A DNA stretch of 64,000 nucleotides from an uncultured Duodenibacillus sp. (GTDB taxonomy: Bacteria > Pseudomonadota > Gammaproteobacteria > Burkholderiales > Burkholderiaceae_F). The stretch spans positions 343 to 64,342 of the forward strand of contig CALXQK010000012.1 in assembly GCA_944390745.1 (NCBI GenBank), in the 5' to 3' direction. Every line of letters begins with the position of its first letter. Positions within the stretch are counted from its first letter, which is position 1. This document shows, piece after piece, positions 1-64,000 of the stretch. The position numbers were made by a program, and so were the translations under genes. The notes beneath the pieces were generated by a model. That model made no database searches and was not told where the DNA came from. It saw nothing but the letters and a program-made list of their open reading frames with translations.

Positions 1-230
1 TTTTTCTGCGATCATCACGAATACAGTGTTTTCCCTGAGAATACTCGGCAACAACACGCTGCAAGCCTTGACGAAAGGGACCTGGTGAAAGCAATGAAAC
101 GAGCGGCATTTCTTGATGCGTATCTTTCGCGGAACGTAAAGCCGCTGGTGGCCGATGCCTTCATACATCTTGGATTTTGGTACAGTACCGACCTCTATAT
201 ATAGATATCCCTTGAAGGAAGAAATTCATC

Positions 231-1595
231 ATGACCGTGCGTGTCCTGACGGGCATCAACACCACAGGAACCCTGCATCTGGGGAACTACTGCGGCGCCA
301 TCCGCCCCTGCATCCGCGCCTCGAGAAAAGAGGACGTGGAAAGCTTTCTTTTCATGGCCGACCTGCACGCGCTCATCAAATGCCAGGACCCCTCGCGCAT
401 TGAGCTGAGCCGCATGCAGATTGCTGCAAGCTGGCTTGCGGCCGGCCTTGATCCGGAGAAGGTGACCTTCTACCGCCAGAGCGACATCCCTGAGATTCCG
501 CTTCTGAACTGGATGTTCAACTGCGTCTGCCCCAAGGGCCTCATGAACCGCGCGCACGCCTACAAGGCCATGGTCGAGGCCAACGGCGCACAGAACGAGG
601 ACCCCGACAACGGCGTCTCGATGGGCCTTTTCTGCTATCCCGTGCTGATGGCCGCCGACATCCTCATGTTCAACGCCGACTTCGTGCCCGTGGGGCGCGA
701 CCAGATCCAGCACCTTGAGATGGCGCGCGACATCGCCGCGCGCTTCAACAACCTCTACGGCGTGCAGGAAAACTTCTTCGTCATGCCCTACGAGCAGATT
801 GACGACGAGCTTGAGATCCTTCCGGGCCTTGACGGCCGCAAGATGAGCAAGAGCTACAACAACGTCATCCCGCTCTTTGAGGGCGGCAGAAAGGCGCTTG
901 CTGAGGCCATCAGCCGCGTCGTCACCGACAGCCGGCTGCCGGGCGAGCCCAAGGACCCGGACAGCACGTCGCTGACGCAGATCTTCGACGCCTTCGCCAC
1001 GCACGAGGAGCGCGAGGCCTTCCGCGACGAGCTGCGCAGCGGTCTGGGCTGGGGCGAGGCCAAGAAGCGCCTCGTCGAACAAATCGAGGCCGAGATCGGA
1101 CCAATGCGCGAGAAGTACACCTACTACACGACGCACACAGCCGAACTCGAGGACATTCTCCAGGCAGGCGCCGCCAAGGCGCGCAAGCTCTCCGAGCCCT
1201 TCATGGAGCGCTTGCGCGAGGCCGTCGGCCTGAGAAGCTTCCGGCATCTTTCCGCAGCCGGAGGCAAAGCCGCCGCCCCCGAATCCGCGCCCTCGCAAAA
1301 GACCGCCGAAGTCGCCTCCTTCAAGCAGTACCGCGAGGCCGACGGACTCTTTTACTTCAAGCTCGCCCTTCCCGGCGGACGCGTGCTCCTGACCTCGGTC
1401 GGCTTTGAAAGCGGCCGCGATGCGGGCCAGACCGTTGCAAGGCTCAAGAAGACCTGCTCGCTTGAAGGCCTTGCCGCAAGCGTCGTCTTCGGCGACGGCG
1501 TCTCGGCGCAGGACGTCGAGGCCGCGCTTGCCGCCATGAAGGCCGAGGATGAGCGAAAGGCTGCTCTGAAGGCGCAAAAAAACAGCGCCGGCTGA
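231..1595 (+). CDS. trpS: Tryptophan--tRNA ligase with a C-terminal extension of about 115 aa containing a DUF1508/YegP-like repeat
   Basis: 454-aa ORF. Class I HIGH-region equivalent 'TGTLHLGNY' at the N-terminus and a verbatim 'KMSKS' ('GRKMSKSYNN'). The C-terminal 'FKQYREADGLFYFKLALPGGRVLLTSVGFESGRDAGQTVARLKK' resembles a YegP/DUF1508 unit. Confidence 0.9.
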   Translation: MTVRVLTGINTTGTLHLGNYCGAIRPCIRASRKEDVESFLFMADLHALIKCQDPSRIELSRMQIAASWLAAGLDPEKVTFYRQSDIPEIPLLNWMFNCVCPKGLMNRAHAYKAMVEANGAQNEDPDNGVSMGLFCYPVLMAADILMFNADFVPVGRDQIQHLEMARDIAARFNNLYGVQENFFVMPYEQIDDELEILPGLDGRKMSKSYNNVIPLFEGGRKALAEAISRVVTDSRLPGEPKDPDSTSLTQIFDAFATHEEREAFRDELRSGLGWGEAKKRLVEQIEAEIGPMREKYTYYTTHTAELEDILQAGAAKARKLSEPFMERLREAVGLRSFRHLSAAGGKAAAPESAPSQKTAEVASFKQYREADGLFYFKLALPGGRVLLTSVGFESGRDAGQTVARLKKTCSLEGLAASVVFGDGVSAQDVEAALAAMKAEDERKAALKAQKNSAG

Positions 1596-1626
1596 TTTGC
1601 CGCCTTTGTTTTCTGCTTTTCTCAAG

Positions 1627-1659
1627 GCCCTGTCCGCCCGGCGGCAGGGCTTGTTTTTT
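1627..1659 (+). terminator. Rho-independent terminator after trpS
   Basis: GC-rich hairpin GCCCTG(T)CCGC-ccg-GCGGCAGGGC (1627-1650) followed by TTGTTTTTT. It lies 32 nt after the trpS stop. Confidence 0.6.
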
Positions 1660-1767
1660 CAGCCTGCCCTTTTCAGGCAATGTTTTGCCGCCCCGGAGAA
1701 CGGAGCCGGCGCTACTCTGTGATGCATCAAACTTTGCATCCGTTACTTTTCGCGCAAGGAGCAGCAC

Positions 1768-2460
1768 ATGCCCAAAGTCATCTGCCACATGATTTCCTCG
1801 GTCGACGGACGTCTGTACCCGAGCCGCTGGACGCCCGCCGAGGCCGATGTTTCCGCCGTCTACGAGCAGGCCGCCTCGCAGTTTGATGCGCAGGGCTGGA
1901 TCGTCGGACGCACAACCATGGCCGAGTACGCCGACAGCATCTGCGAGCAGGCCCCGGCCGCAAGACGCACCGACGGCTCGCGCCCGCAGCCCTGGACGGG
2001 CGAACATGCCGGCCGAATGCTTGCCGTCGTCTTTGATCCGCACGCCAAGCTGCACTATCAGGAGCCCGTGCTGCCCACGGGCGAGCATCTTGTCGCCGTA
2101 CTCTCGCCCGAGACGGGCGACGATTACCTTGAGGAGCTGCGCCGCACGGGCGTCTCGTACGTCTTTGCCGAGGACCCTGCGGGCGGGCTTGCCGCTCTTG
2201 AAGGCTCCTTCGGCGTGCAGACGCTGCTTCTTGAGGGCGGCGGCATCATCAACGGCGCCTTTCTCAAGGCCGGGCTCATTGACGAACTGAGCATTCTCAT
2301 CTACCCGGCCGTCGACGGCCTTGCCGGCGTCTCCTCCATCATCTCCTGCCCGGGACAGGCGGGCGATCTGCCTGCGCAGGGCCAGCGGCTTGAACTGACG
2401 TCCTCGCAGACCTTCCCGGGCGGCGTCGTCTGGCTGCGCTACAAGGTGCTGCGCGCGTAG
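1768..2460 (+). CDS. RibD C-terminal domain / dihydrofolate reductase-like family protein
   Basis: 230-aa ORF. The N-terminal 'KVICHMISSVDGRL' and the 'LLLEGGGIINGAFLKAGLIDELSILIYP' block are typical of the RibD_C (bacterial DHFR-like reductase) fold. Confidence 0.6.
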   Translation: MPKVICHMISSVDGRLYPSRWTPAEADVSAVYEQAASQFDAQGWIVGRTTMAEYADSICEQAPAARRTDGSRPQPWTGEHAGRMLAVVFDPHAKLHYQEPVLPTGEHLVAVLSPETGDDYLEELRRTGVSYVFAEDPAGGLAALEGSFGVQTLLLEGGGIINGAFLKAGLIDELSILIYPAVDGLAGVSSIISCPGQAGDLPAQGQRLELTSSQTFPGGVVWLRYKVLRA

Positions 2461-2696
2461 AGACCCGGCAAGGCAAGGCCGCGGCTGCGCCGTCCCCTTT
2501 CCTGTCGTGCGCCCAGGCGCCTTCCGGGCGCACGGGCATTGAACACCCGGCAAAAGCCGGGGTGTTCAAGTCTTGAAAATTGCAAAAGGTCGTTTCCCGC
2601 GCTCCAGTTCGCCACTTTTTATGGCATCCTTCAGCGCCTTCTGAAAGAAATCCGTTGAAATCAGGAACAACACCAACACAACCAACAGCACCATTT

Positions 2697-3137
2697 ATGA
2701 CAACGACCCCGCAGCAAGACTCCGCGCCGTCGCTTCCGCAGGAGCAAAACCGCCTCATCGATCTCTTCAACCGCGTCATTACGGCCGGCCAGGCCGTGGC
2801 CCTCGTCGTGATTGCCATTGCAGCGCTCTACGGCGTGGGCGAGTCGGCCGTCGCCCTTTTTGAGGGGCAGAAGGTGCAGATCGGGATGCTCCTGATGATC
2901 TTTCTCTACATTGAGATTCTCGCCATGGTCAAGGGCTCGCGGCTCGGCACGCGCGAAATCCCGATTCATACGCCGATTGCGCTCGCCCTTGTGGCGGTTG
3001 CCCGCTACCTGATGGTCGACGTCGAGCACATTGATGCGCTCTACGTGATGTACACCTCAGGCGCCATTCTCCTGCTCGTGCTGAGCCTCTGGGTCGTTCG
3101 CAAAAGCGAGCGCCATTCGCTCAACCGCTTCAAGTAA
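2697..3137 (+). CDS. PsiE-family inner membrane protein (phosphate-starvation-inducible protein E-like)
   Basis: The ORF track starts at 2580. I prefer the internal ATG at 2697. Four hydrophobic segments. 'MIFLYIEILAMVK', 'ALVAVARYLMVD' and 'SGAILLLVLSLWVV' parallel the E. coli PsiE blocks as I remember them. Confidence 0.65.
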   Translation: MTTTPQQDSAPSLPQEQNRLIDLFNRVITAGQAVALVVIAIAALYGVGESAVALFEGQKVQIGMLLMIFLYIEILAMVKGSRLGTREIPIHTPIALALVAVARYLMVDVEHIDALYVMYTSGAILLLVLSLWVVRKSERHSLNRFK

Positions 3138-3261
3138 TCCTGCAAACAACCAGCGGCGTGCGCCTCGAGCGCACGCCTGCAGCCCGGACGGCGGCGCGAC
3201 TGATGCGCGCCAGCCTCCGGGCTTTGTTTTTTGAAGCTTCAAAAAAGCGCGGCGCAGGACT

Positions 3262-3329
3262 GGAAAAACAAAAGAGCTCCCGAACCTTCCTGCCGCCTTC
3301 AGAAGGGCGGCAGAGGAGATTTCGGGAGC
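3262..3329 (-). terminator. Rho-independent terminator after cstA (nested hairpin)
   Basis: Outer stem GCTCCCGAA (3276-3284) / TTCGGGAGC (3321-3329) encloses a CTGCCGCC/GGCGGCAG hairpin. On the minus strand the structure is followed by TCTTTTGTTTTTCC. It lies 46 nt downstream of the cstA stop. Confidence 0.5.
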
Positions 3330-3374
3330 CTTCAGGGGCGGGCGCAGCCGCCCCGGTCCTTGTCAGGGGAAACG

Positions 3375-5069
3375 TCAGCCCTGGGTCGAGCCGCGGTTGA
3401 TGACGGGCGGCGCGTCGCGCAGCCGCGCCACGCAGTGGTAGACCACGAGAAGCGCGAGTACGATGAGCGCCAGGGCCACCACCAGCTGCAGGCCGTGCAC
3501 CATCAACACGAAGGTGCCGTTGCTGGCGGCAACGAAGATCTTGTAGACCGCCTGCAGAAGCGCCGTCATCGTCACCACGAACATGATCGTCATCGGCGCA
3601 TACAGCATCCAGCCCTTGCGGCCGGTGGACTTCAGGAACACCGCCATGCCGGTGAGCACCAGGGCCGAGAGCAGCTGGTTGGCCGAACCAAAGAGCGGCC
3701 AGACGCTCATGTAGCCCGCAATGCACAGCGCATAGCCGCACAGCAGCGTGAGCACCGTGGCAAAGGCCGTGTTGGTAAAGAGCTTCTGCACGGCCGTCTT
3801 CTCCTGTCCGGCCGGGGGCATGAAGAGCTCCTGCAGCGACATGCGGCCGATGCGGGCCACGGCGTCCACCGAGGTGAGGGCGAGGGCCGAGACGCACATC
3901 GTCAGGATGCAGGCCGAGATCTGCTGCGGCACGCCGAAGATTTCCGTCAGGAAGGACGCCACCGAGGTCGAGAAGATCTGAAAGGGCGTGCCCGACGGGA
4001 GCTTGCCGTTGCTTGCGGCCGCGCACACGACCACGAGCGAGACGACGCCGAGCACCACCTCAAGGCACATCGAGCCGTAGCCCACCGGGCGCATGTCGCG
4101 CTCGTTGGAAATCATCTTGGAGCTCGTCCCCGAGCTCACGAGCGAGTGAAAGCCCGAGACGGCGCCGCAGGCAATCGTCACAAAGAGAATCGGGAAGAGG
4201 TCGAGATTGTTGACCGTAAAGCCCGCAAAGGCCGGCATGTTGAGCGTCGGGTTCTGAACGCAGACGCCCACCGCGGCGCACACGATCATGCCCACCAGCA
4301 GGAACATCGACAGGTAGTCGCGGGGCTGCTTCAGAAGCCACATCGGCATCACCGAGGCGGCAAAGAGGTAGGCAAACACCACATAGCGCCAGGTCTCGGC
4401 GTCGGCATAGATCGGAAACTCAATGCCCACGGCAAGCATCACCACCATGAGCACGATGCCCACGACGAGCTGCACGCCCGAGGAGGGCTTGAAGTACTTG
4501 AGGTACAGGCCGAAGAACACGGCCACCACCATGTAGAGCAGCGAAATCGAGCCGGCCGCCGCGCCGGGCATGAGCTCGGCGCCCGTCTTGGAGTAGCCGT
4601 TGAAGGTGTTGGCGACCATGTCGCAGAACGCGGCGATCACCAGCAGCGTAAAGAGCCAGCAGAAAAGCAAAAAGAGCTGGCGGCCCGTGCGGCCCACATA
4701 GTCCTCGATGATCATGCCCACCGAGCGGCCGCCGTTTTTCACCGAGGCGTAGAGCGCAACGAAGTCCTGCACGGCGCCGAAGAAGATGCCGCCCACGAGC
4801 ATCCACAAAAGCGCCGGCAGCCACCCGAACATGGCCGCGATGATCGGTCCCGTCACGGGGCCCGCGCCCGTAATGGACGTGAACTGGTGCGCAAACACCG
4901 TCCAGCGCGAGGCAGGCGAAAAGTCCTTGCCGTCATTGATGCGCACCGCCGGAGTCGGCTTGTCGGGGTCAATGCCCCAGGTTTTCTCAAGCCACCTGGC
5001 GTAGACAAAGTAGCCGAGCAGAAGCGCCGCCGCTGCGATCAGCATGATTGAAAGACCGGTCATGGTCAT
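3375..5069 (-). CDS. cstA: Carbon starvation protein A family transporter (peptide/pyruvate uptake type)
   Basis: 564-aa polytopic membrane ORF. The N-terminal 'FAHQFTSITGAGPVTGPIIAAMFGWLPALLWMLVGGIFFGAVQDF' is the hallmark CstA block. Confidence 0.85.
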   Translation of the reverse strand: MTMTGLSIMLIAAAALLLGYFVYARWLEKTWGIDPDKPTPAVRINDGKDFSPASRWTVFAHQFTSITGAGPVTGPIIAAMFGWLPALLWMLVGGIFFGAVQDFVALYASVKNGGRSVGMIIEDYVGRTGRQLFLLFCWLFTLLVIAAFCDMVANTFNGYSKTGAELMPGAAAGSISLLYMVVAVFFGLYLKYFKPSSGVQLVVGIVLMVVMLAVGIEFPIYADAETWRYVVFAYLFAASVMPMWLLKQPRDYLSMFLLVGMIVCAAVGVCVQNPTLNMPAFAGFTVNNLDLFPILFVTIACGAVSGFHSLVSSGTSSKMISNERDMRPVGYGSMCLEVVLGVVSLVVVCAAASNGKLPSGTPFQIFSTSVASFLTEIFGVPQQISACILTMCVSALALTSVDAVARIGRMSLQELFMPPAGQEKTAVQKLFTNTAFATVLTLLCGYALCIAGYMSVWPLFGSANQLLSALVLTGMAVFLKSTGRKGWMLYAPMTIMFVVTMTALLQAVYKIFVAASNGTFVLMVHGLQLVVALALIVLALLVVYHCVARLRDAPPVINRGSTQG

Positions 5070-5591
5070 GACTCCCTAAAGTTTTTTATATTCCCGGCGC
5101 CCCGGCCGCCGAAACCCAATCTTGTTTCGAATCCCGCGGCTGGGGCCGCCCTTGTCTTTGTTTGCATTTGCGCTTTCGCACGACGGACGCACGCGCCAGG
5201 ACCACTGTCTGCGTGCATCTACAACAAATCAGGGATAACCCGACTTTTTGTCGTCGAAAAAGCCTCTTTTTGGGAAGCGAGCGACTATCGTACTCCCTAG
5301 CCTGTACCCAAACAACATCGATATATGTTTACGGTCAAAACTTGTGCACGCAAATGCACTTTTTTCAGCTGTCCCTAGGCTGTTCTGCCTAGAAAAAAGG
5401 GGCTTTTGCACGCCTGCGGCCGGCCGCCCCGCACCATTGCGGTGCACATGTCGGCCGCAGGCCGCGTACACGCGCCCAACCTCCTGCGCGGCGCAAGTCT
5501 GAAGCCCCCTGCCGGGGGTTAAGATTGTCGTTCGCGCGCCTCTGACCCTGGGGCGCCTGTGCCGCACAACCCACCTGTCTTCTCAACGCGC

Positions 5592-6389
5592 ATGCCCAGT
5601 CCCTCCAGCCTCTTTTCGCCGCTTCCCGACCCCGTGCATCCCGCGCGCATCGGCGACGTTCTCATCGGCCCGCAGCCCGTCAAGATTCTTGCAAGCATCA
5701 TGGCCCCGGGCACGAGCGACCTCATCGAGACGGCCTACGACTACCAGCGGCTTGAGGGCGACAGGAGCATCGACATCCTCGAGTGGCGCGCCGATTTTTT
5801 TGAATCCCCGGGCCTCAACGCGTTTCTTGCCGCGGCGCTTGAATTGCGCCAGTGCACGGAAAAGCCCGTCGTCTGGACGCTGCGCACCCGCGCAGAGGGC
5901 GGACTTGCCCCCGACGACGAGAGCTACCGCGAGCAGGTGCTCGGAATGGCTGCCTCGGAACTGGTCGACGCCGTCGACATGGAGCTTGCCCGCGGCATCA
6001 CGGCTGAGGACGTCGCTCTTGCCCGCCAGGCGCAGACGCGGGTCATCCTGAGCTACCACAACTTTGAGAAGACGCCGTCGCAGGAAGCCATGCTTGAGAT
6101 GCTTCTGGCCATGGACGCGCTCGGAGCCGACGTGCTCAAGATCGCCGTCATGCCCCGCACGCCCGAGGATGTGCTCAGCCTTTTGTCGGTCACTTGCGCC
6201 GCGCGCCGCCGCACCGGCAAGCCCGTCATCAGCATGAGCATGGGCGCCTGGGGGGCGCTTTCGCGCGTAAGCGGCGCGATCTTCGGCTCCTCGGCTGCCT
6301 TTGCGAGCGTCGTGCACGCCTCGGCTCCCGGACAGTTTGAGGTCTCCCGCGCCCGGACGCTGATGCGCGAGCTGCTGCAAGCCTCCTGA
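5592..6389 (+). CDS. aroD: 3-dehydroquinate dehydratase, type I
   Basis: 'VILSYHNFEKTP' (catalytic His region) and 'DVLKIAVMP' (Schiff-base Lys region). N-terminal 'VLIGPQPVKILASIM' aligns with AroD 'LVIGTGAPKIIVSLM'. The start is ATG 5592 or GTG 5559. Confidence 0.8.
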   Translation: MPSPSSLFSPLPDPVHPARIGDVLIGPQPVKILASIMAPGTSDLIETAYDYQRLEGDRSIDILEWRADFFESPGLNAFLAAALELRQCTEKPVVWTLRTRAEGGLAPDDESYREQVLGMAASELVDAVDMELARGITAEDVALARQAQTRVILSYHNFEKTPSQEAMLEMLLAMDALGADVLKIAVMPRTPEDVLSLLSVTCAARRRTGKPVISMSMGAWGALSRVSGAIFGSSAAFASVVHASAPGQFEVSRARTLMRELLQAS

Positions 6390-6421
6390 AACCCGACTTT
6401 TGAAGCCCCAGGCCCCAGCCC

Positions 6422-7669
6422 ATGTCCGACTCCCCCTCGCAGGCACCGAAAAGCTCCCCGGCGCGCCGCACGCAATACACGCTCAGAGACGTCTTCACGC
6501 CGGTCTTCATCGGCATCTCGCTCATCAACTTTCTGGGCATGGTCGCCTACTACGCGGCCTTCGTCGTGAGCACGAGCTTTCTGACGCAGGTGCACCACGC
6601 CAGCACGAGCATGGCCGGCCTTGCCACAGGGATCGTCGTGATCGGCTGTCTGGTCGGGCGCTTCTTCAGCGGCCGCATCGTCGAACTCGCAGGCTGCCGC
6701 ATCGTGCTTGCCGCAGGCGTGATCCTCTACATGGCCTCCAACATCGGCTACCTCGCCGACGGCGGCCTGTGGTACTACTTTTTCATCCGCTTCATCTCCG
6801 GCGTCGCCGTGGGCGTCATCGGCACGGTGACGGGATCGGTGGTGGCGCTGATCACGCCCCGACCCCTGCTCGGACGCGGCATCTCGTACTTTTCCATGAG
6901 CACGGCCCTGGCGCTGTGCTTCGGTCCCTTCCTCGGCATCGCCTTCCTGGACATTCTGGGCTATGAGGGGATCTTCCTTGTCTGTGCGGCCATCTCGGCC
7001 GTTTCGGTTGCGATCGCCCTCTTTCTATCCGTCCCGAATCCGCCCGCAAGGACGGCCGCCAGGCGGATTTCAATCGAGGACTTCATCGCCCCGAAGCTCA
7101 TTCCGTTCTGCCTTCTGATTGCGCTCTTTTGCCTTGGCTGGGGCTGCGCGCAGGCCTTCCTCGCCTCCTACGGCAAGGCCTACGACGTCACCGGCGCGGC
7201 CTCGCTCTTTTTCCTTTTCTATGCGGCCGCCGTGCTCATCTCGCGTCCCTTCACCGGCAGAATCTACGACTCTCACGGCCCGGCCGTGATCTTCTACCCG
7301 GCCATCGCCTCCCTTGCCGCCGGCCTCGGACTGCTGTGGACGGCCTGGGGCGAGTGGAGCGTGCTTGCCGCAGGCGTGCTGATGGGCTTTGGCTTCGGCA
7401 ACATCCAGTCCCTCGGCCAGAGCACGGCCGTCTCAATGGTGCCGCGCGAGCGCTACACGCAGGCAACGAGCACCTTCTACATTTGCTTTGACCTCGGCAT
7501 CGGCGCGGCGCCCTACCTCTTCGGCCTGCTTGCCGGCACGCTCAGCCTTGCGCAGATCTTCGGCATCAACGCCCTCATCGCCCTGGCAGGACTGCCGATC
7601 TACCGCCTGATTGCCCGCTACCGCACGCAGCGTCCCGCCTCGGGCGAGGCCGTCAATCTCGACGACTAG
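6422..7669 (+). CDS. MFS transporter
   Basis: 415-aa ORF with about 12 hydrophobic segments. It has the MFS-type 'GRFFSGRIVELAGCR' loop between TM2 and TM3 and a second-half 'RPFTGRIYD' repeat of it. Confidence 0.8.
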   Translation: MSDSPSQAPKSSPARRTQYTLRDVFTPVFIGISLINFLGMVAYYAAFVVSTSFLTQVHHASTSMAGLATGIVVIGCLVGRFFSGRIVELAGCRIVLAAGVILYMASNIGYLADGGLWYYFFIRFISGVAVGVIGTVTGSVVALITPRPLLGRGISYFSMSTALALCFGPFLGIAFLDILGYEGIFLVCAAISAVSVAIALFLSVPNPPARTAARRISIEDFIAPKLIPFCLLIALFCLGWGCAQAFLASYGKAYDVTGAASLFFLFYAAAVLISRPFTGRIYDSHGPAVIFYPAIASLAAGLGLLWTAWGEWSVLAAGVLMGFGFGNIQSLGQSTAVSMVPRERYTQATSTFYICFDLGIGAAPYLFGLLAGTLSLAQIFGINALIALAGLPIYRLIARYRTQRPASGEAVNLDD

Positions 7670-8020
7670 CCGAGCCGGCGGCGCGGGCGCCCCGAAACTG
7701 AAGAAAATTTGCAACACCCCGGGAGCGCCCCGCACCTGCGGCCGCCCGCGGTGCCGCCAGCGTCAAGCAAGGCGCAAGCGATTGATTATTCAGCGCTTTT
7801 TCTCAATCACGCACCACCAGCCCCGGACCGGGCGCCCGTCCTGCGCCCCATCGCCCGGAGCCGGAGAATGCCGCCGCCGGCAGTGTTTCTATAATGGCGG
7901 ATCTGAAAGCCAGCGAATGAAGACCTGCGCCGCCGCGCCGGGATTCGAACCCCTGCCGCCGGGCGCTTCTTTCGCGCGCCGTCCTGTTTCTCCCAGTCAA
8001 GAAAGCCAAGGAAGCCTGTC

Positions 8021-9292
8021 ATGAAGACTTATGAGTTCGCCTACGGGCACTCGAGCAAGAAATTCAATCTCGACGAAGAGCTCGTCATCAAGGAGGTGCG
8101 CACGCAGCCCTTCCCGGTGATGACCGACATCAAGTCGGGCGTGCTCGAAGCCATCTACAACCCGATCGGATGCGAGCCGATCGACAAGATCATCAAGCCC
8201 GGCGATACCGTTGCCTTCATCTGCAACGACCCCACGCGCGTGGCCAACAGCTACGACTTCATGCCGGTGCTCGTCAATGAGATGAACCACCTCGGCGTCA
8301 AGGACGAGGACATGCGCATCGTCTTCTCGCTCGGCACGCACCGCGACATGCCCCATGAGGAGATGGTCGCCTCCGTGGGCGAGGAGGTCGCCTCGCGCAT
8401 CAAGATGTACAACAGCACGGCCACCAAGACCGAGGACTTCGAGTACTTCGGCACGACGAGCCGCGGCACGCCCGTGTGGATCAACAAGCTGCTGTGCGAC
8501 GTCGACCACATCATCCTCACCGGCACCATCGTGCACCACTACTTCTCGGGCTACGGCGGCGGCCGCAAGGCCATTCTGCCCGGTTGCGCGGCCATGGAGA
8601 CCGTGCGCCGCAACCACAGCTGGATGCTCGATGACAACGCCGCCCTCGGCCGCACCGTCGGCAACCCCGTTTACGAGGACCAGATGGAGGGCGTGGCGCT
8701 CTTTGCCAAGGGCCGCTCGCTCTTTTTGTTCAACGCCATTCTCAATGCGCACCACGAGTTCCTGCGCATGTTTGCCGGCGACTACATCGCCGCGCACAAG
8801 GAGGCCTGCAAGTTCGTCGACCAGGCCTACGGCTGCGTCATCCCCGAGGAGGCCGATCTCGTGATCGCCTCCTGCGGCGGCTACCCCAAGGACATCAACG
8901 TCTATCAGATGCAGAAGACGATGGACAACGCGGCCTGCGCCGTCAAGAAGGGCGGCGTGGTGATTCTTCTGGCTGAATGCGAGGAGGGCTCCGGCTCCAA
9001 GCTTCTTGAGGAGACCTTCAAGCGCCTGCACACGCCCGAGGAAATCAAGGCCGAGCTGCAGGCCAACTTCCAGATCGGCGCCAACAAGGCCTTTGCCGTG
9101 GCGCGCCCCATCTCGAAGGCCCGCTACATCCTGGTGACGGGACTTGACCGAGACATGGCCCGCTCGATGCTCTTTACGGGCGCCGTGGACACGGTCGAGG
9201 AGGCGCTTGAGCTTGCCAAGCCCTACCTGCCCGAAAAGCCCACCATCATCCTCATGCCCGAGGGCAGCCTCACCGTTCCGCGCGTCGAATAG
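8021..9292 (+). CDS. larA: LarA-family nickel-pincer-nucleotide-dependent 2-hydroxyacid racemase/epimerase (lactate racemase-like; substrate unknown)
   Basis: 423-aa ORF with a DUF2088-type N-terminus. 'LGTHRDM' and 'HHYFSGYGGGRKAILPG ... RRNHSW' fit the His/Lys/His constellation of LarA. larB and larC lie 1.3 kb downstream. Confidence 0.75.
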   Translation: MKTYEFAYGHSSKKFNLDEELVIKEVRTQPFPVMTDIKSGVLEAIYNPIGCEPIDKIIKPGDTVAFICNDPTRVANSYDFMPVLVNEMNHLGVKDEDMRIVFSLGTHRDMPHEEMVASVGEEVASRIKMYNSTATKTEDFEYFGTTSRGTPVWINKLLCDVDHIILTGTIVHHYFSGYGGGRKAILPGCAAMETVRRNHSWMLDDNAALGRTVGNPVYEDQMEGVALFAKGRSLFLFNAILNAHHEFLRMFAGDYIAAHKEACKFVDQAYGCVIPEEADLVIASCGGYPKDINVYQMQKTMDNAACAVKKGGVVILLAECEEGSGSKLLEETFKRLHTPEEIKAELQANFQIGANKAFAVARPISKARYILVTGLDRDMARSMLFTGAVDTVEEALELAKPYLPEKPTIILMPEGSLTVPRVE

Positions 9293-9434
9293 CGCTCCCC
9301 TGGCCCGGGGATTCTCCCCGGGTCCATAGGAAAAACGGCCGCATCAAGACATCCCCGGAAGGCGAGGCGCCCTCCGGGGATGCTTCATCTCGACGCTCTT
9401 GCTCCTTGTTCGGACACCAGGGCGCCTCAGGCAG

Positions 9435-10289
9435 TCACGGCGCTGCCGGCCGCAGGCAGACGCTGTATTGTCGGCCGGTTTCTGTTGACGCTCCGCCGCT
9501 GCCGTGCGGATTGCCGTCAATGAGGCTGATGTGTCTGGCGCGGTTTTTTGCATATGGCGAGAGGCCCGCCCAGTAGCGCTCGGAGACCTTCCAACCCGCG
9601 GCAAGCGCTGCGCCGTAGGCTTGCGGCAGCTTGTTGTAGCGGCCCTTCTGAGCGATCGTCTGCAAATCAGCCGCGCGCGGCATCGAGGCGTTTTACCCCT
9701 GGCAGAAGGCGAGGTGCTCCCTGTAGGAAACCGGGGTCTCGCCGGGCTTTGAAAACCGCGACAGCGGTCCCCTGCCGAACTCCAGGTCCGTGCATGCACT
9801 GCCGCGCACGCCGTCGCTCATGACTGAGGCGCAGACCGTGACGGTGCGCTCGCCCAAAACATCGAAAAGCCGGGCCGAGGCATCGCCGTCCTCGTTTGCG
9901 TGCGTCCAAAAGGCTTCGACGGGCGTCGTACGGCCGGAGACAGGCGCCGACCAGGACAGGCCGGAGGTCATCCTCTCCCAGCCGGGCGCCACCGATCCGT
10001 GGTTGCGGCTCTCACGCACTTCCCAGACAATCTCAAGATTGCGTCCCCTGCCTTGATGCGGCGAGAGATTCAGGGACTGCCCCCGGGGCGAGGCGTCCTT
10101 CACGTGAGCCGTCATCAGGCAGGAGGCAAAGCCCGCCGCCTTGAAGTCCTGCGTCTTGCCGCACTGCGCATCAATCTCAAGCCGCACCCTTGTCTGGGGC
10201 GTGCTCATGCCGGGCATGGCCTCGACGGCGGACGCCGAACACGCAAGCAGACAGAAAAGCGGCAGACAATGCATGAAGGGTCGGGACAT
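9435..10289 (-). pseudogene. Secreted/lipoprotein-like DUF1566 (Lcl C-terminal domain) protein interrupted by an in-frame TAA
   Basis: The 198-aa ORF (9693-10289; signal-like 'MSRPFMHCLPLFCLLACSASA') ends '...YREHLAFCQG' at TAA 9693-9695. The 82-aa ORF 9435-9683 is in the same frame four codons later. It continues the DUF1566 pattern ('MPRAADLQ...', 'YWAG', 'SLIDGN', terminal 'YSVCLR'). Confidence 0.45.
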
Positions 10290-10568
10290 ATGCTGTTTTC
10301 TCCAGGGAGTCAGAGACGAAATCCTAAGGCCGCGGTCTTTGCCCGTGCTGAAGGCGGCGGCTCCCGTCGCTGCGTTCATGGCTTTCGTTGTTCTCTTGAC
10401 CCGATCGCCCCGATCACGTGCACGATCGTCGCAACCCCGGGCGCTGAAAGCGCCTTTGAGAGGCGCACGTGCTAGCCTTGCCCCACCTGACGGCGATGCG
10501 CCCGTTTCTGTCTTCGGACGTCGCCCGCGGGAGTCCGCCCTGAGCTTGCAAGCTTCTTTTATCCAACC

Positions 10569-11255
10569 ATGCCCACCTACTCCACCGACTCCGTTCCCTG
10601 CATTCGCTTTGACATCGACCGCGACGCCCGCATCGGTCTGCCCGAGGCAGTCTTTTGCGAAGGCAAGCCGCGCCGCGCGCTTGAGACGCTTCTTGAGCGC
10701 TTTGCCGATCCGGCGCAAAAGCCCATTCTCTTTACGCGCCTTGCGCCCGAGGTGTTTCACGCCCTCCCGCAGAACCTGCAGGAGGTCTACGACTACGAGG
10801 CGCTGAGCCGCACGGCCTGGCGCACGACGCTGCCGCGGCACGAAAAGGGCGCCGCGGCGGTGGTGAGCGCGGGCACGGCCGACGGCCGCACGGCGCGCGA
10901 GGTCTCCCGCACGCTCGAGTACCTGGGCTGGACGGCGCGGCGCTTTGAGGACTGCGGCGTGGCCGGGCTCTGGCGCATCGAGGCCGCCATCGCGGAGATC
11001 AACAAGGCCGACGTGGTGATTGTGGTCGCCGGGCTTGACGCGGCGCTGGCAAGCGTCGTGGGCGGACTCACCTCCCGGCCTCTTTTTGCCGTGCCCACGT
11101 CGGTGGGCTACGGCATTGCCGAACACGGCCGCACCGCCCTCTCGAGCATGCTCGCCTCGTGCGCTCCGGGCGTGGCGGTCTTCAACATCGACAACGGCTA
11201 CGGCGCGGCCTGCGCCGCCGCGCGCGTGCTGCACGCGATCTACCCGCAGGACTAG
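10569..11255 (+). CDS. larB: LarB, nickel-pincer cofactor biosynthesis protein (PurE-like NaAD carboxylase/hydrolase)
   Basis: 228-aa ORF with a PurE-like core: 'AAVVSAGTADGRTAREV', 'VIVVAGLDAALASVVGGLTSRPLFAVPTSVGYG', 'FNIDNGYGAA'. Confidence 0.85.
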   Translation: MPTYSTDSVPCIRFDIDRDARIGLPEAVFCEGKPRRALETLLERFADPAQKPILFTRLAPEVFHALPQNLQEVYDYEALSRTAWRTTLPRHEKGAAAVVSAGTADGRTAREVSRTLEYLGWTARRFEDCGVAGLWRIEAAIAEINKADVVIVVAGLDAALASVVGGLTSRPLFAVPTSVGYGIAEHGRTALSSMLASCAPGVAVFNIDNGYGAACAAARVLHAIYPQD

Positions 11256-11291
11256 GGCGCCGCCGTTTTTTTCTTCGAGGAACACCCTGCC

Positions 11292-12119
11292 ATGTCAAAC
11301 GCTGTGCATGACGTTTTCGAGCGCCCGGTGCTCACCGTGCGCATTCACTCCGGCCTCAACGCCGAGAGCTTTCTTGCCGGACTTCTGAGCGTGACGAGCC
11401 CGGCCCCGCTGCTCGATCCCCAGGGGCTTCTCGAGGCGCGCTTTCCGCACGTCCCCGCCCGCCTGACCCTCGAGCAGCGCTCTGTGAACGGCATCAGCGG
11501 CGCGTGCTGCCGCATCGAGGTCGACGAGGCCGGGCGTCACCGCCATCATGACGATGGGCACGCGCACGAGCACGAGCACGCGCATCACCACGCGCACCGC
11601 AGTCCTGCCGACATCGAGGCCTTCTACGAGCAGTACGGGGCGCTTACGCCCGCCGCGCGCGAGCTTGCGCGCAGCATCTGGTCGGTGCTTGCCTCGGCCG
11701 AGGCCCGCGTGCACGGCGCCTCGCCCGAGACCGTGCACTTTCACGAGGTGGGCCGCACGAGCAACATTCTTGCCGTGGGCCTCATCGCCGAACTCATTGC
11801 CGCCGTCAATCCCCGGGACATTGTCTCAAGCCCCGTGCCGCTTGCCGACGGCGAGGTGCGCTGCGCCCACGGCGTGGTCACCAACCCGGCCCCGGCGCTG
11901 CTGCAGATGCTCGACGGCGTGGCCGTCAAGCCCTTTTCGGGCGAGGGCGAGGCGGTCACCCCCACGGGCCTGGCGATCCTTCTCGGTCTCGGCGCGCGCT
12001 TCGACCGCTGGCCCGCCATGCGCATCGAGCGCCTTGCCACCGCCTTTCACAACGCCAGGGTCTTCGAGGGAACGGCCAACGGGCTGGTCTTTGCCCTCGG
12101 CGAAGCGCTCCCGGACTAG
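11292..12119 (+). CDS. larC: LarC-like nickel insertion protein, N-terminal (LarC1-type) portion only, with a His-rich tract
   Basis: DUF111 blocks 'FHEVGRTSNILAVGLIAELI', 'SPVPLADGEVRCAHGVVTNPAPALLQML' and 'GEAVTPTGLAILL'. His-rich 'HRHHDDGHAHEHEHAHHHAH'. The ORF is only 275 aa and no LarC2-like region follows. Confidence 0.7.
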   Translation: MSNAVHDVFERPVLTVRIHSGLNAESFLAGLLSVTSPAPLLDPQGLLEARFPHVPARLTLEQRSVNGISGACCRIEVDEAGRHRHHDDGHAHEHEHAHHHAHRSPADIEAFYEQYGALTPAARELARSIWSVLASAEARVHGASPETVHFHEVGRTSNILAVGLIAELIAAVNPRDIVSSPVPLADGEVRCAHGVVTNPAPALLQMLDGVAVKPFSGEGEAVTPTGLAILLGLGARFDRWPAMRIERLATAFHNARVFEGTANGLVFALGEALPD

Positions 12120-12156
12120 GCCGCCAGGGCGCGCCTTCCCGTTCGCTTCCGACAAA

Positions 12157-12217
12157 AGGGCGCCCGCGCAAAGGCCGTCCCCCTTCAAAAGCGGGAGGCG
12201 TTTTGCGCGGGCGCCCT
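12157..12217. terminator. Long inverted repeat between the convergent larC and phosphomannomutase genes (possible bidirectional terminator)
   Basis: Perfect 16-bp arms AGGGCGCCCGCGCAAA (12157-12172) / TTTGCGCGGGCGCCCT (12202-12217) around a 29-nt loop. There is no clean U-tract. Confidence 0.4.
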
Positions 12218-12253
12218 GCATTCCTTGAGCGCCTGGCCCCCGGGAAAATGCCG

Positions 12254-13636
12254 CTAGAAGGGCAGCTTGATGGAGGGATCCACGCTCTTGAGGAACGCGC
12301 CGAAGCGCTTCTTGATGCGCTCGAGCGCCTGCGGCGTGTCGCCCTCTAGGCGCAGCACCACCACCGGGGTGGTGTTCGAGGAGCGCGCCAGCGCAAAGCC
12401 GTCCTTGAATTCAACGCGCAGTCCGTCGATGAGGATCACGTCCTCAGCGTCGTCAAACTTCGCCGCCGCCCGGATCTTTTCAATGAAGCGCTTGTTTTCG
12501 CCCTCGGCCATCGGAATCTGCAGCTCGGGCGTGTTGACGGCCGTGGGCAGGCTGTCGAGCAGCGCCGACGGATTGTCCGTGCGGCTGACGATCTCAAGAA
12601 GCCGCGCCGCGGCGTAGGCCCCGTCGTCGAATCCCGGCCAGCGGCCGTCGTTGAAGAAGAGGTGTCCGCTCATTTCGCCCGCAAAGGGAGCGCCCGTTTC
12701 ACGCAGCCGCGCCTTCACAAGCGAGTGGCCCGTGGCCGAGATCGTCGGCACGCCGCCGTGCTCGCGAATCCAGGGCACGAGCGCACGCGTGCACTTGACG
12801 TCGTAGATGATCTGCGCGCCCGGGTGCCGGGCAAGGATGTCGGCGGCAAACAGCATCATCTGCCGGTCGGGATAGATGATCGAGCCCGACTTCGTCACGA
12901 CGCCGAGCCGGTCGCCGTCGCCGTCAAAGGCAAGGCCCAGCTCCACATCGCTCGTCTTCACCGCCTCGATCAGATCGGCAAGGTTCGCGGGCTTGCTCGG
13001 ATCGGGATGGTGGTTGGGGAAATGTCCGTCCACGTCGAAGTAAAGCTCCCGCACCTCGGCGCCGATGGCCTCGAACATGCGCCGCACGGTGGGGCCGGTG
13101 ACGCCGTTGCCGCAGTCGACGGCAACCTTCACGCGGCGGGCAAGATGCACGTCGGAGGCGATCTTTTCCAGATAGGGGCCGATCACGTCGACCTCCTCAA
13201 CCGTGCCGGGCCGCTCGGCGACGATGAAGTCCTCGGCCTCGATCATGTCGGCCAGGCGCGCGATGCCCTCGCCGAAAAGCGTGCGGCCCGCCAGCATCAT
13301 CTTCAGGCCGTTGTACTCGGGCGGATTGTGCGAGCCGGTCACCGCCACGCCCGAGCCGTTTTGAAAGTAGGTCGTCGCAAAGTAGAGCACGGGCGTGGGC
13401 GTCATGCCGATGCTGCGCACGTTCACCCCGGTGCCCGCGATGCCCTCGATGAGCGCCGCGGCAAGCGCCGGGCCGGAGAGCCGGCCGTCACGGCCCACGC
13501 ACATCTCGCGCACGCCCTCGCGCACCGCGAGCGTGCCGAGCGCGCGGCCCACGGCGCGGGCCGCCTCCTCGGTCAGGGTCTTTCCGACGATGCCCCGAAT
13601 GTCATAAGCTTTGAAAATTGAACGGTCTACCTGCAT
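12254..13636 (-). CDS. Phosphomannomutase/phosphoglucomutase
   Basis: Active-site Ser loop 'VTGSHNPPEYNG' and metal loop 'FDGDGDRLG'. I prefer the ATG at 13636 ('MQVDRSIFKAYDIRG', the canonical N-terminus) over the track start at 13852. Confidence 0.9.
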   Translation of the reverse strand: MQVDRSIFKAYDIRGIVGKTLTEEAARAVGRALGTLAVREGVREMCVGRDGRLSGPALAAALIEGIAGTGVNVRSIGMTPTPVLYFATTYFQNGSGVAVTGSHNPPEYNGLKMMLAGRTLFGEGIARLADMIEAEDFIVAERPGTVEEVDVIGPYLEKIASDVHLARRVKVAVDCGNGVTGPTVRRMFEAIGAEVRELYFDVDGHFPNHHPDPSKPANLADLIEAVKTSDVELGLAFDGDGDRLGVVTKSGSIIYPDRQMMLFAADILARHPGAQIIYDVKCTRALVPWIREHGGVPTISATGHSLVKARLRETGAPFAGEMSGHLFFNDGRWPGFDDGAYAAARLLEIVSRTDNPSALLDSLPTAVNTPELQIPMAEGENKRFIEKIRAAAKFDDAEDVILIDGLRVEFKDGFALARSSNTTPVVVLRLEGDTPQALERIKKRFGAFLKSVDPSIKLPF

Positions 13637-13980
13637 GACTGCCTTTCCTGTACGTAGAGGACTGCGCCCGGCGCCGCGGTCCGCGGACAAGGGGCCCCGG
13701 GGCGCGCTTGAGTCCGCCGTGCGCGGACGGCGCTGATGGTGCGCCATTTTAGCCGCGTGAGCAGAATCTTTTAGGCAAAAACTCCCGGTGCGTTTTACCT
13801 GCCGCAAGAACAAGCCGCAGCCGCCGGCATTCAAGGCGCCGACGGTTTTCAAAGAGTCATGCCCCGCGGTAAACTACGATTTTTGTCAGATTCACCATGC
13901 ACGAGGGCCCGGGGTGTTCCAGCCGTGACTGAGGCCTTCGTGCGGCAAGTCGTCACAGAACACTACACACCGGAGCACCT

Positions 13981-15780
13981 ATGCGTACCGTTTACTGTGG
14001 CCTGGTCGATGAGAAGTACATCGGCCAGACTGTCACCCTCTACGGGTGGGCTCATCGCCGCCGCGACCACGGCGGGGTGATTTTCATTGATCTGCGCGAC
14101 CGCGAGGGTCTTGTGCAGGTCGTCTGCGATCCGGACCGTCCGGAAGTCTTTCAAACCGCCGACAAGGTGCGCAACGAGTACTGCCTCAAGGTTGAGGGCT
14201 TGGTGCGCGCCCGTCCCGAAGGCACGAAGAATCCCTCGCTCATCTCGGGCGGCGTCGAGGTGCTCTGCCAGAATCTCGAGGTCATCAATCCGTCCCTGCC
14301 GCCGCCGTTCCAGCTCGACGACGACACGGTGAGCGAATCGGCGCGCCTGACCTACCGCGTGCTCGATCTGCGCCGCCCGCAGATGCAGAAGAACCTCAAG
14401 CTGCGTTTCAAGGTGACGCAGGCCTTCCGGCACTTCCTCGACGACCACGGCTTCATCGACATCGAGACGCCGTTTCTCACGAAGTCCACGCCCGAGGGCG
14501 CCCGCGACTACCTCGTGCCCTCGCGCACGATGGAGGGCCACTTCTTCGCCCTGCCGCAGTCCCCGCAGCTCTTCAAGCAGCTGCTGATGGTGGCCGGGTT
14601 CGACCGCTACTACCAGATCGTGAAGTGCTTCCGCGACGAGGATCTTCGCGCCGACCGCCAGCCCGAGTTCACCCAGGTCGATATCGAGACCTCGTTCCTC
14701 GACCAGCAGGAAATCCGCGACATCATGGAAAGCCTCGTGCGCTACGTCTTCAAGACGTGCCTTGATGTGGACCTCGTCGCCGCCGATGCGCGCTTCCCGG
14801 TCATGCAGTACCGCGACGCCATGGCGCTCTACGGCTCGGACAAGCCCGACCTGCGCGTGAAGCTGCAGCTGACGGAGGTCACCGACCTCGTCGTCAACAG
14901 CGACTTCAAGGTCTTCAGCTCCGTGAAGAACCTGCACAACGGCAAGGTCGTCGCCATGCGCGTGCCCGGCGCCTGCGCCATGCCGCGCTCGGAAATCGAC
15001 GGCTACACCGAGTTTGTGAAGATCTACGGCGCCAAGGGCCTTGCCTACATCAAGGTCAACGACAAGGCCGCCGGCCGCGAGGGCCTGCAAAGCCCCATCG
15101 TCAAGAACCTCTCCGATGAGATCCTCGCCGGCCTGCTCGAGGCGACCGGAGCCGAAAACGGCGACATCATCTTCTTCGGCGCCGACAAGGCCAAGATCGT
15201 CTACGACAGCCTCGGCGCCCTGCGCCTGCGCATCGGCCACAGCGAATTCGGCAAGAAGAACGGTCTCTTCGAGGACGGCTGGAAGCCCCTGTGGGTCGTC
15301 GACTTTCCGATGTTCGAGTTCTCCGAGGAGGAGAACCGCTGGATGGCCTGCCACCATCCGTTCACGGCGCCGCACGACGACTGCGTCGACAAGCTCATCA
15401 CCGACCCCGAGAACTGCTACGCCAAGGCCTACGACATGGTTCTCAACGGCTGGGAGATCGGCGGCGGCTCGGTTCGTATCCACCGCGCCGACGTGCAGAG
15501 CAAGGTCTTCGAGGCCCTCAAGATCGGCCCCGAGGAGGCCAAGCTCAAGTTCGGCTTCCTGCTTGACGCGCTGCAGTACGGCGCGCCGCCCCACGGCGGC
15601 ATCGCCTTCGGCCTGGACCGCATCGTGACGATGATGGCGGGCGCTCCGTCGATTCGCGACGTGATCGCCTTCCCGAAGACCCAGCGCGCGCAGTGCCTGC
15701 TCACGGGCGCGCCCACCGTGGTCGACGAAAAGCAGCTGCGCGAGCTGCACATCCGCCTGCGCAACGAGCCCAAGGCCTAG
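13981..15780 (+). CDS. aspS: Aspartate--tRNA ligase
   Basis: 599-aa ORF with class II motifs: '[16 protein letters not shown]', '[16 protein letters not shown]', 'GGGSVRIH', '[13 protein letters not shown]'. Confidence 0.95.
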
Positions 15781-15825
15781 TGCGCGCACCGGCTGCCGGC
15801 ATCCCTGGATCTGGCAGCGCGCAGA

Positions 15826-15862
15826 GCCGTTCGTGCCGACCGCCGGCACGGACGGCTTTTTT
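15826..15862 (+). terminator. Rho-independent terminator after aspS
   Basis: 13-bp stem GCCGTTCGTGCCG / CGGCACGGACGGC (one G-U pair), a 5-nt loop, then TTTTTT (15857-15862). Confidence 0.75.
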
Positions 15863-15966
15863 GCGCCCGTGCGCTTCTCATCCGTACGGCTGATTAGGGG
15901 TTTTCACCGGGACGCGGCCGCTATACTTGAGCACGTAAAAAATTCTTTGGATTCAGACTTCTCACG

Positions 15967-16344
15967 ATGGAAATCACCACCACAAGGCAACAGCTGCGCG
16001 CCTTTGGCGAACGTTTGAAGACCGAGCGCGAAAAGCGCGGTTATTCGCAGCAGCAGATCGCGCAGCTGCTCGGCATTGCGCCGGAAGACTACATCGCGCA
16101 TGAAAAAGGACTCCGCGAGATGGGCGTTCTGGCCCTCACCCGCCTGCAGTCGGTGGGACTCGACGCTTTTTTCGTTCTCACGGGCGAGCGCTTCGCCCCG
16201 GCACGCGAGGAAAGCGAGCTGCTGCAGCGCTTCCGCGAACTCTCGCTCAAGGGGCGCACGTCGATCTTCATGACGCTTGATGCGCTCGAGCGCCTTGCCC
16301 CCAACCTGCAGCGGCGCATCCGCGCCTCGCTTGCGCACGACTAG
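15967..16344 (+). CDS. XRE-family helix-turn-helix transcriptional regulator
   Basis: 125-aa ORF. 'LRAFGERLKTEREKRGYSQQQIAQLLGIAPEDYIAHEKG' is a classic Cro/C1-type HTH. Confidence 0.7.
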   Translation: MEITTTRQQLRAFGERLKTEREKRGYSQQQIAQLLGIAPEDYIAHEKGLREMGVLALTRLQSVGLDAFFVLTGERFAPAREESELLQRFRELSLKGRTSIFMTLDALERLAPNLQRRIRASLAHD

Positions 16345-16403
16345 CGGCTGACCGGGCAGCCGGCGGACGGGCGGCCTTCAGGGCCGCCCCGGGCAATACC
16401 CAT

Positions 16404-16784
16404 TCACGTCTCCGCCCGGCCTGCGTTCGAAGACTCCCTTGCCTTTTTCTCGGGCGCTTCGCCGCCTGCGGCCTGTTGCGCCTGCCTTTTTGCGGGGGCA
16501 TCGGCCGAAAGCGTCTGCGCGGCCTGCCAGAGGACCGCAACAGCGTCCTTGAGCGCGGCGGCTGCGCGCTGCGCAGTCCCCAGCCACTGGTCGATGCGCG
16601 CGGCCGCAGTCCTTGCCAGGGCGAGAGTTTCGCGGGGCCGGGCGATCATGGCGGCTGCCGCAAGCGCCAGGACAACGCCTGCGGCAGCCAGCAGCATCGC
16701 CGCGGCCAGCGCGGCCAGCGCAAAGGCCGCAAGCACGACAATGGCAAGAAGAACGGCGCGCAGACAGCCGCTGACAAGATTCAT
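16404..16784 (-). CDS. Hypothetical membrane-anchored protein (last gene of the P1B-ATPase operon)
   Basis: 126-aa ORF. Ala/Leu-rich N-terminal transmembrane stretch followed by an Ala-rich helical tail. It is co-directional with the HMA-like gene and 28 nt downstream of it. No motif recognised. Confidence 0.4.
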   Translation of the reverse strand: MNLVSGCLRAVLLAIVVLAAFALAALAAAMLLAAAGVVLALAAAAMIARPRETLALARTAAARIDQWLGTAQRAAAALKDAVAVLWQAAQTLSADAPAKRQAQQAAGGEAPEKKARESSNAGRAET

Positions 16785-16811
16785 GGGATGGCCTCCTGTC
16801 AGTGCAAGTCT

Positions 16812-17315
16812 TCAAAGCACGCGCCGATGGTCGTTGGCATGCAGCGCCGTCATCAGCGCAAAGGCCCAGCCAAGCACGCCGTGCAGACGCCTTGAGAAGG
16901 CAAGCGAGGCGACGCTCGCCGCACCAAGCCCCAGCATCACGCGGTTTTTGGCCATGCGGCGCGCCCGCTTGATGTTTGAAACGCCCGGCACCAGCATCCG
17001 GGCAAGCGCATCGAGCCGGCGCTCCTGCTGAGATCGCTCGCACGGCCGTTGAACTGCAGGCGCCCTGAGCCCGGCAAGAAGCCATTGCGCAAGCCCAAGG
17101 AGCTCCTCATCAGAAATCTTTCGCACATCCCAGTACAGCAGCAGACTGCCCGTGCGCGGATTGACGCGCACGGACTGCACGCCGTCGACGGCGGAAATTG
17201 TCTGCCGCAGCGCCTCAATTTCCCCGGCCGCAAGATTCTTGAGCGCCTCATGGCGCACCCGCACGCGTCCGGGAACGCAGCTTCGGATCGCCTCTTCGAT
17301 TGCCGTCATCTTCAA
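16812..17315 (-). CDS. HMA-like (ferredoxin-fold, CxxC-less) domain protein with a C-terminal membrane segment
   Basis: 'GRVRVRHEALKN...ISAVDGVQSVRVNPRTGSLLLYWD' parallels the N-terminal domain of the adjacent ATPase ('AVAGVTGVRVRPRTGSVICTVD'). No CxxC is present. Confidence 0.55.
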   Translation of the reverse strand: MKMTAIEEAIRSCVPGRVRVRHEALKNLAAGEIEALRQTISAVDGVQSVRVNPRTGSLLLYWDVRKISDEELLGLAQWLLAGLRAPAVQRPCERSQQERRLDALARMLVPGVSNIKRARRMAKNRVMLGLGAASVASLAFSRRLHGVLGWAFALMTALHANDHRRVL

Positions 17316-17338
17316 ATCTCCTTTTCTTCAAGCTCGCC

Positions 17339-19693
17339 TCAAGACTTTGCCGCGGGGGCCTCCCCGCGCGCGGTTCCGGCAAGCAGATCGCGCACATGCG
17401 CAAGCGCCGCAGCAAGGTCAAGCTTCTGGTCCAGGGGCGAGCGCATGGCGTTGAGGCAGACGCCGATCGTGGTGAGGTTGTGCAGCACGGCGCCGGCAGC
17501 AGGCTGCAGCACGCCCGAAAGGCCTCCGGCCATGAAGGCGGTGTTGAGCCCCACGGAAACAGCGAAGTTCTGCCGGATGCGCGCCATCGCCGCGCGGCTG
17601 AGGTCAATGGCCCGGGGCAGATCCTCAAGGGTGTTGTGCGTGAGCACCAGGTCGGCCACCTCCTGCGCGATGGCGCTGCCCTCGCGCAGCGTTGCGCCGA
17701 CGTCGGCCGCCGACAGCGCGGGGCTGTCGTTGATGCCGTCGCCCACCATGATCACCCGGCAGCCCTGCTCGCGCAGCTTCTGCACGTAGAGCGCCTTGTC
17801 GACGGGCAGCACCTGGGAGCGGTACTCGTCAACGGCCAGGCGCGCGGCCACGGCCGCCGCCGTCTTCTGGTCGTCGCCGGTGAGCATCACCACGCGCCTG
17901 ATGCCGCGCGCCCTGAGAGCCTCAATGACCCCGGCGGCCTCCCCGCGCAGCGGATCGAGAATGCCGAGCACGCCGGCAAGCCTTCCGCCGCGGGCGATAT
18001 AAAGCACCGACTTGCCCTCGCCGGCAAGCCGCGCCACGACCCGGGCCGCCGGCGTGCAGTCCACGCCCTCGTCCTCCTCGACGAAGTGCCGGGAGCCGAT
18101 CACCACCTTTTCGCCCGCAACGCTCGAGCAGATGCCGTGGGCAACGATGTAGCGCACCTCGGCATCGTGCACCTCGTCGGCGTGGTAAAGCCCGCGGGCG
18201 GCCGCGGCCTCGACCACCGACCGCGACACCGGGTGCGGGAAGTGCTCCTCAAGGCATGCGGCAAGCCGCAGCAGCTCGTCGCTGCCTGAGACGCCGTCGA
18301 CGGGCTCGACGTCGGTCAGCTTCGGCGAGGCCGCCGTGAGCGTTCCCGTCTTGTCAAACACGACGGCGTCGGCCTGGGCGAGCGCCTCAATGTAGCGGCC
18401 GCCCTTGATGAGCATCCCCGCGCGCGAGCCCTCCTTCATGGCGGTCAGAATGGCCAGGGGAGCGGCAAGCCGCAGTGCGCAGGAGTAGTCCACGAGCAGC
18501 ACCGCGGCGGTGCGCGCAAGGCTGCGGGTGAGCGCAAAGACCAGGGCCGCAAGGGCAAAGTTCCAGGGCACGACGGCATCTGCCATGCGCTCGGCGCGGC
18601 CCTGGATTCCGGCCTTGGCCTGCTCGCTTGTCTCGATGAAGTCGATGATTCTGCTAAGCCGCGTCTCGCCGCCCATCTGCGTGGGGATGATGTCGATCTC
18701 GCCGTCCTCGACGACGGTGCCGGCAAACACCATGCCTCCGGCGGCGCGGTGCACCGCAAGCGGCTCGCCCGTCATGCTCGCCTGATTGACCGCGGCCACG
18801 CCCGAGACCACCTTCCCGTCCACCGGAATCGTGCTGCCGGCCCGAACCACGATGAGGTCGTCGGGCCGGGCATCCCTGAGCGCAATCTCAAGAACCTCTC
18901 CAGCGCGCCGCACCCAGACGCGGTCGACCTTGAGCGCGAGCTGGTCGGCCAGGCTCTCCAGGGACTTTCGACGGGTGTAGCTTTCAAGCAGCTCGCCCAG
19001 CCCCAGCAGGAGCACCACCAGACCGGCCGTCTTGAAGTCCCGCCGCAGCAGCGAGACCGCCACGGCCGCCGCGTCCAGAACCTCAACATTGAGCCGGCCG
19101 CCGCGCAGCTCCCGCAGCCCCTTGAAAATGATGGGAATGGCGCCGATCACCGTGTTGAGCGCATTGATCACGAGCGGCAGCCAGGGCCGAACCGCAAACC
19201 AGCTCACCACGGGCGAAAGGTCCAGCGCGCCCGCGGCCGCAGCGCCGCCTCCCGCACCGGCAGAGGGCAGGCGTGCGGCCTGCGCCAGACGCCTCAGGGG
19301 GCGCGCTGCGGCGCGCACCAGGGGAAGCCCCCGCACCCCCTCCGAAAGAAGGTGCGCAAGCCCGCCGATGCCAGGCAACGTCGGGGCGTCCGCCCGCCGG
19401 CAGGCCGCACGGGCGCGGTCGGCCTGCGCACGCGCAAGAATCTCGCCGCGTCGCCCGCGCGCCATGGGCGGCTGCTGCAGCAGCCCCGCGAAGTACGCCG
19501 CAACGCGCTGACGCGCCGGCAGCGCATCGACCGTGCAGATCACCGAACCCGTCCGCGGACGAACCCTGACGCCCGTCACGCCTGCAACCGCCGAGAGCTC
19601 CTCGGCAATGAGCCCGGCGCTTGCCTGCGTCATTGTCTGCGCAGTTTTCCAGCGCTGGCGGCTTCCCGCCTCATGAACCAAAACAAACCGCAT
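17339..19693 (-). CDS. Heavy-metal-type (P1B) P-type ATPase with an atypical S-C-A transmembrane motif
   Basis: 'MTGEP' (A-domain TGE), 'DKTGTLT', P1B 'HP' dipeptide ('FPHPVS'), 'MLTGD', 'GDGINDSPAL'. The membrane motif is 'DYSCALRLA' where CPC/CPx is normally found. The N-terminal HMA-like domain has no CxxC. Confidence 0.85.
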   Translation of the reverse strand: MRFVLVHEAGSRQRWKTAQTMTQASAGLIAEELSAVAGVTGVRVRPRTGSVICTVDALPARQRVAAYFAGLLQQPPMARGRRGEILARAQADRARAACRRADAPTLPGIGGLAHLLSEGVRGLPLVRAAARPLRRLAQAARLPSAGAGGGAAAAGALDLSPVVSWFAVRPWLPLVINALNTVIGAIPIIFKGLRELRGGRLNVEVLDAAAVAVSLLRRDFKTAGLVVLLLGLGELLESYTRRKSLESLADQLALKVDRVWVRRAGEVLEIALRDARPDDLIVVRAGSTIPVDGKVVSGVAAVNQASMTGEPLAVHRAAGGMVFAGTVVEDGEIDIIPTQMGGETRLSRIIDFIETSEQAKAGIQGRAERMADAVVPWNFALAALVFALTRSLARTAAVLLVDYSCALRLAAPLAILTAMKEGSRAGMLIKGGRYIEALAQADAVVFDKTGTLTAASPKLTDVEPVDGVSGSDELLRLAACLEEHFPHPVSRSVVEAAAARGLYHADEVHDAEVRYIVAHGICSSVAGEKVVIGSRHFVEEDEGVDCTPAARVVARLAGEGKSVLYIARGGRLAGVLGILDPLRGEAAGVIEALRARGIRRVVMLTGDDQKTAAAVAARLAVDEYRSQVLPVDKALYVQKLREQGCRVIMVGDGINDSPALSAADVGATLREGSAIAQEVADLVLTHNTLEDLPRAIDLSRAAMARIRQNFAVSVGLNTAFMAGGLSGVLQPAAGAVLHNLTTIGVCLNAMRSPLDQKLDLAAALAHVRDLLAGTARGEAPAAKS

Positions 19694-19770
19694 GCGCGCA
19701 GCTCCCCTTCAAGCTCAACCGTTGACCCTGGCCGCAGGCCCTGCATGCAGGCCGGCGGCCCCAGAGAAAA

Positions 19771-20103
19771 TCAGGCCGCAGGTGAACAGGCCGCGGGCGC
19801 CGCCTCGGCGCCTGCCGGGGCATCCTCCCGGGAGACGGGAGCGGCGGCCTGCGTCTGGGCCGCCTCCCTTGCCTCGCGGCGGGCCATGTTCTTGACCTGC
19901 GCCTCGGCCACCACATCCTCAATGTCCTCGCGGACGCTCTCAACGCCCGCCATGAGCTTGTCGCGCAGCTCGAGCCCGCCGCTGACAAGGTCGCTGGCAA
20001 GGGGCTTGATGCGCAGTTCGCCGCGCGTGATCGCCACGGCGCCCAAGGCCCCCACCACGAGGCCGCCAAAAAAGAAGAGTCCGCACTTGGTCGTGTTGTC
20101 CAT
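19771..20103 (-). CDS. Small membrane protein (first gene of the P1B-ATPase operon)
   Basis: 110-aa ORF. One N-terminal TM segment ('GLFFFGGLVVGALGAVAI') followed by an amphipathic, acidic helix. Co-directional with the ATPase and 78 nt upstream of it. Confidence 0.5.
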   Translation of the reverse strand: MDNTTKCGLFFFGGLVVGALGAVAITRGELRIKPLASDLVSGGLELRDKLMAGVESVREDIEDVVAEAQVKNMARREAREAAQTQAAAPVSREDAPAGAEAAPAACSPAA

Positions 20104-20225
20104 CTCTCAATTCTCCATTGAAAAAGTCCGCACGCACGCCGCCCCTCAGGGGCCCTGCAGCCGGTCAGGGAAACAGCCGCGCGCGCCGCTTGAATCCGGG
20201 GGAAATTGTGTCACACATAAATGAG

Positions 20226-20244
20226 AATGATTATTAAAATCATT
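20226..20244. promoter_or_regulatory. AT-rich inverted repeat, Fur-family-box-like, in the divergent ATPase-operon / asmA promoter region
   Basis: AATGAT-TATTAAA-ATCATT (19 bp) inside GAGAAT-GATTAT-TAAAAT hexamer-like repeats. It sits in a sharply AT-rich island about 125 bp upstream of the 20103 start. Confidence 0.25.
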
Positions 20245-20492
20245 AATTCATCACAGTTTCTTGACGCACGTCACAAGAACCGACAGTCCCAGCGCGCGGC
20301 CTGCGCCGCACGCGGCCGCGCAGGGAGCGTTGCAGTCCGGACGCACCGAAGCCCGCGCACGCGAATCTTTTGCACCCCCGGCCGATGCCTGCCGCCCAAA
20401 GTGCTTTAGCATTGACGGCTGACTGATTTCTTCCCCTTTCCACTCCCTTTTGGCATGTCCGGCCGGTCATCTGCGGCCGCCCTCTTTCTGTG

Positions 20493-23111
20493 ATGATCGA
20501 CACCCGAGTCAAGCGCTTTGTTCTGGGCTTTATCGTTCTCGTCGCCGTGCTGTGTCTGGCGGCGGTTTGCGCGCTCTTTGTCTGGGTCAATGAAAAGGCG
20601 GTGCAGCGCACGATCGAGGACTTTTCCGCGCAGGCGCTCTCGGCCGACGTGCGCTTTGAGGGGCCGGTGAAGATTCAAAGGCTCTCCACGCTCAAGATCG
20701 CGCTGCCGGCCATGACCTTCACGGACAGGGAGAGCGGCGCGCTGATCGGGCGCATCGCCTCGGCGCACGCCGACGTCTCGATCTGGTCTCTGGCGCTTGG
20801 AGCCGTGCACGTTCATTCCGCTGAAATCGACGGACTGGAGGGGACGCTGTCAGTGCCCGCCCTCTCTGGAAACGCCCTCTTTGAATCCACCTTCGGCAGC
20901 GTGCGCTTTCCCGACAGCCTTCGCGTCTCAAGCCTGAACCTCACCCGCGCCCGCTTCACGCTTGAAGTCGCCGCCCACGAAAGGGCGCAGCGGTTTCTTC
21001 TCACGGATCTGAGCCTCTCGCTCGGGCGCTTCTCGCCCGAGATGACGACGCCCTTTGAGCTCTCCACGCGCCTGGAGGCGCTCGATGAGAGCGGCCGCGT
21101 CGTGCCGATGCCCGAGCTTGAGATGCCCGCCGCTGCACCGGCCGAGCCCGCCGGCGCAGCCGACGCATCCAATGTCGGAGCGGGACCCGCTGCTCCGGCC
21201 GCTGAATCTGCACCGCAGGAGTCGACCGAAGCTTCGGAAAAGCCCTCTGCCGAGGCGCCTTTGGGGCCCTCCGCCGACACGTCGGCCGGGGCCTCTTCCG
21301 ACAATCAGTCCGAGGCTGCGCAAGGCCGGGAGTCTGCCGCAGGGGAGTCCTCCGCCGAGGCCGCCATGGACGCCGGCGCCCCGGCCGAGCCTGTCCAGGG
21401 CGAGACCGCCGGGCCTGAGTCCGCCCCCGCCGCGGAGGCGCCCGCCGATGCCGGTGCGCCTGAGGCGCACGGGGATGCGGCTTTGCCCGAATCCGCTCCC
21501 GCCCAGCCCGCCGCAGGGGACGCTGCCGCCCCTGCGATTCTCTCCTGGCTCGGTGCGGCGCACGCGCAGTCCCTGCCCGAAGGATCCGGGGAGTCTGCCG
21601 CCGGTGCAGCAGCCTCCGCCGCGACCCCGGCGCAGTCCATTTTCGAGGGATTTGATCCGAGCAGGCTTTCGGCCATGCTCTCGGCCAAGGGGACGCTCAC
21701 GATCTCCACGGCCAACCGCTACGTTCTCTTTGAAAACCTCAGCTTCTCGGGCGAAGTCTTCTACGGCGGGGAGGTCTTCACGACCGTGGCCCGCGCCGAC
21801 GTGCTGCGCTTCAAGGGTGAGGAGCTCTCGGGCATGAACGCCTCGCTGTCGCTGTCGCGCCCGCAGCAAAGCTCGGGCGACATGCAGTTTGCCGCGGCCG
21901 ACTTCCGACTGCGCCCGGGCGTGCTTGAAAGCCCCGAGATGCGCTTTGAGCACAGCCGCACCGAAGACGGCCGCACCACGAGTCTTTCGCTGGCAAGCAC
22001 CGTGACGGCCGATCTCAAGTCGGGGGCAATTGACTGCGACAGCTTCACCGCACGCGTGACGGTCACGGGCGACAAGACGCTTCCGTCCGACTTTGAAGCT
22101 TCGCTCTCGGGCTTTGTGCGTGCGCGCCTTGCGCAGCGCGAGGCGCGCGTGGGGCTCTCCGGGTCCTTTGCCGGAGCGCCGGTCTCCTACAACGGCGACA
22201 TCGTTCTCACCGACATCGCGCGGCTGCGCGGCGACCTGATGCTCGGAGATCTGGACACGGCGCGGCTGCCCGCCATTCAAAACCTCGACTGGCTGCAGCA
22301 GCTTGACTTCACCGGGACGCTTCGCATCGCCAACATCACCTCCGGACCCTTTACGGCCACGCAGCTGCACGCGCAGCTCACCGCCGGCGAAGGGCGTCTG
22401 CATCTGTCCGATCTGATCGTCAACGTCGCCGACGGGCGCGTGCTGGGCGAACTTGCCCTGGCAAGCACGGGCGACTGGGTCTTCGAGGGCCGCGTCGACG
22501 GCTCGGGACTTGACAAGCTGATGGCGGGCCTCGGAGCCTCGCCGCTCATCTCGGGCGTTGCAAGCGGCCCCCTGGTGATTTCCGGCCGCAGGCTCGATGC
22601 GGCCTCGCTTGAGGCCTCCTGCTCGCTTTCGGTTCTGCGCGGCGCCTATCACGGGCTTGACCTTGAGGCCGCGCGCCGCGTGGTGCTCAAGACCGCTCCT
22701 GAAAGCGACATCACCCGCCCGGGCGCCCGGACCGCCTTTGACGAGGCCTCGGCGCAGCTCTCGCTTAAGAACCGCACGCTCACGATCGGCTCGATCTCGG
22801 CGCGCTCGGTGTACCTCAAGAGCACCGGCAGCGTGCGCGCCGACCTTGCCGCGGGCACTGTCGAGGGCAGCATGAAGAGCACCTTTGCGCCGCTGCACGG
22901 CGAGCCGGCGATCTACCTCTCGGCCGAGCTCTCGGGCTCGGGTCTTGCGCCCGCATGGACGTTTGACTTCGCGCGCTCGGGCCAGGCACTGAGCCGCGCG
23001 CAGGGCCGCCCGCTTCTCAAGCCCGGCCGCCCCGCCCAGGAAGGCGCGCAGGACAAGCCCGCCGAGAGCCGCAGCCTCTGGCAGAGCGTGCGCGACTTCT
23101 TCAAGTTCTAG
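20493..23111 (+). CDS. AsmA-family outer-membrane biogenesis/lipid-transfer protein with a large low-complexity insert
   Basis: N-terminal anchor 'FVLGFIVLVAVLCLAAVCALFVW'. AsmA-like N- and C-terminal regions ('GEGRLHLSDLIVNVADGRVLGELAL'). The central A/E/S/P-rich stretch of about 180 aa is low-complexity. Confidence 0.7.
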   Translation: MIDTRVKRFVLGFIVLVAVLCLAAVCALFVWVNEKAVQRTIEDFSAQALSADVRFEGPVKIQRLSTLKIALPAMTFTDRESGALIGRIASAHADVSIWSLALGAVHVHSAEIDGLEGTLSVPALSGNALFESTFGSVRFPDSLRVSSLNLTRARFTLEVAAHERAQRFLLTDLSLSLGRFSPEMTTPFELSTRLEALDESGRVVPMPELEMPAAAPAEPAGAADASNVGAGPAAPAAESAPQESTEASEKPSAEAPLGPSADTSAGASSDNQSEAAQGRESAAGESSAEAAMDAGAPAEPVQGETAGPESAPAAEAPADAGAPEAHGDAALPESAPAQPAAGDAAAPAILSWLGAAHAQSLPEGSGESAAGAAASAATPAQSIFEGFDPSRLSAMLSAKGTLTISTANRYVLFENLSFSGEVFYGGEVFTTVARADVLRFKGEELSGMNASLSLSRPQQSSGDMQFAAADFRLRPGVLESPEMRFEHSRTEDGRTTSLSLASTVTADLKSGAIDCDSFTARVTVTGDKTLPSDFEASLSGFVRARLAQREARVGLSGSFAGAPVSYNGDIVLTDIARLRGDLMLGDLDTARLPAIQNLDWLQQLDFTGTLRIANITSGPFTATQLHAQLTAGEGRLHLSDLIVNVADGRVLGELALASTGDWVFEGRVDGSGLDKLMAGLGASPLISGVASGPLVISGRRLDAASLEASCSLSVLRGAYHGLDLEAARRVVLKTAPESDITRPGARTAFDEASAQLSLKNRTLTIGSISARSVYLKSTGSVRADLAAGTVEGSMKSTFAPLHGEPAIYLSAELSGSGLAPAWTFDFARSGQALSRAQGRPLLKPGRPAQEGAQDKPAESRSLWQSVRDFFKF

Positions 23112-24082
23112 CCCGCCCGGTCAAAGGCGCGCTCAACCGTGTGCCGCGCCGCGGCGCTGCGCTCAAGAAAGTCCCTCGCCGCGGCCTGCGCCAGCCACTG
23201 CGCAAAGCAGCGCACATCCACGTCCTTGATGTCGCGGTCGGTGCGCGTGATGATGCACATGGTCCAGGCCTGCCGCTCCCAGCCGCGCAGGATCGGCACG
23301 ATCATCCCCGAGCTGATCTCCTCGATGACGTGTCCGCAGTAGAGGTCCGTCGTGATGCCGAGCCCCCCGAGCAGAAGCTCCTTGAGCGTGAACTGGTCGT
23401 GCGTCGAGAAGGTCTTTCTCCACTTCAAGAGCGCGCTCGGCACGCCGTCGCGAAAGAGAAACTGCGAGGGCTTTCGATTGATGGTCTGAAAGAGCAGCCC
23501 GGTGTGCTCGACGAGATCGGCTGGCGTCCTCGGGCAGCCGTTCTTGGCAAGATAGTCCGGTGCGGCGAGCACCGGCGTGGTCGACGTGTTGTAGGCGCGC
23601 ACGAAGATGTCCGCACCGGCGCCCGAAGTCTGCGGACGGTGGTTCATCACCGCGACGTCCACGTCGCCCGAGAGCACCGCGTCGACGCGCACCTCCGGAA
23701 AGACCTGAAACTCAATGCCTGGATGCGCGACGGAGTAGTCGTACAAAAGACGCGAGAAGTACTCCTGCTCAAGCTCAATGGGGGCGGCAAAGCGCAGCAC
23801 CCGGCGCCTTGCCGGCGCCTGCGAGCGCTCCTCGATCATCTGCCGAAAGCCCCGCACGAGGGGCTCGGCCTGCCGCACGAGCTCGCTGCAGCGCTGCGTC
23901 GGGGCAAAGGGGCGCCGGGACCGGTCAAAGAGCCTCGCGCCGAGCTCCTCCTCAAGGCCTGATATCCAGCGCGAGACCCGCGGCAGGTCCGTCTGCATGA
24001 GCTCGGCCGTGCGCGAGATGTTTCCGGTCCGGGCCGTGATCACCACGGCCTCCCAGGCAAGCAAGTTGTTCCTGCAGTTCAT
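23108..24082 (-). CDS. LysR-family transcriptional regulator
   Basis: N-terminal HTH 'ISRTAELMQTDLPRVSRWISGLEEELGARLFDRSRRPFAPT' plus a LysR substrate-binding-type C-terminus. It is divergent from the molybdoenzyme operon. Confidence 0.85.
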   Translation of the reverse strand: MNCRNNLLAWEAVVITARTGNISRTAELMQTDLPRVSRWISGLEEELGARLFDRSRRPFAPTQRCSELVRQAEPLVRGFRQMIEERSQAPARRRVLRFAAPIELEQEYFSRLLYDYSVAHPGIEFQVFPEVRVDAVLSGDVDVAVMNHRPQTSGAGADIFVRAYNTSTTPVLAAPDYLAKNGCPRTPADLVEHTGLLFQTINRKPSQFLFRDGVPSALLKWRKTFSTHDQFTLKELLLGGLGITTDLYCGHVIEEISSGMIVPILRGWERQAWTMCIITRTDRDIKDVDVRCFAQWLAQAAARDFLERSAAARHTVERAFDRAG

Positions 24083-24230
24083 GTTCCGCGAGCCCCTCTG
24101 CCTTGTGCGGCTGCAAAACGTCTAGGGTTTTTTCTGAACTTCCGACAGGCGATTTCAAAACACAGCAATCGCTTGATTTTCAATGACTTTTATGAGTTTG
24201 AACGCCTTCGGGAATGACTTTACCCGATTG

Positions 24231-24247
24231 TTTGCAAAATTTGCAAA
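24231..24247. promoter_or_regulatory. 17-bp palindrome (candidate LysR-type operator containing a T-N11-A core)
   Basis: TTTGCAAA-A-TTTGCAAA is perfectly symmetric about its centre. It contains TGCA-N5-TGCA (T-N11-A). It lies in the 540-bp divergent region between the LysR gene and the molybdoenzyme gene. Confidence 0.35.
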
Positions 24248-24622
24248 CTACCCTGTTCAAAACAACTAGTCAAACCGACGGATGCAGAACACAATCAAAT
24301 CCGAGCGGCTCGTGCATTCCGACAAGCCGCCTGCAGCAGAAGGCTTTGAGGGAGCGGCTTTCCCGAAAAAAACAAGTGCTCGGCCAAGCGAGCGCCCTCC
24401 TTCGAAAGTCTCCGGCTGACAAACCGCAACCCCTGAAATTGGTTTTCCGTCCGCACAAAAACCCCCTTGTGCGGACGCCTGCCCATCCGGATGCCGGGGC
24501 AGCGCGCACCCCCGGGCGGACCGGCGCTCCAGCCGCCGCCCCCGGTCGCCGCCGTCCCCCAGCGGCCCCGCCGCCCGGGCGAGCGGGCCTGAACCATTTT
24601 CGTCCAACCAGGAGATTGAAAA

Positions 24623-27304
24623 ATGGAAATGTCCGCGATCAATCGCCGCAGCTTTCTGAAGGCGACGGCCGTGACCGGCGTCGCGGCGGCTCTGAGCGAG
24701 TCGCTGCCGGGCGGCCTCGTTGAGGATGCCCGCGCCGCTGCGGAAAAGCCTGCGGCCAAGGACGAGACCAAGATCGTCAAGACCTGCTGCCGCGCCTGCA
24801 TTCACAACTGCGGCGTGCTCGCGCACGTCAGAAACGGCCGCGTCGTCAAGCTCGAGGGCGACCCCGACTACCCGATGAGCAAGGGCGCCATGTGCGCCAA
24901 GGGCCTGGCCGGCATCTCGGCACTCTATCACCCCAACCGCAACAAGTACCCGCTCATCCGCGCCGGAAAGCGCGGCGAGAACAAGTGGAAGCGCATCACT
25001 TGGAAGGAAGCCATCGACATCATCGCCAAGAAGCTCATGGACACCCGCGCCAAGTACGGCGCCGAGGCCGTCATGGTGTCGACGGGCGGCGGCGGCAACC
25101 CGGCCTTCCGCGGCGTCTCGCGCTTCTGCAACGCCTTCGGCACGCCGAACTTCTACGAACCGGGCTGCGCGCAGTGCTGGCTGCCCCGCACGCTCACGTA
25201 CGACCTGATGTACGGCGGCCCGGGCCCGAGCATCGCCGACGAGCAGTGCCGCGAGATCTACAACCCCGACACCAAGATCAAGACCATCGTGCTCTGGGGC
25301 ACGGACGCAAGCTACAGCAACCCCGCCGGCGGCGGACGCGCGCTCGTTGAGCTGCGCGCCAAGGGCGTCAAGACCGTCTCGATCGACCCGCGCTTTGTGC
25401 CCGACGCCGCGCGCGCCGACGTGTGGCTGCCGATCCGCCCGGGCACCGACGTGGCGCTGATGCTCACCTGGATTCGCTACATCATCGACCGCAAGATCTA
25501 CGACCGCGACTTTGTGCTGCGCTGGACGAACCTGCCCTTCCTCGTCAACACCAAGACGAAGATGATCTACATGGCCAGCGAGGTCGATCCCAAGGCCGAT
25601 CCCAAGACCCCGATGGTCTGGGACGCCAAGACGAAGTCGGCCAAGCCCCTGCCCTATCCCTGGGACGACAATCTCGATCCGGCTCTCGAGGGCGCCTTCA
25701 CGATCAACGGCGTCGAGTACAAGACGGGCTTTACGCTTCTGAAGGAGCGCGCCGAGCCCTGGACGCTTGAAAAGGGCGCCGAGGTCTGCTGGCTTGACGC
25801 CAAGAAAATTGAGGAGGCCATCAAGCTCTACGCCGACGGTCCCTCGGGCATCTCCCTGGGCGTCGCCACCGACCAGAGCCCCAACTCCGTGCAGGCCGCC
25901 ATGGGCGTGTGCCTCATCGAGTCGCTGATGGGCAATGTCGAGAAGCCCGGCAACTTCATGCAGCGCAACCCGACGAGCAACGTCGTGCCCTCGGGCAGTC
26001 TTGCCACCCGCTGCTCCTACCTGCTGCCCAAGGGCCAGCTCAAGAAGCGCATCGGCTCCAACGAGCACAAGGGCCTCATGCAGTGGGACGCCGCGCAGCC
26101 CTCGGCGCTTCTCAACGCCATCCTCACCGGCAAGCCCTACCCGATCAAGGTCTGGCTGGAGCGCTCGGGCAACAAGTTCGTCGTCAACGCCAACGCCGGC
26201 TCCTGGGTGGCGGCCTTCGACAAGCTCGACTTCGTGATGCACATGTACATGTACCCGACCTCGTTCTCGGCCTACGCGGACATGCTGCTGCCCGCCACCG
26301 AGTGGCTTGAGACGAACATGCTCGTCGAGTGCATGAACACCGTCTTCGCCCGCCAGGCGGTCACCCACCTGTGGGAGACCGAGGACGAGACGCTCATGTG
26401 GTCGAAGGTGATCAAGAAGTGCGCCGAGCTCGGCAACGAGAACTGCAAGCGCGCCTGCGATCCGAAGTTCATGAAGGACGACCTCGCCTACTGGGATTCG
26501 ATGGAGGAGCTGCTCGACCAGCGTCTGGCCCGCATCGGCCTCACCTGGAAGGAGCTGCTTGCCAAGAACGGCCCCGTGGAGTACATGCCCTACGAGAAGT
26601 GGAACCAGTACTACGTCTACAAGAAGGTCGATCCGAAGACGGGGCTGCCTCAGGGCTTCCGCACGCCCTCAAGAAAGCTCGAGCTCTACGGCGAGCGCTT
26701 CATCAAGCTCGGCCGCACGGGCGAGCCCTATGCGCTCGACGAGGTTCCGCCCGTTGAGAAGGACTACGATCCGCTGCCCTACTACCTCGAGCCCAGCGAG
26801 AGTCCCAACGATCCGAAGGTCGCCGGAGAATATCCGCTCACCATGACCAACGGTCGTCTGCCCATTTACCACCACGGCACGCTGCGCAACGTTCCGTACC
26901 TGCGCGAGATCATGCCCACGGCCGAAATCTGGATCAACCCCGAAACGGCCGCCAAGAACGGCATCGCCCAGAACGACTGGGTCTGGGTTGAGTCTCCGCG
27001 CGGCAAGATCCGCGCACGCGCGCGCCTTACCGAGAGCATGAACCCGCGCGTGGTCTACATGGAGCGCTTCTGGAACCCCGAGACGCTCAACACGAAGACC
27101 CACGGCTGGCAGGAGGAGAACGTCAACGTTCTCTCCAAGAACACGCCGCCCTTCAACGACGTTGTGGGCACCTACACGCTGCGCGGCTACCAGGTGAAGA
27201 TCTACAAGGCCGACGGCGCCCCCGAGGGCGTCTGGACCAAGCCCGAGGATTTCAAGCCGTGGATGCCTCAGCCCTCGGATCCGACCAAGAATGTGGAGTT
27301 CTAA
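24623..27304 (+). CDS. Periplasmic molybdopterin (bis-MGD, DMSO-reductase superfamily) oxidoreductase, catalytic subunit; substrate unknown
   Basis: Tat signal 'MEMSAINRRSFLKATAVTGVAAA'. N-terminal FS0 motif C-X2-C-X3-C-X27-C ('CCRACIHNCG...GAMCAKG'). 893 aa. SD AGGAGA lies 8 nt upstream of the ATG. Confidence 0.85.
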   Translation: MEMSAINRRSFLKATAVTGVAAALSESLPGGLVEDARAAAEKPAAKDETKIVKTCCRACIHNCGVLAHVRNGRVVKLEGDPDYPMSKGAMCAKGLAGISALYHPNRNKYPLIRAGKRGENKWKRITWKEAIDIIAKKLMDTRAKYGAEAVMVSTGGGGNPAFRGVSRFCNAFGTPNFYEPGCAQCWLPRTLTYDLMYGGPGPSIADEQCREIYNPDTKIKTIVLWGTDASYSNPAGGGRALVELRAKGVKTVSIDPRFVPDAARADVWLPIRPGTDVALMLTWIRYIIDRKIYDRDFVLRWTNLPFLVNTKTKMIYMASEVDPKADPKTPMVWDAKTKSAKPLPYPWDDNLDPALEGAFTINGVEYKTGFTLLKERAEPWTLEKGAEVCWLDAKKIEEAIKLYADGPSGISLGVATDQSPNSVQAAMGVCLIESLMGNVEKPGNFMQRNPTSNVVPSGSLATRCSYLLPKGQLKKRIGSNEHKGLMQWDAAQPSALLNAILTGKPYPIKVWLERSGNKFVVNANAGSWVAAFDKLDFVMHMYMYPTSFSAYADMLLPATEWLETNMLVECMNTVFARQAVTHLWETEDETLMWSKVIKKCAELGNENCKRACDPKFMKDDLAYWDSMEELLDQRLARIGLTWKELLAKNGPVEYMPYEKWNQYYVYKKVDPKTGLPQGFRTPSRKLELYGERFIKLGRTGEPYALDEVPPVEKDYDPLPYYLEPSESPNDPKVAGEYPLTMTNGRLPIYHHGTLRNVPYLREIMPTAEIWINPETAAKNGIAQNDWVWVESPRGKIRARARLTESMNPRVVYMERFWNPETLNTKTHGWQEENVNVLSKNTPPFNDVVGTYTLRGYQVKIYKADGAPEGVWTKPEDFKPWMPQPSDPTKNVEF

Positions 27305-27307
27305 AAA

Positions 27308-27901
27308 ATGGCACAGAAAACTCTCGTCATCGACCTCGACCGCTGCATCGGCTGCCACGCCTGCGAGGTCGCCTGCAAGCAGGAAAACAACGTGCCGCTC
27401 GGCGTGTACTACAACAAGGTGCTCTCGATCGGCCCGCTCGGCAAATTCCCCGACATCAAGCAGTACTTTCTGCCCTCGGTCTGCCAGGTCTGCAAGGATG
27501 CTCCCTGTCTGAAGGTCTGCCCGACGGGCGCGACCTACAAGACTGAGGACGGCCAGATTCTGGTGAACAAGGAAAAGTGCATCGGCTGCAAGATGTGCAT
27601 GGCCGCGTGCCCCTACGGCGCCCGCTCCTACAACCCGGAGGAGAACGTGGTCGAGAAGTGCACGCTGTGCCATCACCTGCAGGAGGTCGGCGACCTTCCG
27701 GCCTGCGTGAAGGCCTGCTGCGCCAAGGCCCGCTTCTTCGGCGACATCGACGATCCTGAAAGCGACGTCTCCAAGGCCGTCAAGGCCGCCGGTCCGGAAA
27801 ACGTGCACAGCATGCCCGACTCGGGCAATCATCCGACCGTGCGCTACATTCTTCACAAGAAGAATGCTCCGTGGCAGGCCAATCCTCCGAAGATGCTCTA
27901 A
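27308..27901 (+). CDS. Four-cluster 4Fe-4S electron-transfer subunit (DmsB/PsrB type)
   Basis: 'CIGCHACEVACK', 'CQVCKDAPCLKVCPTGA', 'CIGCKMCMAACPYGA', 'CTLCHH...PACVKACCAKA'. It starts 4 nt after the catalytic subunit stop. Confidence 0.85.
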   Translation: MAQKTLVIDLDRCIGCHACEVACKQENNVPLGVYYNKVLSIGPLGKFPDIKQYFLPSVCQVCKDAPCLKVCPTGATYKTEDGQILVNKEKCIGCKMCMAACPYGARSYNPEENVVEKCTLCHHLQEVGDLPACVKACCAKARFFGDIDDPESDVSKAVKAAGPENVHSMPDSGNHPTVRYILHKKNAPWQANPPKML

Positions 27902-27919
27902 CCGTCGGGAGAGCTCGAG

Positions 27920-28741
27920 ATGGGCGAAGGATCGATCACTCTGACGCTGTTCAACGTACTGCTCACCTGCTCGGCGGGCCTCATGGCCGCCGCAGCCCTC
28001 GCCGAGCGCGCCAACCTTCCGGTGCGCGTGCTCGCGGCAGCGGCCGCGGCCGCCCTCGTCTGCCTTGCGGCGGGCGGTGCGGCGGCCCTGGCCAACCTCG
28101 GCCGGCCGGCCCTGATCTTCGGCGTGCTCTCCAACCCGGGGACGCCGATCTTCGAGCAGTTCGTCGCGCTGATGGCGTTTGCAGCGGCCATCCTCGTCTA
28201 TCTCGTGCTGCTTTACCGCGGCGCCGAGAACGCCGTCACCTTCCGGACGGCCTGCGTCGCCTCGCTGCTCGGGCTGGTGCTCGTGGTGATTCTCGGCAAA
28301 AGCCTCGTCATGCCCTGGCGCGCCGCCTGGAACACCTACACGATCATCCTCGGCCCCGCGGCCTGGATGGCGCTCATGGCAGCCTCGTGCTACGCCCTCA
28401 TGGCCTGGCGCTCTGAGGACGATCCGCACCCCGTGCGCATTGCCGTGTGCGCCGTCGCGGCGCTTGCCGCCGCGGCGGTCTACCTCGCCGCCCTGGCTGT
28501 GTCGGGCAGCCCCGAGGCGCTCGGCGCGGTCAACCGCGCGCTGAGCGGCGACGCGGCCGGGCTTCTGTGGCTGGGCATCGTCGTCTGCGGAGCGCTCGTT
28601 CCCCTGGCGGCGGCATTTTTTGCGCACCGCGCTCCGGCCGCCGGCGGGATCATCGCCCTGGCGGGCGCGCTCGTCGGCTGCGGGGCGGGCCACCTTCTGG
28701 TGACGGCCCTGGGCTCGCGCACCTGGGAGTTCTTCGGCTAG
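27920..28741 (+). CDS. DmsC-type membrane anchor subunit
   Basis: 273-aa ORF with about 8 hydrophobic helices and no cofactor motifs. It is in third position of an A-B-C arrangement. Confidence 0.7.
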   Translation: MGEGSITLTLFNVLLTCSAGLMAAAALAERANLPVRVLAAAAAAALVCLAAGGAAALANLGRPALIFGVLSNPGTPIFEQFVALMAFAAAILVYLVLLYRGAENAVTFRTACVASLLGLVLVVILGKSLVMPWRAAWNTYTIILGPAAWMALMAASCYALMAWRSEDDPHPVRIAVCAVAALAAAAVYLAALAVSGSPEALGAVNRALSGDAAGLLWLGIVVCGALVPLAAAFFAHRAPAAGGIIALAGALVGCGAGHLLVTALGSRTWEFFG

Positions 28742-28863
28742 AAAAGCCCTCCCCGGCCTGCGGCCCCGCTCTTTTTTGCTCTTTTTTGAAGTTTTGTGCG
28801 GCGCCGCCTCGGCAGGCGCCGCCCCCGGCAATCGGTTCAAGCAACAAGAAGGAATCAATTCCC

Positions 28864-29601
28864 ATGAATCAGCAGGACGCTCTCGCACTGCAGCAGCGCG
28901 GCGAAATGTACCGGCTCCTGAGCCGGTTCTTTCGCACGGAAATCACCGCGCAATGCCTCGACGGCCTCAAGCAGATGCAGTTTCCCGGCGGAAGCGCCGA
29001 TGAAAACCCTCTGGCCGAGGGCTTTGCGCGCATCCGCGCCTATCTCGATGCGCCGCACGAGGATGCGCTCACGGAGCTCGCCGTCGACTACGCCTCGGCC
29101 TTTCTGGGCGCGGGAAAAATGCGCGCCGCCTATCCCTATGAGTCGGTCTATACGAGCCCCGAGCGGCTCGTGATGCAAAACGCCTGGGAGGAGGTGTGCG
29201 CGATCTACCGCACCCATGGCCTGGCCTGCAGCGATCACCGCGACGTCCTTGAAGACCACCTCGCGCTTGAGCTTGAATTCATGGCGCGGCTCACCGACAA
29301 CGCGCTTGCCGCGCTCAAGGCCGGCGACCGCCAGGCGCTCGCGGCGGCCCTCGAGGAGCAGCAGTCGTTTCTGAAGGCGCACCTGCTCAACTGGATCAGC
29401 TCCTTTGCCCACGAGGCGCGCGAATACATCGAGACCGACTTCTACCGCGGCGCGGTGGACGTGACTGAAAAATTCCTCTCGATGGACGCGGCAATCTTGG
29501 ACGACCTTCTTGCGGAGGTCCGCGCCGAGCCGGCCGCCGGCGGCGCGGCGCAGGACAAGTCCTCGCCCGCGGTCCCGGAGACCGCGCAGCAGAAGGCCTG
29601 A
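28864..29601 (+). CDS. TorD/DmsD-family redox enzyme maturation chaperone
   Basis: I prefer the ATG at 28864 ('MNQQDALALQQRGEMYRLLSRFF'). Family motif 'LEDHLALELEFMARL'. The track ORF start at 28447 overlaps dmsC and is rejected. Confidence 0.7.
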   Translation: MNQQDALALQQRGEMYRLLSRFFRTEITAQCLDGLKQMQFPGGSADENPLAEGFARIRAYLDAPHEDALTELAVDYASAFLGAGKMRAAYPYESVYTSPERLVMQNAWEEVCAIYRTHGLACSDHRDVLEDHLALELEFMARLTDNALAALKAGDRQALAAALEEQQSFLKAHLLNWISSFAHEAREYIETDFYRGAVDVTEKFLSMDAAILDDLLAEVRAEPAAGGAAQDKSSPAVPETAQQKA

Positions 29602-29649
29602 GGACGGCCGGAGAAGTCCCCCGGCCGGTTTTCCACAACACACGACAAG

Positions 29650-30423
29650 GTGCATGGGATGCGTGAAGACAGCAGACGCACGGACGCAAAGAACCCGGAC
29701 GAGGCCCGAGACCGCCTCCCGGGGGCGTCGACAGCGAATCGCCGCGCACCCCTGGGCATGCAGCGCCGCGACCTGTGCGCGGCCGCCGCGGGCACGGCTG
29801 CGCTTTTTCTTCTCGGCGCCGCAGGGCGCGCCTCGTCTGCGCAGCGTCCCGTGCGGCCTCCGGGAGGACAGAATGAGGCCGAGTTTCTGGCGCGCTGCAT
29901 TCGCTGCGACCGGTGCCGGAGCATCTGCCCCACCTCGGCCATCGGCGTGGGCACGATCGCTGGCGGCCTTGTGCAGATGCGCACCCCGGTGATGGTCTTT
30001 CTTTCGGGCGACTGCGACTTCTGCCGCAAGTGCGTCGAGGTCTGTCCCACCGGGGCGCTGCAGGACTTTGATCCCGACACGGCCAAGATCGGCACGGCCG
30101 AACTGACCGACAGCTGCATTGCGCTGCGCACCGGGGGCTGCACGAAGTGCTACGAGATGTGCCCCTACGACGCCATCTCCCTTAGCGACACCATGGCGCC
30201 CGTCATCGACGCCGGGCGCTGCAACGGCTGCGGCACGTGCGTGAAGGTTTGCCCGGCCAACGTCTTTCAGGCCTTCAGGGGAGAGGCGGTGCGCGGCGTT
30301 CGCATCGCCGCCTCCGAAAAGACCCTGCGCACGGACGCCACGGCGCGCGACGAGACGCCCAACGCGCTTCCCGGCCGCTCCCCGGCGCAGCCCCCAGAGT
30401 CCGGCGGGAGGGCGAATTCATGA
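29650..30423 (+). CDS. NapG/MauM-like periplasmic four-cluster ferredoxin (Tat-exported)
   Basis: Twin-arginine region 'MQRRDLCAAAAGTAALFLLGAAG'. Clusters 'CIRCDRCRSICP', 'CDFCRKCVEVCP', 'CTKCYEMCP', 'CNGCGTCVKVCP'. The true start may be 29659 or 29758. Confidence 0.7.
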   Translation: MHGMREDSRRTDAKNPDEARDRLPGASTANRRAPLGMQRRDLCAAAAGTAALFLLGAAGRASSAQRPVRPPGGQNEAEFLARCIRCDRCRSICPTSAIGVGTIAGGLVQMRTPVMVFLSGDCDFCRKCVEVCPTGALQDFDPDTAKIGTAELTDSCIALRTGGCTKCYEMCPYDAISLSDTMAPVIDAGRCNGCGTCVKVCPANVFQAFRGEAVRGVRIAASEKTLRTDATARDETPNALPGRSPAQPPESGGRANS

Positions 30424-32780
30424 AGCTCAAGCCATCCGCGCTGCGCACCGCCACGGCGCTTTTCTTCATTCTGGCGGTCATCGTCGGGCTTATTTTCCAC
30501 ACGGGCTGGGGGACGCTCTCCTCGTTCGGCATCGGCGCCATCGCCGCCATCTGCCCACTGGGCGCGCTGGAGATGAGTCTTGCCGACGGCGCGCTGCTGC
30601 CGCGCGTTCTCATCGGCTTTGTCGTCTTTCTGGCCGTAACGGCCCTTTTCGGGCGCATCTTCTGCGGCTGGGCCTGCCCGGTGCCGCTCATTGAGCGCGC
30701 CGCAGGCAAGAAACGCACGATCGCCATCCATGCGCAGTCCTGCACCCGCAACAAGGAGCAGAGCCCGGGCGACTGCACGCACAACTGCAGCGCCTGCAGC
30801 GCGTCCGCGGGCGACTCCGGCGCGGCCGGCAAAAAGCCCGCCCGCGCCCCGTACTTCATTCTGGGCGGCGCGCTTGTCTCAAGCGCCGTCTTCGGCTTTC
30901 CGGTCTTTTGCCTCATCTGCCCGGTGGGCCTGACGTTTGCGCTCATCATCGGCCTGTGGCAGCTCTTTGCCTTCAACGCCGGCTCCTGGTCGCTTGCCTT
31001 CTTCGCGGGCTTTCTCGTGCTCGAGATCTTCGTGTTGCGGCGCTGGTGCGGCAGCTTCTGCCCGCTCGGGGCGCTCATTTCCATCATGGCGCGCTTGAAC
31101 CGCTTCTGGCGTCCGAAGATTCATCCGCAGGCCTGCCTTGCGTCCTCGCGCGGACTCGACTGCCGCGTCTGCCGCTCGGTCTGCCCGGAGGGGATTGATC
31201 TCACGGCGCCCTGCGTTTCAGACGAGCTGATGGCGCGCTGCACGAAGTGCCGCGCCTGCGCCGAGGCCTGCCCGGCGGGCGCCATTTCCTTCCCCTTCCA
31301 GAAAATCACCCGGCCCAGGACGGCTCCGGCCATGGCCGCGCGCCGCGATCCTGCAGAGCTGCCCGTTGAGGTGCGCCGCAGCACCTTTGCCGAGGTCTGC
31401 GGCGGGCTGACCGCAGCCGAGGCGCAGGAGCAAAGCGCCCGCTGCATCGGATGCGGGGCGTGCGAAAAGGCCTGCCCGCAAGGCAATCCGATTGTCTCGG
31501 TGCTCTCGCTCGTGTCGCAGGCGCGCACGCGCGAGGCCGCCGCCGCGCTGCTTGTTCCCGGCGCCATGCCCGAAATCTGCGGCCGCGTCTGCCCCCAGGA
31601 GCGGCTCTGCGAGAGCGCCTGCCCCCTCGGGCAGGATCCGGCGCTCGGCGGCCCGCTTCCGATCGGCGCCCTGACGCGGTTTGCCGCCGACACGGTGCTT
31701 GCGCGCGGATGGCGCCCCGCAAGGGCCCGCCGCAAGTCCGGCCGCAGGGCGGCCGTGATCGGCTCGGGTCCCGCGGGCCTCGCGGCGGCCGACGTGCTCG
31801 CGCAGGCCGGGCATGAGGTCACGATCCTTGAGGCGCTGCCGCACGCCGGGGGCCTTCTTTCCTGGGGCATTCCGGCCTTCAAGCTCGACCCCCTCGTCGT
31901 TGAGCGGCGCATCGGCTTTCTGAAGCATCTCGGCGTGACGCTGCGCACCGGCGTCAGCGCGGGCGCTGCCGAGGGCGCGGATCCTGAGACAATCCTCAGG
32001 GACTTTGATGCGGTTTTTGTCGCCTGCGGCGCGCAGTCGCCCTCCGGACTCTTTCTCGAGCCCGGAAAAGATGCCGTCAACGGCACGGACGTCGTGCAGG
32101 CGCTTGACTACCTGCGCGAGGCCGCGCAGCTCGTTCGCGACGCCCGCAGCCGCACCGCGCCCGGCCGACGGCGCCGGCGCGCCGCAGCAGCCTCGCCCGA
32201 ACCCGAGGTCATTGACACGCGCCTGAACGTGCGCGGCCGCCGCGTGGCGGTGCTCGGAGGCGGCGATACGGCGATGGACTGCCTGCGCACCGCCATCCGC
32301 GAGGGCGCCCGCAGCGCCGCGTGCATCTATCACCATGACCGCGCGGCCATGCACGCCGCCGGCGCCGAGGTGCGCCGAGCCCGCGAGGAGGGCGCCGAGT
32401 TTTTCTTCAACGCCGAGGTTGCCGGGCTTGCCCGCGCAGCCGACGGCATGCTCACGGGCGTCATCGTCCGGCAGGGCGGGGCCGCCCCCCGGACGATTGA
32501 GGCCGACCTGGTGATCGTCGCCTACGGCTTTCACTGCGCTGCGGCGCCGTGGCTTGAAAAGGCGGGCGTTGCCCTCGATGCGCAGGGCCGCATCATCACC
32601 GGCGACGGGGGCGTCGACGGGCGCACCACGAACCCGAGGATCTTTGCCGCGGGCGACGCGGTGCACGGCGCCGATCTCGTCGTCACCGCGCTTGCAGACG
32701 CCCGCAGGGCCGCGAAGTCCATGTGCGCCCTGCTCGACGAAGACCGTCCGGGGAAAGCCGCACCGCACGCCCGAGCCTGA
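30420..32780 (+). CDS. Fusion protein: NapH-like membrane Fe-S protein (N-terminal) + GltD/SudA-like NAD(P)H-dependent FAD/Fe-S oxidoreductase (C-terminal)
   Basis: The ATG at 30420 overlaps the napG-like stop (ATGA). Four TM segments with the NapH-type 'CGWACP' and 'CGSFCP', then 'CRVCRSVCP' and 'CTKCRACAEACP'. GltD-type 'RCIGCGACEKACP ... CGRVCPQERLCESACPLG', 'AVIGSGPAGLAAA' and 'VAVLGGGDTAMDC' follow. Confidence 0.75.
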   Translation: MKLKPSALRTATALFFILAVIVGLIFHTGWGTLSSFGIGAIAAICPLGALEMSLADGALLPRVLIGFVVFLAVTALFGRIFCGWACPVPLIERAAGKKRTIAIHAQSCTRNKEQSPGDCTHNCSACSASAGDSGAAGKKPARAPYFILGGALVSSAVFGFPVFCLICPVGLTFALIIGLWQLFAFNAGSWSLAFFAGFLVLEIFVLRRWCGSFCPLGALISIMARLNRFWRPKIHPQACLASSRGLDCRVCRSVCPEGIDLTAPCVSDELMARCTKCRACAEACPAGAISFPFQKITRPRTAPAMAARRDPAELPVEVRRSTFAEVCGGLTAAEAQEQSARCIGCGACEKACPQGNPIVSVLSLVSQARTREAAAALLVPGAMPEICGRVCPQERLCESACPLGQDPALGGPLPIGALTRFAADTVLARGWRPARARRKSGRRAAVIGSGPAGLAAADVLAQAGHEVTILEALPHAGGLLSWGIPAFKLDPLVVERRIGFLKHLGVTLRTGVSAGAAEGADPETILRDFDAVFVACGAQSPSGLFLEPGKDAVNGTDVVQALDYLREAAQLVRDARSRTAPGRRRRRAAAASPEPEVIDTRLNVRGRRVAVLGGGDTAMDCLRTAIREGARSAACIYHHDRAAMHAAGAEVRRAREEGAEFFFNAEVAGLARAADGMLTGVIVRQGGAAPRTIEADLVIVAYGFHCAAAPWLEKAGVALDAQGRIITGDGGVDGRTTNPRIFAAGDAVHGADLVVTALADARRAAKSMCALLDEDRPGKAAPHARA

Positions 32781-32825
32781 CAGTTTTGCGCATCCGCCGA
32801 ATCCTTTTTCCAACGTTTTCGCACC

Positions 32826-33962
32826 ATGCCTGCAACCCGGTCCGGGGGCGCCGCCCAGGGCGCCCCCAAAATCGCTCCCACCGTTCCCATCATCGTGCGC
32901 AAGCGCTGCCTGCATGCGCGCCATGTCGCCTCGCGCTGCACGCGCTGCATTGACGTGTGCGGCGCCGGCGCCCTGCGTCTTGTCGAGCAGCAGCTCATCA
33001 CCGACTCGCGCCGTTGCTCGTCGTGCGGCGCCTGCGTTGCGGCCTGCCCGACCGAGGCGCTTTACGCGGTCGTGCCCGAGACGCATGCCCTCGCGCAGGA
33101 GATTGCCGCACAGGCCCGCAACGGCGCCGTGCGCATCAGCTGCACGATGGCGCAGCTGCCGCCCTCCGAGGCGGGCACCCGGGTGCCGTGTCTGGCACGT
33201 CTGTCGCCCGGCATGCTGATCGATGCCGTGGAGTCCGGCGCGGATTGTCTGCAGCTCACGTGCGGCGTCTGCTCGACCTGCTCCCGGCGCCCGAAGACCG
33301 ATGTTGTTGAGGAGGCGCTGCAGCGCGTGCGCGCCTGGCTTGCCGCCCGCGGCCGCAGGGTCCTCGACGCGCCGCCCCATCCAGGCGGCGGCGATGAGGC
33401 GGCCGGCGCCGTTGTCCTGCACCTCACAAGGCACGCGCACGGCATGAACTCGGCGCGCCGCGCCGCCCTCGGGCGGCTTCTCGGCATCGGCGCCAGCGCC
33501 CTTGACCGCGAGCCCTTCAGGCTGCCGGCTGACTTCAGGGACAAGCTCGAGGCCATTCGCGCCGAACCCCTCGTGCGCATTCCCGAGCCGCAGAAGGCGC
33601 GCCTGCGGCGCTTTCAGAAGGGCACGCCTGAAACGCGCGAGGCCTTTGCGCTTGACGCTCCCGTCATCGACGCCGAGGCCTGCGCCTGCTGCGGGCTGTG
33701 CGCCGACATGTGCCCCTCGGGGGCCCTGAAGATGCTCTCGCAAAATCCCTGCCGCATCATTGCCAGTCCCCTGCTGTGCTGCGGCTGTCGGCTGTGCGCG
33801 GACCTTTGCTTCAAGGACGCGGTCACCCTTGAAAGGGCCTCCACGCCCGAGGAGGCCGCCGCACGCGTCGTGCTCGAGAAGTCCGTCGGGGACGATCCGA
33901 TGGCCGTCTGGGAGGACAAGCTCGGGCGGCTTCTCGGCGACGTGCCGATCTACCGCAGCTAG
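32826..33962 (+). CDS. Cytoplasmic multi-cluster 4Fe-4S (polyferredoxin-like) protein
   Basis: 'RCTRCIDVCGAGAL', 'CSSCGACVAACPTEAL', 'CACCGLCADMCPSGAL', 'CCGCRLCADLCFKDA'. The N- and C-terminal ferredoxin modules are separated by about 200 aa of unrecognised sequence. No signal peptide. Confidence 0.6.
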   Translation: MPATRSGGAAQGAPKIAPTVPIIVRKRCLHARHVASRCTRCIDVCGAGALRLVEQQLITDSRRCSSCGACVAACPTEALYAVVPETHALAQEIAAQARNGAVRISCTMAQLPPSEAGTRVPCLARLSPGMLIDAVESGADCLQLTCGVCSTCSRRPKTDVVEEALQRVRAWLAARGRRVLDAPPHPGGGDEAAGAVVLHLTRHAHGMNSARRAALGRLLGIGASALDREPFRLPADFRDKLEAIRAEPLVRIPEPQKARLRRFQKGTPETREAFALDAPVIDAEACACCGLCADMCPSGALKMLSQNPCRIIASPLLCCGCRLCADLCFKDAVTLERASTPEEAAARVVLEKSVGDDPMAVWEDKLGRLLGDVPIYRS

Positions 33963-34063
33963 CTGGCTGCGCCGCACGCTCGCTCTTCGGTTTTCCAATG
34001 CAAGGACGGCCGGACGCCCGCCACAGGGGTGTCCGGCCGTCTTGTCAAGAGCGCAGCGGCTCG

Positions 34064-34987
34064 TCAGTTTTCGGAGCCGTGCCCGCCGCAATGGCAGTGC
34101 CCGTGGCCGTGGCCGCGGCCGTGTCCATGACCGCCGCAGCCGCAGCCGCCGTCGCCGGCGTGCGCATCCTCGTGCCCGCGGCTGCCGCAGGCGTCTTCAT
34201 GCCCGCCGCAGCAGCCCTCGTCCGAAGCCCCGTGATGATGCCCGCAGCAGCCGGAGGCCGCCGAGGCGTCAACGGGCTTGAGCGCTCCGGCGATGAGTGC
34301 TTCCACCGCCGCGTCAGCCGATCCTGCTGCGCCGGCATAAAGGCGGATGCCCGCCTGCGCAAGCGCGGCCGCGGCCCCGCCTCCAATGCCGCCGCAGATG
34401 ACGGCGTCCACATTGTTCTTGACAAGCAGGTTGACCATGGCGGCATGTCCGTGGCCGCTTGCAGGGACAACCTCGGACGATGCAGCCGCGCCGTCAGCAA
34501 TCGTGTAAATCTTCATGGCCGGAGCCTTGCCGAAATGACCGAAGACCTGGTCTTCAAAAAAAGGAACGGCAACCTTCATGATGCAGCCTCCCAAGGCGTT
34601 CAAATCCAATGACCCGCGGGCGCCCGTCCTTTGACGGCAACACCCGGGGCACCTGCAGCCGGCCTCGGATTCCTGCCGCGTACAGACCCGGTAGCGGCCG
34701 CCCTCGATGACGAGCTCGCGCCCGTTGACGATCGCATCGGCAATCTTGAAGCGCGCCCGCTCGTAGATCTCGGTGGCCGTCGTGCGCGAGATCTGCATGC
34801 GGGCGGCGCATTCCTCGTGCGAACGCTTGAGCAGGTCCACGATGCGCACCGCCTCATATTCATCGACAAAGAGGACGACGCGCCCGGACGGCGCAGCCTG
34901 CGGGCCTGGGGCGCCGCCGGCAAGCGGACCAAATCGTGAGAAAAGCGGCTCGGCACAAACGCGGCGGCAGCGGGAGGGTCTGGGCAT
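34064..34987 (-). CDS. DUF134 (UPF0251) DNA-binding-like domain fused in frame to a NifX/NifB-type (dinitrogenase Fe-Mo cofactor family) domain with a Cys/His/Gly-rich tail
   Basis: 'MPRPSRCRRVCAEPLFSRFGP...VLFVDEYEAVRIVD...ISRTTATEIYERARFKIADAIV' is DUF134. 'MKVAVPFFEDQVFGHFGKAP...VDAVICGGIGGGA' is NifX_NifB-like. The tail is 'CCGHHHG...GHGHGRGHGHGHCHCGGHG'. An internal GGAGG lies 7 nt before the ATG at 34579. Confidence 0.65.
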   Translation of the reverse strand: MPRPSRCRRVCAEPLFSRFGPLAGGAPGPQAAPSGRVVLFVDEYEAVRIVDLLKRSHEECAARMQISRTTATEIYERARFKIADAIVNGRELVIEGGRYRVCTRQESEAGCRCPGCCRQRTGARGSLDLNALGGCIMKVAVPFFEDQVFGHFGKAPAMKIYTIADGAAASSEVVPASGHGHAAMVNLLVKNNVDAVICGGIGGGAAAALAQAGIRLYAGAAGSADAAVEALIAGALKPVDASAASGCCGHHHGASDEGCCGGHEDACGSRGHEDAHAGDGGCGCGGHGHGRGHGHGHCHCGGHGSEN

Positions 34988-35210
34988 GGCAGAAGAAACG
35001 ATTCCGACAAATGACGGATTCAATCTTAGGACGAAAAATCCCCGCACGCAAGCCCCGTCAGGGGACCGACGCAGGAAAATCCTCTCAAGACCGGCCGCAG
35101 AAGCTCGCCCGGGGCCTCACGCGCGCATCACGCGGGCGCGCGGCGACTGTTGCGCCGCCGCGGCAAAAGGAGTCCTCAGCCCGCAGGGGCCGGGAATGCG
35201 CAGGATGCGC

Positions 35211-35399
35211 CTAGCGCACGCCGGAGGCGGCCCCGGCCTGTGGCGCCTCGTGCTGCATGAGCTCGGCGGCCTTTTCCATCTTCTGCGCCGACGTGCTCTG
35301 GTCATAGGCCGTGGGCTCGGCGTACCAGCTGACAAAGGCGCCCAGGAGGAGCGCCAGAACAATGACGGCCTCAAAGCCGAAGTGAAAGCGGATGGTCAT
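35211..35399 (-). CDS. Hypothetical small membrane protein
   Basis: 62-aa ORF with one hydrophobic helix ('FEAVIVLALLLGAFVSWY'). AAGGA lies about 9 nt upstream of the ATG. No homology recognised. Confidence 0.3.
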   Translation of the reverse strand: MTIRFHFGFEAVIVLALLLGAFVSWYAEPTAYDQSTSAQKMEKAAELMQHEAPQAGAASGVR

Positions 35400-35832
35400 T
35401 TTTTCTTTTCCTTATTGATGAGAAGCCGCTGTCAAAACCCGCCCAAAACCGTTCAAGGCCTTGAAAAAAAAGCGCCGACGGCTTTGCGAAGGCCTGAAGG
35501 CAGGGGCCTGTGCCGAAGGCACTTCAGGCTTCGAAAAGAGGTTCGGACAAGGGCGTCGACCAGTCCAAAATGTTTGATTGTCCAAAGTCTAGCAGAGGTT
35601 TCCAAAAAGTTTGAAGAGCAAAATTCCGAATTTACCCTTAGGTCCCTGCACGTATTCCCTGCGCAACATCAAAATCCGTCAGAGAATTTGAATTTGCCCA
35701 TAAAAATCAAGCCTTCGATACAATTTCATCCGGCACACGGAGCGCCATGAGGGAGAATCCACCCTCCCGGCCATCCGGCTTATCCAGCGCCGTCCCAACG
35801 ACCCCGACCCGCCTTATCCAGCCCCTGCCGCC

Positions 35833-36747
35833 ATGCACATCACGCTTCGACAACTGCAGGTTTTTCTTGCCGTCCACGAGGCGCGCAATCTCTCCAGGGC
35901 CGCCGCCCGGCTTTGCGTGACGGCAAGCGCCGCAAGCCAGTCGCTGCGCGAGCTCGAGCGCGCGCTTGACGCCGAGCTCTTCACCCGCACGGCCGCGGGT
36001 CTGGCGCCGACGCCCGCGGGCGCATCGCTCGTTCCCCAGGCAACGCTTGTCGTCAAGAAGGCCCAGGAAATTGAAACGCTCTTTGCCGCGCAGAAGGCGG
36101 GGCTTGCCGGGCGTCTGGCGGTGGGCGCCAACCGCGCCAGCGGCATCTACATCCTTTCGCGGCGCCTGCCCGCGTTCAAGACCCGGCACCCGGGCGTTGA
36201 TCCCGTGCTCATCATCGAGGACAACGACGTGGTCGAGCGCGGCGTTCTTGAAAACCGCTTCGACGTGGGCTTTGTCAGCCGCCCACCCCTTGATGCCGCC
36301 CTTGAGTCCTTTGCCTGCTTTCGCGACGACTTCGTGATTGTCGCGAGCCCCTCGAGTCCGCTCATCGCCATGGACGCCTCGGCCGAGGACTTCAGCATGG
36401 CGACCTGGATCATGGATCAGGAGAAAAACGTGCGCGAGGCCGCGCTGCGCTGGCTCCAGGACCAGGGCATCACCGTCTCGCGCATGCTGTTGATGAACAC
36501 CATGGGCGCGCTCAAGCGCGCCGCGGCGACCGGTCCGGGCGTCGCCGTGCTCCCCTACCTGTCGGTTCGCGAGGAGATTCTGCGCGGCGATCTTGTGGAG
36601 CTGAGAAAGGACGTCAATCCCGACCGCACGGCCGAGTCCGCGCGCCGGATCTACGCCATCTACCGGCCCAACCACGGCCGGCCCCTGCGCGAGCTCTTCT
36701 TCAGGGAGTGCGGCATCCGGCCGCTTGACGCCGGCTGCGCCCCATAG
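35833..36747 (+). CDS. LysR-family transcriptional regulator
   Basis: HTH 'LSRAAARLCVTASAASQSLRELERALDAELFTRTAAGLAPT' plus a LysR-type effector domain. It is convergent with the end of the sulfite-reductase locus. Confidence 0.85.
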   Translation: MHITLRQLQVFLAVHEARNLSRAAARLCVTASAASQSLRELERALDAELFTRTAAGLAPTPAGASLVPQATLVVKKAQEIETLFAAQKAGLAGRLAVGANRASGIYILSRRLPAFKTRHPGVDPVLIIEDNDVVERGVLENRFDVGFVSRPPLDAALESFACFRDDFVIVASPSSPLIAMDASAEDFSMATWIMDQEKNVREAALRWLQDQGITVSRMLLMNTMGALKRAAATGPGVAVLPYLSVREEILRGDLVELRKDVNPDRTAESARRIYAIYRPNHGRPLRELFFRECGIRPLDAGCAP

Positions 36748-36785
36748 AAAAAGCCCCGCGGGCAGAGTCACTGCATCCGCGGGGC
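36747..36785 (-). terminator. Rho-independent terminator at the end of the mcc/sir-like operon
   Basis: 9-bp GC stem GCCCCGCGG (36753-36761) / CCGCGGGGC (36777-36785). On the minus strand it is followed by TTTTTC. It lies 26 nt after the stop of the last gene. Confidence 0.55.
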
Positions 36786-36810
36786 CGGGATCCTCGGCCG
36801 GAGCGACGCG

Positions 36811-37434
36811 CTACTTGCGCACGGCGTACTTGGCGGCCAGCGCCTCAAGATAGGCGGGCACCTTTTCATCAGACCAGTCCACGAAGCCGCGCACGAACCC
36901 CACGAGGTTGCCCTTGCCGTCGAGCACGAAGACGCTCGGCACGACGTCAAGCGGCGCGTCATCGCCAATCTTCTGCTCAGGGTCGATCAGGGTGCTGAAG
37001 CCCTCGAGGTTGTAGCGCTTGATGAAGTCCTCGACGTCGCTCTTTTTCTGATCCACCGAGACCGACACCACGCGAATGGGGCTCTCAGGCTTGTTGTAGC
37101 GCTCCTGCAGCTTCTTGATCATCGGCAGCGACCGGATGCATGGCTCGCACCACGAGGCCCAGACGTCAATCAGCACGAGCTTGTCCTTGAAGCCGTTCAA
37201 GGCGTACTTCCCGCCCTTGAGATCCTCGAGCTCGGCCGTGGAGAAGCCGCGCGCGTTTCTGAGCTCAATAAAGGTGCGCAGCACCCCGGGCTTGCCCGCG
37301 ACGGGCTCGCCGTTGGCGTAGAGCTTGTGCTGAAAGCCCGGCAGCTCATTGACGTCCAGGGCGAGCGCCGGAGCGCTCGCGGCCATCTGCAGGCCGAGCG
37401 CCAGGGCAAGGGCAAGCATCCATTTCTTCATCAT
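36811..37434 (-). CDS. TlpA/ResA/CcmG-like periplasmic thiol:disulfide oxidoreductase
   Basis: Signal peptide 'MMKKWMLALALALGLQMAASAPALA' and the thioredoxin motif 'WASWCEPC'. Its ATG overlaps the upstream stop (ATGA). Confidence 0.8.
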   Translation of the reverse strand: MMKKWMLALALALGLQMAASAPALALDVNELPGFQHKLYANGEPVAGKPGVLRTFIELRNARGFSTAELEDLKGGKYALNGFKDKLVLIDVWASWCEPCIRSLPMIKKLQERYNKPESPIRVVSVSVDQKKSDVEDFIKRYNLEGFSTLIDPEQKIGDDAPLDVVPSVFVLDGKGNLVGFVRGFVDWSDEKVPAYLEALAAKYAVRK

Positions 37435-37877
37435 CAGTCTCCTCGTTTATTGTTGGATTGTTCACTGCCCGCCTGCGGGCGAAGGCGCCAGCGGCGCCAC
37501 AAAAAGAATGCCGCCGCCGCGGCTGCAAGCCACGGCGCCGCCCAGAGCAGCGCCGTGCCGCTGTTGAGATCGGGCTCGTAGCGGATCATTTCGCCGTAGC
37601 GCGCCACCATGCCGTCGAAGATCTCCTCGCGGGTCTTTCCCGCGCGCAGCTCTTCATAAATGCGCGCCTTGAGCTCGGAGGCAACGGCGCTCTCCGAGTC
37701 AAAGAGCGTGTAGTTGGCCGAGGCCGGATCGCGCAGCAGCTTGGAAATTGCAATGGCCTCCTCGTTGAGCGCCTGGCCCTGAAGGGGCGCGCGGGTCTCG
37801 GCGGCAGCCGCGCCCGCCGCCGTCGCCAGCACGAGGACCGCGGCGCAAAGCGCCGCCATGCATCGGATCTTCATCAT
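37434..37877 (-). CDS. CcmH/NrfF-like cytochrome c maturation protein lacking the CXXC motif
   Basis: 'SELKARIYEELRAGKTREEIFDGMVARYGEMIRYEPDL..TALLWAAPWL' matches the CcmH/NrfF core and C-terminal TM. Where LRCxxCQ is expected, the sequence reads 'LLRDPASANYTLFDSES'. Confidence 0.7.
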   Translation of the reverse strand: MMKIRCMAALCAAVLVLATAAGAAAAETRAPLQGQALNEEAIAISKLLRDPASANYTLFDSESAVASELKARIYEELRAGKTREEIFDGMVARYGEMIRYEPDLNSGTALLWAAPWLAAAAAAFFLWRRWRLRPQAGSEQSNNKRGD

Positions 37878-39796
37878 GCCTTCTCCCCAGGTTTTGCGCA
37901 ATCGGCCCGGGCGCCTCGCCGCACCCGCACGAGAACAAGCGCGCCGGCAAGCATCATGAAGAGCGCCCCGGCCCAGATCCAGCTCGCAAGGGGCTTGACG
38001 CTCAGCCGCACCAGCCATTCCGTCTTCGAGAGCTGATTGCCCATGGAGACGTAGTAGTCGCGCAGGAATCCATGTCCGATGCCTGCAGCCGACATCTGCA
38101 TGCCGCTTGCGACAAAGGTCTGGCGCATCGGCTGCAGCGTCGTCAGCAGGCTCTCGTCTCCGGCGCGCAGCACCTCGATGTAGGCCGCCTCGCCGAAATA
38201 GCTGCGGGTGTTGACCGGGTAGAAGCCCCGGTTGACGAAGACCACCCCGGCCAGGGGCCGTCCCGCCCCCGCATCCATGCGAACAAGCGCCTCGGACTCG
38301 TACTGCGAAACTCCAATTGCTCCGGCCATCGTCACGGCGATGCCCAGGTGCGCGATGACCGCCGCGCAGCCCAGGCGCCGGGCGCCGGGCAGAAGGCCTG
38401 CGAGCGTGGTCAGCACCAGCCACAGGGCCGAGGCCGAGGCCGCAAAGGTCATCACGTGCGAACGGGGGTCCGTGAGAAGCGCCGCGGCCGCGCCGAGCGC
38501 CAGGCTGGCGGCCGCGCAGACAAGCGCGGCTGCGGGCCTGCCCGTGCGCAGCGCCTGCGTCAGGCCGATGAGCACCGCGGCGGCAATGGCCATCGGCGCA
38601 AAGAACTGGTTGAAGTAAGGCGCCCCAACCGTGAGGCTGCGCCCGGCAATGAGCTCATAAAAAAGCGGATAAACGGTTCCGAACAGCACCGCTGCGCAGG
38701 CCGCGACCGTTAGAAAGACGCCTGCCGTAAGCAGCATGTCCTCGCGCGAGAGCGCCGTCTCGGTCTCAGCGCAGCACTCCTGCACGCGCAGCGCATAGAG
38801 CGCGAACGCGGGCAGAAGGATGATGACTGAAACGGCAAGAAGCGCCGCACCGCGGCTTGGATCCGAGGCAAAGGCGTGCACCGACTGCATCATGCCCGAG
38901 CGCACGATGAAGGTGCCCAGCAGACAGCACGCAAAGCACGCCAGCGCCAGCGCCACCGACAGGCGCTTGAGCTGCCCGCGGCGGCGCGCAAGGATGAGCG
39001 CATGCAGCAGCGCGCTCACCCCGAGCCACGGGATGAAGGAGGCGTTTTCCACCGGATCCCAGAACCACCAGCCGCCCCAGCCGAGCTCCGTATAGGCCCA
39101 CCAGGAGCCGAGCGCGTTGCCCGCCGTCAGAAAGATCCAGGTCGTCACCGAGGAGATGAACATGAAGCGCACGGGCGTGCGGCTCCATCGTCTTGACCAG
39201 AGCAGGGCGCAGGCCGCGGCAAAGCACAGCGCCAGCCCCGCGTATCCCATGAAGAGCACCGGCGGGTGCAGGATCATGCCCACATCCTGCAAAATGGGAT
39301 TGAGGTCGCGCCCCTCGACGGGCACAAGCGGCAGATTGCGCGCAAACGGGTTGGAGGTGGTGACGAGAAAGAGCCCCAGAAGGCCGGTCACGGCCAGCAT
39401 CACCGACTGCAGCCGCGCCATGAAGAGCGCGTCCCCGTCCGGCTCCTCCCGCAGGCGCACAAGGCCTGCGGCCGCCGCCCAGAGCGCGATCAGGAGCACC
39501 CACAGCAGCATCGAGCCCTCATGGCCGCCCCAGAAGGCGGCAAACTTGTAGACCGCCTCAAGCCCCGTGTTGGAGTTGTCGGCAACGTAGGCCACCGAAA
39601 AGTCGTCGGTGAGAAACGCGTGCCAGAGTATCGCCGAGCTCGCCAGAACCGCCGCGGCGGCAAAGCGTCCCGCCGGACGCCAGAGCCCGGTGAGAAAGGC
39701 GTTTTCCTGCCGGATGCCCCAGGCCGAGGCAGCAGCCGCGGCAATCGAGACCACGCAGGCAAGGATCAATAGAAAAAGTCCGAGTTCAGCCAGCAA
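37874..39796 (-). CDS. CcmF/NrfE-family haem lyase (System I)
   Basis: 640-aa polytopic ORF. WWD motif 'WGGWWFWDPVENASFIPWL' and conserved His-containing loops. Confidence 0.85.
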   Translation of the reverse strand: MLAELGLFLLILACVVSIAAAAASAWGIRQENAFLTGLWRPAGRFAAAAVLASSAILWHAFLTDDFSVAYVADNSNTGLEAVYKFAAFWGGHEGSMLLWVLLIALWAAAAGLVRLREEPDGDALFMARLQSVMLAVTGLLGLFLVTTSNPFARNLPLVPVEGRDLNPILQDVGMILHPPVLFMGYAGLALCFAAACALLWSRRWSRTPVRFMFISSVTTWIFLTAGNALGSWWAYTELGWGGWWFWDPVENASFIPWLGVSALLHALILARRRGQLKRLSVALALACFACCLLGTFIVRSGMMQSVHAFASDPSRGAALLAVSVIILLPAFALYALRVQECCAETETALSREDMLLTAGVFLTVAACAAVLFGTVYPLFYELIAGRSLTVGAPYFNQFFAPMAIAAAVLIGLTQALRTGRPAAALVCAAASLALGAAAALLTDPRSHVMTFAASASALWLVLTTLAGLLPGARRLGCAAVIAHLGIAVTMAGAIGVSQYESEALVRMDAGAGRPLAGVVFVNRGFYPVNTRSYFGEAAYIEVLRAGDESLLTTLQPMRQTFVASGMQMSAAGIGHGFLRDYYVSMGNQLSKTEWLVRLSVKPLASWIWAGALFMMLAGALVLVRVRRGARADCAKPGEKA

Positions 39797-39823
39797 GATT
39801 CAAGCTTCCTATCTTTCGCCTTC

Positions 39824-40627
39824 CTAGAGGCGCCGCCGGTTGAGCGCAAGGCGGCACAGCGCAAAAAGAACGACGATCCAGCCCAGAAGAATTCCGCACA
39901 AAAGCCCCGTCTGCGGGCGCGCCAGCGCAGCCGCGTCGGCCGCCCCCATCTGGTTGATCAGCCGAAAGACGCTTGCCGGATTGGCCAGCATCATCGCTGA
40001 GAGCGTGCTGCGCCCGAAATAGTCGGCGCCCGCCACGCTCACCACCAGAAGCGCGAGATCATAGAGAAGCACCATCACAAACCAGATGACGAGAAGCGCC
40101 GCCAGCGCCTGCGCCTTGTGCCGCACCGTCAGGCTCACCCAGTAGGACGCGAGCATGAACACAAGCGCCAGAAGCCACCCCGTGGCGGCAAGCCTTGCCA
40201 GCGCCGCCAGAAGCTCGCCCATGCCGTAGGGTACCGCAAGAAAGAGCTGCACCACGGGCAGCGCCGCAAACCCGAGCGCGAGAACGAGCGCAAGCGCCGC
40301 GGCCTGCCCGAGCGCCTTGCCCAGAAGCCACTGCGTGCGCGTGAGCGGATAGGTGAGCATCAAAAGAAGCGTTCCCGACTCCGCCTCGCCCACAAACGCG
40401 TCGTAGCACAGCATCAGCACCAGCAGCGGGAGCACGAACACGGTAAGGCTCAGAAGCGAATTCATCACCGTCGCAAGCGGCTGGTAGGCCAGCGTGCCGC
40501 CGATGGCGGCCGTGCCGAAGAACACCGCAAGCGAGAGGATGGCGAAGATGGCGCTGCCTGAAAAAAGCCACCGGCTGCGGATGCAGTCCATGAATTCCTT
40601 CTGCGCCACGATCAGGATTTCGCGCAT
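39824..40627 (-). CDS. nosY: ABC-2 type permease, NosY-like
   Basis: 267-aa ORF with 6 TM segments. N-terminal 'MREILIVAQKEFMDCIRSRW'. It lies immediately downstream of the NosF-like ATPase. Confidence 0.7.
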   Translation of the reverse strand: MREILIVAQKEFMDCIRSRWLFSGSAIFAILSLAVFFGTAAIGGTLAYQPLATVMNSLLSLTVFVLPLLVLMLCYDAFVGEAESGTLLLMLTYPLTRTQWLLGKALGQAAALALVLALGFAALPVVQLFLAVPYGMGELLAALARLAATGWLLALVFMLASYWVSLTVRHKAQALAALLVIWFVMVLLYDLALLVVSVAGADYFGRSTLSAMMLANPASVFRLINQMGAADAAALARPQTGLLCGILLGWIVVLFALCRLALNRRRL

Positions 40628-40628
40628 G

Positions 40629-41564
40629 TCAGCACCCCTCCGCGTGGTCCGGCGCCGAGAACAGTCCGCGCTCGCCCATCACAAAATATCCGAAGATGTC
40701 CGCCAGGCCCGCCTTCTGCACCTCAAAGTCAAAGAGTCCGCACTCGCGCGTGAGCGTCGCAACGACGTCCTCAAGCTCGCCGGGCGCGACGACGAGCGCC
40801 TCGCCCGAAAGCCGCGCGAGCAGCTTCGGGTGCGTCCTGAGCTTTTCGGCATCCAGGTGCGTGATGCACACGGCCAGCCCCGCGGCCGCGCGCAGCTCCT
40901 CGAGCGTTCCGGCCCCGGCAAGCCTGCCGTGGGAGATGACCGCGGCGTTGTCGAGGTAGTGCTCGACAAGCGAGAGCTCATGGGTGCAGACCACGACGCT
41001 GCAGCCCGAGTCGCGAAGCCTTGAAAGCTCGCGGTACATCAATAGCGAGGCCGCCGGATCGAGCCCCACCGTGGGCTCGTCAAGGATCAGAAGCTCGGGG
41101 CTTGTGAGCAGCGCCTGCGCAAGGCCCAGTCTCTGGCGCTGTCCCTTGGAGCACTGCCCGAGCTTGCTGCGCATGACCTCGCCCAGGCCCAGCCCCTCGG
41201 CAAGCGCCATGGCGCGCGCCTGGTCCACACGCTTGAGCGCGGCAAAGTACTTGAGGTGCGCGCGCACCGTCATCTGGTCGTAGAAGCTCACGTTCTCAGG
41301 AAGGTAGCCCACCTTCAGGGGCGAGGCCCCCGGGGCGGCGCCAAGCACCGAGATCGTGCCCGAGGCCGGCGCAAGAAGTCCCAGCGCGAGCTTCAGAAGC
41401 GTCGACTTGCCCGCGCCGTTGTGGCCGATGAGCGCCGTCATCGTCCCGGCGGGAAGCGACAGATTGATGTTTTCGAGAATCGTTCGGCGCCCGCGCCGAA
41501 AGCAAAGGTCCCGGCAGGCGATGGAGGACGGCCGGCTCGCCGCGTCTGTCAATTGCTGCATCAT
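40629..41564 (-). CDS. nosF: ABC transporter ATP-binding protein, NosF-like
   Basis: Walker A 'GHNGAGKST', signature 'CSKGQRQRL', Walker B 'LLILDEPT'. It sits between the NosD-like and NosY-like genes. Confidence 0.85.
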   Translation of the reverse strand: MMQQLTDAASRPSSIACRDLCFRRGRRTILENINLSLPAGTMTALIGHNGAGKSTLLKLALGLLAPASGTISVLGAAPGASPLKVGYLPENVSFYDQMTVRAHLKYFAALKRVDQARAMALAEGLGLGEVMRSKLGQCSKGQRQRLGLAQALLTSPELLILDEPTVGLDPAASLLMYRELSRLRDSGCSVVVCTHELSLVEHYLDNAAVISHGRLAGAGTLEELRAAAGLAVCITHLDAEKLRTHPKLLARLSGEALVVAPGELEDVVATLTRECGLFDFEVQKAGLADIFGYFVMGERGLFSAPDHAEGC

Positions 41565-41580
41565 GACGGATTCCTTCTTC

Positions 41581-42918
41581 CTAGTCCCGGCGCGCCCCGG
41601 CGACCTCGACCGGCCGCATCAGGGGATGACTGTCGGTGACGCCCTTGCCGCGGTCGATTTCAAACTGCTGCGCGAGCCAGCGCAGCAGCACCACCACGGG
41701 GCTGTCCATCAGAAACCGCGCCTCGGGATAAATCCAGAAGATCCTGTCGAGGCTGTCGTTGGGCTGATAGGGCTTGTCGGCCACGCCGTCGCCGTTGAAG
41801 TCCCAGGCCATGAAGGTGCTCCAGAAGTTGCCGCGCCCGTTGCTGCTCCACTCCAGAGGCGTGCGGCCCACGTAGCGCACCTGCGTCTTGTTGTCGATGA
41901 AGGTGTTTTCGCTGAGCACGTTGCCCTCGCCGCCGAGCGCCACGCCCACGCCCACATCGGCCGAGGCAAACCAGTTGCGCACCACGGTGTTGGCCCCGGG
42001 GCCGTAGATGAAGAGCCCCTTGCCCTCGTTGTCGAGCGCCGCACGGCCGCGCGGGTTGTGCACGCCCTCGATGCGGTTGCCCCTGACGGTGCAGCCGTCG
42101 CAGACGTTGAGCAAAATGCCGAACTCGACGCACTTGCGCGCTGTGTTGTTCTCAAAGTGGATGCGCTCGGAGCTCATCAGCGCAAAGCCTCCGATGACGC
42201 CGGCTGAGACATTGTCCCAGGCGCTGTCGCCCCGGGTATACATCCAGTGAATGCCGTACTGCGCGCCGGTAAAGAAGTTTCCGCGGCTCACGCTCTGCTC
42301 GACGTTTTCAAAGTAAAAGCCGTCGCGCACGTTGCGCGCGCTGTTGCCGGTGAGAACAGGCCTCTTGACGTAGTTGAGAAACACCCCGTCGCCGCGGTCG
42401 AGCACGTGCATGCGCCGCACGCCCTCAATCGTGCAGTCCTCGATGCGAATCCCCTCGAGGCGGTCGGCGCGGATTCCAAAGCCCGGTCCCTTGAGCACCA
42501 TGCGCCGGATGACGACGTTGTCGGCGCCGTCGGTGACGCGCACGCCCGCGTCGCGCTCGTAGAGGTTGCCGCCGTAGTTGGCCGCCGTGATGTGCTCGAC
42601 CACGGCGCCGGGCACGCGCACAGTGATGGCGCTGCCGCGGCCCGAGGCATCAATCACCGCGGCGCGGGAAACGTCCGTCGCCGCCTTCGGATCCTGCAGC
42701 TCCGGCCCCCGGAGGGTGATGGCCGCGCGCACCACAAGGCGCGTCTGGTACAGCCCCGGGGCCAGCTCGATGACGTCGCCCGGCTGCGCCTGCTCGACAA
42801 TGCGCGCGACGTCGTCGGCGGGCGTGACGCGCACGTGCGCGGCCTGCGCGACCCCGGCCGCAAGGCCGAGCGCCAGAAGCCCCTCAAGAAAAAGCGCCGG
42901 CAGCCGCAGGTGCATCAC
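41581..42918 (-). CDS. nosD: NosD-like periplasmic parallel beta-helix (CASH repeat) protein
   Basis: Signal peptide, then repeated beta-helix units ('GIRIEDCTIEG', 'GVFLNYV', 'GFYFENV', 'YGIHWMYT', 'FGILLNVCDGCTVRGNRIEG'), then 'FWIYPE...RWLAQQF' at the C-terminus. Confidence 0.8.
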   Translation of the reverse strand: MMHLRLPALFLEGLLALGLAAGVAQAAHVRVTPADDVARIVEQAQPGDVIELAPGLYQTRLVVRAAITLRGPELQDPKAATDVSRAAVIDASGRGSAITVRVPGAVVEHITAANYGGNLYERDAGVRVTDGADNVVIRRMVLKGPGFGIRADRLEGIRIEDCTIEGVRRMHVLDRGDGVFLNYVKRPVLTGNSARNVRDGFYFENVEQSVSRGNFFTGAQYGIHWMYTRGDSAWDNVSAGVIGGFALMSSERIHFENNTARKCVEFGILLNVCDGCTVRGNRIEGVHNPRGRAALDNEGKGLFIYGPGANTVVRNWFASADVGVGVALGGEGNVLSENTFIDNKTQVRYVGRTPLEWSSNGRGNFWSTFMAWDFNGDGVADKPYQPNDSLDRIFWIYPEARFLMDSPVVVLLRWLAQQFEIDRGKGVTDSHPLMRPVEVAGARRD

Positions 42919-43415
42919 TGCTCCAGAAGCTTGAGCGTGACGTCGGCATAGCCAAAGAGCGCCCCGCCCTCGCGGGCGATGAAGTCGCGCGCGGCCTGCT
43001 CGGTGCCGAAGCCCGCGGGCTCGTTGCCCATCACGCCCGGCACCCGGTGCCCGTAGACGTAGTGCAGCTGCCGCGCGTCGGCAAAGGCCTTGTCGTCGGG
43101 CTTCTTCCAGTCGGTGCGCGCCAGGTCATGGATGAAGAAGCCCTCAAGCCTGCGGGCGTTCTCGGGCTGCAGCGCGAAGGTGAAGGCGTCGCGCCCCGAG
43201 CAGAACTTCAGGGGCTCGGGCACGTCCTTGATGAAGATCTCGGCCTTGGGACCCTCGTAGTGCACGATCACCATGCCGCACAGATGGCAGCGGTCGTGGC
43301 TGCCCACCGGCACGGGGGCGTGCGCGGCGGTCTGATCAGCCTCCTGCCCGCAGCCCGCAAGCGCGAGCGTGAGCGCTGCAAGGGCGGCCTGCGCCGCCAG
43401 AGTCCAGGGTCTCAC
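42915..43415 (-). CDS. nosL: NosL-family copper chaperone lipoprotein (paralogue 2)
   Basis: I prefer the GTG at 43415, with GGGAG 8 nt upstream. Lipobox 'LALAGC'. Motif 'DRCHLCGMVIV'. The C-terminal 'GVMGNEPAGFGTEQAARDFIAREGG' is typical of NosL. Confidence 0.7.
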   Translation of the reverse strand: MRPWTLAAQAALAALTLALAGCGQEADQTAAHAPVPVGSHDRCHLCGMVIVHYEGPKAEIFIKDVPEPLKFCSGRDAFTFALQPENARRLEGFFIHDLARTDWKKPDDKAFADARQLHYVYGHRVPGVMGNEPAGFGTEQAARDFIAREGGALFGYADVTLKLLEQ

Positions 43416-43590
43416 TTTAACCAGTCTCCCTTTTTTGCGTCCTTGTACACCGGCCCTGAAAACGTGCGCCGCCCTGCAGAAGCTGCAGCGCGGCGCGCCT
43501 TGAGGCCTTCTCTGACGGATTGTCGCCCGACCCGCACGCATGAATCAAGTCCCGCGCGGGCATGCGCAGGGGCCGGGACGGCCTTGATGA

Positions 43591-44061
43591 TCAGTACTTG
43601 GCGCCGCACCCGAGGGTTTCGGCCGTCAAATCCTTAAGTCGATAAAGTTTTCCGCCGTAGCGCTTCTGGAATTCCCGCGCCTTGGCTTCATCAGCAAAGG
43701 GGGCAAGCGACGGCCCCATCACGGCCTTCTGGGAGGAGCCGTACACAAACCATGCGTCGGCCGCGTTGAAGAATCCCTCGTTCGAGGGCTTTTTCCAGTC
43801 CTCGCGTCCGGCATCGTGCATCCACAGGGTCTTCGCCTTGCCGGCATTGGCCGCCCATCCGCAGGCTGCGCCACGGGCCGAGCAATACTTGAGAACCGTT
43901 CCGTCGACAAGCTCCACGGCGCCCTTGGGGCCGGGATACTTGGTAATCCACATCGCGCACGACGCGCACTGATCCTGCGCCGTCAGAACCGGCGCGGACC
44001 ATCCCAGGGAGGGCGCAAGCAGCAGGGGGGCGACCATCGCCCCGAAAAGTTTCAGATTCAT
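43591..44061 (-). CDS. nosL: NosL-family copper chaperone (paralogue 1)
   Basis: ATG at 44061 preceded by GGAGGAG. Signal peptide. 'DQCASCAMWIT' and 'VMGPSLAPFADEAKAREFQKRYGG'. Confidence 0.7.
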   Translation of the reverse strand: MNLKLFGAMVAPLLLAPSLGWSAPVLTAQDQCASCAMWITKYPGPKGAVELVDGTVLKYCSARGAACGWAANAGKAKTLWMHDAGREDWKKPSNEGFFNAADAWFVYGSSQKAVMGPSLAPFADEAKAREFQKRYGGKLYRLKDLTAETLGCGAKY

Positions 44062-44131
44062 CGACTCCTCCTTGGAACTGTGCAGGGCGCGTGCCGCGCG
44101 CTGCGAAAGGAATTGCTGATTCCCCGGCAGG

Positions 44132-44158
44132 GGAAGGGGTGGAAGGGGTGGAAGGTGT
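44132..44158. repeat. Tandem 9-bp repeat x3 in the nrfD-like/nosL intercistronic spacer
   Basis: GGAAGGGGT GGAAGGGGT GGAAGGTGT on the plus strand. On the transcript this is ACACCUUCC ACCCCUUCC ACCCCUUCC. Confidence 0.6.
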
Positions 44159-44254
44159 GAAAAAGTGCCCCAGCCGGGCGTGCGCCGAAATCCGGACGCA
44201 CGCTCAGACTGAAGCAGTTGAGGCATCCTGCGGGGGTTCCCGCAGGGCCGGGCA

Positions 44255-45175
44255 CTAGATGCTGTAGAGCTGTCCAGCGTAAAGGATGAACAGACGCAGG
44301 CACATCATGCCCGTCACCGACGCCAGACCCGAGAGGTAGAACGCCGTGGAGTTCTTCGCGCCGCTCAGAAGAATCGGCACGAGGAATCCGACGCCCACCA
44401 CGCCGATCCAGAACTCGGTTGCCCAGGCGCCCGTCGTAAAGGCCTGCGCCGCAGCCTGAGCCGCAGCGTTGCCGCTGATGAGGGCCACCGCGATCATGAA
44501 GATGCAGAGCGCCTCGGCGGCCATGATCGGCCATTCGGCGCCGTGCAGAAGCTTCAGATCGGCCGAGTGCTGATCCGCACCGAACATGCCCGCGGCCACC
44601 ATCTTGGAGGCGGCGGCGCCGGCCGAAAGACCGGAGGCGACGAACAGCGCCGGCAGAACGGCCTGGTTGATCAGCGGGAAGCGGATCAGAGCCGAGATGA
44701 GAAAGCCCGTGTAGGCGCAGATGGTGAGCGCCAGCACCAGCACGATCCACTGCAGACCGCAGCGATGCGCATCAAACCAGCCGATGATTCCGTCAAGGAA
44801 GCCAATCTTGAAGTCATCGCGCAGCGCCACGAGCATCAGGATGCACACGAGCGGGATGTAGCCAAGCAGCGCCATCACGCCCAGACTCATCACGGAGGTC
44901 GGGTTGTAGTAGATGAGAATCCGCCAGAAATTGAGCGGATTGGTCAGGTCGAGCACCAGGCACACCATGCCGAGCACGATGGTCACAAAGCCGATCAGCG
45001 TTGCGGCCTTCAGCAGGGGCGTGTTGTCCCTTGTCTGCCTGCGGTAGAGGTTCATCATGATTGCCGTTGCGACGGCGCCGCCCGAGATGCCTGCCAGAAA
45101 CAGGTAGACGGCGATGGGCCACGGCCAGCTGATGCCCTCACTCAGACCCAGTGTAAAGTTCAACGCGATGTCCAT
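44255..45175 (-). CDS. NrfD/PsrC-family membrane quinol dehydrogenase subunit (MccD/SirD-like)
   Basis: 306-aa ORF with about 8 TM segments. NrfD-type N-terminus 'WPWPIAVYLFLAGISGGA'. It starts 3 nt after the NrfC-like gene. Confidence 0.8.
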   Translation of the reverse strand: MDIALNFTLGLSEGISWPWPIAVYLFLAGISGGAVATAIMMNLYRRQTRDNTPLLKAATLIGFVTIVLGMVCLVLDLTNPLNFWRILIYYNPTSVMSLGVMALLGYIPLVCILMLVALRDDFKIGFLDGIIGWFDAHRCGLQWIVLVLALTICAYTGFLISALIRFPLINQAVLPALFVASGLSAGAAASKMVAAGMFGADQHSADLKLLHGAEWPIMAAEALCIFMIAVALISGNAAAQAAAQAFTTGAWATEFWIGVVGVGFLVPILLSGAKNSTAFYLSGLASVTGMMCLRLFILYAGQLYSI

Positions 45176-45177
45176 CT

Positions 45178-45864
45178 TTACACTCCTTTCTTAACAATGG
45201 GGATGTAGCGCAGCGACGGCTTCGTGCCGAGTTCCGGGCGGATGCGCACGGAATCCTTCACGGCCAGCAGACGGCTGACGTAGGACTTCGGGTCGTTGAT
45301 GTCGCCGAAGATCAGCGCGTCGTACTTGCAGCTCTCCACGCAGGCGGGCTGCTGCTGCTTCTCAAGCCGGGTATGCAGACAGAAGTCGCAGTTGTCGGCG
45401 ACCTTGGTCTCCTCATTGATGAAGCGTGCGTTGTAGGGGCAGGCCACGATGCAGTACTTGCAGCCCACGCACTTCGAGGCGTCCATCGTGACGATGTTCG
45501 TCTTCGGGTCGCGATATGCGGCTCCCGTCGGGCAGACGGTCACGCACGGGGCGTTCTCGCACTGCTGGCAGGAAACACGCACATAGCGGCGCTGGGCCTG
45601 GTAGCCGCGATCGCCCTCGATTCTGTCGCCCTGCAGTTCCAGAATGAGACGCGTGCGGCCCTTGGGCAGCTTGTTGGTCTCATTGCAGGCATCCCTGCAG
45701 TCGCGGCAGCCGACGCACTTGTTCTGGTCAAAGACCATCACATAGTGAGGCTGTTTGCCGTCGCCCGTTTTTCCGCCCGTTCCGCACCCCGCAAGGGGAA
45801 GGACGAGCAGCGAGCTGGCACCGGCACCTAGGAGAAACCTTCTCCTGTCGATTCTTTCGCTCAC
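45178..45864 (-). CDS. NrfC-like Tat-exported four-cluster Fe-S protein (MccC/SirC-like)
   Basis: Tat signal 'MSERIDRRRFLLGAGAS'. 'CVGCRDCRDAC', 'CQQCENAPCVTVCPTGA', 'CVGCKYCIVACPYNA', 'CDFCLH...PACVESCKYDA'. Confidence 0.85.
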   Translation of the reverse strand: MSERIDRRRFLLGAGASSLLVLPLAGCGTGGKTGDGKQPHYVMVFDQNKCVGCRDCRDACNETNKLPKGRTRLILELQGDRIEGDRGYQAQRRYVRVSCQQCENAPCVTVCPTGAAYRDPKTNIVTMDASKCVGCKYCIVACPYNARFINEETKVADNCDFCLHTRLEKQQQPACVESCKYDALIFGDINDPKSYVSRLLAVKDSVRIRPELGTKPSLRYIPIVKKGV

Positions 45865-45918
45865 ATTTTTCTCCAGAAGCGAATCCCGCTGCGATGCAGC
45901 TGCAGCCGGATCCGCCGA

Positions 45919-46584
45919 TTAGTCTTGCTGTCGAGCTCTCGACTCGGCGTTGGCAATGGCATTGCGAAGCGCTCTTGTCTGCGCGGGGGCTGCGCCCGAA
46001 TCGAGCAGCATCCTCCACTGGGCGATCGCCTCTTCATAGCGGCCGTTCAGAAACGCGTCCTGCCCAAGCAGCATGCGCGTCTGGACGTCGAGCCTGTTCA
46101 AGGCAAGCGCCTGGTCTGCGGCGGCGCGGGCTTCGCCGGACATCCGGCGCCCGTCGCGGTAGTACAGCGCGTAGGCCGTCTTGCCGTAGAGCTCCGCCCG
46201 GGGCCCCGACAGCCCGATGGCCGCACGGTAGTCCTCGACGGCCTCCCGGTAAAAGCCCGCCTCAAGGTGGGCGTCTCCGAGCGCAACTCTTGCCGCTGCG
46301 CTTTGAGGGGCCATCTTCACGCGCCGCTGCGCCTCGGTGATCTGGGTGGTGAGCAGATATCCCACGTCGTGGTTCGTCTTCTCAACCTGCCAGTCAGACC
46401 ACCGGCCGAGCGAGGCGTAGCCCGCCGCACTCAGCACGAAGGTCACGGCCGCGAATGCCGCCATGAACGTTCTTGCGCCCGGTGTTCCCCTGCCCCGCCT
46501 GCGGTAGTCGACCGCAAGCACCGCCGTCCAGCCGAGGCCGACGACAAGCACGAGCACCGTCAATGCGTTCATGCAGTCCGCCAT
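45919..46584 (-). CDS. TPR-repeat protein, NrfG/CcmI-like haem-lyase specificity factor
   Basis: N-terminal TM segment ('ALTVLVLVVGLGWTAVLAV') followed by TPR-like repeats ('ALGDAHLEAGFYREAVEDYRAAIGL', 'GQDAFLNGRYEEAIAQWRMLL'). Confidence 0.6.
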   Translation of the reverse strand: MADCMNALTVLVLVVGLGWTAVLAVDYRRRGRGTPGARTFMAAFAAVTFVLSAAGYASLGRWSDWQVEKTNHDVGYLLTTQITEAQRRVKMAPQSAAARVALGDAHLEAGFYREAVEDYRAAIGLSGPRAELYGKTAYALYYRDGRRMSGEARAAADQALALNRLDVQTRMLLGQDAFLNGRYEEAIAQWRMLLDSGAAPAQTRALRNAIANAESRARQQD

Positions 46585-46608
46585 GTTTTCAAAGAGCGCT
46601 CCCCGTCA

Positions 46609-47376
46609 TTACTGATGGGGATTCTTCATGCCTTCGAGGTTTGCACCGCCGAAGTTCTGATGAGCTCCGACCTTGTCAACCTTGACCAACTCCAGCTCGA
46701 AGACGAGCGGGGATTCCGGAGGAATCTGACCGGCGCCATCAGCCCCGTAGGCGAGGTTGGCGGGGATCGTGAAGCGATAGCGCGATCCCTGGGGCATCAG
46801 GCGGATGCCCTCCTCAAGCCCGGGAATGATGGTCATGAGAACAAACTTCGCAGGCTGCTTGGTCTCATAGGTGCTCTCAAACACCGTGCCGTCCATGAGC
46901 GAACCGACATAGTTGACCGTGACGACGTCCTCGGTCTTTGCCTGCGGACCCGTGCCCTTCTTGAGCACTTCGTACTGCAGGCCGCTCTTGGTGACGACCA
47001 CGCCCTTCTTCTTGGCGTTCTTTGCAAGGAAGTCCTTCGCCTTGGCCGAGTTCTCGGCGGCGATCTTCTTCTTGTGCGCCTCGTAGAGCTTGTTGAGCCC
47101 CTCGGCGCGGGTGTTGAGGAACTTGAGCACGTCGTCGTCGTTCAGCCGGCTCTTGCCGCGCAGCGCTTCTTCAAAGCCCTGCACCACGAGATCCATGTTG
47201 ACCGGCGCACCGAGCTCGGTCTGCTTGAAGATCTGATCGGAGAGGTAATTGCCGACGGAGGCACCCATGCTGTAGGACTCCTTGTCCTGCTGGGTCTGAA
47301 GGCCGGCGGCAAAAGCCGTCGAGCCGGCGAGGAGCGCAGCGCAGGCGCACAGCACAATTTTCTTCATGGCGATCAT
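46609..47376 (-). CDS. Periplasmic FKBP-type peptidyl-prolyl cis-trans isomerase (FkpA/MccB-like)
   Basis: Signal peptide 'MKKIVLCACAALLAGSTAFAAG'. FKBP_C block 'VTVNYVGSLMDGTVFESTY...FVLMTIIPGLEEGIRLMPQGSRYRFTIPANLAYG'. The start is 47376 or 47367. Confidence 0.8.
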   Translation of the reverse strand: MIAMKKIVLCACAALLAGSTAFAAGLQTQQDKESYSMGASVGNYLSDQIFKQTELGAPVNMDLVVQGFEEALRGKSRLNDDDVLKFLNTRAEGLNKLYEAHKKKIAAENSAKAKDFLAKNAKKKGVVVTKSGLQYEVLKKGTGPQAKTEDVVTVNYVGSLMDGTVFESTYETKQPAKFVLMTIIPGLEEGIRLMPQGSRYRFTIPANLAYGADGAGQIPPESPLVFELELVKVDKVGAHQNFGGANLEGMKNPHQ

Positions 47377-47438
47377 CTTTTCTTGTTCATTCTCACGAGG
47401 ACCCGCGAGGATCCGCGCATCCAAGGTCTTCAGGGGGT

Positions 47439-47879
47439 TTAGGGACGCTCGAACTTGTGTCCGGAGAGCTTCCAGCCGTAGATGCCGTCGGGCATCTGCA
47501 TGACGTTGGTGTAGCCGAGCTTCATCACCTCATAGGCGGCGATTTCGCTCGAGCTGCACAGGCGGTTGGCGCAGTAGAAGACGAGCGGCGCGTTCTTGTC
47601 GGCCGGCAGCAGCTTCTTCCAGTTGCCCACGTTGAAGAAGATCGCCCCCGGGATGTACCCGTCAGCCCAGATCTCCAGCGTGTTGACGTCATAGAAGGTC
47701 ACCTCGGGACGCTCGTGCAGCTTTTCGGCCTCAAAGATCGAAATCTGGTGAATGGCCTGGCTGTAGACCGGCGCCTCTTCAATGGGCGCGTCGCCTCCGG
47801 CCATCGCCGGCAGCGCGCACAGCCCCGCAGCGGCAGCCGCCGCCGCACCCGCAAGCAAACCCTTCAGATACGCTTTCAT
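47439..47879 (-). CDS. Periplasmic single-domain rhodanese-like sulfurtransferase
   Basis: Signal peptide 'AAAGLCALPAMAGG'. 'GYIPGAI', active-site loop 'FYCANRLCSSS', 'GYTNVMQMPDGIYGW'. Confidence 0.75.
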   Translation of the reverse strand: MKAYLKGLLAGAAAAAAAGLCALPAMAGGDAPIEEAPVYSQAIHQISIFEAEKLHERPEVTFYDVNTLEIWADGYIPGAIFFNVGNWKKLLPADKNAPLVFYCANRLCSSSEIAAYEVMKLGYTNVMQMPDGIYGWKLSGHKFERP

Positions 47880-48008
47880 GATTCCTTCGTATGTTGGCGG
47901 TCAGTGCCCTGCTCCTTGTCCGGGGCCGAAGCCCGGAGGGGATTCCCTCCGGGCCTGCGGCTTGACAGGGAGATTGCGCTGACAGCGGTTGATTGAGCCG
48001 AAAGCGGC

Positions 48009-50063
48009 TTACTTGGCGTCCTTCTTGGCTTCAACGAGCGGGAAGTCGCCCTTGTCGAGGATCTGCTGAGCCTGCGTGAGATAGGCGTTGGCCGTCTCGG
48101 CGCGAAGCTTCAGGTACTCGGGAGCGTGCACGCCCCAGGAGCCGTCCTTCTCGAGCTGCGTGGTGATGTCCTTGGACTTGTCAAGGAGCATCAGGATCTG
48201 GGTCTTGGCCTCGACCGGGACCTTCGTCACCTCAAGCAGCTTCATGATGCGTTCCTGGCTGGCAACGGCGGCCTTGTAGCCGTCCTTGACCGGGTTCTGC
48301 CATTCCACGACCTCGTCATAGATCTGCTGCTGGTCGGTGTACTGCAGACCCTTCTCGAGCTCGGACAGGAAGGCGCTGTGGCAGCCCTTGTTGTTCACCA
48401 CGCCCTGTTCAGCATTGGCCGTGCGGGCGCAGGACCACATCAGGTCGAGATAGCCGTGGCCTTCGTCATCGCGGGCAATGTGCCAGCCCTTGGAGTTCGA
48501 GGCGCGCGACTGGCCCTCGGCCGGATTCATCATCTTGGCCTTCGGGTCAACCTTGATGTTCCAGAGGTGAGAACGACGGACGGCGTCGAAGCCGGCCATG
48601 TCCGGACGCTGGATGGCCGTGAAGTTCTCGCAGCTCATCGTGAACGGCATATGGCAGTCGATGCAGTCGATGTCGGCATGGGTCTTGGTCTGGGCAACCA
48701 CATCAGCCTGCGTCTCGTGGCAGTCCTGGCAGGTCTTGCGGATGGCGGGCTTGGTGTAGTAGCTCTTCCAGTCGTTGGAGGTGACTTCATGCGGGTCGTG
48801 GCAGGTGACGCAGCGCATGCCCTTTTCATAGTGAACGGACATCATGAGCTGCGAGCCTTCCGTACCGCACGACGGGCAGGAGGACTTCGTCTTCACGTTG
48901 AAGCCCTTTTCAAGCTTGCCCTGTGCAGCCGGGTTCTTCAGGTCGCTTTCGACGAAGTTCGAGCGCTGGTGGCAGCGTTCGCAGTTGGTCTGGAAGCCGT
49001 TGCTTTCAGCACCGATCAGGTGGCCGCCGGCACCGTGGCACTCCTCGCAGGCGATGCCGCGGGAGATGGTGTGCTTCTGCAGTTCCTTCGGATTGCCGAG
49101 AGCGGCAAAGAACTCTTCCTTGGTCTTGAAGTCGAACTTGAAGGCGTGGCAGACCTCGCAGTACGAGCTTGCAGGCTGGAAGAGGAATTCCTTCTCATAG
49201 GACGAGCCGTAGGAGGTCATGCCCCACTGGTGCGAGGCCGAGCCGCCCATGGCCTTCATGTCGGTCGGGAAGTCCGGAATCACCTTCTGGATTTCCTTGG
49301 CGCGCTCCGGGGTGAGCCACTGGGCCCAGCCGCGGGAGAACTGGTTGCCGCCGGCAACGAGCGTGCCCGTGCCGTCGCGCAGCAGACCGTCGCGGATGTG
49401 ATAGGCGCCGCGAACGAGCCAGGCGTCGATGTAGCCGTACTTCGTGCGGGGCGTGCCGACCGTCGCGTAGATCACGTCGGGCGTGATGCCGTCGGGAAGA
49501 ATCGAGGCCTGCGAGCCGTAGAGCTTCTTCTTGAGGTCGTTGTCGACTTCAGGATGCTCGCCCGGGAAGCGGATCGTCTGGGCATGACGGCTTCTCTTCC
49601 ACTTTTCATACTGCACGGCATGGCACTCGCCGCAGCGCTCCGGACCGACGAAGCGGTTCGGGAAGTCGAGAATCGACTTCGCGGCCAGGCGGTACTGGGA
49701 GGCCTTCGGACGACCGCCCGAGAGCTGCGAGTACTTCTGGGCGTTGCCTTCGCCAAGGAACTCGGAGCCGCGGGTGGAAATCTTGTAGACGCCCTTGATG
49801 CGGCCCTCTTCGGCGTACTTGAAGACCGGGTGGTTTTCAAAGAGCCACTCGAAGAGTTCCTTTTCCTGCACGATGTAGTCCTGCAGGGTGCGCACGCCGA
49901 TCGTGCTCTCCGTCGTGGACGGATTGTCAAAAACCTTCTGCGTCAAGGCGTTGAACTGTTTGTTGCCAACGCCAGGAGCATCAGCAGCCTGGGCACCGGC
50001 AGCAACCATGGCCGCCGTGCAAAACAGGGCGCTCGCCGCTGTTTTGATCATTGTTGTTGTCAT
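48009..50063 (-). CDS. mccA: Octahaem cytochrome c sulfite reductase, MccA/SirA type
   Basis: Signal peptide. Seven CXXCH motifs (CGECH, CEVCH, CEECH, CERCH, CVTCH, CQDCH, CIDCH) plus one CX15CH ('[18 protein letters not shown]'). 684 aa. The genomic context of NrfCD-like, FKBP, NosL and a dedicated haem lyase fits the family. Confidence 0.85.
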
Positions 50064-50180
50064 CTCAATCTCCTGATTATTCAGGCCTCTTTTGCTTTTC
50101 TTGCGAAAAAAAGAAGCGGCCGCAGACGCACGCTGTCCAAGCGGTTCGTGCGCTTCGGCTACCTTCAGTTTACGTTAAGG

Positions 50181-50213
50181 CTTCAGAAACACTTCAGAAA
50201 CACTTCAGAAACC
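50181..50213 (-). promoter_or_regulatory. Three tandem 11-bp direct repeats upstream of mccA (candidate response-regulator binding sites)
   Basis: CTTCAGAAACA CTTCAGAAACA CTTCAGAAACC on the plus strand, 118-150 bp upstream of the mccA ATG. The spacing is one helical turn. Confidence 0.5.
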
Positions 50214-50544
50214 GCGGAAAACCTTCTCCCGTCATGTCGAAAAGGCAAGACATGACCGCTTGAAACACCCCGGTTTTCCTAGGAAAGAAGAAAAGACGCC
50301 CTCTTTTCCTGCCGCGAAGAAAGAGGCGCAGAATCAGGCGCTTGCAGGACGCTTTTCTTTCGCATCCGCGCAGCAGGCAGCTCCATTTCCTTCTTCTCGG
50401 CTGATGCCTTCGATCGACAAACGTGACCAAAAGCACTACGTATTAGGTATTTACACCTAGGCCTCATGAGGTACAAGGTCTTTTTTACAACACTCCTCTT
50501 TTTTGGGGAGATCACCCCTGCGCCGCATGCAGCGTCAGAACGAA

Positions 50545-50568
50545 GAAACCCGCCTTGCGGCGGGTTTC
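50545..50568 (-). terminator. Rho-independent terminator after the flavocytochrome c gene
   Basis: GAAACCCGCC-ttgc-GGCGGGTTTC perfect 10-bp stem. On the minus strand it is followed by TTCGTTCTG. It lies 27 nt after the stop at 50596. Confidence 0.6.
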
Positions 50569-50595
50569 TGAGCGGCGCGTGAGCAAAGAGGCGGA

Positions 50596-52389
50596 CTACT
50601 TCGCGCTCTTCAGCCCAAGGGCGTACTGCGCGGCATGCTCGCCGCTGCGGCGCCCGAAGACCACCGTGTCGGCGATGGCGTTTCCGCCGAGACGGTTGAA
50701 CCCGTGCACGCCGCCCGTGACTTCACCGGCGGCATAAAGTCCCGGAATCGGCCGGCTCTGGATGTCGAGCAACTCGCTCTGGGGCGTGATTGCCACGCCG
50801 CCCATCGTGTGGTGGATGCCGGGCGCGACGGCAACGGCGTAGTACGGCGCCTTTTCAATGCCAAGCGGCATGTCGGGGCGCCCGAAGGCCTCGTCCTTGC
50901 CCGCCTTGCGGTAGGCGTTGTAGCTGCGGACCGTCCCGGCGAGCGTTGCGGGATCCATCCCGCAGGTCTCGGCAAGCTTTTCAATCGTGTCGGCCTTCTT
51001 GAGCATGCCGAGGTGGTCGTAGCCGCGCACCATCTTGGCCGAGTTGTACAGATCGCTGTCAAAGACAAGCCAGGCGCGACGCTCGGGCTGATGCAGGATG
51101 GCGTCGCTTGCGCGGTCGCGCGTGGTGAGCTCATTGACAAAGCGCGCGCCCTTGATGTTGACCATGATGGCGCCGACGCCGCGCACGGTCTCGCTGATCA
51201 GAATGCGGCTGTCGAGCCCCACGGTCGGATGCGCCTGCACCCAGTCGATGTCGGTCATGCTCGCGCCGATGTTGAGCGCCATCGTGATGCCGTCGCCCGT
51301 GCTCGTCACGTTGTTCGAGCTGGTCATGTTCTTGAAGGTCGGACGGTAGAAGGCAATCATCTGCTTGTTCTGTCCGTAGCCGCCGGTGGCGAGCACCACC
51401 GCGCGGGCGGCGATCTTGTAGTAGCCCGAGTGCTTGCCGTGCACGATGGCTCCGGCAATCTTGAAGTCCTTGTCAAGCAGCAGCTTGACGGCGCGCGAGT
51501 TCACGCGGGCCCCGACGCCCTCCTTGGTCGCCTCGGCGCGCAGCACGTCCACAATGTGCGGACCCACGGACATGCCGCCGTGCGGACGGTGCGTGCGGCT
51601 GACCGTAGCGCCGCCCGAGCGCTTGACGTCCGAGAGGTCCGCTCCCATGTCCTCGAGCCACTTCACGCCCGAGGCGCTCTGCTCGGCGAGAATTCTCACC
51701 AGCTGCGGATCATTCTTGCCGCGGCCGCCCTTCATGGTGTCCTTCACATAGAGGTCCACCGAGTCCTTGATGCCCTTCTTGGCCTGCTGGGGCGTTCCGA
51801 CGGCGTTGTAGCCGCCGGCGGCAAGCATCGAGTTGCCGCCCGCGTAGGCGTGCTTTTCAAGCAGCACCACGCTCGCACCGGCGCGCTTGGCGGCAATGGC
51901 GGCATTGAGTCCGGCCGAGCCCGCCCCGATCACGAGCACGTCGACCGTTTCGCGCGGCGCGGCGGCCTCGGCGGCGGCCACGGCCTTTTCATCAATTCCG
52001 TCGTCCCAGGCCGGCCTTGCGGCTGCATCGGCAAAGGGCATCTTCATGTCGAAGCTGTGGCAGTCGTTGCAGATCAGCTTGGGCTGCGCGTGCCCGGCGT
52101 GGCAGACCGTGCAGTTGATGGGGCTGCGGTCGCTCAGGTGGCTGTTGTGCGGATCAAAGCGCTTGCTCTTGTCGGCAAGCTTCTTGTAGTCGCCGTGGCA
52201 GGTCATGCACTTGCCGTTGATGTCGATCTCATCGTCGGGCACGTCGGCGGCCGTCACGGAACTGGCGCCGTGGCAGGTCTGGCAGCCTCCGAGCTTGTTG
52301 TGAAAGGAGGCCAGGTCCTCGGCGCCGGCTGCCGCCGCACCAAGCGACAGAAGAGCCGAAAGCACGAGCGCGGCTGCGGGTTTCATCAT
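50596..52389 (-). CDS. Periplasmic flavocytochrome c (tetrahaem + FAD), fumarate/2-enoate reductase family
   Basis: ATG at 52389 with AGGAG upstream. Signal peptide. CQTCH, CMTCH, CTVCH, CNDCH. 'VLVIGAGSAGLNAAIAA'. Catalytic-type blocks 'ISETVRGVGA', 'HHTMGGV' and 'GEVTGGVHGFNRLGGNA'. Confidence 0.85.
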   Translation of the reverse strand: MMKPAAALVLSALLSLGAAAAGAEDLASFHNKLGGCQTCHGASSVTAADVPDDEIDINGKCMTCHGDYKKLADKSKRFDPHNSHLSDRSPINCTVCHAGHAQPKLICNDCHSFDMKMPFADAAARPAWDDGIDEKAVAAAEAAAPRETVDVLVIGAGSAGLNAAIAAKRAGASVVLLEKHAYAGGNSMLAAGGYNAVGTPQQAKKGIKDSVDLYVKDTMKGGRGKNDPQLVRILAEQSASGVKWLEDMGADLSDVKRSGGATVSRTHRPHGGMSVGPHIVDVLRAEATKEGVGARVNSRAVKLLLDKDFKIAGAIVHGKHSGYYKIAARAVVLATGGYGQNKQMIAFYRPTFKNMTSSNNVTSTGDGITMALNIGASMTDIDWVQAHPTVGLDSRILISETVRGVGAIMVNIKGARFVNELTTRDRASDAILHQPERRAWLVFDSDLYNSAKMVRGYDHLGMLKKADTIEKLAETCGMDPATLAGTVRSYNAYRKAGKDEAFGRPDMPLGIEKAPYYAVAVAPGIHHTMGGVAITPQSELLDIQSRPIPGLYAAGEVTGGVHGFNRLGGNAIADTVVFGRRSGEHAAQYALGLKSAK

Positions 52390-52694
52390 CTCAATCTCCT
52401 GATTGCCGGCGTCTCGACGACTCGCCCGATGAATCCCGCGCCCCGCCCCTTTGCCTGGGAGCGTGCGGCGACGATGCGAATGCGCTGAAAGCCGGTCCGT
52501 TGCTTTCCTCCGGAACGCTTCCCGGAGGGGTGTGAAATTTGAAGCAAGGGCGCGACGCACGCATGCGCCGCGCCCCGGATCAGGCTTTCAGTCTAGGTTA
52601 AGGATGTTCCCGTCCAATTGACGGGCATCAAGGCAAAAATTCTTTTTATTTCAAAGTTCTAAACGAGCTTTAAGTTTTTCTTAAAACCGTCGCC

Positions 52695-53117
52695 TCAAAT
52701 CGTTTCGCTGTTCCCGGGGCCGGCGGGCGGAGCTCCCGCGTCAAGCTCCAGGGCAGGGCCGCCGTCGGCGGCAGGCGCTTTTTTCGCGGCCGCACTCGGA
52801 CGGCGCAGCATGTCCTCGTCCTGCGCGGTCTCGCGCCGGGAAAGCCAGCGGCGGATCGTGGCGCGGCTGATGCCCGTCTCGCGGGCAAGCTCGTTGTAGG
52901 AGAGTCCCTGCTCGGCGCGCATGAGCAGCACGCGGGCCTTGACGGCGTCGCCGAAGCGCGGCGCGCGGACGGCTCGCGGCTCAAGCAGCGTCTCAAAGGT
53001 GCCGTTGCGGTAGCGGTGCATCCAGTCGCGCGCGGTGTAGATCGAGACCCCAAGCGAGGCCGCCACCGTCTTGTAGCTTGCCCCGCGGGAAAAAAGATCC
53101 CGCGCAAGATTGAGCAT
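52695..53117 (-). CDS. Helix-turn-helix domain protein (two HTH-like units)
   Basis: 'GASYKTVAASLGVSIYTARDWMHRY' and 'GLSYNELARETGISRATIRRWLSR'. The start is uncertain. The track ORF extends to 53366 and overlaps the upstream ORF. Confidence 0.4.
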   Translation of the reverse strand: MLNLARDLFSRGASYKTVAASLGVSIYTARDWMHRYRNGTFETLLEPRAVRAPRFGDAVKARVLLMRAEQGLSYNELARETGISRATIRRWLSRRETAQDEDMLRRPSAAAKKAPAADGGPALELDAGAPPAGPGNSETI

Positions 53118-53295
53118 CTGCAGGCTGTGGCGCCCCTGGCGCGCTGCCGGAGACCAGGGCGACAAGGGCAGCTCACTTACCAGCTCAAACGCCTCGCCGC
53201 CGCAGGCCTGCGGCTCAGGCACCGGCTCCGGCTGCTGCCCGGGCTCGGCAAAGAGATCGGGCTGGCGGCCGTCGTCAGCCGCGCACGTGCGCCCT

Positions 53296-53724
53296 CTAGC
53301 GGGACTCCCCGCCCGGGTCCTTGCTTTCACGGTGACGAATCTCCTCAATGACGACGGCATCCTCAATCACCGTCGTGCGCCGCACGCCGGTGCGCGCCTC
53401 TCCCCTGGGCACCTCGGGCTCGTCCGAGGGCTGTGCGGGACCCCGGGAAGTCTGTCCGGGGGCGGCGCCGGCCGCCGCCTGCATGCGCCGCAGCATCTCC
53501 TCCTGGGCCTTCTTGAAGGGGTCGCCGTGGCGCCAGCGGTAGTACGCGCCGTAAAGCGCCAGGGCGGCCACGCACAGGAGCACGAAGATCATGATGCCGC
53601 CGATGACGGGCAGCAACAGGATTCCGAGCCCGATCAAGGCCGCGAAGAACGCCACGGAGGCGATGAAGGAGACAAGCGGATGAATGGGACGTCCGTTGAT
53701 GTAGAGCATGGAGTTGTATCTCAA
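53296..53724 (-). CDS. Hypothetical membrane protein
   Basis: 142-aa ORF with two hydrophobic helices ('LVSFIASVAFFAALIGLGILLL', 'IGGIMIFVLLCVAALALYGAYY') and a charged C-terminal tail. No motif recognised. Confidence 0.35.
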   Translation of the reverse strand: MRYNSMLYINGRPIHPLVSFIASVAFFAALIGLGILLLPVIGGIMIFVLLCVAALALYGAYYRWRHGDPFKKAQEEMLRRMQAAAGAAPGQTSRGPAQPSDEPEVPRGEARTGVRRTTVIEDAVVIEEIRHRESKDPGGESR

Positions 53725-54132
53725 AGATGACCGCGCCCCAGCCGCAGGGCGCCGCGCCCGGATAATGCAGCGTCCGGGTGCCGACTGCAGTCAGTCTATC
53801 AGCACGCGCGCCCGGCAAATGCAAACATTCCCGCGGCCTTGTTAAGGAATTTTTCCATCCGCCGCGCCGCCCCCGCACGCGCGTGCGGCTGGAAAAACGC
53901 CGTAGTCACGCCGCAAATTCGTTATCATTGCGGACTCATAACATTTTTGACTTTTGCCGCTTCCGCGCCCCGCGCCATCCCCGCTGCCGGGAACGCCCGC
54001 CTCGCCGCCTCGAATTCTTCGGATCCCCGGACACTTTCGAATCCTCCGGCCCGGGCCGCACCCCCGCCTTGAGCCCAGCGCTTCACGCCGATGCCGCGCA
54101 CCTGCGGCCGGAGGCCGCGACAACCACGATTT

Positions 54133-54930
54133 ATGGATCAGAAGTTTTCGTCTCTTCCCGACGTGCAGAGCCTTGTCGACGGACGCAACATTCCCATCGA
54201 CCGCGTCGGCGTCCGCGGACTCACCGTCCCTCTCACGGTGGCCAGCGTCAAGGGCCCGCAGCCGACGGTCGCCGAGGTGAGCATGTACGTCGGCCTGCCC
54301 GCCGACAAGCGCGGCACGCACATGTCGCGCTTCGTCTCGCTCATCGCCGACGATCCCGAGCCGCTTTCGAGCGGCATGATGCGCAGCCTGCTTGAGCGCA
54401 TGCTCGAGCTGCTCGGAGCCGAGGAGGGCTACATCGACATCCGCTGCCCCTTCTTCGTGACCAAGACGAGCCCCGTCTCGGGCCTCAAGAGCCTCATGAA
54501 CTACAAGGTGCGCTTTACGGCGGAGCGCCGCCGCGGCGTCACGCGCATCCTTCAGGAGATCACCGCGCCCGTCACGAGCCTGTGCCCGTGCAGCCGCGAG
54601 ATCAGCGACTACGGCGCGCACAACCAGCGCTCGCGCATCACGATCGCCGTGGAGCTCGACGGCGAGCTCTCGCTCGAGGAGCAGATCCGCATCGCCGAGA
54701 CCTCGGCCTCGTGCGAGCTCTGGAGCCGCCTGAAGCGCAACGACGAGAAGTACGTCACCGAATACGCCTACGATCACCCGAAGTTCGTCGAGGACATCGT
54801 GCGCGACACCGCCAAGCAGCTCAACGCCGAGCCGCGCGTGCTCGCCTACCACACCGAGGCCGAGAACTTCGAGTCGATCCACAACCATTCCGCCTACGCG
54901 CAGATTGAGCGCGACAAGCGGCTCGGCTAG
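54133..54930 (+). CDS. folE2: GTP cyclohydrolase I type 2 (FolE2/MptA family)
   Basis: 'LPDVQSLVDGRNIPIDRVGVRGLTVPL', 'RGTHMSRF', 'SLCPCSREIS', 'HNQRS' and 'ESIHNHSAYA' are the family blocks. I prefer the ATG at 54133. Confidence 0.85.
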   Translation: MDQKFSSLPDVQSLVDGRNIPIDRVGVRGLTVPLTVASVKGPQPTVAEVSMYVGLPADKRGTHMSRFVSLIADDPEPLSSGMMRSLLERMLELLGAEEGYIDIRCPFFVTKTSPVSGLKSLMNYKVRFTAERRRGVTRILQEITAPVTSLCPCSREISDYGAHNQRSRITIAVELDGELSLEEQIRIAETSASCELWSRLKRNDEKYVTEYAYDHPKFVEDIVRDTAKQLNAEPRVLAYHTEAENFESIHNHSAYAQIERDKRLG

Positions 54931-55128
54931 GGCGCACGCCCCCGCCCGCCGTCTCCCTGCAAGCCCCGCCCGCACGGAATCTGAAGCGTTCCGCGCGGTT
55001 CGGGGCTTTCAGCGCACCGATTTCCGCGCGGTTTGCTATCGTTTGCGGACCCGCCCAGCCGCCGCTGCCGGGCGTCGTCACGCTCAAACCAACAACTCCC
55101 CGTCAATTTTTTCGTCTTCACCGAAGTC

Positions 55129-56859
55129 ATGACCGAAGATCAGAAACAGTCCCTTGCGCAGCTCCTCGGGCGCGCCGCCGCCGCCATCGGCGCGGCCGGC
55201 ACGACCGCGCGTCTGGAGCGCCCCAAGTCCGCCGAACACGGCGACCTGGCCACCAACGTCGCCATGCAGCTTGCGCGCACGCTCAAAAAGAATCCGCGTG
55301 AAATCGCCTCGGAACTCGTGGCGGCCATGAAGGCCGACGCGCACTTTGACTCGCTTCTGTCGAGCGTTGAGATCGCCGGCCCGGGCTTCATCAACATGCG
55401 CTTCAACCAGGCCGCCAAGTTCAGCGTCATCGGCGACGTGCTGCGCCAGGGCGCGTCCTACGGCTCAAGCCGCGCCGCCGAGGGCAGAAGCGTTCTTCTT
55501 GAGTACGTCTCGGCCAACCCCACGGGACCGCTTCACCTCGGCCACGCCCGCCAGGGGGCGCTCGGCGACGTGCTCGCGCGCATCATGCGCACCCAGGGCT
55601 ATCAGGTGACGCGCGAGTTCTACTACAACGACGCGGGCGTCCAGATCCACAATCTCACGATCTCGGTGCAGGCCCGCGCAAGGGAGCTGCTCGGCCTGCA
55701 GGGCCCCGAGGCCTTCCCGGAGAAGGGCTACCAGGGGCTCTACATCTTCGACATCGCCCGCGACTATCTGGCCAAAAAGCCTGTCGCCGCAAACTCGGGG
55801 ACCGTCGTCGAGTCCTCGGGCGACGTTGAGGACCTCGAGACGATCCGCCGCTACAGCGTGGCCTACCTGCGCAATGAGCAGGACGAGGACCTGAAGCTGC
55901 TCGGCGTCGCCTTCGACAACTTCTATCTGGAGAGCTCGCTGTACACGAGCGGCCGCGTGGAGAAGGCCGTGCAGGCGATCATCGCCTCGGGCCACACCTA
56001 CGAGGCCGACGGCGCGCTCTGGCTGCGGACCACCGATCCCGCCTTCAAGGACTTCAAGGACGACAAGGACCGCGTGATGCGCAAGCAGGACGGCTACTAC
56101 ACGTACTTCGTGCCCGACGTCGCCTACCATCTTGCGAAGTTTGAGCGCGGCTTCGACCGCGCCATCAACATCCAGGGGTCGGACCACCACGGCACCGTCG
56201 CGCGCGTGCGCATCGGCCTGCAGGCGGCCGCCCCCGCGTTCGGCTTCAAGATCCCGAAGACCTTCCCCGAGTACCTGCTGCACAAGATGCTCAAGGTCGT
56301 CATTGACGGCGTCGAGCAGAAGATGAGCAAGCGTGCGGGCACCTATGTGACGCTGCGCGACCTCGTCGAGTGGGTCGGCCGCGACGCCGCGCGCTTCTTC
56401 CTCGTCTCGAGAAAGCCGGACGCCGAATTTGCCTTCGACGTCAACCTGGCGCGCTCGCGCAGCGACGAAAACCCGGTCTACTACCTGCAGTACGCCCATG
56501 CGCGCATCTGCTCGGTTCTGCGGCAGGCCGCCGAGCGCGGCTTCTGCGTTCCCGACGCGCAGCAGGCAGCCGCGGCCGACTTCTCCGCGCTTGAAAGCCC
56601 GCAGGCCGCGGCGCTCGCGCTGCGCCTGTCGCAGTACGGCCAGACGCTTGCGGTTGCCGCGCGCGACCTTGCCCCGCACCTCATCTGCGTGTATCTCAAG
56701 GACCTCGCCGCGGACTTCCACGCCTTCTACAATGCCGAGCATGTGCTCGTCGACGACGAGCGCGTGCGCTGCGCGCGCCTGGCGATGCTGCTGGCCGCCC
56801 GGCAGGTGCTTCGAAACGGGCTCGATGTTCTCGGCGTCAGCGCCCCCGAACACATGTAA
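55129..56859 (+). CDS. argS: Arginine--tRNA ligase
   Basis: '[20 protein letters not shown]' (HIGH), 'KMSKRAG' and the DALR-type anticodon-binding C-terminus. I prefer the ATG at 55129 ('[13 protein letters not shown]'). Confidence 0.95.
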
Positions 56860-56948
56860 CATTGACGCGCCCCTGACCGGCCCCTCGCCCGGGCCGGCCT
56901 GCGCGGCGCTCCGCACCCTGCCCCTTTTTCAAGGAGTGACGTTTCCTC

Positions 56949-57473
56949 ATGGCTACGAGCAAATCCGCGATCTTCTGGTCGTTCACCGCTGGCGTCGTCG
57001 TCTCGCTCATCATCACCGCAGGCGTCTTCATCTGGGTGAACGAGGCCCCGATCCCGTTCGTCTCCAAGGTCCAGCAGGTGAGCTCAAGCGTTGACGAGCG
57101 CCTGCTCGACGGCAAGAGCATCGATCCCAACCAGAAGCTCTACGACGAGGGCCAGGGCGAGGAGCAACGCAAGGACGTTGCCACCGTCACCGCGCCCGGC
57201 TCGGCCGCCGCGGGCGACTCGACCGAGATCATCAACACCGAGCGCTACTGGGTGCAGGCGGGAACCTTCCCGTCCAACGACGAGGCCGAGTCGATGCGCG
57301 CGAGCATCGCCTTCATCGGACTTGACGCGCAGATCAGCACGGCAACCCAGGGCGGAAAGCGCGTCTACATCGTGCGCACCGGCCCGTTCGACAACACCAA
57401 CGACGCCGAGGAGATCCGCCAGACGCTTGCGGACAACGGCATCCAGGCCAGTCTCATTCACCAGCGCAACTAG
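56949..57473 (+). CDS. SPOR domain-containing protein (FtsN-like septal peptidoglycan binding)
   Basis: N-terminal TM segment ('IFWSFTAGVVVSLIITAGVFIWV'). C-terminal SPOR domain 'YWVQAGTFPSNDEAESMRASIAFIGLDAQI...YIVRTGPFDNTNDAEEIRQTL'. Confidence 0.75.
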   Translation: MATSKSAIFWSFTAGVVVSLIITAGVFIWVNEAPIPFVSKVQQVSSSVDERLLDGKSIDPNQKLYDEGQGEEQRKDVATVTAPGSAAAGDSTEIINTERYWVQAGTFPSNDEAESMRASIAFIGLDAQISTATQGGKRVYIVRTGPFDNTNDAEEIRQTLADNGIQASLIHQRN

Positions 57474-57522
57474 CGCGCGGCCGCTGACAGCCTTTCGTTT
57501 TTGAACAAGGACTCAACCCATC

Positions 57523-58200
57523 ATGATCACTCGACGTCACCTTCTTCAGGGCGCAGCCGCCGCCGTCTGCGCCGCCGCAACGCCCGCCCTCACGAGCCTG
57601 TGCGCCGCGCAGCAAAAGCGCGCTGCGGTCGCCGGCAAGGACTACATCATCGTGCGCCCGCCCGTGGACTACCCCGAGCGGCCGATCCTCGTGCACAACT
57701 TCTTTGCCTACACCTGCCCGCACTGCCTCACGTTCGAGCCGGTGATCGACGCGTTCGCCGAGGAGCTCAAGAGCATGTCCGACGTGAAGTTCGTCGCCTC
57801 GCCCGTGGCCTGGAACACGGACCTCGACATCTTCTCGAGCGTCTACTACAGCCTTGAGGCGATGAATCGCCTCGGGGACATTCACCTGCCCTTCTGGAAC
57901 TGGGTCATCCGCGAGGATCATGCCGGCTGGACCTCGACCGAGGCCATCGCCCGCGACATCGAGGCCTTCATGGGCCGCAACGGCATCAAGAGCGACGACT
58001 GGAACAAGATGCTCAAGAGCTTCTCGGTCGTCTCCAAGACCCGCCAGGCCGCCCGCACCTGGAAGCACTACGGCGTGGACTCCACGCCCTCGATCGGCAT
58101 CGCCGGACGCTTCATCACCGCGCCGCACCTTGTGGGCACCCGCGAGGGCGCCATCGACATGGCGCGCGAGCTCATCGCCCGCATCCGCAGGGAAAAGTAA
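57523..58200 (+). CDS. dsbA: Thiol:disulfide interchange protein DsbA
   Basis: 'FFAYTCPHCLTFEP' (CPHC) and the DsbA helical insert. The C-terminal 'GVDSTPSIGIAGRF' carries the cis-Pro loop region. Confidence 0.85.
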   Translation: MITRRHLLQGAAAAVCAAATPALTSLCAAQQKRAAVAGKDYIIVRPPVDYPERPILVHNFFAYTCPHCLTFEPVIDAFAEELKSMSDVKFVASPVAWNTDLDIFSSVYYSLEAMNRLGDIHLPFWNWVIREDHAGWTSTEAIARDIEAFMGRNGIKSDDWNKMLKSFSVVSKTRQAARTWKHYGVDSTPSIGIAGRFITAPHLVGTREGAIDMARELIARIRREK

Positions 58201-58224
58201 ACGCACCCCGGAGCAACGCAGCCT

Positions 58225-58995
58225 ATGCGCATCTTTCTCACCGGCGCCTCCAGCGGCATCGGCGCCGCCCTGGCCCGTGAATTCGACGCCCTCGGCGCCG
58301 AGCTAGGCCTCGTGGGCCGCAACCCTGAAAAGCTCGAGGCCTTCGCGGCCTCGCTCGGGCACCCCGGGCGGCACCGCAGCTATGCGCTCGACGTCGCCGA
58401 CCGCGCGGCGCTCTTTGCCGCGGCCCGCGACTTTGAGGCTGCCGGCCCCACGGACATCGTGATCGCCAACGCGGGCATCTCGATCGGCGTCAAGACCGAG
58501 TTCGAGGAGGATCTCGACGTCATGGAGCGCGTCTACCGCACCAACGTGCTCGCCATGGCTGCAACCTTTCATCCCTTCATCGACCCCATGCGCCGGCGCG
58601 GGCGCGGGCAGTTCGTGGGCATTGCCTCGGTGGCGGGCATCCGGGGGCTGCCCGGCAGCGAAGCCTACTGCTCGAGCAAGGCTGCGGCGATCAGCTATCT
58701 TGAGAGCCTGCGCAACGACGTGCACAAGTACGGCATCAAGGTCACCACGATCTCGCCGGGGTTCGTGCGCACGCCCCTGACGGCGAAGAACCCCTACCGC
58801 ATGCCCTTCATTCTCGAGGCCGACGAGTTTGCGCGGCGCGCCGTGCGCGCCATCCTCTCGGAGGTCTCCTACCGCACCATTCCCTGGCAGATGGGGCTGC
58901 TTGCCAAGCTGCTGCGCATCCTCCCCAACGCCGTCTTCGACGCCGTCATCGCCGGGCGCGGAGAAAAGCCGCGCGCCAAGGATCTCGGCGCGTAG
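58225..58995 (+). CDS. SDR-family short-chain dehydrogenase/reductase
   Basis: 'FLTGASSGIGAALA' (TGxxxGIG), 'NAG', catalytic 'YCSSK'. Confidence 0.85.
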   Translation: MRIFLTGASSGIGAALAREFDALGAELGLVGRNPEKLEAFAASLGHPGRHRSYALDVADRAALFAAARDFEAAGPTDIVIANAGISIGVKTEFEEDLDVMERVYRTNVLAMAATFHPFIDPMRRRGRGQFVGIASVAGIRGLPGSEAYCSSKAAAISYLESLRNDVHKYGIKVTTISPGFVRTPLTAKNPYRMPFILEADEFARRAVRAILSEVSYRTIPWQMGLLAKLLRILPNAVFDAVIAGRGEKPRAKDLGA

Positions 58996-59004
58996 ACCGG
59001 GGGC

Positions 59005-60648
59005 TTACTCATGCCGTCCGCAGCCCGGGCCCGGAGCAGCCGGCTGCCGGGCCTCGCCGAGCAGCCCCAGCTTGATGAGGCGGCTGCGCATCGTGTTGGG
59101 ATTCATGCCCGCCAGACGCGCGGCGCCGTGCGCGCCCGAAATGCGCCCCTCGGTCAGATCGAGCAGCCTGCTGAAGTACTGCCGCTGCATCGTCTCGAAA
59201 TCCACGGCCTCAAGGCAGGAGGCCGCCGGCGGCCGCGCCTGCGCCTGCGCCTGCGCTTCACCCTCCGGCGCAGGCGGCGCAGCCTTGATTCGAGCCGCGC
59301 CGGCAGCAGCGTCCGGGGCGGCCCCCTGGGAGCCGTCATCGAGCACAAGCCGCACGCCGTGCGCCGAGCCCTGGGCGCTGAGCCCCGAGCGGATCACGGC
59401 GTTTCTGAGCTCGCGCACATTGCCCGGCCAGCGCCAGGCGCGCGCATCGGCCAGCAGCGCCGGCACGAAGTTCTCGGGCAGCGGCACGTGAAAGCGCTCC
59501 TTGACCTCCTGGGCAAACAGCGCGATCAGCGGCTCGAGATCCTCCGGGCGCTCCCGCAGCGGAGGAATGTGCAGCCGCAGCACGTTGAGGCGGTAGTACA
59601 GATCGAGTCGAAAGAGCTTCTTGTCGACCAGCTCCGAAAGACTGCGGTTGGTGGCCGAGATGATGCGCACGTTGATCGGAATCTCCACCGTGCCGCCCAC
59701 GCGTCGAATGGCCTGGTTCTGCAGCACGTGCAGCAGCTTGCCCTGCATGGCAAGCGGCAGCTCGCCGATTTCATCAAGAAAGATCGTCCCGCCGTCGGCC
59801 TCCTCAAAAAGGCCCCGGCGCATGCGCCGCGCGTCGGTAAAGGCGCCCGCCTCATAGCCGAAGAGCTCGGCCTCGATGAGCGCCTCGGGGATCGCCGCGC
59901 AGTTGACGCGCACAAAGGGCCGCATGGCGCGCGAGGACATGTTGTGAATCGCGGTGGCAAGCACCTCCTTGCCGGTGCCCGACTCGCCCGTGATGAGCAC
60001 CGGCACCGGGTAGCCCGCCGCCTGCTTGATGAGCGGGGCGAGCATCCGCATGGAGGGCGAGCGGCGCACGAGCTCGGCCAGAGGCGAGCTCTTGGCCAGG
60101 GCAAGCGTCTGCATCAGCTCCCTGTTGATGCTCTCAATCCTGCGGCTGCGCCGGTCCAGCCGGATGCCCAGCGCAAAGCCCACCTGCAACGACAGCAGCG
60201 TCCGAAGCCAGGACACGGCCCGCGCCTCCCGGTCATGGAATGCCCCGGGTCTCGTGCTGTAGAAGCACACGACGCCGAGGTGGCGCTCCTCAATCTGCAG
60301 CGAGATCAGAATGAAGCTGCGGATGCCTGCAATGACCTTTCCGGCTGCCGTGCGCGTAAAGGGATCCTGCGCGATGTCCTCAACCACCGTGACGCCGTCC
60401 GGGTGCGTCGCCGGCAGCGGCCGCACCCCCGCGGGAACGGCCGCGACGTCGCTGAGCTCCCGGGCGTCCCGGCGCGTGGCATGCGCAAGAAACCACACCT
60501 CGGAGGTCTCGGCAACAAACGTATTGGCAAAGACCCCCTCGGCCGGGAATTCGTCTCCGAGGGCCGCCAGCCCCTTTTGCAGCGCCTGCGGCAGCAAGAG
60601 CGTGCTTGAAAACGCCGACGCCACGGCCCACCGATCCACCCAGACCAT
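59005..60648 (-). CDS. Sigma-54-dependent transcriptional activator (GAF sensor + AAA+ + Fis-type HTH)
   Basis: 'ITGESGTGKEVLA' (Walker A), 'GAFTDA' (variant GAFTGA), 'GGTIFLDEIGE' (Walker B), 'WPGNVRELRN'. C-terminal HTH 'GAARLAGMNPNTMRSRLIKLG'. I prefer the ATG at 60648, with AGGAGG upstream. Confidence 0.85.
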   Translation of the reverse strand: MVWVDRWAVASAFSSTLLLPQALQKGLAALGDEFPAEGVFANTFVAETSEVWFLAHATRRDARELSDVAAVPAGVRPLPATHPDGVTVVEDIAQDPFTRTAAGKVIAGIRSFILISLQIEERHLGVVCFYSTRPGAFHDREARAVSWLRTLLSLQVGFALGIRLDRRSRRIESINRELMQTLALAKSSPLAELVRRSPSMRMLAPLIKQAAGYPVPVLITGESGTGKEVLATAIHNMSSRAMRPFVRVNCAAIPEALIEAELFGYEAGAFTDARRMRRGLFEEADGGTIFLDEIGELPLAMQGKLLHVLQNQAIRRVGGTVEIPINVRIISATNRSLSELVDKKLFRLDLYYRLNVLRLHIPPLRERPEDLEPLIALFAQEVKERFHVPLPENFVPALLADARAWRWPGNVRELRNAVIRSGLSAQGSAHGVRLVLDDGSQGAAPDAAAGAARIKAAPPAPEGEAQAQAQARPPAASCLEAVDFETMQRQYFSRLLDLTEGRISGAHGAARLAGMNPNTMRSRLIKLGLLGEARQPAAPGPGCGRHE

Positions 60649-60692
60649 CCCTTCCCTCCTTTTTCCCAACCGCGCAAAGTCCCTGCAATTTA

Positions 60693-60760
60693 CGAAATAT
60701 CGAAAAGCTCCCGACCAGAGAAAAAATAACGATATTTCGCCAATTTTTCACGAAATATCG
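60693..60760. promoter_or_regulatory. Three copies of a 10-mer (candidate upstream activator sequences for the sigma-54 activator)
   Basis: CGAAATATCG at 60693-60702 and 60751-60760, and its reverse complement CGATATTTCG at 60730-60739. They lie 110-180 bp upstream of the -24/-12 element. Confidence 0.4.
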
Positions 60761-60872
60761 TGTTTCTGTTTTCGTACAACCCGGCACAGCCTCTTCAAAA
60801 GGGCCGGCGCGCCCGCCTGCGCAGTCTGAAGCATTTCTTAACCAGATGGGTTTTTATTCGTTTTTTGAATTC

Positions 60873-60888
60873 TGGCACGCATTTTGCA
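60873..60888 (+). promoter_or_regulatory. Sigma-54 (RpoN) -24/-12 promoter
   Basis: TGGCAC-GCATT-TTGCA matches the TGGCAC-N5-TTGCW consensus exactly. It lies about 80 nt upstream of the ATG at 60970 and next to a divergent sigma-54 activator gene. Confidence 0.7.
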
Positions 60889-60969
60889 TCCTGAAAAGAA
60901 ACCTCGCCTCAATGGCGAGGGCCGGCCTGCGCCGGAGAAACCCAGCACACCCCTTTGGAGTTCAGATAC

Positions 60970-62481
60970 ATGACACAGACCATCTCGCGCCGCCACCTTC
61001 TTGCCGCCGGCGCAGCGAGCGCCGTTGCAGGCGCCGCGGGCACCGCCTCCGCCGCCCAGGGTAAGCCGAAGTTTGACAAGATTGTCGACATCATCGTCGT
61101 CGGCTCGGGCTTTGCCGGCCTTGCCGCCGCACTCGAGGCGCGTCTTGGCGGCGCCGAGGTGATGCTCCTTGAAAAGATGCCCGCCTTCGGCGGCAACTCC
61201 GCCATCAACGGCGGCGCCTTCTCTGTGGCCGGAAGCCCCCTGCAGAAGAAGTTCGGCATCAAGGACTCGCCCGAGCAGATGCTCGCCGACATGATCCGCT
61301 CCGGCCGCGGCCTCTCGCACGTCGACCTGCTCAAGATGGTGGTCAACGGATCGCTGCCGGCCTACGAGTTCACGCTGCGACACGGCGTCAAGTACAAGGA
61401 CTTCGTACAGCACTTCGGCGGCCACTCCGTGCCGCGCACGCTGCAGACGGTCGAGAGCACCGGCGGCGGCATCACCCGGCCGCTGACGGAGTCCTGCCGC
61501 AAGCACGGCGTCGACCTGCACCTGCGCGCCAAGATGGAGGACTTCGTGCGCGACGAATCCGGCCGCGTGATCGGCCTCGTTGTGCGCGAGCGCTATCTCT
61601 TCCCCAACGAGAAGTCGGGCGTTCTGCAGACCTACGGCGCGCGCCGCGGCGTGATCATGGCCACGGGCGGCTTCTCGCGCAACATCTGGTTCAGAAAGCA
61701 GCAGGATCCCAACCTCGACGAGCGTCTGGACTCGACCAACCATCCCGGCGCCACGGGCGAGGGCATGCTCAAGATGTTTGCCATCGGCGGCGCCCCCGTG
61801 CAGGTCGACCAGATCCAGCTCGGCCCCTGGAGCTCGCCCGACGAGCGCGGCTTCGGCCTTGTCTCGCAGTTCAACACCATCGCCGGCTTCCCCATGGGCA
61901 TCATGGTTGACGTGCGCACCGGCAAGCGCTTCTGCAACGAGCTTGCCGACCGCAAGGAGCGCACCGACGCCATTCTCGGCCAGATGGAAAACGGCAAGCC
62001 CGTCTACCCCGTGTGCTTTACCGACAGCAAGGGCGTGGCCAAGGCCCAGACCCTCAAGAACGGCCTGAAGTACGGCGTCATCAAGCAGTTCAACACGATC
62101 GCCGAGCTCGCCCGCGCCTACGGCATCCCCGTCAAGGGACTCGAGGAGCAGGTCGCGCGCTGGAACCAGATGGTGCGCAGCAAGAAGGACACCGATTACC
62201 ACCGCGCGCTCGACCTGGCCATCGTGCTCGACAAGCCGCCGTTTTACGCCGCGCGCGTCTGGCCCAAGGTGCACTACTGCATGGGCGGCGTGGGCATCAC
62301 GCCCAGAGCCGAGGTCTATGACGTCATGGGCAGGGTGATCCCCGGTCTTTACGCCTGCGGCGAAGTCACCGGCGGCACCCACGGCGCGAGCCGTCTCGGC
62401 GGGTGCGCGATTGCCGACGGCCTCGTGATGGGCCGCGTCGCTGCCGACAACTGCCTCAAGAACAAGCCCGTGACGCTCTAA
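60970..62481 (+). CDS. Tat-exported FAD flavoprotein, flavin subunit of a split flavocytochrome c (fumarate/2-enoate reductase family)
   Basis: 'MTQTISRRHLLAAGAASAVAGAAGTASA' (Tat signal), 'DIIVVGSGFAGLAAALEA', 'GEVTGGTHGASRLGGCA'. The active-site block reads 'HYCMGG' rather than 'HHTMGG'. Confidence 0.8.
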   Translation: MTQTISRRHLLAAGAASAVAGAAGTASAAQGKPKFDKIVDIIVVGSGFAGLAAALEARLGGAEVMLLEKMPAFGGNSAINGGAFSVAGSPLQKKFGIKDSPEQMLADMIRSGRGLSHVDLLKMVVNGSLPAYEFTLRHGVKYKDFVQHFGGHSVPRTLQTVESTGGGITRPLTESCRKHGVDLHLRAKMEDFVRDESGRVIGLVVRERYLFPNEKSGVLQTYGARRGVIMATGGFSRNIWFRKQQDPNLDERLDSTNHPGATGEGMLKMFAIGGAPVQVDQIQLGPWSSPDERGFGLVSQFNTIAGFPMGIMVDVRTGKRFCNELADRKERTDAILGQMENGKPVYPVCFTDSKGVAKAQTLKNGLKYGVIKQFNTIAELARAYGIPVKGLEEQVARWNQMVRSKKDTDYHRALDLAIVLDKPPFYAARVWPKVHYCMGGVGITPRAEVYDVMGRVIPGLYACGEVTGGTHGASRLGGCAIADGLVMGRVAADNCLKNKPVTL

Positions 62482-62519
62482 GCGGTTCGCCTCGAGACTT
62501 TGAAAAGGACGTACGAAAA

Positions 62520-62894
62520 ATGATGAACCCCAAGCACCTCTTTGCTCTTTTCGGTCTTTGCGGCGTTCTTGCCGCGGCCGCGCTGCCGGCCGGCGCCGCA
62601 GGACTGCAGATGTCCAAGCACCACGCCGCCGTCATCAAGGACTGCGCGGTGTGCCACACGCAGGACAACGCCGTTGCCGGCAATGCCTTCGTCGTGCCCG
62701 ACGACAAGGTCTGCATGAGCTGCCACGGCAGCTACGAAGCGCTTGCCAAGAAGACCGAGAATCTCTCCGAACCCAACCCGCACCGCTCGCACCACTACGG
62801 CACGGGACTGTCCTGCACGGCCTGCCACGCCGAGCACAGCCAGCCCAGGGCCTACTGCAACGAGTGCCACGAGTTCAAGTACACGATGCCCTGA
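62520..62894 (+). CDS. Small periplasmic tetrahaem cytochrome c (haem subunit of the split flavocytochrome)
   Basis: ATG at 62520. Signal peptide. CAVCH, CMSCH, CTACH, CNECH within 124 aa. Confidence 0.8.
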   Translation: MMNPKHLFALFGLCGVLAAAALPAGAAGLQMSKHHAAVIKDCAVCHTQDNAVAGNAFVVPDDKVCMSCHGSYEALAKKTENLSEPNPHRSHHYGTGLSCTACHAEHSQPRAYCNECHEFKYTMP

Positions 62895-63019
62895 TTTTTT
62901 CAAGCTGCGGGCATAAAGGGCCCCCTGCAGAGGCCGGTTCCCGGGGCCTCTGCAGCCGGCACCCTTGAGCCCGCGGCTCACAGTCAACGTCAATCAACTC
63001 ACACCAGAGGAAGAAAAGC

Positions 63020-64000
63020 ATGAACAAGTTTCTAAAGGTCACCGCCATGACTGCAGCCATGATTGCCTGCGGCTCGCTCAGCGCGGCCACGATCACGCTC
63101 GACGGCAAGAGCCTCACGATGGAGGATGCCTGGAAGATTGCCAACAACGAGGCTGACGTGGCCATCTCGCCCAAGGCGATGAAGCTGCTCGACGACAGCT
63201 ACAAGCTCGTGATGGCCTCGGCCGCCGCCGGCCAGGCCGTCTACGGCCTCACCACGGGCGTGGGCCTCAACAAGGACCACAAGCTCTTTGACGCCAACGG
63301 CAAGCTCTCCGATGCCGTGATCAAGGCCTCGCGCGACTTCAACTACAACGCGCTGCGCTCGCACTCGGCCGGCGTGGGCAAGATGATGCCCACCAACCTC
63401 GCCCGTCTGTCGATGGTCGTGCGCCTGAACACGCTGCTCGACGGCAAGTCCGGCGCCCAGCCGCGCGTGGCCGAGCTCTACCGCGACATGCTCAACAAGG
63501 GCGTCACGCCGCTCATCCCCTCCGAGGGCTCGATCGGTGAGGCCGACATTCTGCTTGCCTCGCACGTCGGCGCCGTGATGATCGGCGAGTGGAAGGCCGA
63601 GGTGAAGGGCAAGGTCGTCGACGGCAAGACCGCCCTGAAGAACGCCGGCATCAAGCCGCTCGTTCCCGAGGGAAAGGATGCCCTCGCCATCCTGTCGAAC
63701 AACTCGGTGGCCATGGCCTACGCCATTGACGCCGCGCGCAACGCCCGCCAGATCCTCAACGTCACGCCCGTCGTCTACGGCCTCTCGCTTGAGGGCCTCA
63801 ACGGCAACGTCGCCCCGATCCTCCCGCAGACGGTCGGCGCCCGTCCCTTTGAAGGCCTCTCGCAGACCGCCGCTGACCTGCGCAGCGCCCTCAAGGGGTC
63901 CTATCTGTGGAAGGCCGACGACGCCCGTCCGCTGCAGGATCCGCTGTCCTACCGCGTGACCGTCTACGGCCTGTCTGAAGCCCGCCGCGCCCTGAAGGAT
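63020..64000 (+). CDS. Signal-peptide-bearing histidine/phenylalanine ammonia-lyase (HAL/PAL) family homologue lacking the Ala-Ser-Gly MIO triad; partial, continues beyond the window
   Basis: This ORF is not in the ORF track because it has no stop in the window. I translated it by hand: open from the ATG at 63020 to 64000 (327 codons). Family blocks 'VYGLTTGVG', 'NALRSHSAGVG', 'RLNTLLDGKSG', 'LQDPLSYRV'. Where 'GSVGASGDLAPL' is expected it reads 'GSIGEADILLAS'. N-terminal 'MNKFLKVTAMTAAMIACGSLSAA'. Confidence 0.75.
   Translation, partial: MNKFLKVTAMTAAMIACGSLSAATITLDGKSLTMEDAWKIANNEADVAISPKAMKLLDDSYKLVMASAAAGQAVYGLTTGVGLNKDHKLFDANGKLSDAVIKASRDFNYNALRSHSAGVGKMMPTNLARLSMVVRLNTLLDGKSGAQPRVAELYRDMLNKGVTPLIPSEGSIGEADILLASHVGAVMIGEWKAEVKGKVVDGKTALKNAGIKPLVPEGKDALAILSNNSVAMAYAIDAARNARQILNVTPVVYGLSLEGLNGNVAPILPQTVGARPFEGLSQTAADLRSALKGSYLWKADDARPLQDPLSYRVTVYGLSEARRALKD

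Follow-up and report, generated by a model that had tools for sequence, protein, structure and literature searches.

What does an operon that already appears to encode a complete quinol-linked molybdoenzyme do with a second set of electron-transfer genes? This question was raised by a locus in DNA from an uncultured Duodenibacillus sp. (assembly GCA_944390745.1, contig CALXQK010000012.1), of which a stretch of 64,000 nucleotides, here called the window, was analysed. ORF and domain analyses placed seven genes, designated A to G, on the forward strand within positions 24623-33962, each at the coordinates given in the initial annotation (Table 1). That annotation had counted an eight-gene operon, but its own text lists seven genes, and an eighth is reached only if the divergent LysR-type regulator gene is included.

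Table 1. Features of the locus, with positions in the window
Feature	Position	Strand	Basis
LysR-type regulator, divergent	23108..24082	-	HTH_1 and LysR_substrate domains
A, bis-MGD catalytic subunit, Tat-exported, 893 aa	24623..27304	+	Pfam and NCBIfam matches
B, four-cluster [4Fe-4S] electron-transfer subunit, 197 aa	27308..27901	+	Fer4_11 domain
C, haem-free DmsC/NrfD-like membrane anchor, 273 aa	27920..28741	+	8 hydrophobic segments
C-D spacer, 122 nt, two T6 runs	28742..28863	+	Sequence reading
D, TorD/DmsD-family maturation chaperone	28864..29601	+	PF02613, E 2.6e-30; ATG start
E, NapG/MauM-like ferredoxin, Tat-exported, four Cys-cluster motifs	29650..30423	+	NapF, NapG and MauM/NapG models
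F, NapH-GltD fusion, 786 aa	30420..32780	+	Fer4_5, Fer4_20 and Pyr_redox_2 domains
G, cytoplasmic polyferredoxin, 378 aa	32826..33962	+	Fer4 matches at both ends only
Strong GC hairpin between convergent genes	34005..34045		Fold

A LysR gene also lies beside the operon in C. ljungdahlii, in Desulfitobacterium and in many loci of Sutterella; here its product is likely a substrate-responsive regulator and probably controls A-G. At the other end, the fold of 33955-34070 had an energy of -65.9 kcal/mol (z = -5.35; 0 of 200 shuffles were equally stable), and the GC hairpin likely marks the 3′ boundary of the operon. Between these ends, T-runs were found 3′ of C, and a weak hairpin followed by UUUU was found 3′ of D. 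The C-D spacer, whose RNA fold was not significant in the folding test, gives a weak hint of an attenuation point. The locus was also contained in chicken-gut RNA libraries. One RNA contig (24426-30439), apart from the LysR contig, spans A to E and bridges the D-E junction, although contigs of this kind are no proof of a single transcript and the libraries may include DNA. A second contig from the same library extends from 30640 to 34751. Contigs from three RNA runs end at 28678-28777, and coverage 3′ of C was patchy.

The catalytic subunit A contains the Pfam domains TAT_signal, Molybdop_Fe4S4, Molybdopterin and Molydop_binding, a twin-arginine motif (RRSF, residues 8-11) and an FS0 cluster (Cys56/59/63/91). 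Cys185, which aligned with the Cys that ligates the metal in acetylene hydratase and in PsrA, is the predicted Mo/W ligand; all of these motif residues were invariant in 22 relatives. The initial annotation had judged that A could not be assigned to a substrate class by eye, and A reached no curated family cut-off among the NCBIfam models. As a DmsA, it scored 238 bits versus a cut-off of 778 for the DmsA/YnfE model, it has Cys at the ligand position where DmsA has Ser, and a separate true DmsA is present in the genome, as are BisC/TorA-type enzymes. As a PhsA, it scored 290 bits versus 694, and as a NapA, 139 bits versus 904. The description of the locus as DmsABC-type thus holds for the architecture but not for the identity of A. 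The nearest solved relatives of A are acetylene hydratase, the closest of all, and polysulfide reductase; unlike in the former, the position of the catalytic Asp (Asp13) is occupied by Ile (Ile60) in A.

Relatives of A were encoded on 371 stretches in a collection that holds one genome per species, and its clade shows 60-76% identity across Pseudomonadota, Bacillota, Campylobacterota, Deferribacterota and Acidobacteriota. In the tree, the A family is sister to a clade with Gordonibacter, Paraeggerthella and Raoultibacter enzymes. On sequence grounds, A is placed in a highly conserved, uncharacterised, Cys-ligated clade beside the acetylene-hydratase/catechol-dehydroxylase-like branch. The phylogeny suggested by the initial annotation returned a clade that nearly always has such a gene set but that is without known specificity.

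B matched DmsB/ArrB/NrfC-like models, and its 16 Cys, invariant in 14 relatives, suffice for four [4Fe-4S] clusters. C had no Pfam match of its own; it is 29% identical (BLASTP, E 2e-25) to a syntenic Shewanella protein that matches Pfam DmsC and NrfD. D scored 99.9 bits against the TorD model, under the 132-bit cut-off, and is retained in nearly all relatives, cytoplasmic ones included. As had been proposed, A-D correspond in composition to a full alpha-beta-gamma molybdoenzyme linked to quinol, chaperone included.

The accessory module begins with E, whose start may be GTG 29650, ATG 29659 or ATG 29758; with the GTG start, the D-E gap is 48 nt, as annotated. Its matches to the NapF, NapG and MauM/NapG models were all under cut-off, with NapF scoring slightly above NapG, and RR, RPPG and 16 Cys were invariant in 14 orthologues. 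The ATG of F overlaps the stop codon of E (ATGA), in agreement with the translational coupling claimed for the pair. The NapH-like N-terminal part of F (approximately residues 1-330, 4-5 helices) has CX3CP motifs at 82 and 210 plus two FeS motifs. Its GltD/AegA-like C-terminal part comprises Fer4_20 together with motifs for FAD (GSGPAG at 448) and for NAD(P)H (GGGDTA at 613), and more than 120 full-length fused homologues of F were found. G has no signal peptide and carries four ferredoxin-type Cys motifs in two di-cluster domains around an unassigned middle part of about 190 aa. The Atlas clusters closest to it are of generic 4Fe-4S proteins; it is located 3′ of NapH in the loci of Shewanella, Sporomusa and Sulfurospirillum and is a possible NapF analogue.

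In an architecture census of 68 related loci, each with at least 5 kb downstream, an accessory redox module was present in 59. NapG and NapH were found in 26 loci, spread over at least five phyla, AsrA-like and AsrB-like genes in 33, and A-B-D only in 9. An anchor of at least five helices accompanied 25 of the 26 NapGH loci, and GltD was fused in 18 of them. The twin-arginine motif of A was present in 21/21 relatives of the NapGH type versus 0/30 of the AsrAB type, the latter being cytoplasmic Clostridia forms in which the Tat motif and the anchor have been lost. The Tat motif thus tracks module type: exported enzymes rely on the membrane-spanning module, cytoplasmic enzymes on a soluble flavoprotein module. 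AsrAB is the NADH-dependent electron-input module of anaerobic sulfite reductase, and genes of these cytoplasmic relatives passed both equivalog cut-offs (in C. ljungdahlii, AsrA 428 versus 323 bits and AsrB 358 versus 289 bits). Unlike in that reductase, the pair stands beside a molybdoenzyme and without the AsrC siroheme subunit: no conserved AsrC-like gene was found 3′ of the pair.

In the tree, NapGH-type loci are basal, the AsrAB type forms a derived clade and the GltD fusion marks a single proteobacterial clade, a pattern indicating that NAD(P)H flavoproteins were recruited twice, independently. Basal relatives have NapGH without a flavoprotein, and the original role of NapGH in the A family was independent of NAD(P)H. 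The gene order is shared with Sutterella, Parasutterella, Shewanella, Sporomusa, Desulfitobacterium, Sulfurospirillum and others; such conservation across phyla shows that the arrangement is not due to chance, and, with the anchor in nearly every NapGH locus, upholds the reading of E-F-G as a NapG/NapH-GltD/polyferredoxin module of the same system. Two membrane modules for one catalytic subunit had been called unusual, but E. coli Nap, in which NapC and NapGH both serve one catalytic subunit, provides a precedent, and the anchor together with NapGH is the ancestral, regular state of the A family. Because the two co-occur and do not substitute for each other, they may cooperate instead of offering alternative inputs. 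Of the earlier suggestion that the reductase is fed either from the quinone pool or from cytoplasmic NAD(P)H/ferredoxin, the NAD(P)H link gains indirect support from the AsrAB-type relatives; the co-occurrence of anchor and NapGH fits cooperation no less well than alternative inputs.

Among known systems, NapFDAGHBC of E. coli and Wolinella succinogenes resembles the locus in having a bis-MGD enzyme that is Cys-ligated, exported by Tat and provided with a dedicated chaperone (as A), the Tat-exported ferredoxin NapG (as E), a four-helix NapH that carries two CX3CP motifs and, on its cytoplasmic side, two FeS motifs (as F) and the cytoplasmic polyferredoxin NapF docking on NapH (as G). Unlike Nap, the A-G locus has DmsB/DmsC-like subunits instead of the cytochromes NapB/NapC, and a TorD-type chaperone instead of NapD; moreover, its NapH continues as a fusion into a GltD-type NAD(P)H flavoprotein, NapF is half as large as G, and E and F fall under the NapG/NapH model cut-offs. 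DmsABC and PsrABC share an alpha subunit with Tat signal, FS0 and bis-MGD, a beta subunit with 4x[4Fe-4S], a gamma subunit that is a haem-free DmsC/NrfD anchor of 8 helices, and a TorD/DmsD-family chaperone, whereas the three-gene electron-transfer module is added only in the A-G locus, and the Mo ligand is Cys rather than the Ser of Dms. The GltD part of F scored best against the gltD_gamma_fam and AegA models, which recalls the ferredoxin-GltD fusions AegA/YgfT of E. coli; unlike these soluble proteins, F is predicted to be membrane-embedded via NapH. The NapGH-like pair of Sulfurospirillum multivorans has no fused flavoprotein, no co-encoded DmsC-type anchor and a different terminal enzyme. 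Like NosGH and MauMN, it represents a NapG/NapH pair recruited to a periplasmic enzyme other than nitrate reductase, being described as a NapGH-like quinol dehydrogenase of the organohalide-respiration region (PMC4585668). Finally, the gut catechol dehydroxylase class comprises Dadh, Hcdh and Cldh, and C. ljungdahlii and Desulfitobacterium were named among putative dehydroxylase encoders (Maini Rekdal et al. 2020, PMC7028382). The Eggerthella enzymes are, like A-C, alpha-beta-gamma and Tat-exported, but A is only about 26-37% identical to the Eggerthellaceae proteins, and NapGH, GltD and AsrAB modules are unmentioned in the publications consulted on the described dehydroxylases.

We propose, with about even confidence, that the periplasmic reductase A-D is joined to a Nap-style set, E-G, for NAD(P)H-linked electron supply. 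A and B would be assembled in the cytoplasm with chaperone D, exported by Tat and placed on the haem-free anchor C at the periplasmic face, as in DmsABC or PsrABC, where A would reduce a small-molecule electron acceptor. E would serve as a NapG-like periplasmic ferredoxin, F as a NapH-like membrane FeS protein and G as a NapF-like cytoplasmic polyferredoxin; in the proteobacterial lineage, a GltD-type NAD(P)H:FAD oxidoreductase is fused at the cytoplasmic end of NapH. Menaquinol electrons would reach A via C and/or the NapH membrane domain, while NAD(P)H would be linked by the GltD domain to the FeS clusters on the cytoplasmic side of NapH, its reducing power then passing to E and on to B and A. 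We infer the direction of electron flow, the passage of NAD(P)H electrons through NapH to the periplasm, the contact of E with A/B, and an acceptor as the substrate class of A. Against this proposal, the membrane part of NapH is, to our knowledge, free of haem and other known cofactors, we know of no published electron route from its cytoplasmic clusters to the periplasm, and NapGH of basal relatives stands without any flavoprotein. The membrane part of NapH has been proposed to oxidise quinol, electrons then passing to NapG, and cytoplasmic NapF is bound by NapH (PMC5928378).

It seems unlikely that the cytoplasmic parts, G and the GltD domain, which would dock on NapH in the manner of NapF, instead provide low-potential electrons for activation or maturation, either by loading FeS clusters or Moco into pre-A before export or by holding Mo/W reduced, with catalytic electrons coming from quinol via C. 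Acetylene hydratase is active only with a strong reductant and with Mo/W reduced, which would suit such a role for a near relative; its catalytic Asp, however, is missing from A. The presence of G 3′ of NapH in relatives without GltD, the slightly better score of E on the NapF model, and NapF itself, a cytoplasmic polyferredoxin attached to NapH and acting in NapA maturation (PMC5928378), are likewise consistent with activation. Yet E is Tat-exported in all orthologues, so that the module acts partly beyond the cytoplasm, and cytoplasmic relatives keep a complete AsrAB-type input whose gene coupling looks stoichiometric and resembles catalytic supply.

A function of F as an NAD(P)H:menaquinone oxidoreductase, reducing quinone at the NapH domain while C re-oxidises quinol for A/B, is rather improbable, as it leaves no role for the exported E, which is invariant and translationally coupled to F, and is impossible for relatives with NapGH but without the flavoprotein. 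The modules in series would then link NAD(P)H privately to the acceptor and so balance redox, a balancing role that Brondijk et al. reportedly proposed for E. coli NapGH in 2004. The near-constant anchor in NapGH loci would fit such a chain. So would the genome (99.8% complete), in which no NuoH and no RnfD/NqrB homologue was found; there is thus no complex I, Rnf or Nqr as general NADH entry to the chain. This absence equally favours the NAD(P)H-linked supply proposed above for A-G.

Several bis-MGD enzymes are dehydrogenases, GltD/NfnB-type flavoproteins are reversible and can bifurcate, and in principle AsrAB-type and GltD-type modules can run either way. A might therefore oxidise or hydroxylate a periplasmic substrate, with electrons passing via C to quinone and via E-F to NAD(P)+, the path possibly being split or joined at the GltD flavin. 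We consider this improbable: a very low-potential substrate would be required for NAD(P)+ reduction, related loci have only regulators, Moco genes and porins nearby, which fit a terminal reductase, and no downstream catabolic genes, and the respiration of Sutterella couples formate or H2, as donors, to many acceptors (10.1101/2022.12.26.521950). That A-D form an ordinary reductase beside an unrelated unit E-G serving something else is highly improbable and largely refuted by synteny. The 48-nt D-E gap, the weak hairpin and UUUU after D, and the patchy coverage 3′ of C in three RNA runs would fit it, but the same neighbourhood recurs in 26 loci of at least five phyla, the presence of the Tat motif in A is perfectly correlated with the type of module, a single RNA contig bridges D-E, and the true NapA of this genome has its own adjacent NapH-like gene.

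Taken together, these data support the view that genes A-G form one functional respiratory-type enzyme system supplied with electrons from pyridine nucleotides, in which the accessory electron-transfer module is a regular part of the A enzyme family.

Seven co-directional genes, designated A through G, were found between 24623 and 33962 (see the table), where the initial annotation had counted eight while naming seven in its own text; the sole candidate for an eighth gene is the divergent LysR gene. Genes A to D have the make-up of an alpha-beta-gamma iron-sulfur molybdoenzyme: the alpha subunit carries FS0 and a Tat signal, the beta subunit has four clusters, and a membrane anchor and a chaperone of the TorD/DmsD type complete the set. 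The anchor C is 29% identical (E 2e-25) to a syntenic Shewanella protein that matches both Pfam DmsC and NrfD. Further downstream, the start ATG of F overlaps the stop codon of E. A very stable hairpin (z = -5.35) closes the operon against a convergent downstream gene, which encodes a FeMo-cofactor-binding domain and is the immediate neighbor of the molybdoenzyme operon. The spacer between C and D (122 nt) contains two T-runs, and a weak hairpin followed by UUUU lies 3' of D; attenuation within the operon is thus possible. A promoter scan did not find a sigma-70-like site, and terminator-like matches were no commoner than in shuffled sequences.

Genes and features of the molybdoenzyme operon and its borders (window positions)
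Feature	Position	Strand	Description
LysR gene	23108-24082	-	divergent regulator gene
A	24623-27304	+	catalytic subunit, 893 aa; twin-arginine signal RRSF, FS0 Cys motif, both molybdopterin domains
B	27308-27901	+	iron-sulfur subunit; 16 invariant Cys, capacity for four [4Fe-4S] clusters
C	27920-28741	+	anchor; eight hydrophobic helices, no Pfam match of its own
D	28864-29601	+	TorD/DmsD-family chaperone
E	29650-30423 (start uncertain)	+	NapG/MauM-like ferredoxin
F	30420-32780	+	NapH-like part joined to GltD/AegA-like part
G	32826-33962	+	polyferredoxin without signal; middle part without assigned domain
Hairpin	34005-34045		
Convergent gene	34064-35047	-	DUF134 fused to NifX/NifB-type FeMo-cofactor-binding domain; His/Cys/Gly-rich tail

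The locus was present in four chicken-gut metatranscriptome runs (X1-X4) from one study. In the best run, one RNA contig began 5' of A and reached the E/F junction (24426-30439), apart from the contig of the LysR gene, and a second covered 30640-34751. These contigs fit co-transcription of A-E, and probably of F-G too; contigs prove no single transcript, and DNA carry-over is possible. Read depth in X2-X4 was seemingly higher over B-C and lower past 28.7 kb, but because contigs cannot rank genes, these differences were not used to argue for separate regulation.

In model searches, A fell below every curated family cut-off. It scored 237.9 bits against the DmsA/YnfE model TIGR02166 (cut-off, 777.7 bits), for which a separate gene of the same genome scored 1066.5 bits. 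Assignments to PhsA/PsrA (NF012032, 290.4 bits against a 694-bit cut-off, although a Cys ligand is present) and to NapA (139 against 904 bits) were rejected as well. The best solved relatives were acetylene hydratase (192 bits) and the Thermus polysulfide reductase PsrA (184 bits). Alignment with both of these answered the earlier call for the metal ligand: Cys185 (motif EPGCAQC) falls on their metal-ligand Cys, is invariant in 22 relatives of A, and is the predicted Mo ligand, in place of the serine expected of a DmsA-like enzyme. Given the Cys ligand and the score below the DmsA/YnfE cut-off, the earlier label "DmsABC-type" holds for the subunit architecture only. Acetylene hydratase is a cytoplasmic monomer with its catalytic Asp right after the second FS0 Cys. 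This identity was also rejected for A, which has Ile60 at that position, a Tat signal, and partner subunits; Ile60 is nearly invariant across the family.

Relatives of A are encoded by 371 stretches in a collection that represents each species by a single genome. Carriers include many gut Sutterellaceae, Lachnospiraceae, and Oscillospiraceae, together with acetogens, Desulfitobacterium, and Sulfurospirillum, and the loci closest to that of the window all belong to gut Sutterella (best, 92% identity). Identity was 60-76% between members from Sutterella, Shewanella, Brenneria, Sporomusa, Desulfitobacterium, and Clostridium, a range that also spans those from Lachnospiraceae, Sulfurospirillum, Deferribacteraceae, and Acidobacteriota. 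The family formed a fully supported clade in a FastTree phylogeny, and its sister group (support 92) consisted of enzymes from Gordonibacter, Paraeggerthella, and Raoultibacter plus one each from Syntrophomonas and Bathyarchaeia; A was placed relative to characterized enzymes by HMM and PDB scores and by unlabelled Eggerthellaceae homologues, possibly Cldh or Dadh. Acetylene hydratase was reported to be the closest relative of the catechol dehydroxylases, a class that removes an aromatic hydroxyl group reductively, and the organisms listed as encoding "putative dehydroxylases" include C. ljungdahlii and Desulfitobacterium (Maini Rekdal et al., PMC7028382). The A clade may correspond to these putative dehydroxylases of C. 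ljungdahlii and Desulfitobacterium.

To compare the surroundings of A, 86 related loci were annotated by tblastn and hydropathy, and counts were restricted to the 68 in which the sequence continues for at least 5 kb past A. The neighborhood, for which a check had been requested earlier, was conserved: an accessory module was found in 59/68 loci, either a NapG-like plus NapH-like pair (26 loci) or, in loci without an anchor, A-B-D followed by AsrA-like and AsrB-like genes (33 loci); the other nine contained A-B-D only. Among the 26 NapGH loci, 25 had an anchor of at least five helices between A and NapG, GltD was fused to NapH in 18, and G was detectable in at least 12. In anaerobic sulfite reductase, AsrAB is known as the pair through which electrons enter from NADH. 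Both C. ljungdahlii proteins passed the curated equivalog cut-offs (AsrA-like, 428 against 323; AsrB-like, 358 against 289), and no conserved AsrC-like gene was found after the pair. Module and export signal matched exactly, with a twin-arginine pair in 21/21 NapGH-type A proteins and in 0/30 of the AsrAB type, which retain a degenerate signal remnant (e.g., N-K-K-D-F-L) plus a TorD-like chaperone. On the tree, the NapGH type was basal (soil Bacillota, Sulfurospirillum, Deferribacteraceae), the GltD fusion was confined to one proteobacterial clade (Shewanella, Sutterellaceae), and the AsrAB type formed a derived clade beside Sporomusa and Desulfitobacterium. These separate positions indicate that an NAD(P)H flavoprotein was recruited twice, fused to NapH for an enzyme outside the cytoplasm and as a soluble pair for an enzyme moved inside.

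Several loci departed from these arrangements. In Shewanella yunxiaonensis (L030, 13238-14454), an IS-type transposase gene (rve domain) lies between anchor and chaperone of an otherwise identical A-G operon. In Brenneria corticis (L103), a G-like polyferredoxin comes immediately after A-B-D, and NapG and NapH are absent. Parasutterella muris (L056/L058) has two family copies, of which one includes the complete NapGH-GltD set and the other is limited to A-B-C-D. Some contigs binned to Bacteroidota or Oscillospiraceae (L065, L073, Hallella faecis; L101, Bacteroides sp. CAG:927; L067, L070, Oscillospiraceae MAG) carry operons whose place on the tree is among those of Sutterellaceae or Clostridia, pointing to mis-binning or recent transfer. 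Sutterella wadsworthensis DSM 14016 (L043), by contrast, has an orthologous operon that includes the fused gene.

The accessory proteins were related to known families by motifs, with scores below the curated cut-offs. E has the motif set of NapG/MauM, including a twin-arginine signal and four Cys-cluster motifs, with the RR pair, an RPPG motif, and 16 Cys invariant in 14 orthologues, but scored 72.5 against 269 (NF007012) and 65.2 against 178.85 (TIGR00397). The NapH-like part of F has a Fer4_5 domain, four to five hydrophobic segments, and the motifs of NapH/MauN, including the CX3CP motifs CGWACP (residue 82) and CGSFCP (residue 210) and FeS motifs at residues 248-256 and 274-285; its scores were 72.2 against 234 (NF007013) and 63.1 against 213 (TIGR02163). 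The remainder has the GltD/NfnB domains Fer4_20 (PF14691) and PF07992, an FAD motif (GSGPAG, 448), and an NAD(P)H motif (GGGDTA, 613), and scored 379.8 against the TIGR01318 cut-off of 482.95. More than 120 full-length homologues share this NapH-GltD fusion. A cytoplasmic loop of F (residues ~105-145; 30730-30860) contains a Cys-rich C-x12-C-x3-C-x2-C stretch and then a linker rich in Ser, Ala, and Gly. This loop varies between strains: in that of RNA run X1, 21 nt are deleted in frame at 30797 and substitutions are clustered in the same region. A Protein Atlas search with G returned generic 4Fe-4S clusters only, and G was rejected as an AsrA homologue since BLASTP with a Clostridium AsrA-like protein aligned only ferredoxin motifs. 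Like NapF, a small polyferredoxin of the cytoplasm that attaches to NapH and has four Cys-cluster motifs, G is cytoplasmic, has four motifs, and lies 3' of NapH, but it is 378 aa long and scored only 26.7 bits against the NapF model. Complex prediction for B with mature E gave scores of 0.36, 0.00, and 0.00, which is evidence neither way.

The host genome (2.22 Mb, 99.8% complete) encodes one A-family copy and five other molybdoenzymes: a true DmsA/YnfE-type enzyme, a BisC/TorA-type S/N-oxide reductase, NapA with its own NapH-like neighbor, formate dehydrogenase-N, and an additional PhsA-like enzyme not assigned further. That second NapH-like gene adjoins the true NapA on contig C19 of this genome (G000, 38522-42915), which also carries, no more than ~25 kb away, the genes for the DmsA-type enzyme and formate dehydrogenase-N; the partner of F is a different molybdoenzyme. 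No match to NuoH (PF00146) or RnfD/NqrB (PF03116) was found in the genome, and complex I, Rnf, and Nqr are thus apparently absent from this Sutterella.

Substrate clues were sought in the surroundings of A and in the literature. The flanks of related loci contained recurrent genes for LysR, GntR/FCD, and ROK regulators, sigma-54 activators, MoeA/MobA, porins, and MFS transporters, but neighbor analysis revealed no catabolic enzymes or substrate hints in them. An MccA sulfite-reductase cluster beside the operon was rejected as a clue because the adjacency is not kept in other Sutterella loci. In Desulfitobacterium (L031, 15745-17404), genes for a corrinoid-binding protein and a URO-D/MtaA-like methyltransferase directly follow the operon, an arrangement seen in four loci only. 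Such a pair is typical of aryl-O-demethylases, which yield catechols. A literature search found no paper on the NapH-GltD fusion, the substrate of the A clade, or AsrAB beside a molybdoenzyme; a 2026 study of Salmonella "Xsr" (PMC13524816) deals with true DmsA paralogues and is not relevant to A.

Two membrane modules for one catalytic subunit had been regarded as unusual. In E. coli, two membrane modules likewise serve the single reductase of the Nap system, and the second module is a trait of the A family. A corresponds to NapA and D, by role, to NapD; E corresponds to NapG, the N-terminal part of F to NapH, and G possibly to NapF, with B and C in the places of NapB and NapC. The system thus joins a complex iron-sulfur molybdoenzyme to accessory proteins of the Nap type. 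In the part of PMC5928378 that cites Kern and Simon, the membrane part of NapH is thought to oxidize quinol and pass electrons to NapG, NapG attachment requires the CX3CP motifs, and cytoplasmic NapF is bound by NapH. Overall, the earlier observation is sound and its interpretation largely right, with four corrections, which concern the number of genes, the "DmsABC-type" label, the view of two membrane modules as unusual, and their treatment as alternatives.

With roughly even confidence, we favor the reading that A is a terminal reductase for a periplasmic acceptor, supplied with menaquinol electrons via C and/or NapH and with NAD(P)H electrons via GltD. Through the GltD domain, NAD(P)H would be linked to the NapH clusters on the cytoplasmic side, and its electrons could pass to E and from there to B and A. 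The best argument comes from comparison, in that the cytoplasmic enzyme acquired an AsrAB-type module, a kind known to use NADH; the apparent lack of complex I, Rnf, and Nqr as another NADH route adds to it. The putative NAD(P)H link of the system is conserved. This reading has weak points: we know of no cofactor that carries electrons through NapH, and basal relatives carry NapGH without a flavoprotein. Moreover, the two modules had been proposed as alternative inputs, but the co-occurrence of anchor and NapGH (25/26) fits cooperation equally well.

Another explanation, which we consider unlikely, gives the cytoplasmic parts a NapF-like role in activation or maturation. It is less probable still that F is a private NAD(P)H:menaquinone reductase working in series with C, and we would give even less credence to a dehydrogenase running in the reverse direction. 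That A-D and E-G are merely adjacent is highly improbable, being largely excluded by synteny.

Beyond the favored supply of A by both menaquinol and NAD(P)H, a bolder proposal, which we regard as doubtful, is that NapH acts as a transmembrane conduit through which the GltD/NfnB flavoprotein lets NAD(P)H drive the periplasmic molybdoenzyme. Of each electron pair, the flavin might send one electron to menaquinone, at the membrane domain of NapH, and the other along an FeS path of low potential through G and E. The periplasm would then receive electrons of stronger reducing power than those of quinol, which could serve a demanding reaction such as the dehydroxylation of an aromatic compound or the reduction of a low-potential sulfur compound. 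If true, this would provide a role for the cytoplasmic clusters of NapH, NosR, and related proteins, which have long lacked an explanation.

The A clade is strongly conserved and widespread in gut taxa, and thus represents an abundant gut redox activity still to be assigned. It should be possible to purify the soluble form of Clostridium, as in the genetically tractable C. ljungdahlii and C. autoethanogenum, and to assay it with NAD(P)H, and a substrate found for it would very likely hold for the membrane-bound Sutterella form too. Taken together, the NapH-GltD fusion and its replacement by AsrAB in cytoplasmic forms suggest that the cytoplasmic FeS clusters of NapH-type proteins exchange electrons with the pyridine-nucleotide pool, which offers a clue to a long-standing question regarding NapH, NosR, and RdhC.

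Follow-up and report, generated by a model that had tools for sequence, protein, structure and literature searches.

NapH-like proteins have been treated as modular transmembrane electron-transfer devices (PMC8238504). In NapGH of E. coli and Wolinella succinogenes, NapH consists of four helices with two CX3CP motifs and a C-terminal cytoplasmic domain with two [4Fe-4S] clusters (2x[4Fe-4S]), and its partner NapG, a Tat-exported four-cluster ferredoxin, is encoded just 5′; canonical NapH carries no flavoprotein module. NosR, NirI and RdhC (PceC) possess the same kind of four-helix, two-CX3CP membrane module, in NosR also with a cytoplasmic 2x[4Fe-4S] domain, and are thought to hand electrons to a periplasmic or extracytosolic reductase (PMC5928378, PMC8238504); the domain that they have in addition sits extracytosolically at the N-terminus and is flavinylated, with a periplasmic FMN. 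Another membrane module has been found fused to a cytosolic NAD-binding domain, as in the NQR/RNF-like fusions of an NqrB/RnfD membrane domain with an NqrF-type domain (PMC8238504). GltD-like modules, for their part, generally offer reducing equivalents drawn from NAD(P)H to a partner via low-potential [4Fe-4S] clusters; a 2021 review of such modules lists only GltS, DPD, Nfn and AegA/YgfT (PMC8097209).

Eggerthellaceae commonly carry an accessory cassette for catechol dehydroxylases, to which NapG- and NapH-like proteins also belong. The accessory counterparts in E. lenta are DadhF/G/H/I, and dadhG and dadhH (NapG- and NapH-like) have been shown to be indispensable for Dadh activity in vivo, whereas dadhC (a DmsC-type anchor) and dadhI (the last ferredoxin) are dispensable (JACS 2025, PMC11887054).

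The window analyzed here, 64,000 nucleotides of DNA from an uncultured Duodenibacillus sp., a gut-dwelling member of the Sutterella family, contains a related locus in which the NapH-like protein has been extended by a complete GltD-like module. The gene is a single open reading frame (ORF), translated without a stop into 786 residues, as the initial annotation had read it, and it encodes a four-helix, NapH-like membrane domain and a 2x[4Fe-4S] domain, then a 12-residue linker and a GltD-like module with two further [4Fe-4S] clusters, an FAD site and an NAD(P)H site (Table 1). Its start codon and the stop codon of the upstream NapG-like ORF, ATG and TGA, are merged in ATGA, confirming the suspected coupling, which is translational, and the Shine-Dalgarno sequence GGGAGGG lies 7 nt 5′ of the ATG; overlaps of 4 to 8 bases between the two genes are also present in the gene calls of five other loci. 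Pfam models place Fer4_5 twice, a Fer4 dicluster at residues 273-355, Fer4_20 at 320-430 and Pyr_redox_2 at 444-760, while the NCBIfam matches comprise gltD_gamma_fam at 306-773 (380 bits, against a family cut-off of 483), AegA at 295-773 (341 bits, cut-off 1003) and NapH at 140-293 (70 bits). GltD of PDB entry 6s6s aligns to residues 306-770 with E = 1e-69, and the uninterrupted passage from a complete NapH-type part into a complete GltD-type part stands.

Table 1. Features of the fusion gene and its neighbors, in window coordinates.
Feature	Position	Strand	Evidence
LysR-type regulator, divergent from operon	23108..24082	-	HTH_1 and LysR_substrate on matching gene of L001
Molybdopterin (bis-MGD) catalytic subunit A, 893 aa, Tat signal	24623..27304	+	Pfam TAT_signal, Molybdop_Fe4S4, Molybdopterin, Molydop_binding
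Four-cluster Fe-S subunit B, 197 aa	27308..27901	+	Pfam Fer4_11; NCBIfam ArrB/NrfC/TtrB/DmsB-like matches, all below cut-off
Membrane subunit C, 273 aa, divergent DmsC-type anchor	27920..28741	+	BLAST relation to L010 counterpart
TorD/DmsD-type Tat proofreading chaperone (start taken from L001 gene call)	28864..29601	+	Pfam Nitrate_red_del 9.6e-31, NCBIfam TorD 4.8e-29
NapG-like 4x[4Fe-4S] ferredoxin, twin-arginine signal	29659..30423	+	Four Fer4 stretches
NapH-like::GltD-like fusion gene, 786 aa	30420..32780	+	Domains, homologues, AF2 model
Four-helix membrane domain, residues 1-215	30420..31064	+	Pfam Fer4_5 twice, invariant columns, DSSP helices, hydropathy/positive-inside
TM2-TM3 cytoplasmic loop, residues 88-143, variable, predicted disordered	30681..30848	+	pLDDT 30-45, loop statistics
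Cytoplasmic 2x[4Fe-4S] ferredoxin domain, residues 236-293, end of NapH-like part	31125..31298	+	Pfam Fer4_7/Fer4
Short non-conserved linker between modules, residues 294-305	31299..31334	+	GltD alignment begins at residue 306
GltD-like Fe-S ligands C342/C345/C348/C352, C391/C397/C401 and E398	31335..31709	+	Pfam Fer4_20 9.7e-25, invariant columns
FAD and NAD(P)H dinucleotide-binding domains, residues 431-775	31710..32744	+	Pfam Pyr_redox_2 3.5e-24
FAD motif of fusion	31752-31790	+	
NAD(P)H motif of fusion	32244-32282	+	
Cytoplasmic polyferredoxin, 378 aa, optional last cassette gene, DadhI position	32826..33962	+	Pfam Fer4_7/Fer4, weak FlpD match

Much of the NapH architecture originally ascribed to the protein is borne out, including the four helices, CGWACP (C82/C86) and CGSFCP (C210/C214). 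The cluster motifs of the ferredoxin domain are C239/C248/C251/C255 and C274/C277/C280/C284; the first of them reads CX8CX2CX3CP, so that the pair of strict CX2CX2CX3CP motifs once proposed has to be corrected. The counts of K+R in successive loops (3/0/0/10/0/6), together with hydropathy, fit four helices with both termini inside, and the C-terminus of the fusion is accordingly predicted to be cytoplasmic. Across 45 fused and unfused sequences, seven Cys of the membrane domain are invariant (C45-P, C82x3C86-P, C164x2C167-P and C210x3C214-P), as are the eight Cys of the ferredoxin domain. Likewise, an alignment of 19 fusion proteins with 43-68% identity to the window protein shows every ligand of FAD, NAD(P)H and the Fe-S clusters to be invariant, including G448/G450/P451/G453 in the motif AVIGSGPAGLAAA (residues 445-457) and G613/G615/D616/T617/A618/D620 in the motif VAVLGGGDTAMDC (residues 609-621), and the stretch between P292 and R341, which holds the linker, is without an invariant column. 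At the positions that usually bind the 2′-phosphate of NADPH, the window protein has YHH and most homologues R-R/K, an observation that is counted against NAD(P)H input in that either nucleotide might be the preferred one. An AF2 model of the fusion has a mean pLDDT of 84.5 and a pTM of 0.85, and Foldseek matches its C-terminal part to NfnI-L (5jfc_L) and GltD (6s6s_E) with TM scores of 0.85-0.86.

The fusion is real and widespread. It occurs in 31 species genomes, every one from Sutterellaceae or unclassified Burkholderiales, with a locus G+C of 46 to 68%; these include the isolates S. wadsworthensis DSM 14016, S. massiliensis, Turicimonas muris YL45 and Parasutterella muris. The ORF is uninterrupted in 8 further members of at least 90% identity from separate public records, and the proteins fall into ~27 clusters at 50% identity, all of which establishes continuity across the junction. 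Broken reading frames do exist at two homologous loci, L025 (in the NapH-like part) and L041 (at several places in both parts), yet neither has a separate intact GltD-like gene, and a frameshift or assembly error joining two genes can be practically dismissed. In a tree of the NapH-like domain, the fusions form one clade, except for one sequence at the unresolved root, and the GltD fusion appears, from the sequences compared, to be specific to Sutterellaceae, where it is the rule, and it is plentiful in gut metagenomes. The architecture is therefore not rare, as the initial annotation had allowed it might prove, but the functional annotation that it envisaged amounts to a database name, "FAD-dependent oxidoreductase"; a description of a NapH-like::GltD-like fusion was not found in the literature, nor is one included in the above review (PMC8097209).

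The neighboring genes follow the order molybdoenzyme A, Fe-S protein B, DmsC-type anchor, TorD-like chaperone, NapG-like, NapH-like and, optionally, a polyferredoxin, a cassette that recurs over the 92 loci examined. The content and gene order are those of the DadhG/DadhH cassette of E. lenta (PMC11887054), and the NapG/NapH-like pair is part of a catechol-dehydroxylase-type molybdoenzyme accessory cassette. A LysR homologue adjoins the cassette in many fused loci. Subunit A falls in the Psr/acetylene-hydratase/catechol-dehydroxylase-like group; among solved structures, acetylene hydratase 2e7z (192 bits) and PsrA 2vpw (184 bits) match it best, and it is 60-76% identical to its counterparts in other fused loci and 35-49% to those of Eggerthellaceae cassettes. 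Subunit B lacks a signal peptide; its export together with subunit A is probable. Subunit C of the window itself has no Pfam match; it is 27% identical (BLAST) to the same-position subunit of L010, which matches Pfam DmsC at 1e-13, and the L012 counterpart also matches DmsC. A NapG-like ORF lies just 5′ of the NapH-like gene in 78 of 79 genome-scan loci. In the window, this ORF scores below cut-off with both NapF (84 bits) and NapG (72 bits) and is 32% identical to nap-operon NapG; its true start is likely the ATG at 29758 (MQRRDL...). Without exception, 8 homologues keep 16 Cys, the RR pair and the hydrophobic stretch after it; since the last two are arranged as in a Tat signal, the NapG-like protein is predicted to be periplasmic, the destination first suggested for it. 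Of the loci with enough flank, 10 of 23 that are fused and 13 of 43 that are not have the polyferredoxin gene.

Eggerthellaceae cassettes provide the closest relatives of the NapH-like part, with 38-53% identity to fusion residues 1-300 (DadhH was compared by description) and all seven membrane Cys shared, but these proteins, of 280-350 aa, have nothing beyond the 2x[4Fe-4S] domain, whereas the Sutterellaceae protein has an extra 480-aa NAD(P)H/FAD/2x[4Fe-4S] module. A gltD-like gene was not found within 9 kb in 48 unfused loci. As the unfused cassette works without a GltD module, the fusion is an addition and not a requirement. An identity as NapH of the periplasmic nitrate reductase, with which the protein had at first been associated, was rejected: the match lies far below the NapH cut-off (70 versus 234 bits), identity to Sutterellaceae nap-operon NapH is 28%, C45, C164 and C167 are missing from the nap-operon NapH compared, and the fusion gene is unlinked to napA/napB, with a separate nap locus (napA-G-H-B) in related genomes. 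AegA and YgfT of E. coli resemble the fusion in the order of their parts, a GltD-like domain coming after a [4Fe-4S] ferredoxin domain, but they are soluble and their ferredoxin domain is of the four-cluster HydN type, whereas the fusion includes a membrane domain and is paired with a partner in the periplasm. GltD, NfnB/SudA and the N-terminal half of DPD share the fold, the two-cluster domain with seven Cys plus Glu, and the FAD and NAD(P)H motifs; DPD, like the fusion, chains FAD to four [4Fe-4S] clusters, and this cofactor set is also that of AegA (PMC8097209). The fusion has no GltB, NfnA or DHODH-like partner. Relative to NosR and its kin, the extra domain of the fusion is C-terminal, cytoplasmic and predicted to bind pyridine nucleotide. 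The NQR/RNF-like fusions follow the same logic, in that a membrane conduit is covalently joined to an NAD(P)H-oxidizing domain and occurs with extracytosolic redox proteins, but their folds are unrelated on both sides.

Given a real and conserved fusion gene, a molybdenum reductase in the periplasm probably draws its electrons from NAD(P)H of the cytoplasm. The 786-aa protein would then be the membrane-integral, NAD(P)H-oxidizing electron-input subunit of a DMSO-reductase-family molybdoenzyme, itself related by sequence to acetylene hydratase, PsrA and catechol dehydroxylases; a probability of roughly 0.55 is assigned to this reading, which seems the most economical account of the wiring. We infer that electrons flow toward the reductase and that NAD(P)H supplies them, and likewise how they cross or leave the membrane domain. 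NAD(P)H would reduce the FAD of the cytoplasmic GltD-like module, from which single electrons would pass via the two [4Fe-4S] clusters of that module to the two of the adjoining NapH-type ferredoxin domain, on to the Cys-rich four-helix membrane domain, then to the Tat-exported NapG-like four-cluster ferredoxin and, through the Fe-S subunit B, to the Mo-bisMGD site of subunit A. The membrane might be crossed by direct relay through membrane-embedded, Cys-ligated centers or via a quinone bound to the NapH-like domain. Counted against this reading is that membrane domains of the NapH family are without a demonstrated redox cofactor and their CX3CP motifs without an assigned function, NosR having been reported with only about 8 Fe (PMC5928378); the through-membrane relay is thus offered as a proposal only. 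Also counted against it are the operon's DmsC-type anchor, on its own a possible source of quinol electrons, and the functioning of the unfused cassette. Should electrons cross directly, negative charge would be moved outward, and the system would therefore serve as a redox-balancing electron sink without energy conservation, rather than as a coupling site.

The alternative that holds up best, though it is itself rather unlikely, is a private NAD(P)H:quinone oxidoreductase, in which the GltD-like module would reduce a quinone bound in the NapH-like domain and the reductase would draw quinol electrons via the NapG/H-like pair or the DmsC-type anchor, with no electron crossing the membrane through protein. 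NapH is considered to be a subunit that binds quinol (PMC5928378; PMC8238504), transfer from NAD(P)H to menaquinone is, on established thermodynamics, strongly downhill, and the anchor is retained in 24 of 31 fused loci. The quinone site is, however, undefined in every NapH-like protein and, because the DmsC-type subunit of E. lenta is dispensable while its NapG/H-like proteins are essential (PMC11887054), the latter are placed on the path to the enzyme. This alternative overlaps with NAD(P)H input to the periplasm, since one NapH-like site might serve for exchange with quinone and also for delivery to the NapG-like protein.

It seems more doubtful that the protein acts in maturation or reductive activation, whereby the cytoplasmic face of the NapH-like domain and the NAD(P)H-driven reductase would cooperate with the TorD-like chaperone and, before Tat export, provide the apo-molybdoenzyme with electrons for Fe-S assembly or for the insertion of cofactor. 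The chaperone gene does lie directly 5′ of the NapG/H-like pair in nearly all loci, cytoplasmic NapF of W. succinogenes needs NapH for membrane attachment and aids NapA maturation (summarized in PMC5928378), and the authors of the Dadh study state that the role of most accessory proteins goes beyond expression, cofactor biosynthesis or insertion being given as examples (PMC11887054). Yet the full twin-arginine signal-like N-terminus and 16 Cys of the NapG-like protein are as in a periplasmic electron carrier, AlphaFold3 sets DadhG/H against DadhB/C in the electron path to DadhB (PMC11887054), and a stoichiometric five-cofactor flavoprotein would be costly if maturation were its sole task.

Flavin-based bifurcation or confurcation of electrons is very unlikely; in this reading, an NfnB-like FAD would split NADPH electrons between a high-potential branch to the membrane or periplasm and a low-potential branch to the neighboring polyferredoxin or a ferredoxin. 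The top structural matches are indeed GltD and the bifurcating NfnI large subunit, the polyferredoxin 3′ of the fusion gene has a weak FlpD/MvhD-like match, and the same possibility has been raised for AegA (PMC8097209). However, an NfnA/PyrK-like partner is absent from the cassette, the two N-terminal clusters that form the low-potential branch in Nfn lead to the membrane domain in the fusion, and the polyferredoxin is missing in 13 of 23 fused loci and dispensable in Dadh (PMC11887054). Reverse operation, with the molybdoenzyme oxidizing a low-potential periplasmic substrate and electrons passing inward to reduce NAD(P)+, is highly improbable: GltD-like modules are reversible in principle, as in Nfn (PMC8097209), and NapH-like systems occur with extracytosolic oxidases (PMC8238504), but inward flow opposes the membrane potential and requires the donor to lie below about -320 mV, the clades nearest to subunit A are those of reductases or hydratases and not formate dehydrogenases, and the related cassettes are reductases.

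The Cys-rich insert noticed between TM2 and TM3 is present, as SCTRNKEQSPGDCTHNCSACSAS at residues 107-129, within a loop that has four Cys in the window protein, the CSAC motif included, and that varies from 49 to 108 residues in length. As a conserved feature it does not hold, three fused members being without any Cys in the loop; at least two Cys occur there in 16 of 21 fused versus 3 of 24 unfused proteins.

The gene for the fusion protein translates as one open reading frame of 786 codons, in which a NapH-like membrane protein runs into a GltD-like flavoprotein module as the initial annotation had proposed, and all of the motifs quoted there are found in its sequence. It is the sixth of seven plus-strand genes in an operon; its ATG and the upstream ORF's stop codon share the sequence ATGA, and a Shine-Dalgarno sequence, GGGAGGG, lies 7 nt 5′. 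An artefact or frameshift at the junction can be rejected, since the fusion recurs in separate records and many species. Specifically, the 90% cluster of the window protein holds eight further members of 779 or 786 aa, deposited in separate records of NCBI, ENA and Logan, and a word-indexed search returned at least 120 full-length relatives with the same Pfam set. When 1.84 billion representatives were searched exhaustively, about 27 clusters at 50% identity covered the whole protein; beyond them the matches are to the GltD part only (about 470 aa) or to the NapH part only (about 290 aa). A 957-aa ORF antisense to the fusion (31218-34091, minus strand) is not a gene; it has a first-position G+C of 0.84 and an Arg/Gly/Ala-rich product and, like the other long antisense ORFs, arises because of the high G+C content.

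In one bacterial family the fusion is the rule. In a genome scan that used one genome per species and a query across the junction, 31 loci matched over the junction, plus one cut by a contig end, and all of the hosts belong to Sutterella, Parasutterella, Turicimonas, Duodenibacillus or unclassified Burkholderiales. The G+C content of the fused loci ranges from 46 to 68%, and isolates with the fusion include S. wadsworthensis DSM 14016, S. massiliensis An829, S. seckii, T. muris YL45 and P. muris; a DNA-level search found no homologue in E. coli. Two Sutterella assemblies, one of them a long-read canine MAG chromosome, carry interrupted copies, which are either pseudogenes or assembly errors: the first is broken inside the NapH-like part (locus L025, 8500-10788) and the second several times across both parts (locus L041, 8509-10779). 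Neighbour joining on the NapH-like domain groups 20 of 21 fused sequences in one clade and leaves the last at the unresolved root, with unfused sequences nested nowhere among the fused ones; a single fusion event appears plausible on this tree. A split precursor, with a napH-like gene beside a separate gltD-like gene, was absent within 9 kb in all 48 unfused loci.

The N-terminal part of the protein has the NapH-type features, namely four transmembrane helices, the motifs CGWACP and CGSFCP (two CX3CP) and a C-terminal cytoplasmic 2x[4Fe-4S] domain with eight Cys within residues 239-284, and is followed by a GltD-like two-[4Fe-4S] domain (Fer4_20, 9.7e-25) and an adrenodoxin-reductase-like fold. 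Along the chain, Pfam places two Fer4_5 domains, a 2x[4Fe-4S] dicluster, Fer4_20 (320-430) and Pyr_redox_2 (444-760); NCBIfam alignments span 306-773 (gltD family), 295-773 (AegA) and 140-293 (NapH), each below its curated cut-off; and residues 306-770 match the GltD chain of PDB 6s6s at E = 1e-69 (6s6s_G by phmmer, 1.2e-69). The GltD-like cluster ligands (C342/345/348/352, C391/397/401 and E398) and the FAD GxGxxG and NAD(P)H GGGDTAxD motifs occupy invariant columns, and all Fe-S ligands and both dinucleotide motifs are invariant in 19 fusion proteins with 43-68% identity to the window protein. At the 2′-phosphate region, the window protein has YHH where most homologues have R-R/K, a difference that is only suggestive as to nucleotide preference in the predicted NAD(P)H oxidation. 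Hydropathy, together with the Lys and Arg counts over successive loops (3, 0, 0, 10, 0 and 6), is consistent with four helices and both termini in the cytoplasm, and the flavoprotein half is thus predicted to be cytoplasmic.

An AlphaFold2 model built on a 45-sequence alignment has a mean pLDDT of 84.5 and a pTM of 0.85, with pLDDT below 50 only at residues 29-36, in the 101-137 loop and in the last six residues. By Foldseek, its C-terminal half resembles 5jfc_L (NfnI-L) and 6s6s_E (GltD), with TM scores of 0.85-0.86, and DPD (TM 0.85). The searches gave no structural relative for the four-helix domain: all of the 50 Foldseek matches listed lie on the GltD-like half and none on the membrane half, and a PDB sequence search with residues 1-330 returned generic ferredoxin motifs only. 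Seven Cys of the membrane domain are invariant among the 45 fused and unfused sequences (C45-P, C82x3C86-P, C164x2C167-P and C210x3C214-P), and the model sets C45 and C164/C167 at helix breaks (38-44|46-56 and 162-166|168-185), which suggests that these may be re-entrant hairpins. The Cys-rich loop to which the initial annotation had drawn attention (residues 88-143) is rejected as a conserved cofactor site and as a general feature: it is a stretch of variable length (49 to 108 residues) and predicted disorder, enriched in the fused clade, with at least two Cys in 16 of 21 fused versus 3 of 24 unfused proteins and none in three fused members.

Genes of the operon and other features of the surrounding region
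Operon gene	Product or content	Coordinates	Strand
1	Mo subunit A, bis-MGD, Tat-exported (predicted)	24623-27304	+
2	Fe-S subunit B, four-cluster		+
3	Membrane subunit C, divergent DmsC-type		+
4	TorD-like chaperone		+
5	NapG-like ferredoxin, four-cluster		+
6	NapH-like::GltD-like fusion	30420-32780	+
7	Polyferredoxin, cytoplasmic		+
	873-aa ORF	20490-23111	+
	DUF134 and NifB/NifX-like protein	34064-35047	-
	Cytochrome c maturation and nosDFY-like genes	36811-42918	-
	Second respiratory block	44255-52560	-

The operon, from which a LysR regulator gene diverges, belongs to a recurrent cassette. When the window proteins were compared with ORFs from all six frames of 92 related loci, the order A-B-C-TorD-like-NapG-like-NapH-like, with an optional ferredoxin, was found in the window and across the loci; in 78 of 79 genome-scan loci the NapH-like gene has a NapG-like ORF directly 5′ of it, and nearly all loci with enough flank have a TorD-like gene ahead of this pair and A and B nearby. 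In the NapG-like protein, a twin-arginine motif, the hydrophobic stretch after it and 16 Cys are invariant across the eight aligned homologues, and the protein is therefore predicted to be periplasmic. The same cassette occurs without the GltD part in Denitrobacterium detoxificans and many other Eggerthellaceae, often at several loci per genome, and in Sulfurospirillum, Telmatospirillum and soil Proteobacteria, its unfused NapH-like proteins being 280-350 aa long and 38-53% identical to fusion residues 1-300. In Eggerthella lenta, the unfused cassette consists of the catechol dehydroxylase DadhABC, the TorD-like DadhF, and the ferredoxins DadhG (NapG-like), DadhH (NapH-like) and DadhI (PMC11887054, JACS 2025).

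The interpretation first given to the gene holds in part: the architecture stands and so does the apparent lack of a published description. The module is nevertheless part of a catechol-dehydroxylase-type accessory cassette rather than of the Nap system of nitrate reductase. A true NapH of a nap operon is rejected: the fusion scores 70.3 bits versus a cut-off of 234 for NF007013 and 63.9 versus 213 for TIGR02163, it is not linked to napA, and a related genome (L007) has a separate napA-G-H-B locus whose NapH (19008-19892, minus strand) shares 28% identity with the fusion and has only four membrane Cys, in two CX3CP motifs, where the cassette subfamily has seven. With the DadhH-type accessory proteins of Eggerthellaceae, the fusion shares gene order, the 38-53% identity and all seven membrane Cys. 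The Mo subunit of the window finds its top models among PhsA/DmsA-type enzymes and scores 139 bits for NapA versus a cut-off of 904. The best solved relative of subunit A is acetylene hydratase, narrowly ahead of PsrA; catechol dehydroxylases are nearest to the same enzyme (PMC7028382), an affinity that fits this class by sequence and does not thereby fix a substrate.

For the GltD-like half, a glutamate synthase small subunit proper is rejected on scores of 380 versus 483 bits (TIGR01318) and 232 versus 448 bits (TIGR01317) and on the lack of a GltB-like gene in the cassette. AegA and YgfT are rejected at 341 versus 1003 and 299 versus 1154 bits, with only profile positions 180-652 covered; those proteins begin with a soluble HydN-type polyferredoxin, whereas the fusion begins with a membrane domain. 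The cofactor set of FAD and four [4Fe-4S] clusters equals that of DPD and AegA, and an NfnAB-type transhydrogenase is rejected, as no NfnA (PyrK-like [2Fe-2S]/FAD) domain is encoded in the cassette in the window and six homologous loci. A full-text literature search, which also covered Sutterella with catechol dehydroxylase and NapH-family structures, found no description of a NapH-GltD fusion; its database name is 'FAD-dependent oxidoreductase'.

Taken together, the fused architecture, ligand conservation, topology, the partner's twin-arginine, signal-like N-terminus and the conserved cassette are most simply read as those of an electron-input subunit. NAD(P)H would reduce the FAD of the GltD-like module, from which electrons would pass through the GltD-like part's two [4Fe-4S] clusters to the two of the NapH-type part, and then through the membrane domain to the NapG-like protein, subunit B and finally Mo; the direction of flow, the nucleotide and the exit from the membrane domain are what we infer here. 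Published work adds that NapG/H-like proteins are essential in vivo in the unfused cassette, and describes how GltD-like modules act in general: dadhB and dadhD-H are indispensable, and AlphaFold3 places DadhG/H against B/C in a potential electron path (PMC11887054), while GltD-like modules, known from GltS, DPD, Nfn and AegA/YgfT, offer NAD(P)H reducing equivalents via low-potential [4Fe-4S] clusters (PMC8097209). NapH-like proteins have been viewed as modular transmembrane electron-transfer devices (PMC8238504). In Wolinella the cytoplasmic NapF docks on NapH, and the CX3CP motifs of NapH, NosR and RdhC are without assigned function (PMC5928378).

A more tentative proposal, to which we would give about three chances in ten, is that the seven membrane Cys ligate one or two intramembrane Fe-S centres and so form a quinone-independent wire from NAD(P)H to the periplasmic molybdoenzyme. 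The four Cys of the two CX3CP motifs would then lie at the cytoplasmic face and C45, C164 and C167 at the hairpin-like helix breaks. Such a direct crossing would move negative charge outward, thereby dissipating membrane potential rather than building it, and would serve as a redox-balancing sink. Among the alternatives, a private NAD(P)H:quinone reductase overlaps with the electron-input subunit favoured here, and a role in maturation or activation would have the fusion act together with the TorD-like chaperone. Nfn-like bifurcation, suggested by the kinship of the flavoprotein half, is opposed by the missing NfnA partner and by the frequent absence of the polyferredoxin, and reverse electron flow is thermodynamically unlikely.

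NapH-type membrane proteins (NapH, NosR, NirI, RdhC and DadhH) occur in many respiratory systems, and to our knowledge it has never been settled what their CX3CP motifs and cytoplasmic Fe-S clusters do. As a conserved natural fusion, the present protein suggests that these clusters are a port for cytoplasmic electrons, and it gives direct experimental access to the cytoplasmic face of the family: a single polypeptide in which the port can be tested with NAD(P)H, an easily assayed donor. If the wire exists, it would reveal the purpose of the CX3CP motifs and cytoplasmic clusters in the NapH/NosR/RdhC family, and if quinone is bypassed on the way to the periplasmic enzyme, it would constitute a new means of NAD(P)H disposal onto extracytoplasmic acceptors and account for the need for NapG/H-like genes in heterologous expression of these enzymes. 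Sutterella, Parasutterella and Turicimonas are prevalent human gut bacteria, and the enzyme family acts on dopamine and dietary polyphenols in Eggerthella.

Several neighbouring genes deserve mention. Immediately upstream of the LysR gene lies an 873-aa ORF with a high third-position G+C of 0.82 and no NCBIfam match, its counterpart in a homologous locus (L001) being without a Pfam match. Just 3′ of the operon, the DUF134 and NifB/NifX-like (Nitro_FeMo-Co) protein has a His-, Gly- and Cys-rich C-terminal tail (...HGHGRGHGHGHCHCGGHG...) and could be a metal- or cofactor-related regulator. Further along are cytochrome c maturation genes (thioredoxin-like CcmG, CcmH and CcmF); behind them, genes for an ABC-2 permease, an ABC ATPase and a NosD-like beta-helix protein form a nosDFY-like set. 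The second respiratory block encodes NrfD-like membrane and NrfC-like Fe-S proteins (both below cut-off), an NrfG-like heme lyase subunit, an FKBP isomerase, a rhodanese, a 684-aa multihaem cytochrome and a 654-aa flavocytochrome c-type reductase (551 bits), a content in keeping with reports of large reductase arsenals in Sutterella. Finally, reductase genes are clustered in the fused loci of Sutterellaceae (L007, 1-2219 and 18692-22271; L009, 1-7234; L030, 13946-17247): these often carry further molybdoenzyme A/B pairs, and in L007 the classical napA-G-H-B operon lies within 10 kb.

What the first reader, a model, noticed from the sequence alone, without database searches (positions are those of the whole stretch)
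36811..50213. Complete MccA/SirA-type octahaem sulfite-respiration locus (14 co-directional genes)
All genes are on the minus strand with short or overlapping junctions. In order they are:
- octahaem cytochrome (7 CXXCH + CX15CH)
- periplasmic rhodanese
- FKBP isomerase
- TPR NrfG-like protein
- NrfC-like Tat Fe-S protein
- NrfD-like quinol dehydrogenase
- two NosL proteins
- NosD, NosF and NosY
- CcmF/NrfE-like haem lyase
- CcmH/NrfF-like protein
- thioredoxin-like protein

A terminator follows. This combines the gene families reported for the Wolinella succinogenes mcc cluster (MccA, FKBP MccB, MccC, MccD, NosL-like) with those of the Shewanella oneidensis sir cluster (System-I lyase SirEFG plus thioredoxin, NosLDFY-like). 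It predicts Dsr-independent respiratory reduction of sulfite to sulfide. No cognate two-component system is present in the window. If the organism is a gut Sutterellaceae-like bacterium, this would be relevant to intestinal H2S production.
Basis: partly seen in the sequence, partly recalled or inferred. Interest (0 to 1): 0.8.

Follow-up and report, generated by a model that had tools for sequence, protein, structure and literature searches.

The report
Gut Sutterella cytochrome-type sulfite reductase operon
This is an intact 14-gene cluster in a gut Sutterella bacterium for a copper-and-haem enzyme that turns sulfite into hydrogen sulfide; the system is already known from Shewanella, but gut sulfide surveys read here do not count it.

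Summary
Fourteen intact minus-strand genes occupy 36811-50063.

**The cytochrome.** The 684-aa protein is a clear MccA/SirA:
- E = 6.8e-214 to the Wolinella MccA structure 4RKM, the only PDB hit.
- All seven CXXCH sites and the CX15CH site align with 4RKM.
- All eight catalytic and Cu-binding residues are conserved.

**What kind of cluster it is.** The organism is a gut Sutterella/Duodenibacillus. The closest genome is HRGM_Genome_2132 (98% MccA identity). The locus is not a Wolinella/Shewanella hybrid. Shewanella, Ferrimonas and Marinobacter sir clusters already contain all 13 gene families in the same core order. The epsilonproteobacterial loci examined show only four of them.

**Differences from Shewanella.**
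- The haem-lyase genes sit co-directionally at the 3' end.
- NosL is duplicated.
- The NrfF/CcmH-like protein has lost both CXXC cysteines.
- No ToxR-type or two-component regulator is present. A LysR gene abuts the cluster.

**Inferred function.** Quinol-dependent periplasmic reduction of sulfite to sulfide.

**Verdict.** A new member of a known kind, with moderate interest. About 25 Sutterellaceae genomes carry it under generic names. The two gut H2S surveys I read count only Dsr and Asr.

The parts
48009..50063 (-). mccA/sirA: periplasmic octahaem c, Cu-dependent sulfite reductase (684 aa, Sec signal peptide)
   Evidence: The only PDB hit is MccA 4RKM, E = 6.8e-214 over residues 11-671. It has 7 CXXCH plus CX15CH, and all 8 catalytic and Cu residues are conserved. 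Identity is 67% to Shewanella SirA-type proteins.
47439..47879 (-). periplasmic single-domain rhodanese (146 aa), role unknown
   Evidence: PF00581, E = 1.2e-9. It has a signal-peptide-like N-terminus and the active-site loop CANRLCS at residue 103. The gene is present at this position in Shewanella-type clusters and absent from the epsilonproteobacterial ones.
46609..47376 (-). periplasmic FKBP-type peptidyl-prolyl isomerase (about 255 aa; the MccB-type gene that follows mccA in the epsilonproteobacterial loci)
   Evidence: FKBP_N plus FKBP_C, E = 6e-27 and 8e-23. The 255-aa start is supported by independent gene calls and by the signal peptide.
45919..46572 (-). membrane-anchored TPR protein, NrfG/SirG-like apocytochrome chaperone
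   Evidence: NCBIfam NrfG, E = 3.4e-22, below cutoff. Pfam TPR_CcmH_CycH. Two N-terminal hydrophobic segments. SirG binds SirA and aids its maturation in Shewanella (PMC6976685).
45178..45864 (-). mccC/sirC: Tat-exported protein with four [4Fe-4S] clusters
   Evidence: Fer4_11. NrfC model at 230 bits, below cutoff. RRRF Tat motif and four Cys cluster motifs.
44255..45175 (-). mccD/sirD: NrfD-family membrane quinol dehydrogenase
   Evidence: PF03916, E = 9e-63. Seven or eight hydrophobic helices.
43591..44061 (-). nosL copy 1 (156 aa, Sec-type signal, no lipobox)
   Evidence: PF05573, E = 1.6e-31. PDB NosL 7OG7, E = 8e-22, with the CxxCxM motif aligned.
42915..43415 (-). nosL copy 2 (166 aa, lipoprotein signal LAGC)
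   Evidence: PF05573, E = 8.9e-41. PDB NosL 7OG7 and 7OSF, E about 1e-27. It is 38% identical to copy 1.
41581..42918 (-). nosD-like periplasmic beta-helix protein
   Evidence: TIGR04247 at 341 bits, above the cutoff of 300. PDB NosD 7O0Y, E = 4e-76.
40629..41564 (-). nosF-like ABC ATPase
   Evidence: ABC_tran, E = 1.3e-30. Walker A motif GHNGAGKS.
39824..40627 (-). nosY-like ABC-2 permease
   Evidence: ABC2_membrane_2, E = 1.9e-25. Six or seven hydrophobic helices.
37874..39796 (-). nrfE/ccmF-like (SirE-type) haem lyase
   Evidence: CcmF_C plus Cytochrom_C_asm. NrfE model NF007691 at 416 bits, above the cutoff of 394. WGGWWFWD motif.
37434..37877 (-). nrfF/ccmH-like (SirF-type) protein lacking the CXXC motif
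   Evidence: PF03918, E = 7e-27. LRDPASAN aligns with LRCPKCQN of the E. coli and P. aeruginosa CcmH structures. The only cysteines lie in the signal peptide.
36811..37434 (-). periplasmic thioredoxin-like protein (SirH / TlpA / ResA type)
   Evidence: Thioredoxin_8, AhpC-TSA and Redoxin. ResA model, E = 1e-20, below cutoff. CEPC motif.
36747..36786 (-). terminator-like hairpin plus T-run after the last gene
   Evidence: A 10-bp GC stem followed by UUUUU. The simple terminator scan also hits this site.
50064..50543 (-). mccA leader and promoter region. It contains the conserved box CTTAACGTAAACTGAA (50164-50179) and three 11-bp-spaced GTTTCTGAAG copies (50181-50212).
   Evidence: The box keeps its position (-101 to -126) in 13 Sutterellaceae loci. 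The upstream flavocytochrome gene ends in its own terminator at 50544-50569.
35833..36747 (+). LysR-family regulator abutting the 3' end. It is a candidate regulator and the link is unproven.
   Evidence: HTH_1 plus LysR_substrate. Its 77% homologue lies divergently upstream of mccA in L007 and L034.

Best explanation
The locus encodes a complete Shewanella-type (sir) MccA sulfite respiration system in a gut Sutterella/Duodenibacillus bacterium.

Shown by sequence:
- An exported octahaem cytochrome carries every MccA haem site, active-site residue and Cu(I)-ligating cysteine.
- A Tat-exported protein with four [4Fe-4S] clusters and an NrfD-type membrane subunit are present.
- A NosL(x2)-NosD-NosF-NosY set is present.
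- An NrfE/NrfF/NrfG-like System-I haem lyase and a thioredoxin-like protein are present.
- A periplasmic FKBP isomerase and a periplasmic rhodanese are present.

Inferred from work on Wolinella MccA and Shewanella SirA:
- Menaquinol is oxidised at the NrfD-like subunit.
- Electrons pass through the Fe-S protein and the haem chain of (probably trimeric) MccA to the haem 2 / Cu(I) site.
- There sulfite receives six electrons and leaves as sulfide.
- The NrfEFG-like lyase attaches haem 8 to the CX15CH site, and the general Ccm system serves the seven CXXCH sites.
- NosL hands Cu(I) through NosDFY to apo-MccA.
- FKBP assists folding.

The rhodanese role is unknown. The NrfF-like protein can only be a scaffold here, because it has no redox cysteines. 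Any thiol chemistry would have to come from another thiol-disulfide oxidoreductase such as the thioredoxin-like protein, which keeps a CEPC motif.
For: - MccA identity: E = 6.8e-214 to 4RKM, sole PDB hit; 7 CXXCH plus CX15CH aligned; window Y124, K208, Y285, Y301, R367, K393, C399, C478 match the W. succinogenes residues listed in PMC9250108; conserved in 17 of 18 aligned family members, P0054 carrying Ala at the C495 column.
- Accessory families.
- Same 13 families and same core order in Shewanella, Ferrimonas and Marinobacter.
- In S. oneidensis, sirA and sirEF are essential for sulfite reduction, and sirG and sirH improve it (PMC6976685).
- The same cluster is conserved in about 25 Sutterellaceae genomes with all ORFs intact, which argues for selection on function.
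- Identical gene models are found on independent contigs.
Against: - There are no activity, expression or growth data for any Sutterellaceae.
- The window cannot show whether ccmABCDE, menaquinone synthesis, formate dehydrogenase or hydrogenase exist, or whether Dsr and Asr are absent.
- The NrfF-like protein lacks both redox cysteines, so haem 8 attachment may differ from the model or be less efficient.
- Three long junctions with hairpins mean that a single transcript is not established.
- MccA also reduces nitrite in vitro (PMC9250108).
Confidence: 0.85

Rival explanations
1. The enzyme is expressed, but its physiological job is detoxification of sulfite (for example food-additive or neutrophil-derived sulfite, or sulfite released by sulfonate degraders) and not energy-conserving respiration.
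For: Sutterella is described as a consumer of H2 through nitrate/nitrite reduction (bioRxiv 10.64898/2026.06.24.733704). NrfD-type modules of MccD show poorly defined ion channels (PMC8076601), so the reductase itself may not be electrogenic.
Against: The enzyme is wired to the quinone pool through dedicated NrfC/NrfD-like subunits, as in organisms that grow by sulfite respiration. Fourteen genes are a heavy investment for detoxification. Detoxification and respiration are also not mutually exclusive.
Confidence: 0.1
2. The physiological substrate is not sulfite but nitrite or another oxyanion (selenite, thiosulfate-derived species). The cluster would then be a second nitrite-ammonifying or oxyanion reductase.
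For: MccA reduces nitrite in vitro (PMC9250108). A periplasmic rhodanese of unknown role is encoded in the cluster.
Against: All sulfite-specific active-site residues and both Cu cysteines are conserved. A copper-delivery module is maintained. In S. oneidensis the sir mutants keep nitrite reduction and lose only sulfite reduction (PMC6976685).
Confidence: 0.04
3. The cluster is a silent or decaying horizontally acquired island. It cannot make holo-MccA because the NrfF-like protein has lost its CXXC motif.
For: The motif is LRDPASAN where CcmH has LRCPKCQN. The closest non-Sutterellaceae relatives are Shewanella at 67% identity.
Against: All 14 ORFs are intact. Gene order and chromosomal position next to folE2 are conserved across many species. 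None of the 19 MccA-linked NrfF-like proteins examined, including functional Shewanella-type ones, keeps the second cysteine. Loss of CXXC is therefore a family trait and not decay. GC3 is typical of the host.
Confidence: 0.03
4. The cytochrome belongs to another octahaem family (tetrathionate reductase OTR, octahaem nitrite reductase, HAO-like).
For: Pfam gives only generic multihaem hits, and NCBIfam has no MccA model.
Against: At E <= 0.01 the only PDB sequence match is MccA. The haem-site order, the CX15CH site and the active-site residues all match MccA.
Confidence: 0.01

Closest known systems
Shewanella oneidensis sir cluster (sirA...sirM operon plus sirEFH; Shirodkar 2011; PMC6976685)
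   Same: All 13 gene families are shared. The core order is identical: cytochrome, rhodanese, FKBP, TPR, Fe-S protein, NrfD-like, NosL, NosD, NosF, NosY (Shewanella, Ferrimonas and Marinobacter loci). Both have the CX12NKGCH form of the haem 8 site, a System-I NrfEFG-like lyase with a thioredoxin, and a NrfF-like protein without an intact CXXC. MccA identity is 67%.
   Different: - The lyase genes are co-directional at the 3' end here. In Shewanella they are divergent upstream.
- NosL is duplicated, giving one lipoprotein and one soluble form.
- The NrfF-like protein has no cysteine at all. Shewanella keeps one.
- No ToxR-type SirR is present. A LysR gene abuts the cluster.
- The host is a betaproteobacterial obligate gut commensal.
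Wolinella succinogenes mcc cluster (MccA structure 4RKM; Kern 2011, Hermann 2015)
   Same: The catalytic subunit is the same: 49% identity, with all haem sites, active-site residues and Cu cysteines conserved. An FKBP, an Fe-S protein and an NrfD-like protein follow mccA (epsilonproteobacterial loci L041-L044).
   Different: The epsilonproteobacterial loci examined lack the rhodanese, the TPR protein, NosDFY and the System-I lyase. From my own knowledge, Wolinella uses the System-II lyase CcsA1 and the MccRS two-component system. Neither is present here.
E. coli NrfEFG haem lyase and NrfCD quinol dehydrogenase of cytochrome c nitrite reductase
   Same: The best NCBIfam models for five of the genes are NrfC, NrfD, NrfE, NrfF and NrfG. 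The logic is the same: a dedicated lyase for one non-standard haem site plus an Fe-S/NrfD module.
   Different: All but one NrfE model score below the equivalog cutoffs. The target motif is CX15CH and not CXXCK. The NrfF-like protein lacks CXXC. The catalytic subunit is MccA and not NrfA.
NosLDFY copper-delivery machinery of nitrous oxide reductase (PDB 7O0Y, 7OSF, 7OG7)
   Same: NosD (E = 4e-76) and both NosL copies (E = 1e-27 and 8e-22) match the solved proteins, and the CxxCxM motif is retained. The NosD model passes its NCBIfam cutoff.
   Different: No nosZ is present in the window. The presumed client is the single Cu(I) site of MccA and not CuZ/CuA.

Membership tests
MccA/SirA octahaem sulfite reductase | Eight haem c sites: seven CXXCH plus one CX15CH (or CX17CH) as site 8, in the MccA order | tested here: met
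   Sites at residues 144, 302, 339, 361, 418, 445 and 467, plus C545-X15-CH. Each aligns with the corresponding 4RKM site.
MccA/SirA octahaem sulfite reductase | Active-site residues Y123, K208, Y285, Y301, R366, K393 (W. succinogenes numbering, PMC9250108) | tested here: met
   The window residues are Y124, K208, Y285, Y301, R367 and K393. They are invariant in all 18 aligned family members.
MccA/SirA octahaem sulfite reductase | Two cysteines that ligate the active-site Cu(I) (C399, C495) | tested here: met
   The window residues are C399 and C478.
MccA/SirA octahaem sulfite reductase | Full-length sequence similarity to MccA and not to other octahaem families | tested here: met
   4RKM matches at E = 6.8e-214 over residues 11-671 and is the only PDB hit. 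Identity is 49% to Wolinella and 67% to Shewanella.
MccA/SirA octahaem sulfite reductase | Sulfite-to-sulfide activity, Cu content, homotrimer | not testable with these tools
   This needs protein or cells. No structure prediction was run because the sequence evidence was decisive.
Shewanella-type sir gene cluster | Cytochrome followed by rhodanese, FKBP, NrfG-like TPR, NrfC-like, NrfD-like, NosL, NosD, NosF, NosY | tested here: met
   The order is the same in L030, L035, L037, L038 and L045 and in all sufficiently long Sutterellaceae loci.
Shewanella-type sir gene cluster | Dedicated System-I lyase (NrfE-like, NrfF-like) plus thioredoxin-like protein in the cluster | tested here: met
   The genes are present but sit at the 3' end and are co-directional. 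In Shewanella they are divergent upstream.
Shewanella-type sir gene cluster | ToxR-family activator SirR next to the cluster (PMC6976685) | tested here: not met
   No ToxR-type gene is found among the annotated genes of the window. The neighbouring regulator is LysR-type. This is a regulatory difference and does not touch the enzyme system.
Wolinella-type mcc gene cluster | System-II lyase CcsA1 and MccRS two-component system (own knowledge of Kern 2011; that paper is not held) | tested here: not met
   There is no histidine kinase or response regulator among the annotated genes. The lyase is CcmF/NrfE-type.
CcmH/NrfF thiol-disulfide oxidoreductase | Redox-active LRCXXC motif | tested here: not met
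   LRDPASAN aligns with LRCPKCQN of 2KW0 and 2HL7. The fold family (PF03918) is met, but the redox function cannot be.
NosLDFY copper-delivery system | NosL with CxxCxM motif, NosD beta-helix, ABC ATPase and ABC-2 permease encoded together | tested here: met

The most novel reading that the evidence does not exclude
MccA-type sulfite respiration in Sutterellaceae (Sutterella, Duodenibacillus, Parasutterella) is a third, so far uncounted and quantitatively relevant route to H2S in the human and animal gut. It would be driven by H2 or formate and fed by sulfite leaking from taurine and sulfonate degraders or from the diet. Gene-based estimates of gut sulfidogenic capacity that use only dsrAB and asrABC would then be systematically too low.
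Probability: 0.25. Interest if true: 0.65.

Novelty: new member of a known kind. Interest (0 to 1): 0.4.

Why it matters
Gut hydrogen sulfide is linked to colitis and colorectal cancer. The two gut surveys I read treat Dsr and Asr as the only sulfite-to-sulfide enzymes (PMC9016944; bioRxiv 10.64898/2026.06.24.733704).

A complete third system is conserved across about 25 Sutterellaceae genomes, including cultured S. wadsworthensis, S. parvirubra and D. massiliensis. One homologue was seen on 533 contigs. All carry only generic names such as "cytochrome C". This gives a directly testable addition to the gut sulfur budget. It would also give asaccharolytic, H2- and formate-using Sutterella a further electron acceptor.

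For cytochrome biogenesis, the finding that all 19 MccA-linked NrfF-like proteins lack an intact CXXC is a small but clean clue. It suggests that attachment of haem to CX15CH does not use the usual CcmH thiol chemistry.

Tried and rejected
- **Other octahaem families (OTR, ONR, HAO).** Rejected, because MccA is the only PDB hit and all motifs align.
- **"Hybrid of Wolinella and Shewanella clusters".** Rejected, because Shewanella-type clusters already hold every family.
- **Flavocytochrome c gene (50596-52560) as part of the locus.** Rejected. It has its own terminator (50544-50569). A roughly 530-nt gap separates it from mccA. It is absent upstream of mccA in most relatives.
- **Antisense 709-aa ORF opposite mccA.** This is a high-GC shadow ORF. 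It was not selected by codon-position GC.
- **Two-component, ToxR-type or MccRS-like regulators.** None found among the gene models annotated.
- **LysR as cognate regulator.** Only suggestive. It is adjacent in the window clade and divergent from mccA in L007 and L034. It is not found near the cluster in other species.
- **Rfam and tRNA scans of the window.** Nothing found.
- **Sigma-70 promoter scan.** No hits.
- **Literature.** No held paper links the octahaem MccA to Sutterella-family names. The "mccA" hits in gut H2S papers refer to an unrelated cysteine-metabolism gene. Kern 2011 and Hermann 2015 are not held, so I could not check whether they already list Sutterella.
- **Context look-ups that led nowhere.** The thioredoxin gene was found only on an 898-nt contig. 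P0049 is not on record. The Parasutterella-type contig ends just after mccA.
- **Neighbouring molybdoenzyme as thiosulfate reductase.** The best hit is PhsA, but far below cutoff (290 against 694 bits), so no claim is made.


Full report
**Observation.** Between 36811 and 50063 the minus strand carries 14 consecutive ORFs. All show the high third-position GC of real genes in this 65% GC window.
- multihaem cytochrome
- rhodanese
- FKBP_N plus FKBP_C
- TPR (NrfG-like)
- NrfC-like ferredoxin
- NrfD
- two NosL
- NosD, which passes the TIGR04247 cutoff
- ABC ATPase
- ABC-2 permease
- CcmF/NrfE, which passes NF007691
- CcmH/NrfF
- thioredoxin-like protein

Gene calls on identical metagenome contigs agree and fix the shorter starts. 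FKBP is 255 aa, the NosL proteins are 156 and 166 aa, and the CcmH-like protein is 147 aa. A 10-bp GC hairpin followed by UUUUU lies 25 nt after the last stop codon.

Ten junctions are 62 nt or less or overlap. Three are 129, 193 and 175 nt and fold into GC-rich hairpins. One transcript is therefore plausible but not shown.

**The cytochrome is MccA.** Against all PDB sequences the only hit is Wolinella succinogenes MccA (4RKM), at E = 6.8e-214 over residues 11-671. I rebuilt the 4RKM sequence from that alignment and aligned it with the window protein and 16 family members.
- All seven CXXCH sites and the CX15CH site (C545...C561-H562) fall in the same columns.
- The eight residues reported as catalytically important are Y123, K208, Y285, Y301, R366, K393, C399 and C495 (PMC9250108).
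- They correspond to window Y124, K208, Y285, Y301, R367, K393, C399 and C478. Seven of the eight columns are invariant across the 18 aligned sequences; at the C495 column one member (P0054) has Ala.

The haem 8 site has the CX12NKGCH form described for Shewanella SirA (PMC6976685).

**Accessory proteins, read from sequence.**
- The Fe-S protein has an RRRF Tat motif and four cysteine cluster motifs.
- The NrfD-like protein has seven or eight hydrophobic helices.
- The rhodanese has a signal peptide and the loop CANRLCS.
- The lyase has the WGGWWFWD motif.
- The thioredoxin-like protein has CEPC.
- Both NosL copies keep CxxCxM and match solved NosL. One has a lipobox (LAGC) and the other a plain signal peptide.
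- NosD matches the solved NosD of the NosDFY complex at E = 4e-76.

**Host and relatives.** The best genome match is a human-gut MAG, Sutterella sp. HRGM_Genome_2132, at 98% MccA identity. Duodenibacillus MAGs follow at 93%. About 25 further genomes labelled Sutterella, Duodenibacillus or Sutterellaceae match at 79-84%. These include the cultured S. wadsworthensis 2_1_59BFAA, S. parvirubra YIT 11816 and D. massiliensis. Shewanella comes next at 67%.

Exact copies of the protein occur on seven metagenome contigs. In the protein database the Sutterella and Parasutterella homologues form clusters of hundreds of members. One was seen on 533 contigs. They are named only "cytochrome C", "cytochrome c3 family protein" or "hypothetical protein".

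**What kind of cluster.** I ran tblastn with all 14 proteins against the 45 fetched loci.
- Shewanella, Ferrimonas and Marinobacter loci contain the same 13 families.
- They share the core order: cytochrome, rhodanese, FKBP, TPR, Fe-S protein, NrfD-like, NosL, NosD, NosF, NosY.
- In those loci the lyase, NrfF-like and thioredoxin genes sit divergently upstream.
- Epsilonproteobacterial loci (Arcobacter, Sulfurospirillum, Sulfurimonas, Helicobacteraceae) show only cytochrome, FKBP, Fe-S protein and NrfD-like.

The window is therefore a Shewanella-type sir cluster and not a merger of two types. In every Sutterellaceae locus long enough to see it, the lyase module follows nosY co-directionally. 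About half of them have two NosL genes.

The CcmH/NrfF-like protein has LRDPASAN where E. coli and P. aeruginosa CcmH have the redox motif LRCPKCQN. Its only cysteines lie in the signal peptide.

Across the window and 18 informative related loci, none keeps the second cysteine. Thirteen have one cysteine, including S. wadsworthensis and Shewanella. Six have none: the window, four Sutterellaceae and Ferrimonas senticii.

Loss of CXXC is thus a trait of MccA-linked NrfF-like proteins and not decay. PMC6976685 calls SirF a thiol-oxidoreductase homologue. In the passages I searched it does not comment on this.

**Regulation.** No histidine kinase, response regulator or ToxR-type gene occurs among the gene models I annotated. 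Shewanella uses the ToxR-family SirR.

A LysR gene (35833-36747, plus strand) converges on the last gene. In two sister genomes (L007, L034) its 77% homologue lies divergently upstream of mccA. No homologue was detected in the flanks sampled for other Sutterellaceae, though most of those loci end before the region downstream of the thioredoxin gene.

A box CTTAAnGTAannCTTAa keeps its position 101-126 nt before the mccA start in 13 Sutterellaceae loci, whatever gene lies upstream. Its function is unknown.

A small two-helix membrane ORF and an HTH gene lie upstream of mccA in many relatives. This may be no more than conserved synteny.

**Mechanism.** The sequence shows every component needed. 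From the Wolinella and Shewanella work (PMC6976685, PMC8076601, PMC9250108, and my own knowledge of Kern 2011, Hermann 2015 and Shirodkar 2011) I infer this path:
1. Quinol is oxidised at the NrfD-like subunit.
2. Electrons pass to the Fe-S protein.
3. They travel along the MccA haem chain to the haem 2 / Cu(I) site.
4. Sulfite is reduced by six electrons to sulfide in the periplasm.

The NrfEFG-like lyase serves haem 8. NosL and NosDFY deliver Cu(I). FKBP assists folding. Energy conservation would depend on the donor enzymes, which are outside the window.

**Novelty.** The system is known, and the genes are already public in Sutterella genomes. In the held library no paper connects the octahaem MccA with Sutterella-family names. 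The two gut H2S surveys I read count only Dsr and Asr. Two key papers are not held, so earlier mention of Sutterella cannot be excluded. I rate this as a new member of a known kind with moderate interest. The main value is a testable, probably overlooked, sulfide route in a common gut family.

Noticed in passing
window 37434-37877 (-); L011, L012, L014, L020, L022-L026, L028-L030, L033, L035-L038, L045: None of the 19 MccA-linked NrfF/CcmH-like proteins examined keeps the LRCXXC redox motif. Thirteen have one cysteine. Six, including the window, have none.
   Followed up: partly
window 50164-50179 (-): The box CTTAACGTAAACTGAA (consensus CTTAAnGTAannCTTAa) keeps its position at -101 to -126 from the mccA start in 13 Sutterellaceae loci, whatever gene lies upstream. 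It may be a promoter or a regulator site.
   Followed up: partly
window 50181-50212: Three exact copies of GTTTCTGAAG at 11-bp spacing lie immediately upstream of the conserved box. They are absent from the closest relatives L005, L006, L007 and L034.
   Followed up: partly
window 53296-53724 (-) and 52695-53330 (-): These are a 142-aa two-helix membrane ORF with no Pfam hit and a 211-aa HTH protein. Homologues lie directly upstream of mccA in L008-L016 and L018. In the window lineage a flavocytochrome c gene is inserted between them and mccA. They may be regulators, or the pattern may be synteny only.
   Followed up: partly
window 35833-36747 (+); L007 8637-9545; L034 8338-9246: The LysR gene sits at the 3' end of the cluster in the window. 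Its homologue sits divergently upstream of mccA in two sister genomes.
   Followed up: partly
window 47880-48008, 44062-44254, 43416-43590 (-): The three long intergenic gaps inside the cluster each fold into strong GC-rich hairpins. The one before nosL2 is followed by GTTTTC. They may be attenuators or mRNA stabilisers.
   Followed up: no
L026 (Duodenibacillus massiliensis) 16174-17558: The cluster of the type strain has nosD, but tblastn detects no nosL, nosF or nosY between nrfD and the lyase gene.
   Followed up: no
L028, L029, L033 (Shewanella chilikensis, indica, carassii): These sir clusters lack the NrfC-like and NrfD-like genes. The TPR gene is followed directly by nosL.
   Followed up: no
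window 24623-29601 (+): A Tat-exported molybdopterin oxidoreductase is followed by a ferredoxin with four [4Fe-4S] clusters and a TorD-like chaperone. Its best model is thiosulfate reductase PhsA, far below cutoff (290 against 694 bits). A second LysR gene lies upstream at 23108-24082.
   Followed up: partly
window 50596-52560 (-) and 60955-62481 (+): There are two flavocytochrome c genes (TIGR01813, 551 and 485 bits). The first carries an N-terminal tetrahaem domain. The second lies next to a sigma-54 activator with a GAF domain at 59005-60669.
   Followed up: no
window 8021-12119 (+): A LarA-like (lactate racemase) gene is followed by AIR-carboxylase-like and nickel-insertion genes, which looks like a LarABC-type set. 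A LarA-like gene also lies just upstream of mccA on the Parasutterella-type contig L050.
   Followed up: no
window 16812-19693 (-): A heavy-metal P-type ATPase (TIGR01525, 498 bits) lies next to an HMA_2 protein. It could export copper or zinc. No link to MccA copper supply was tested.
   Followed up: no
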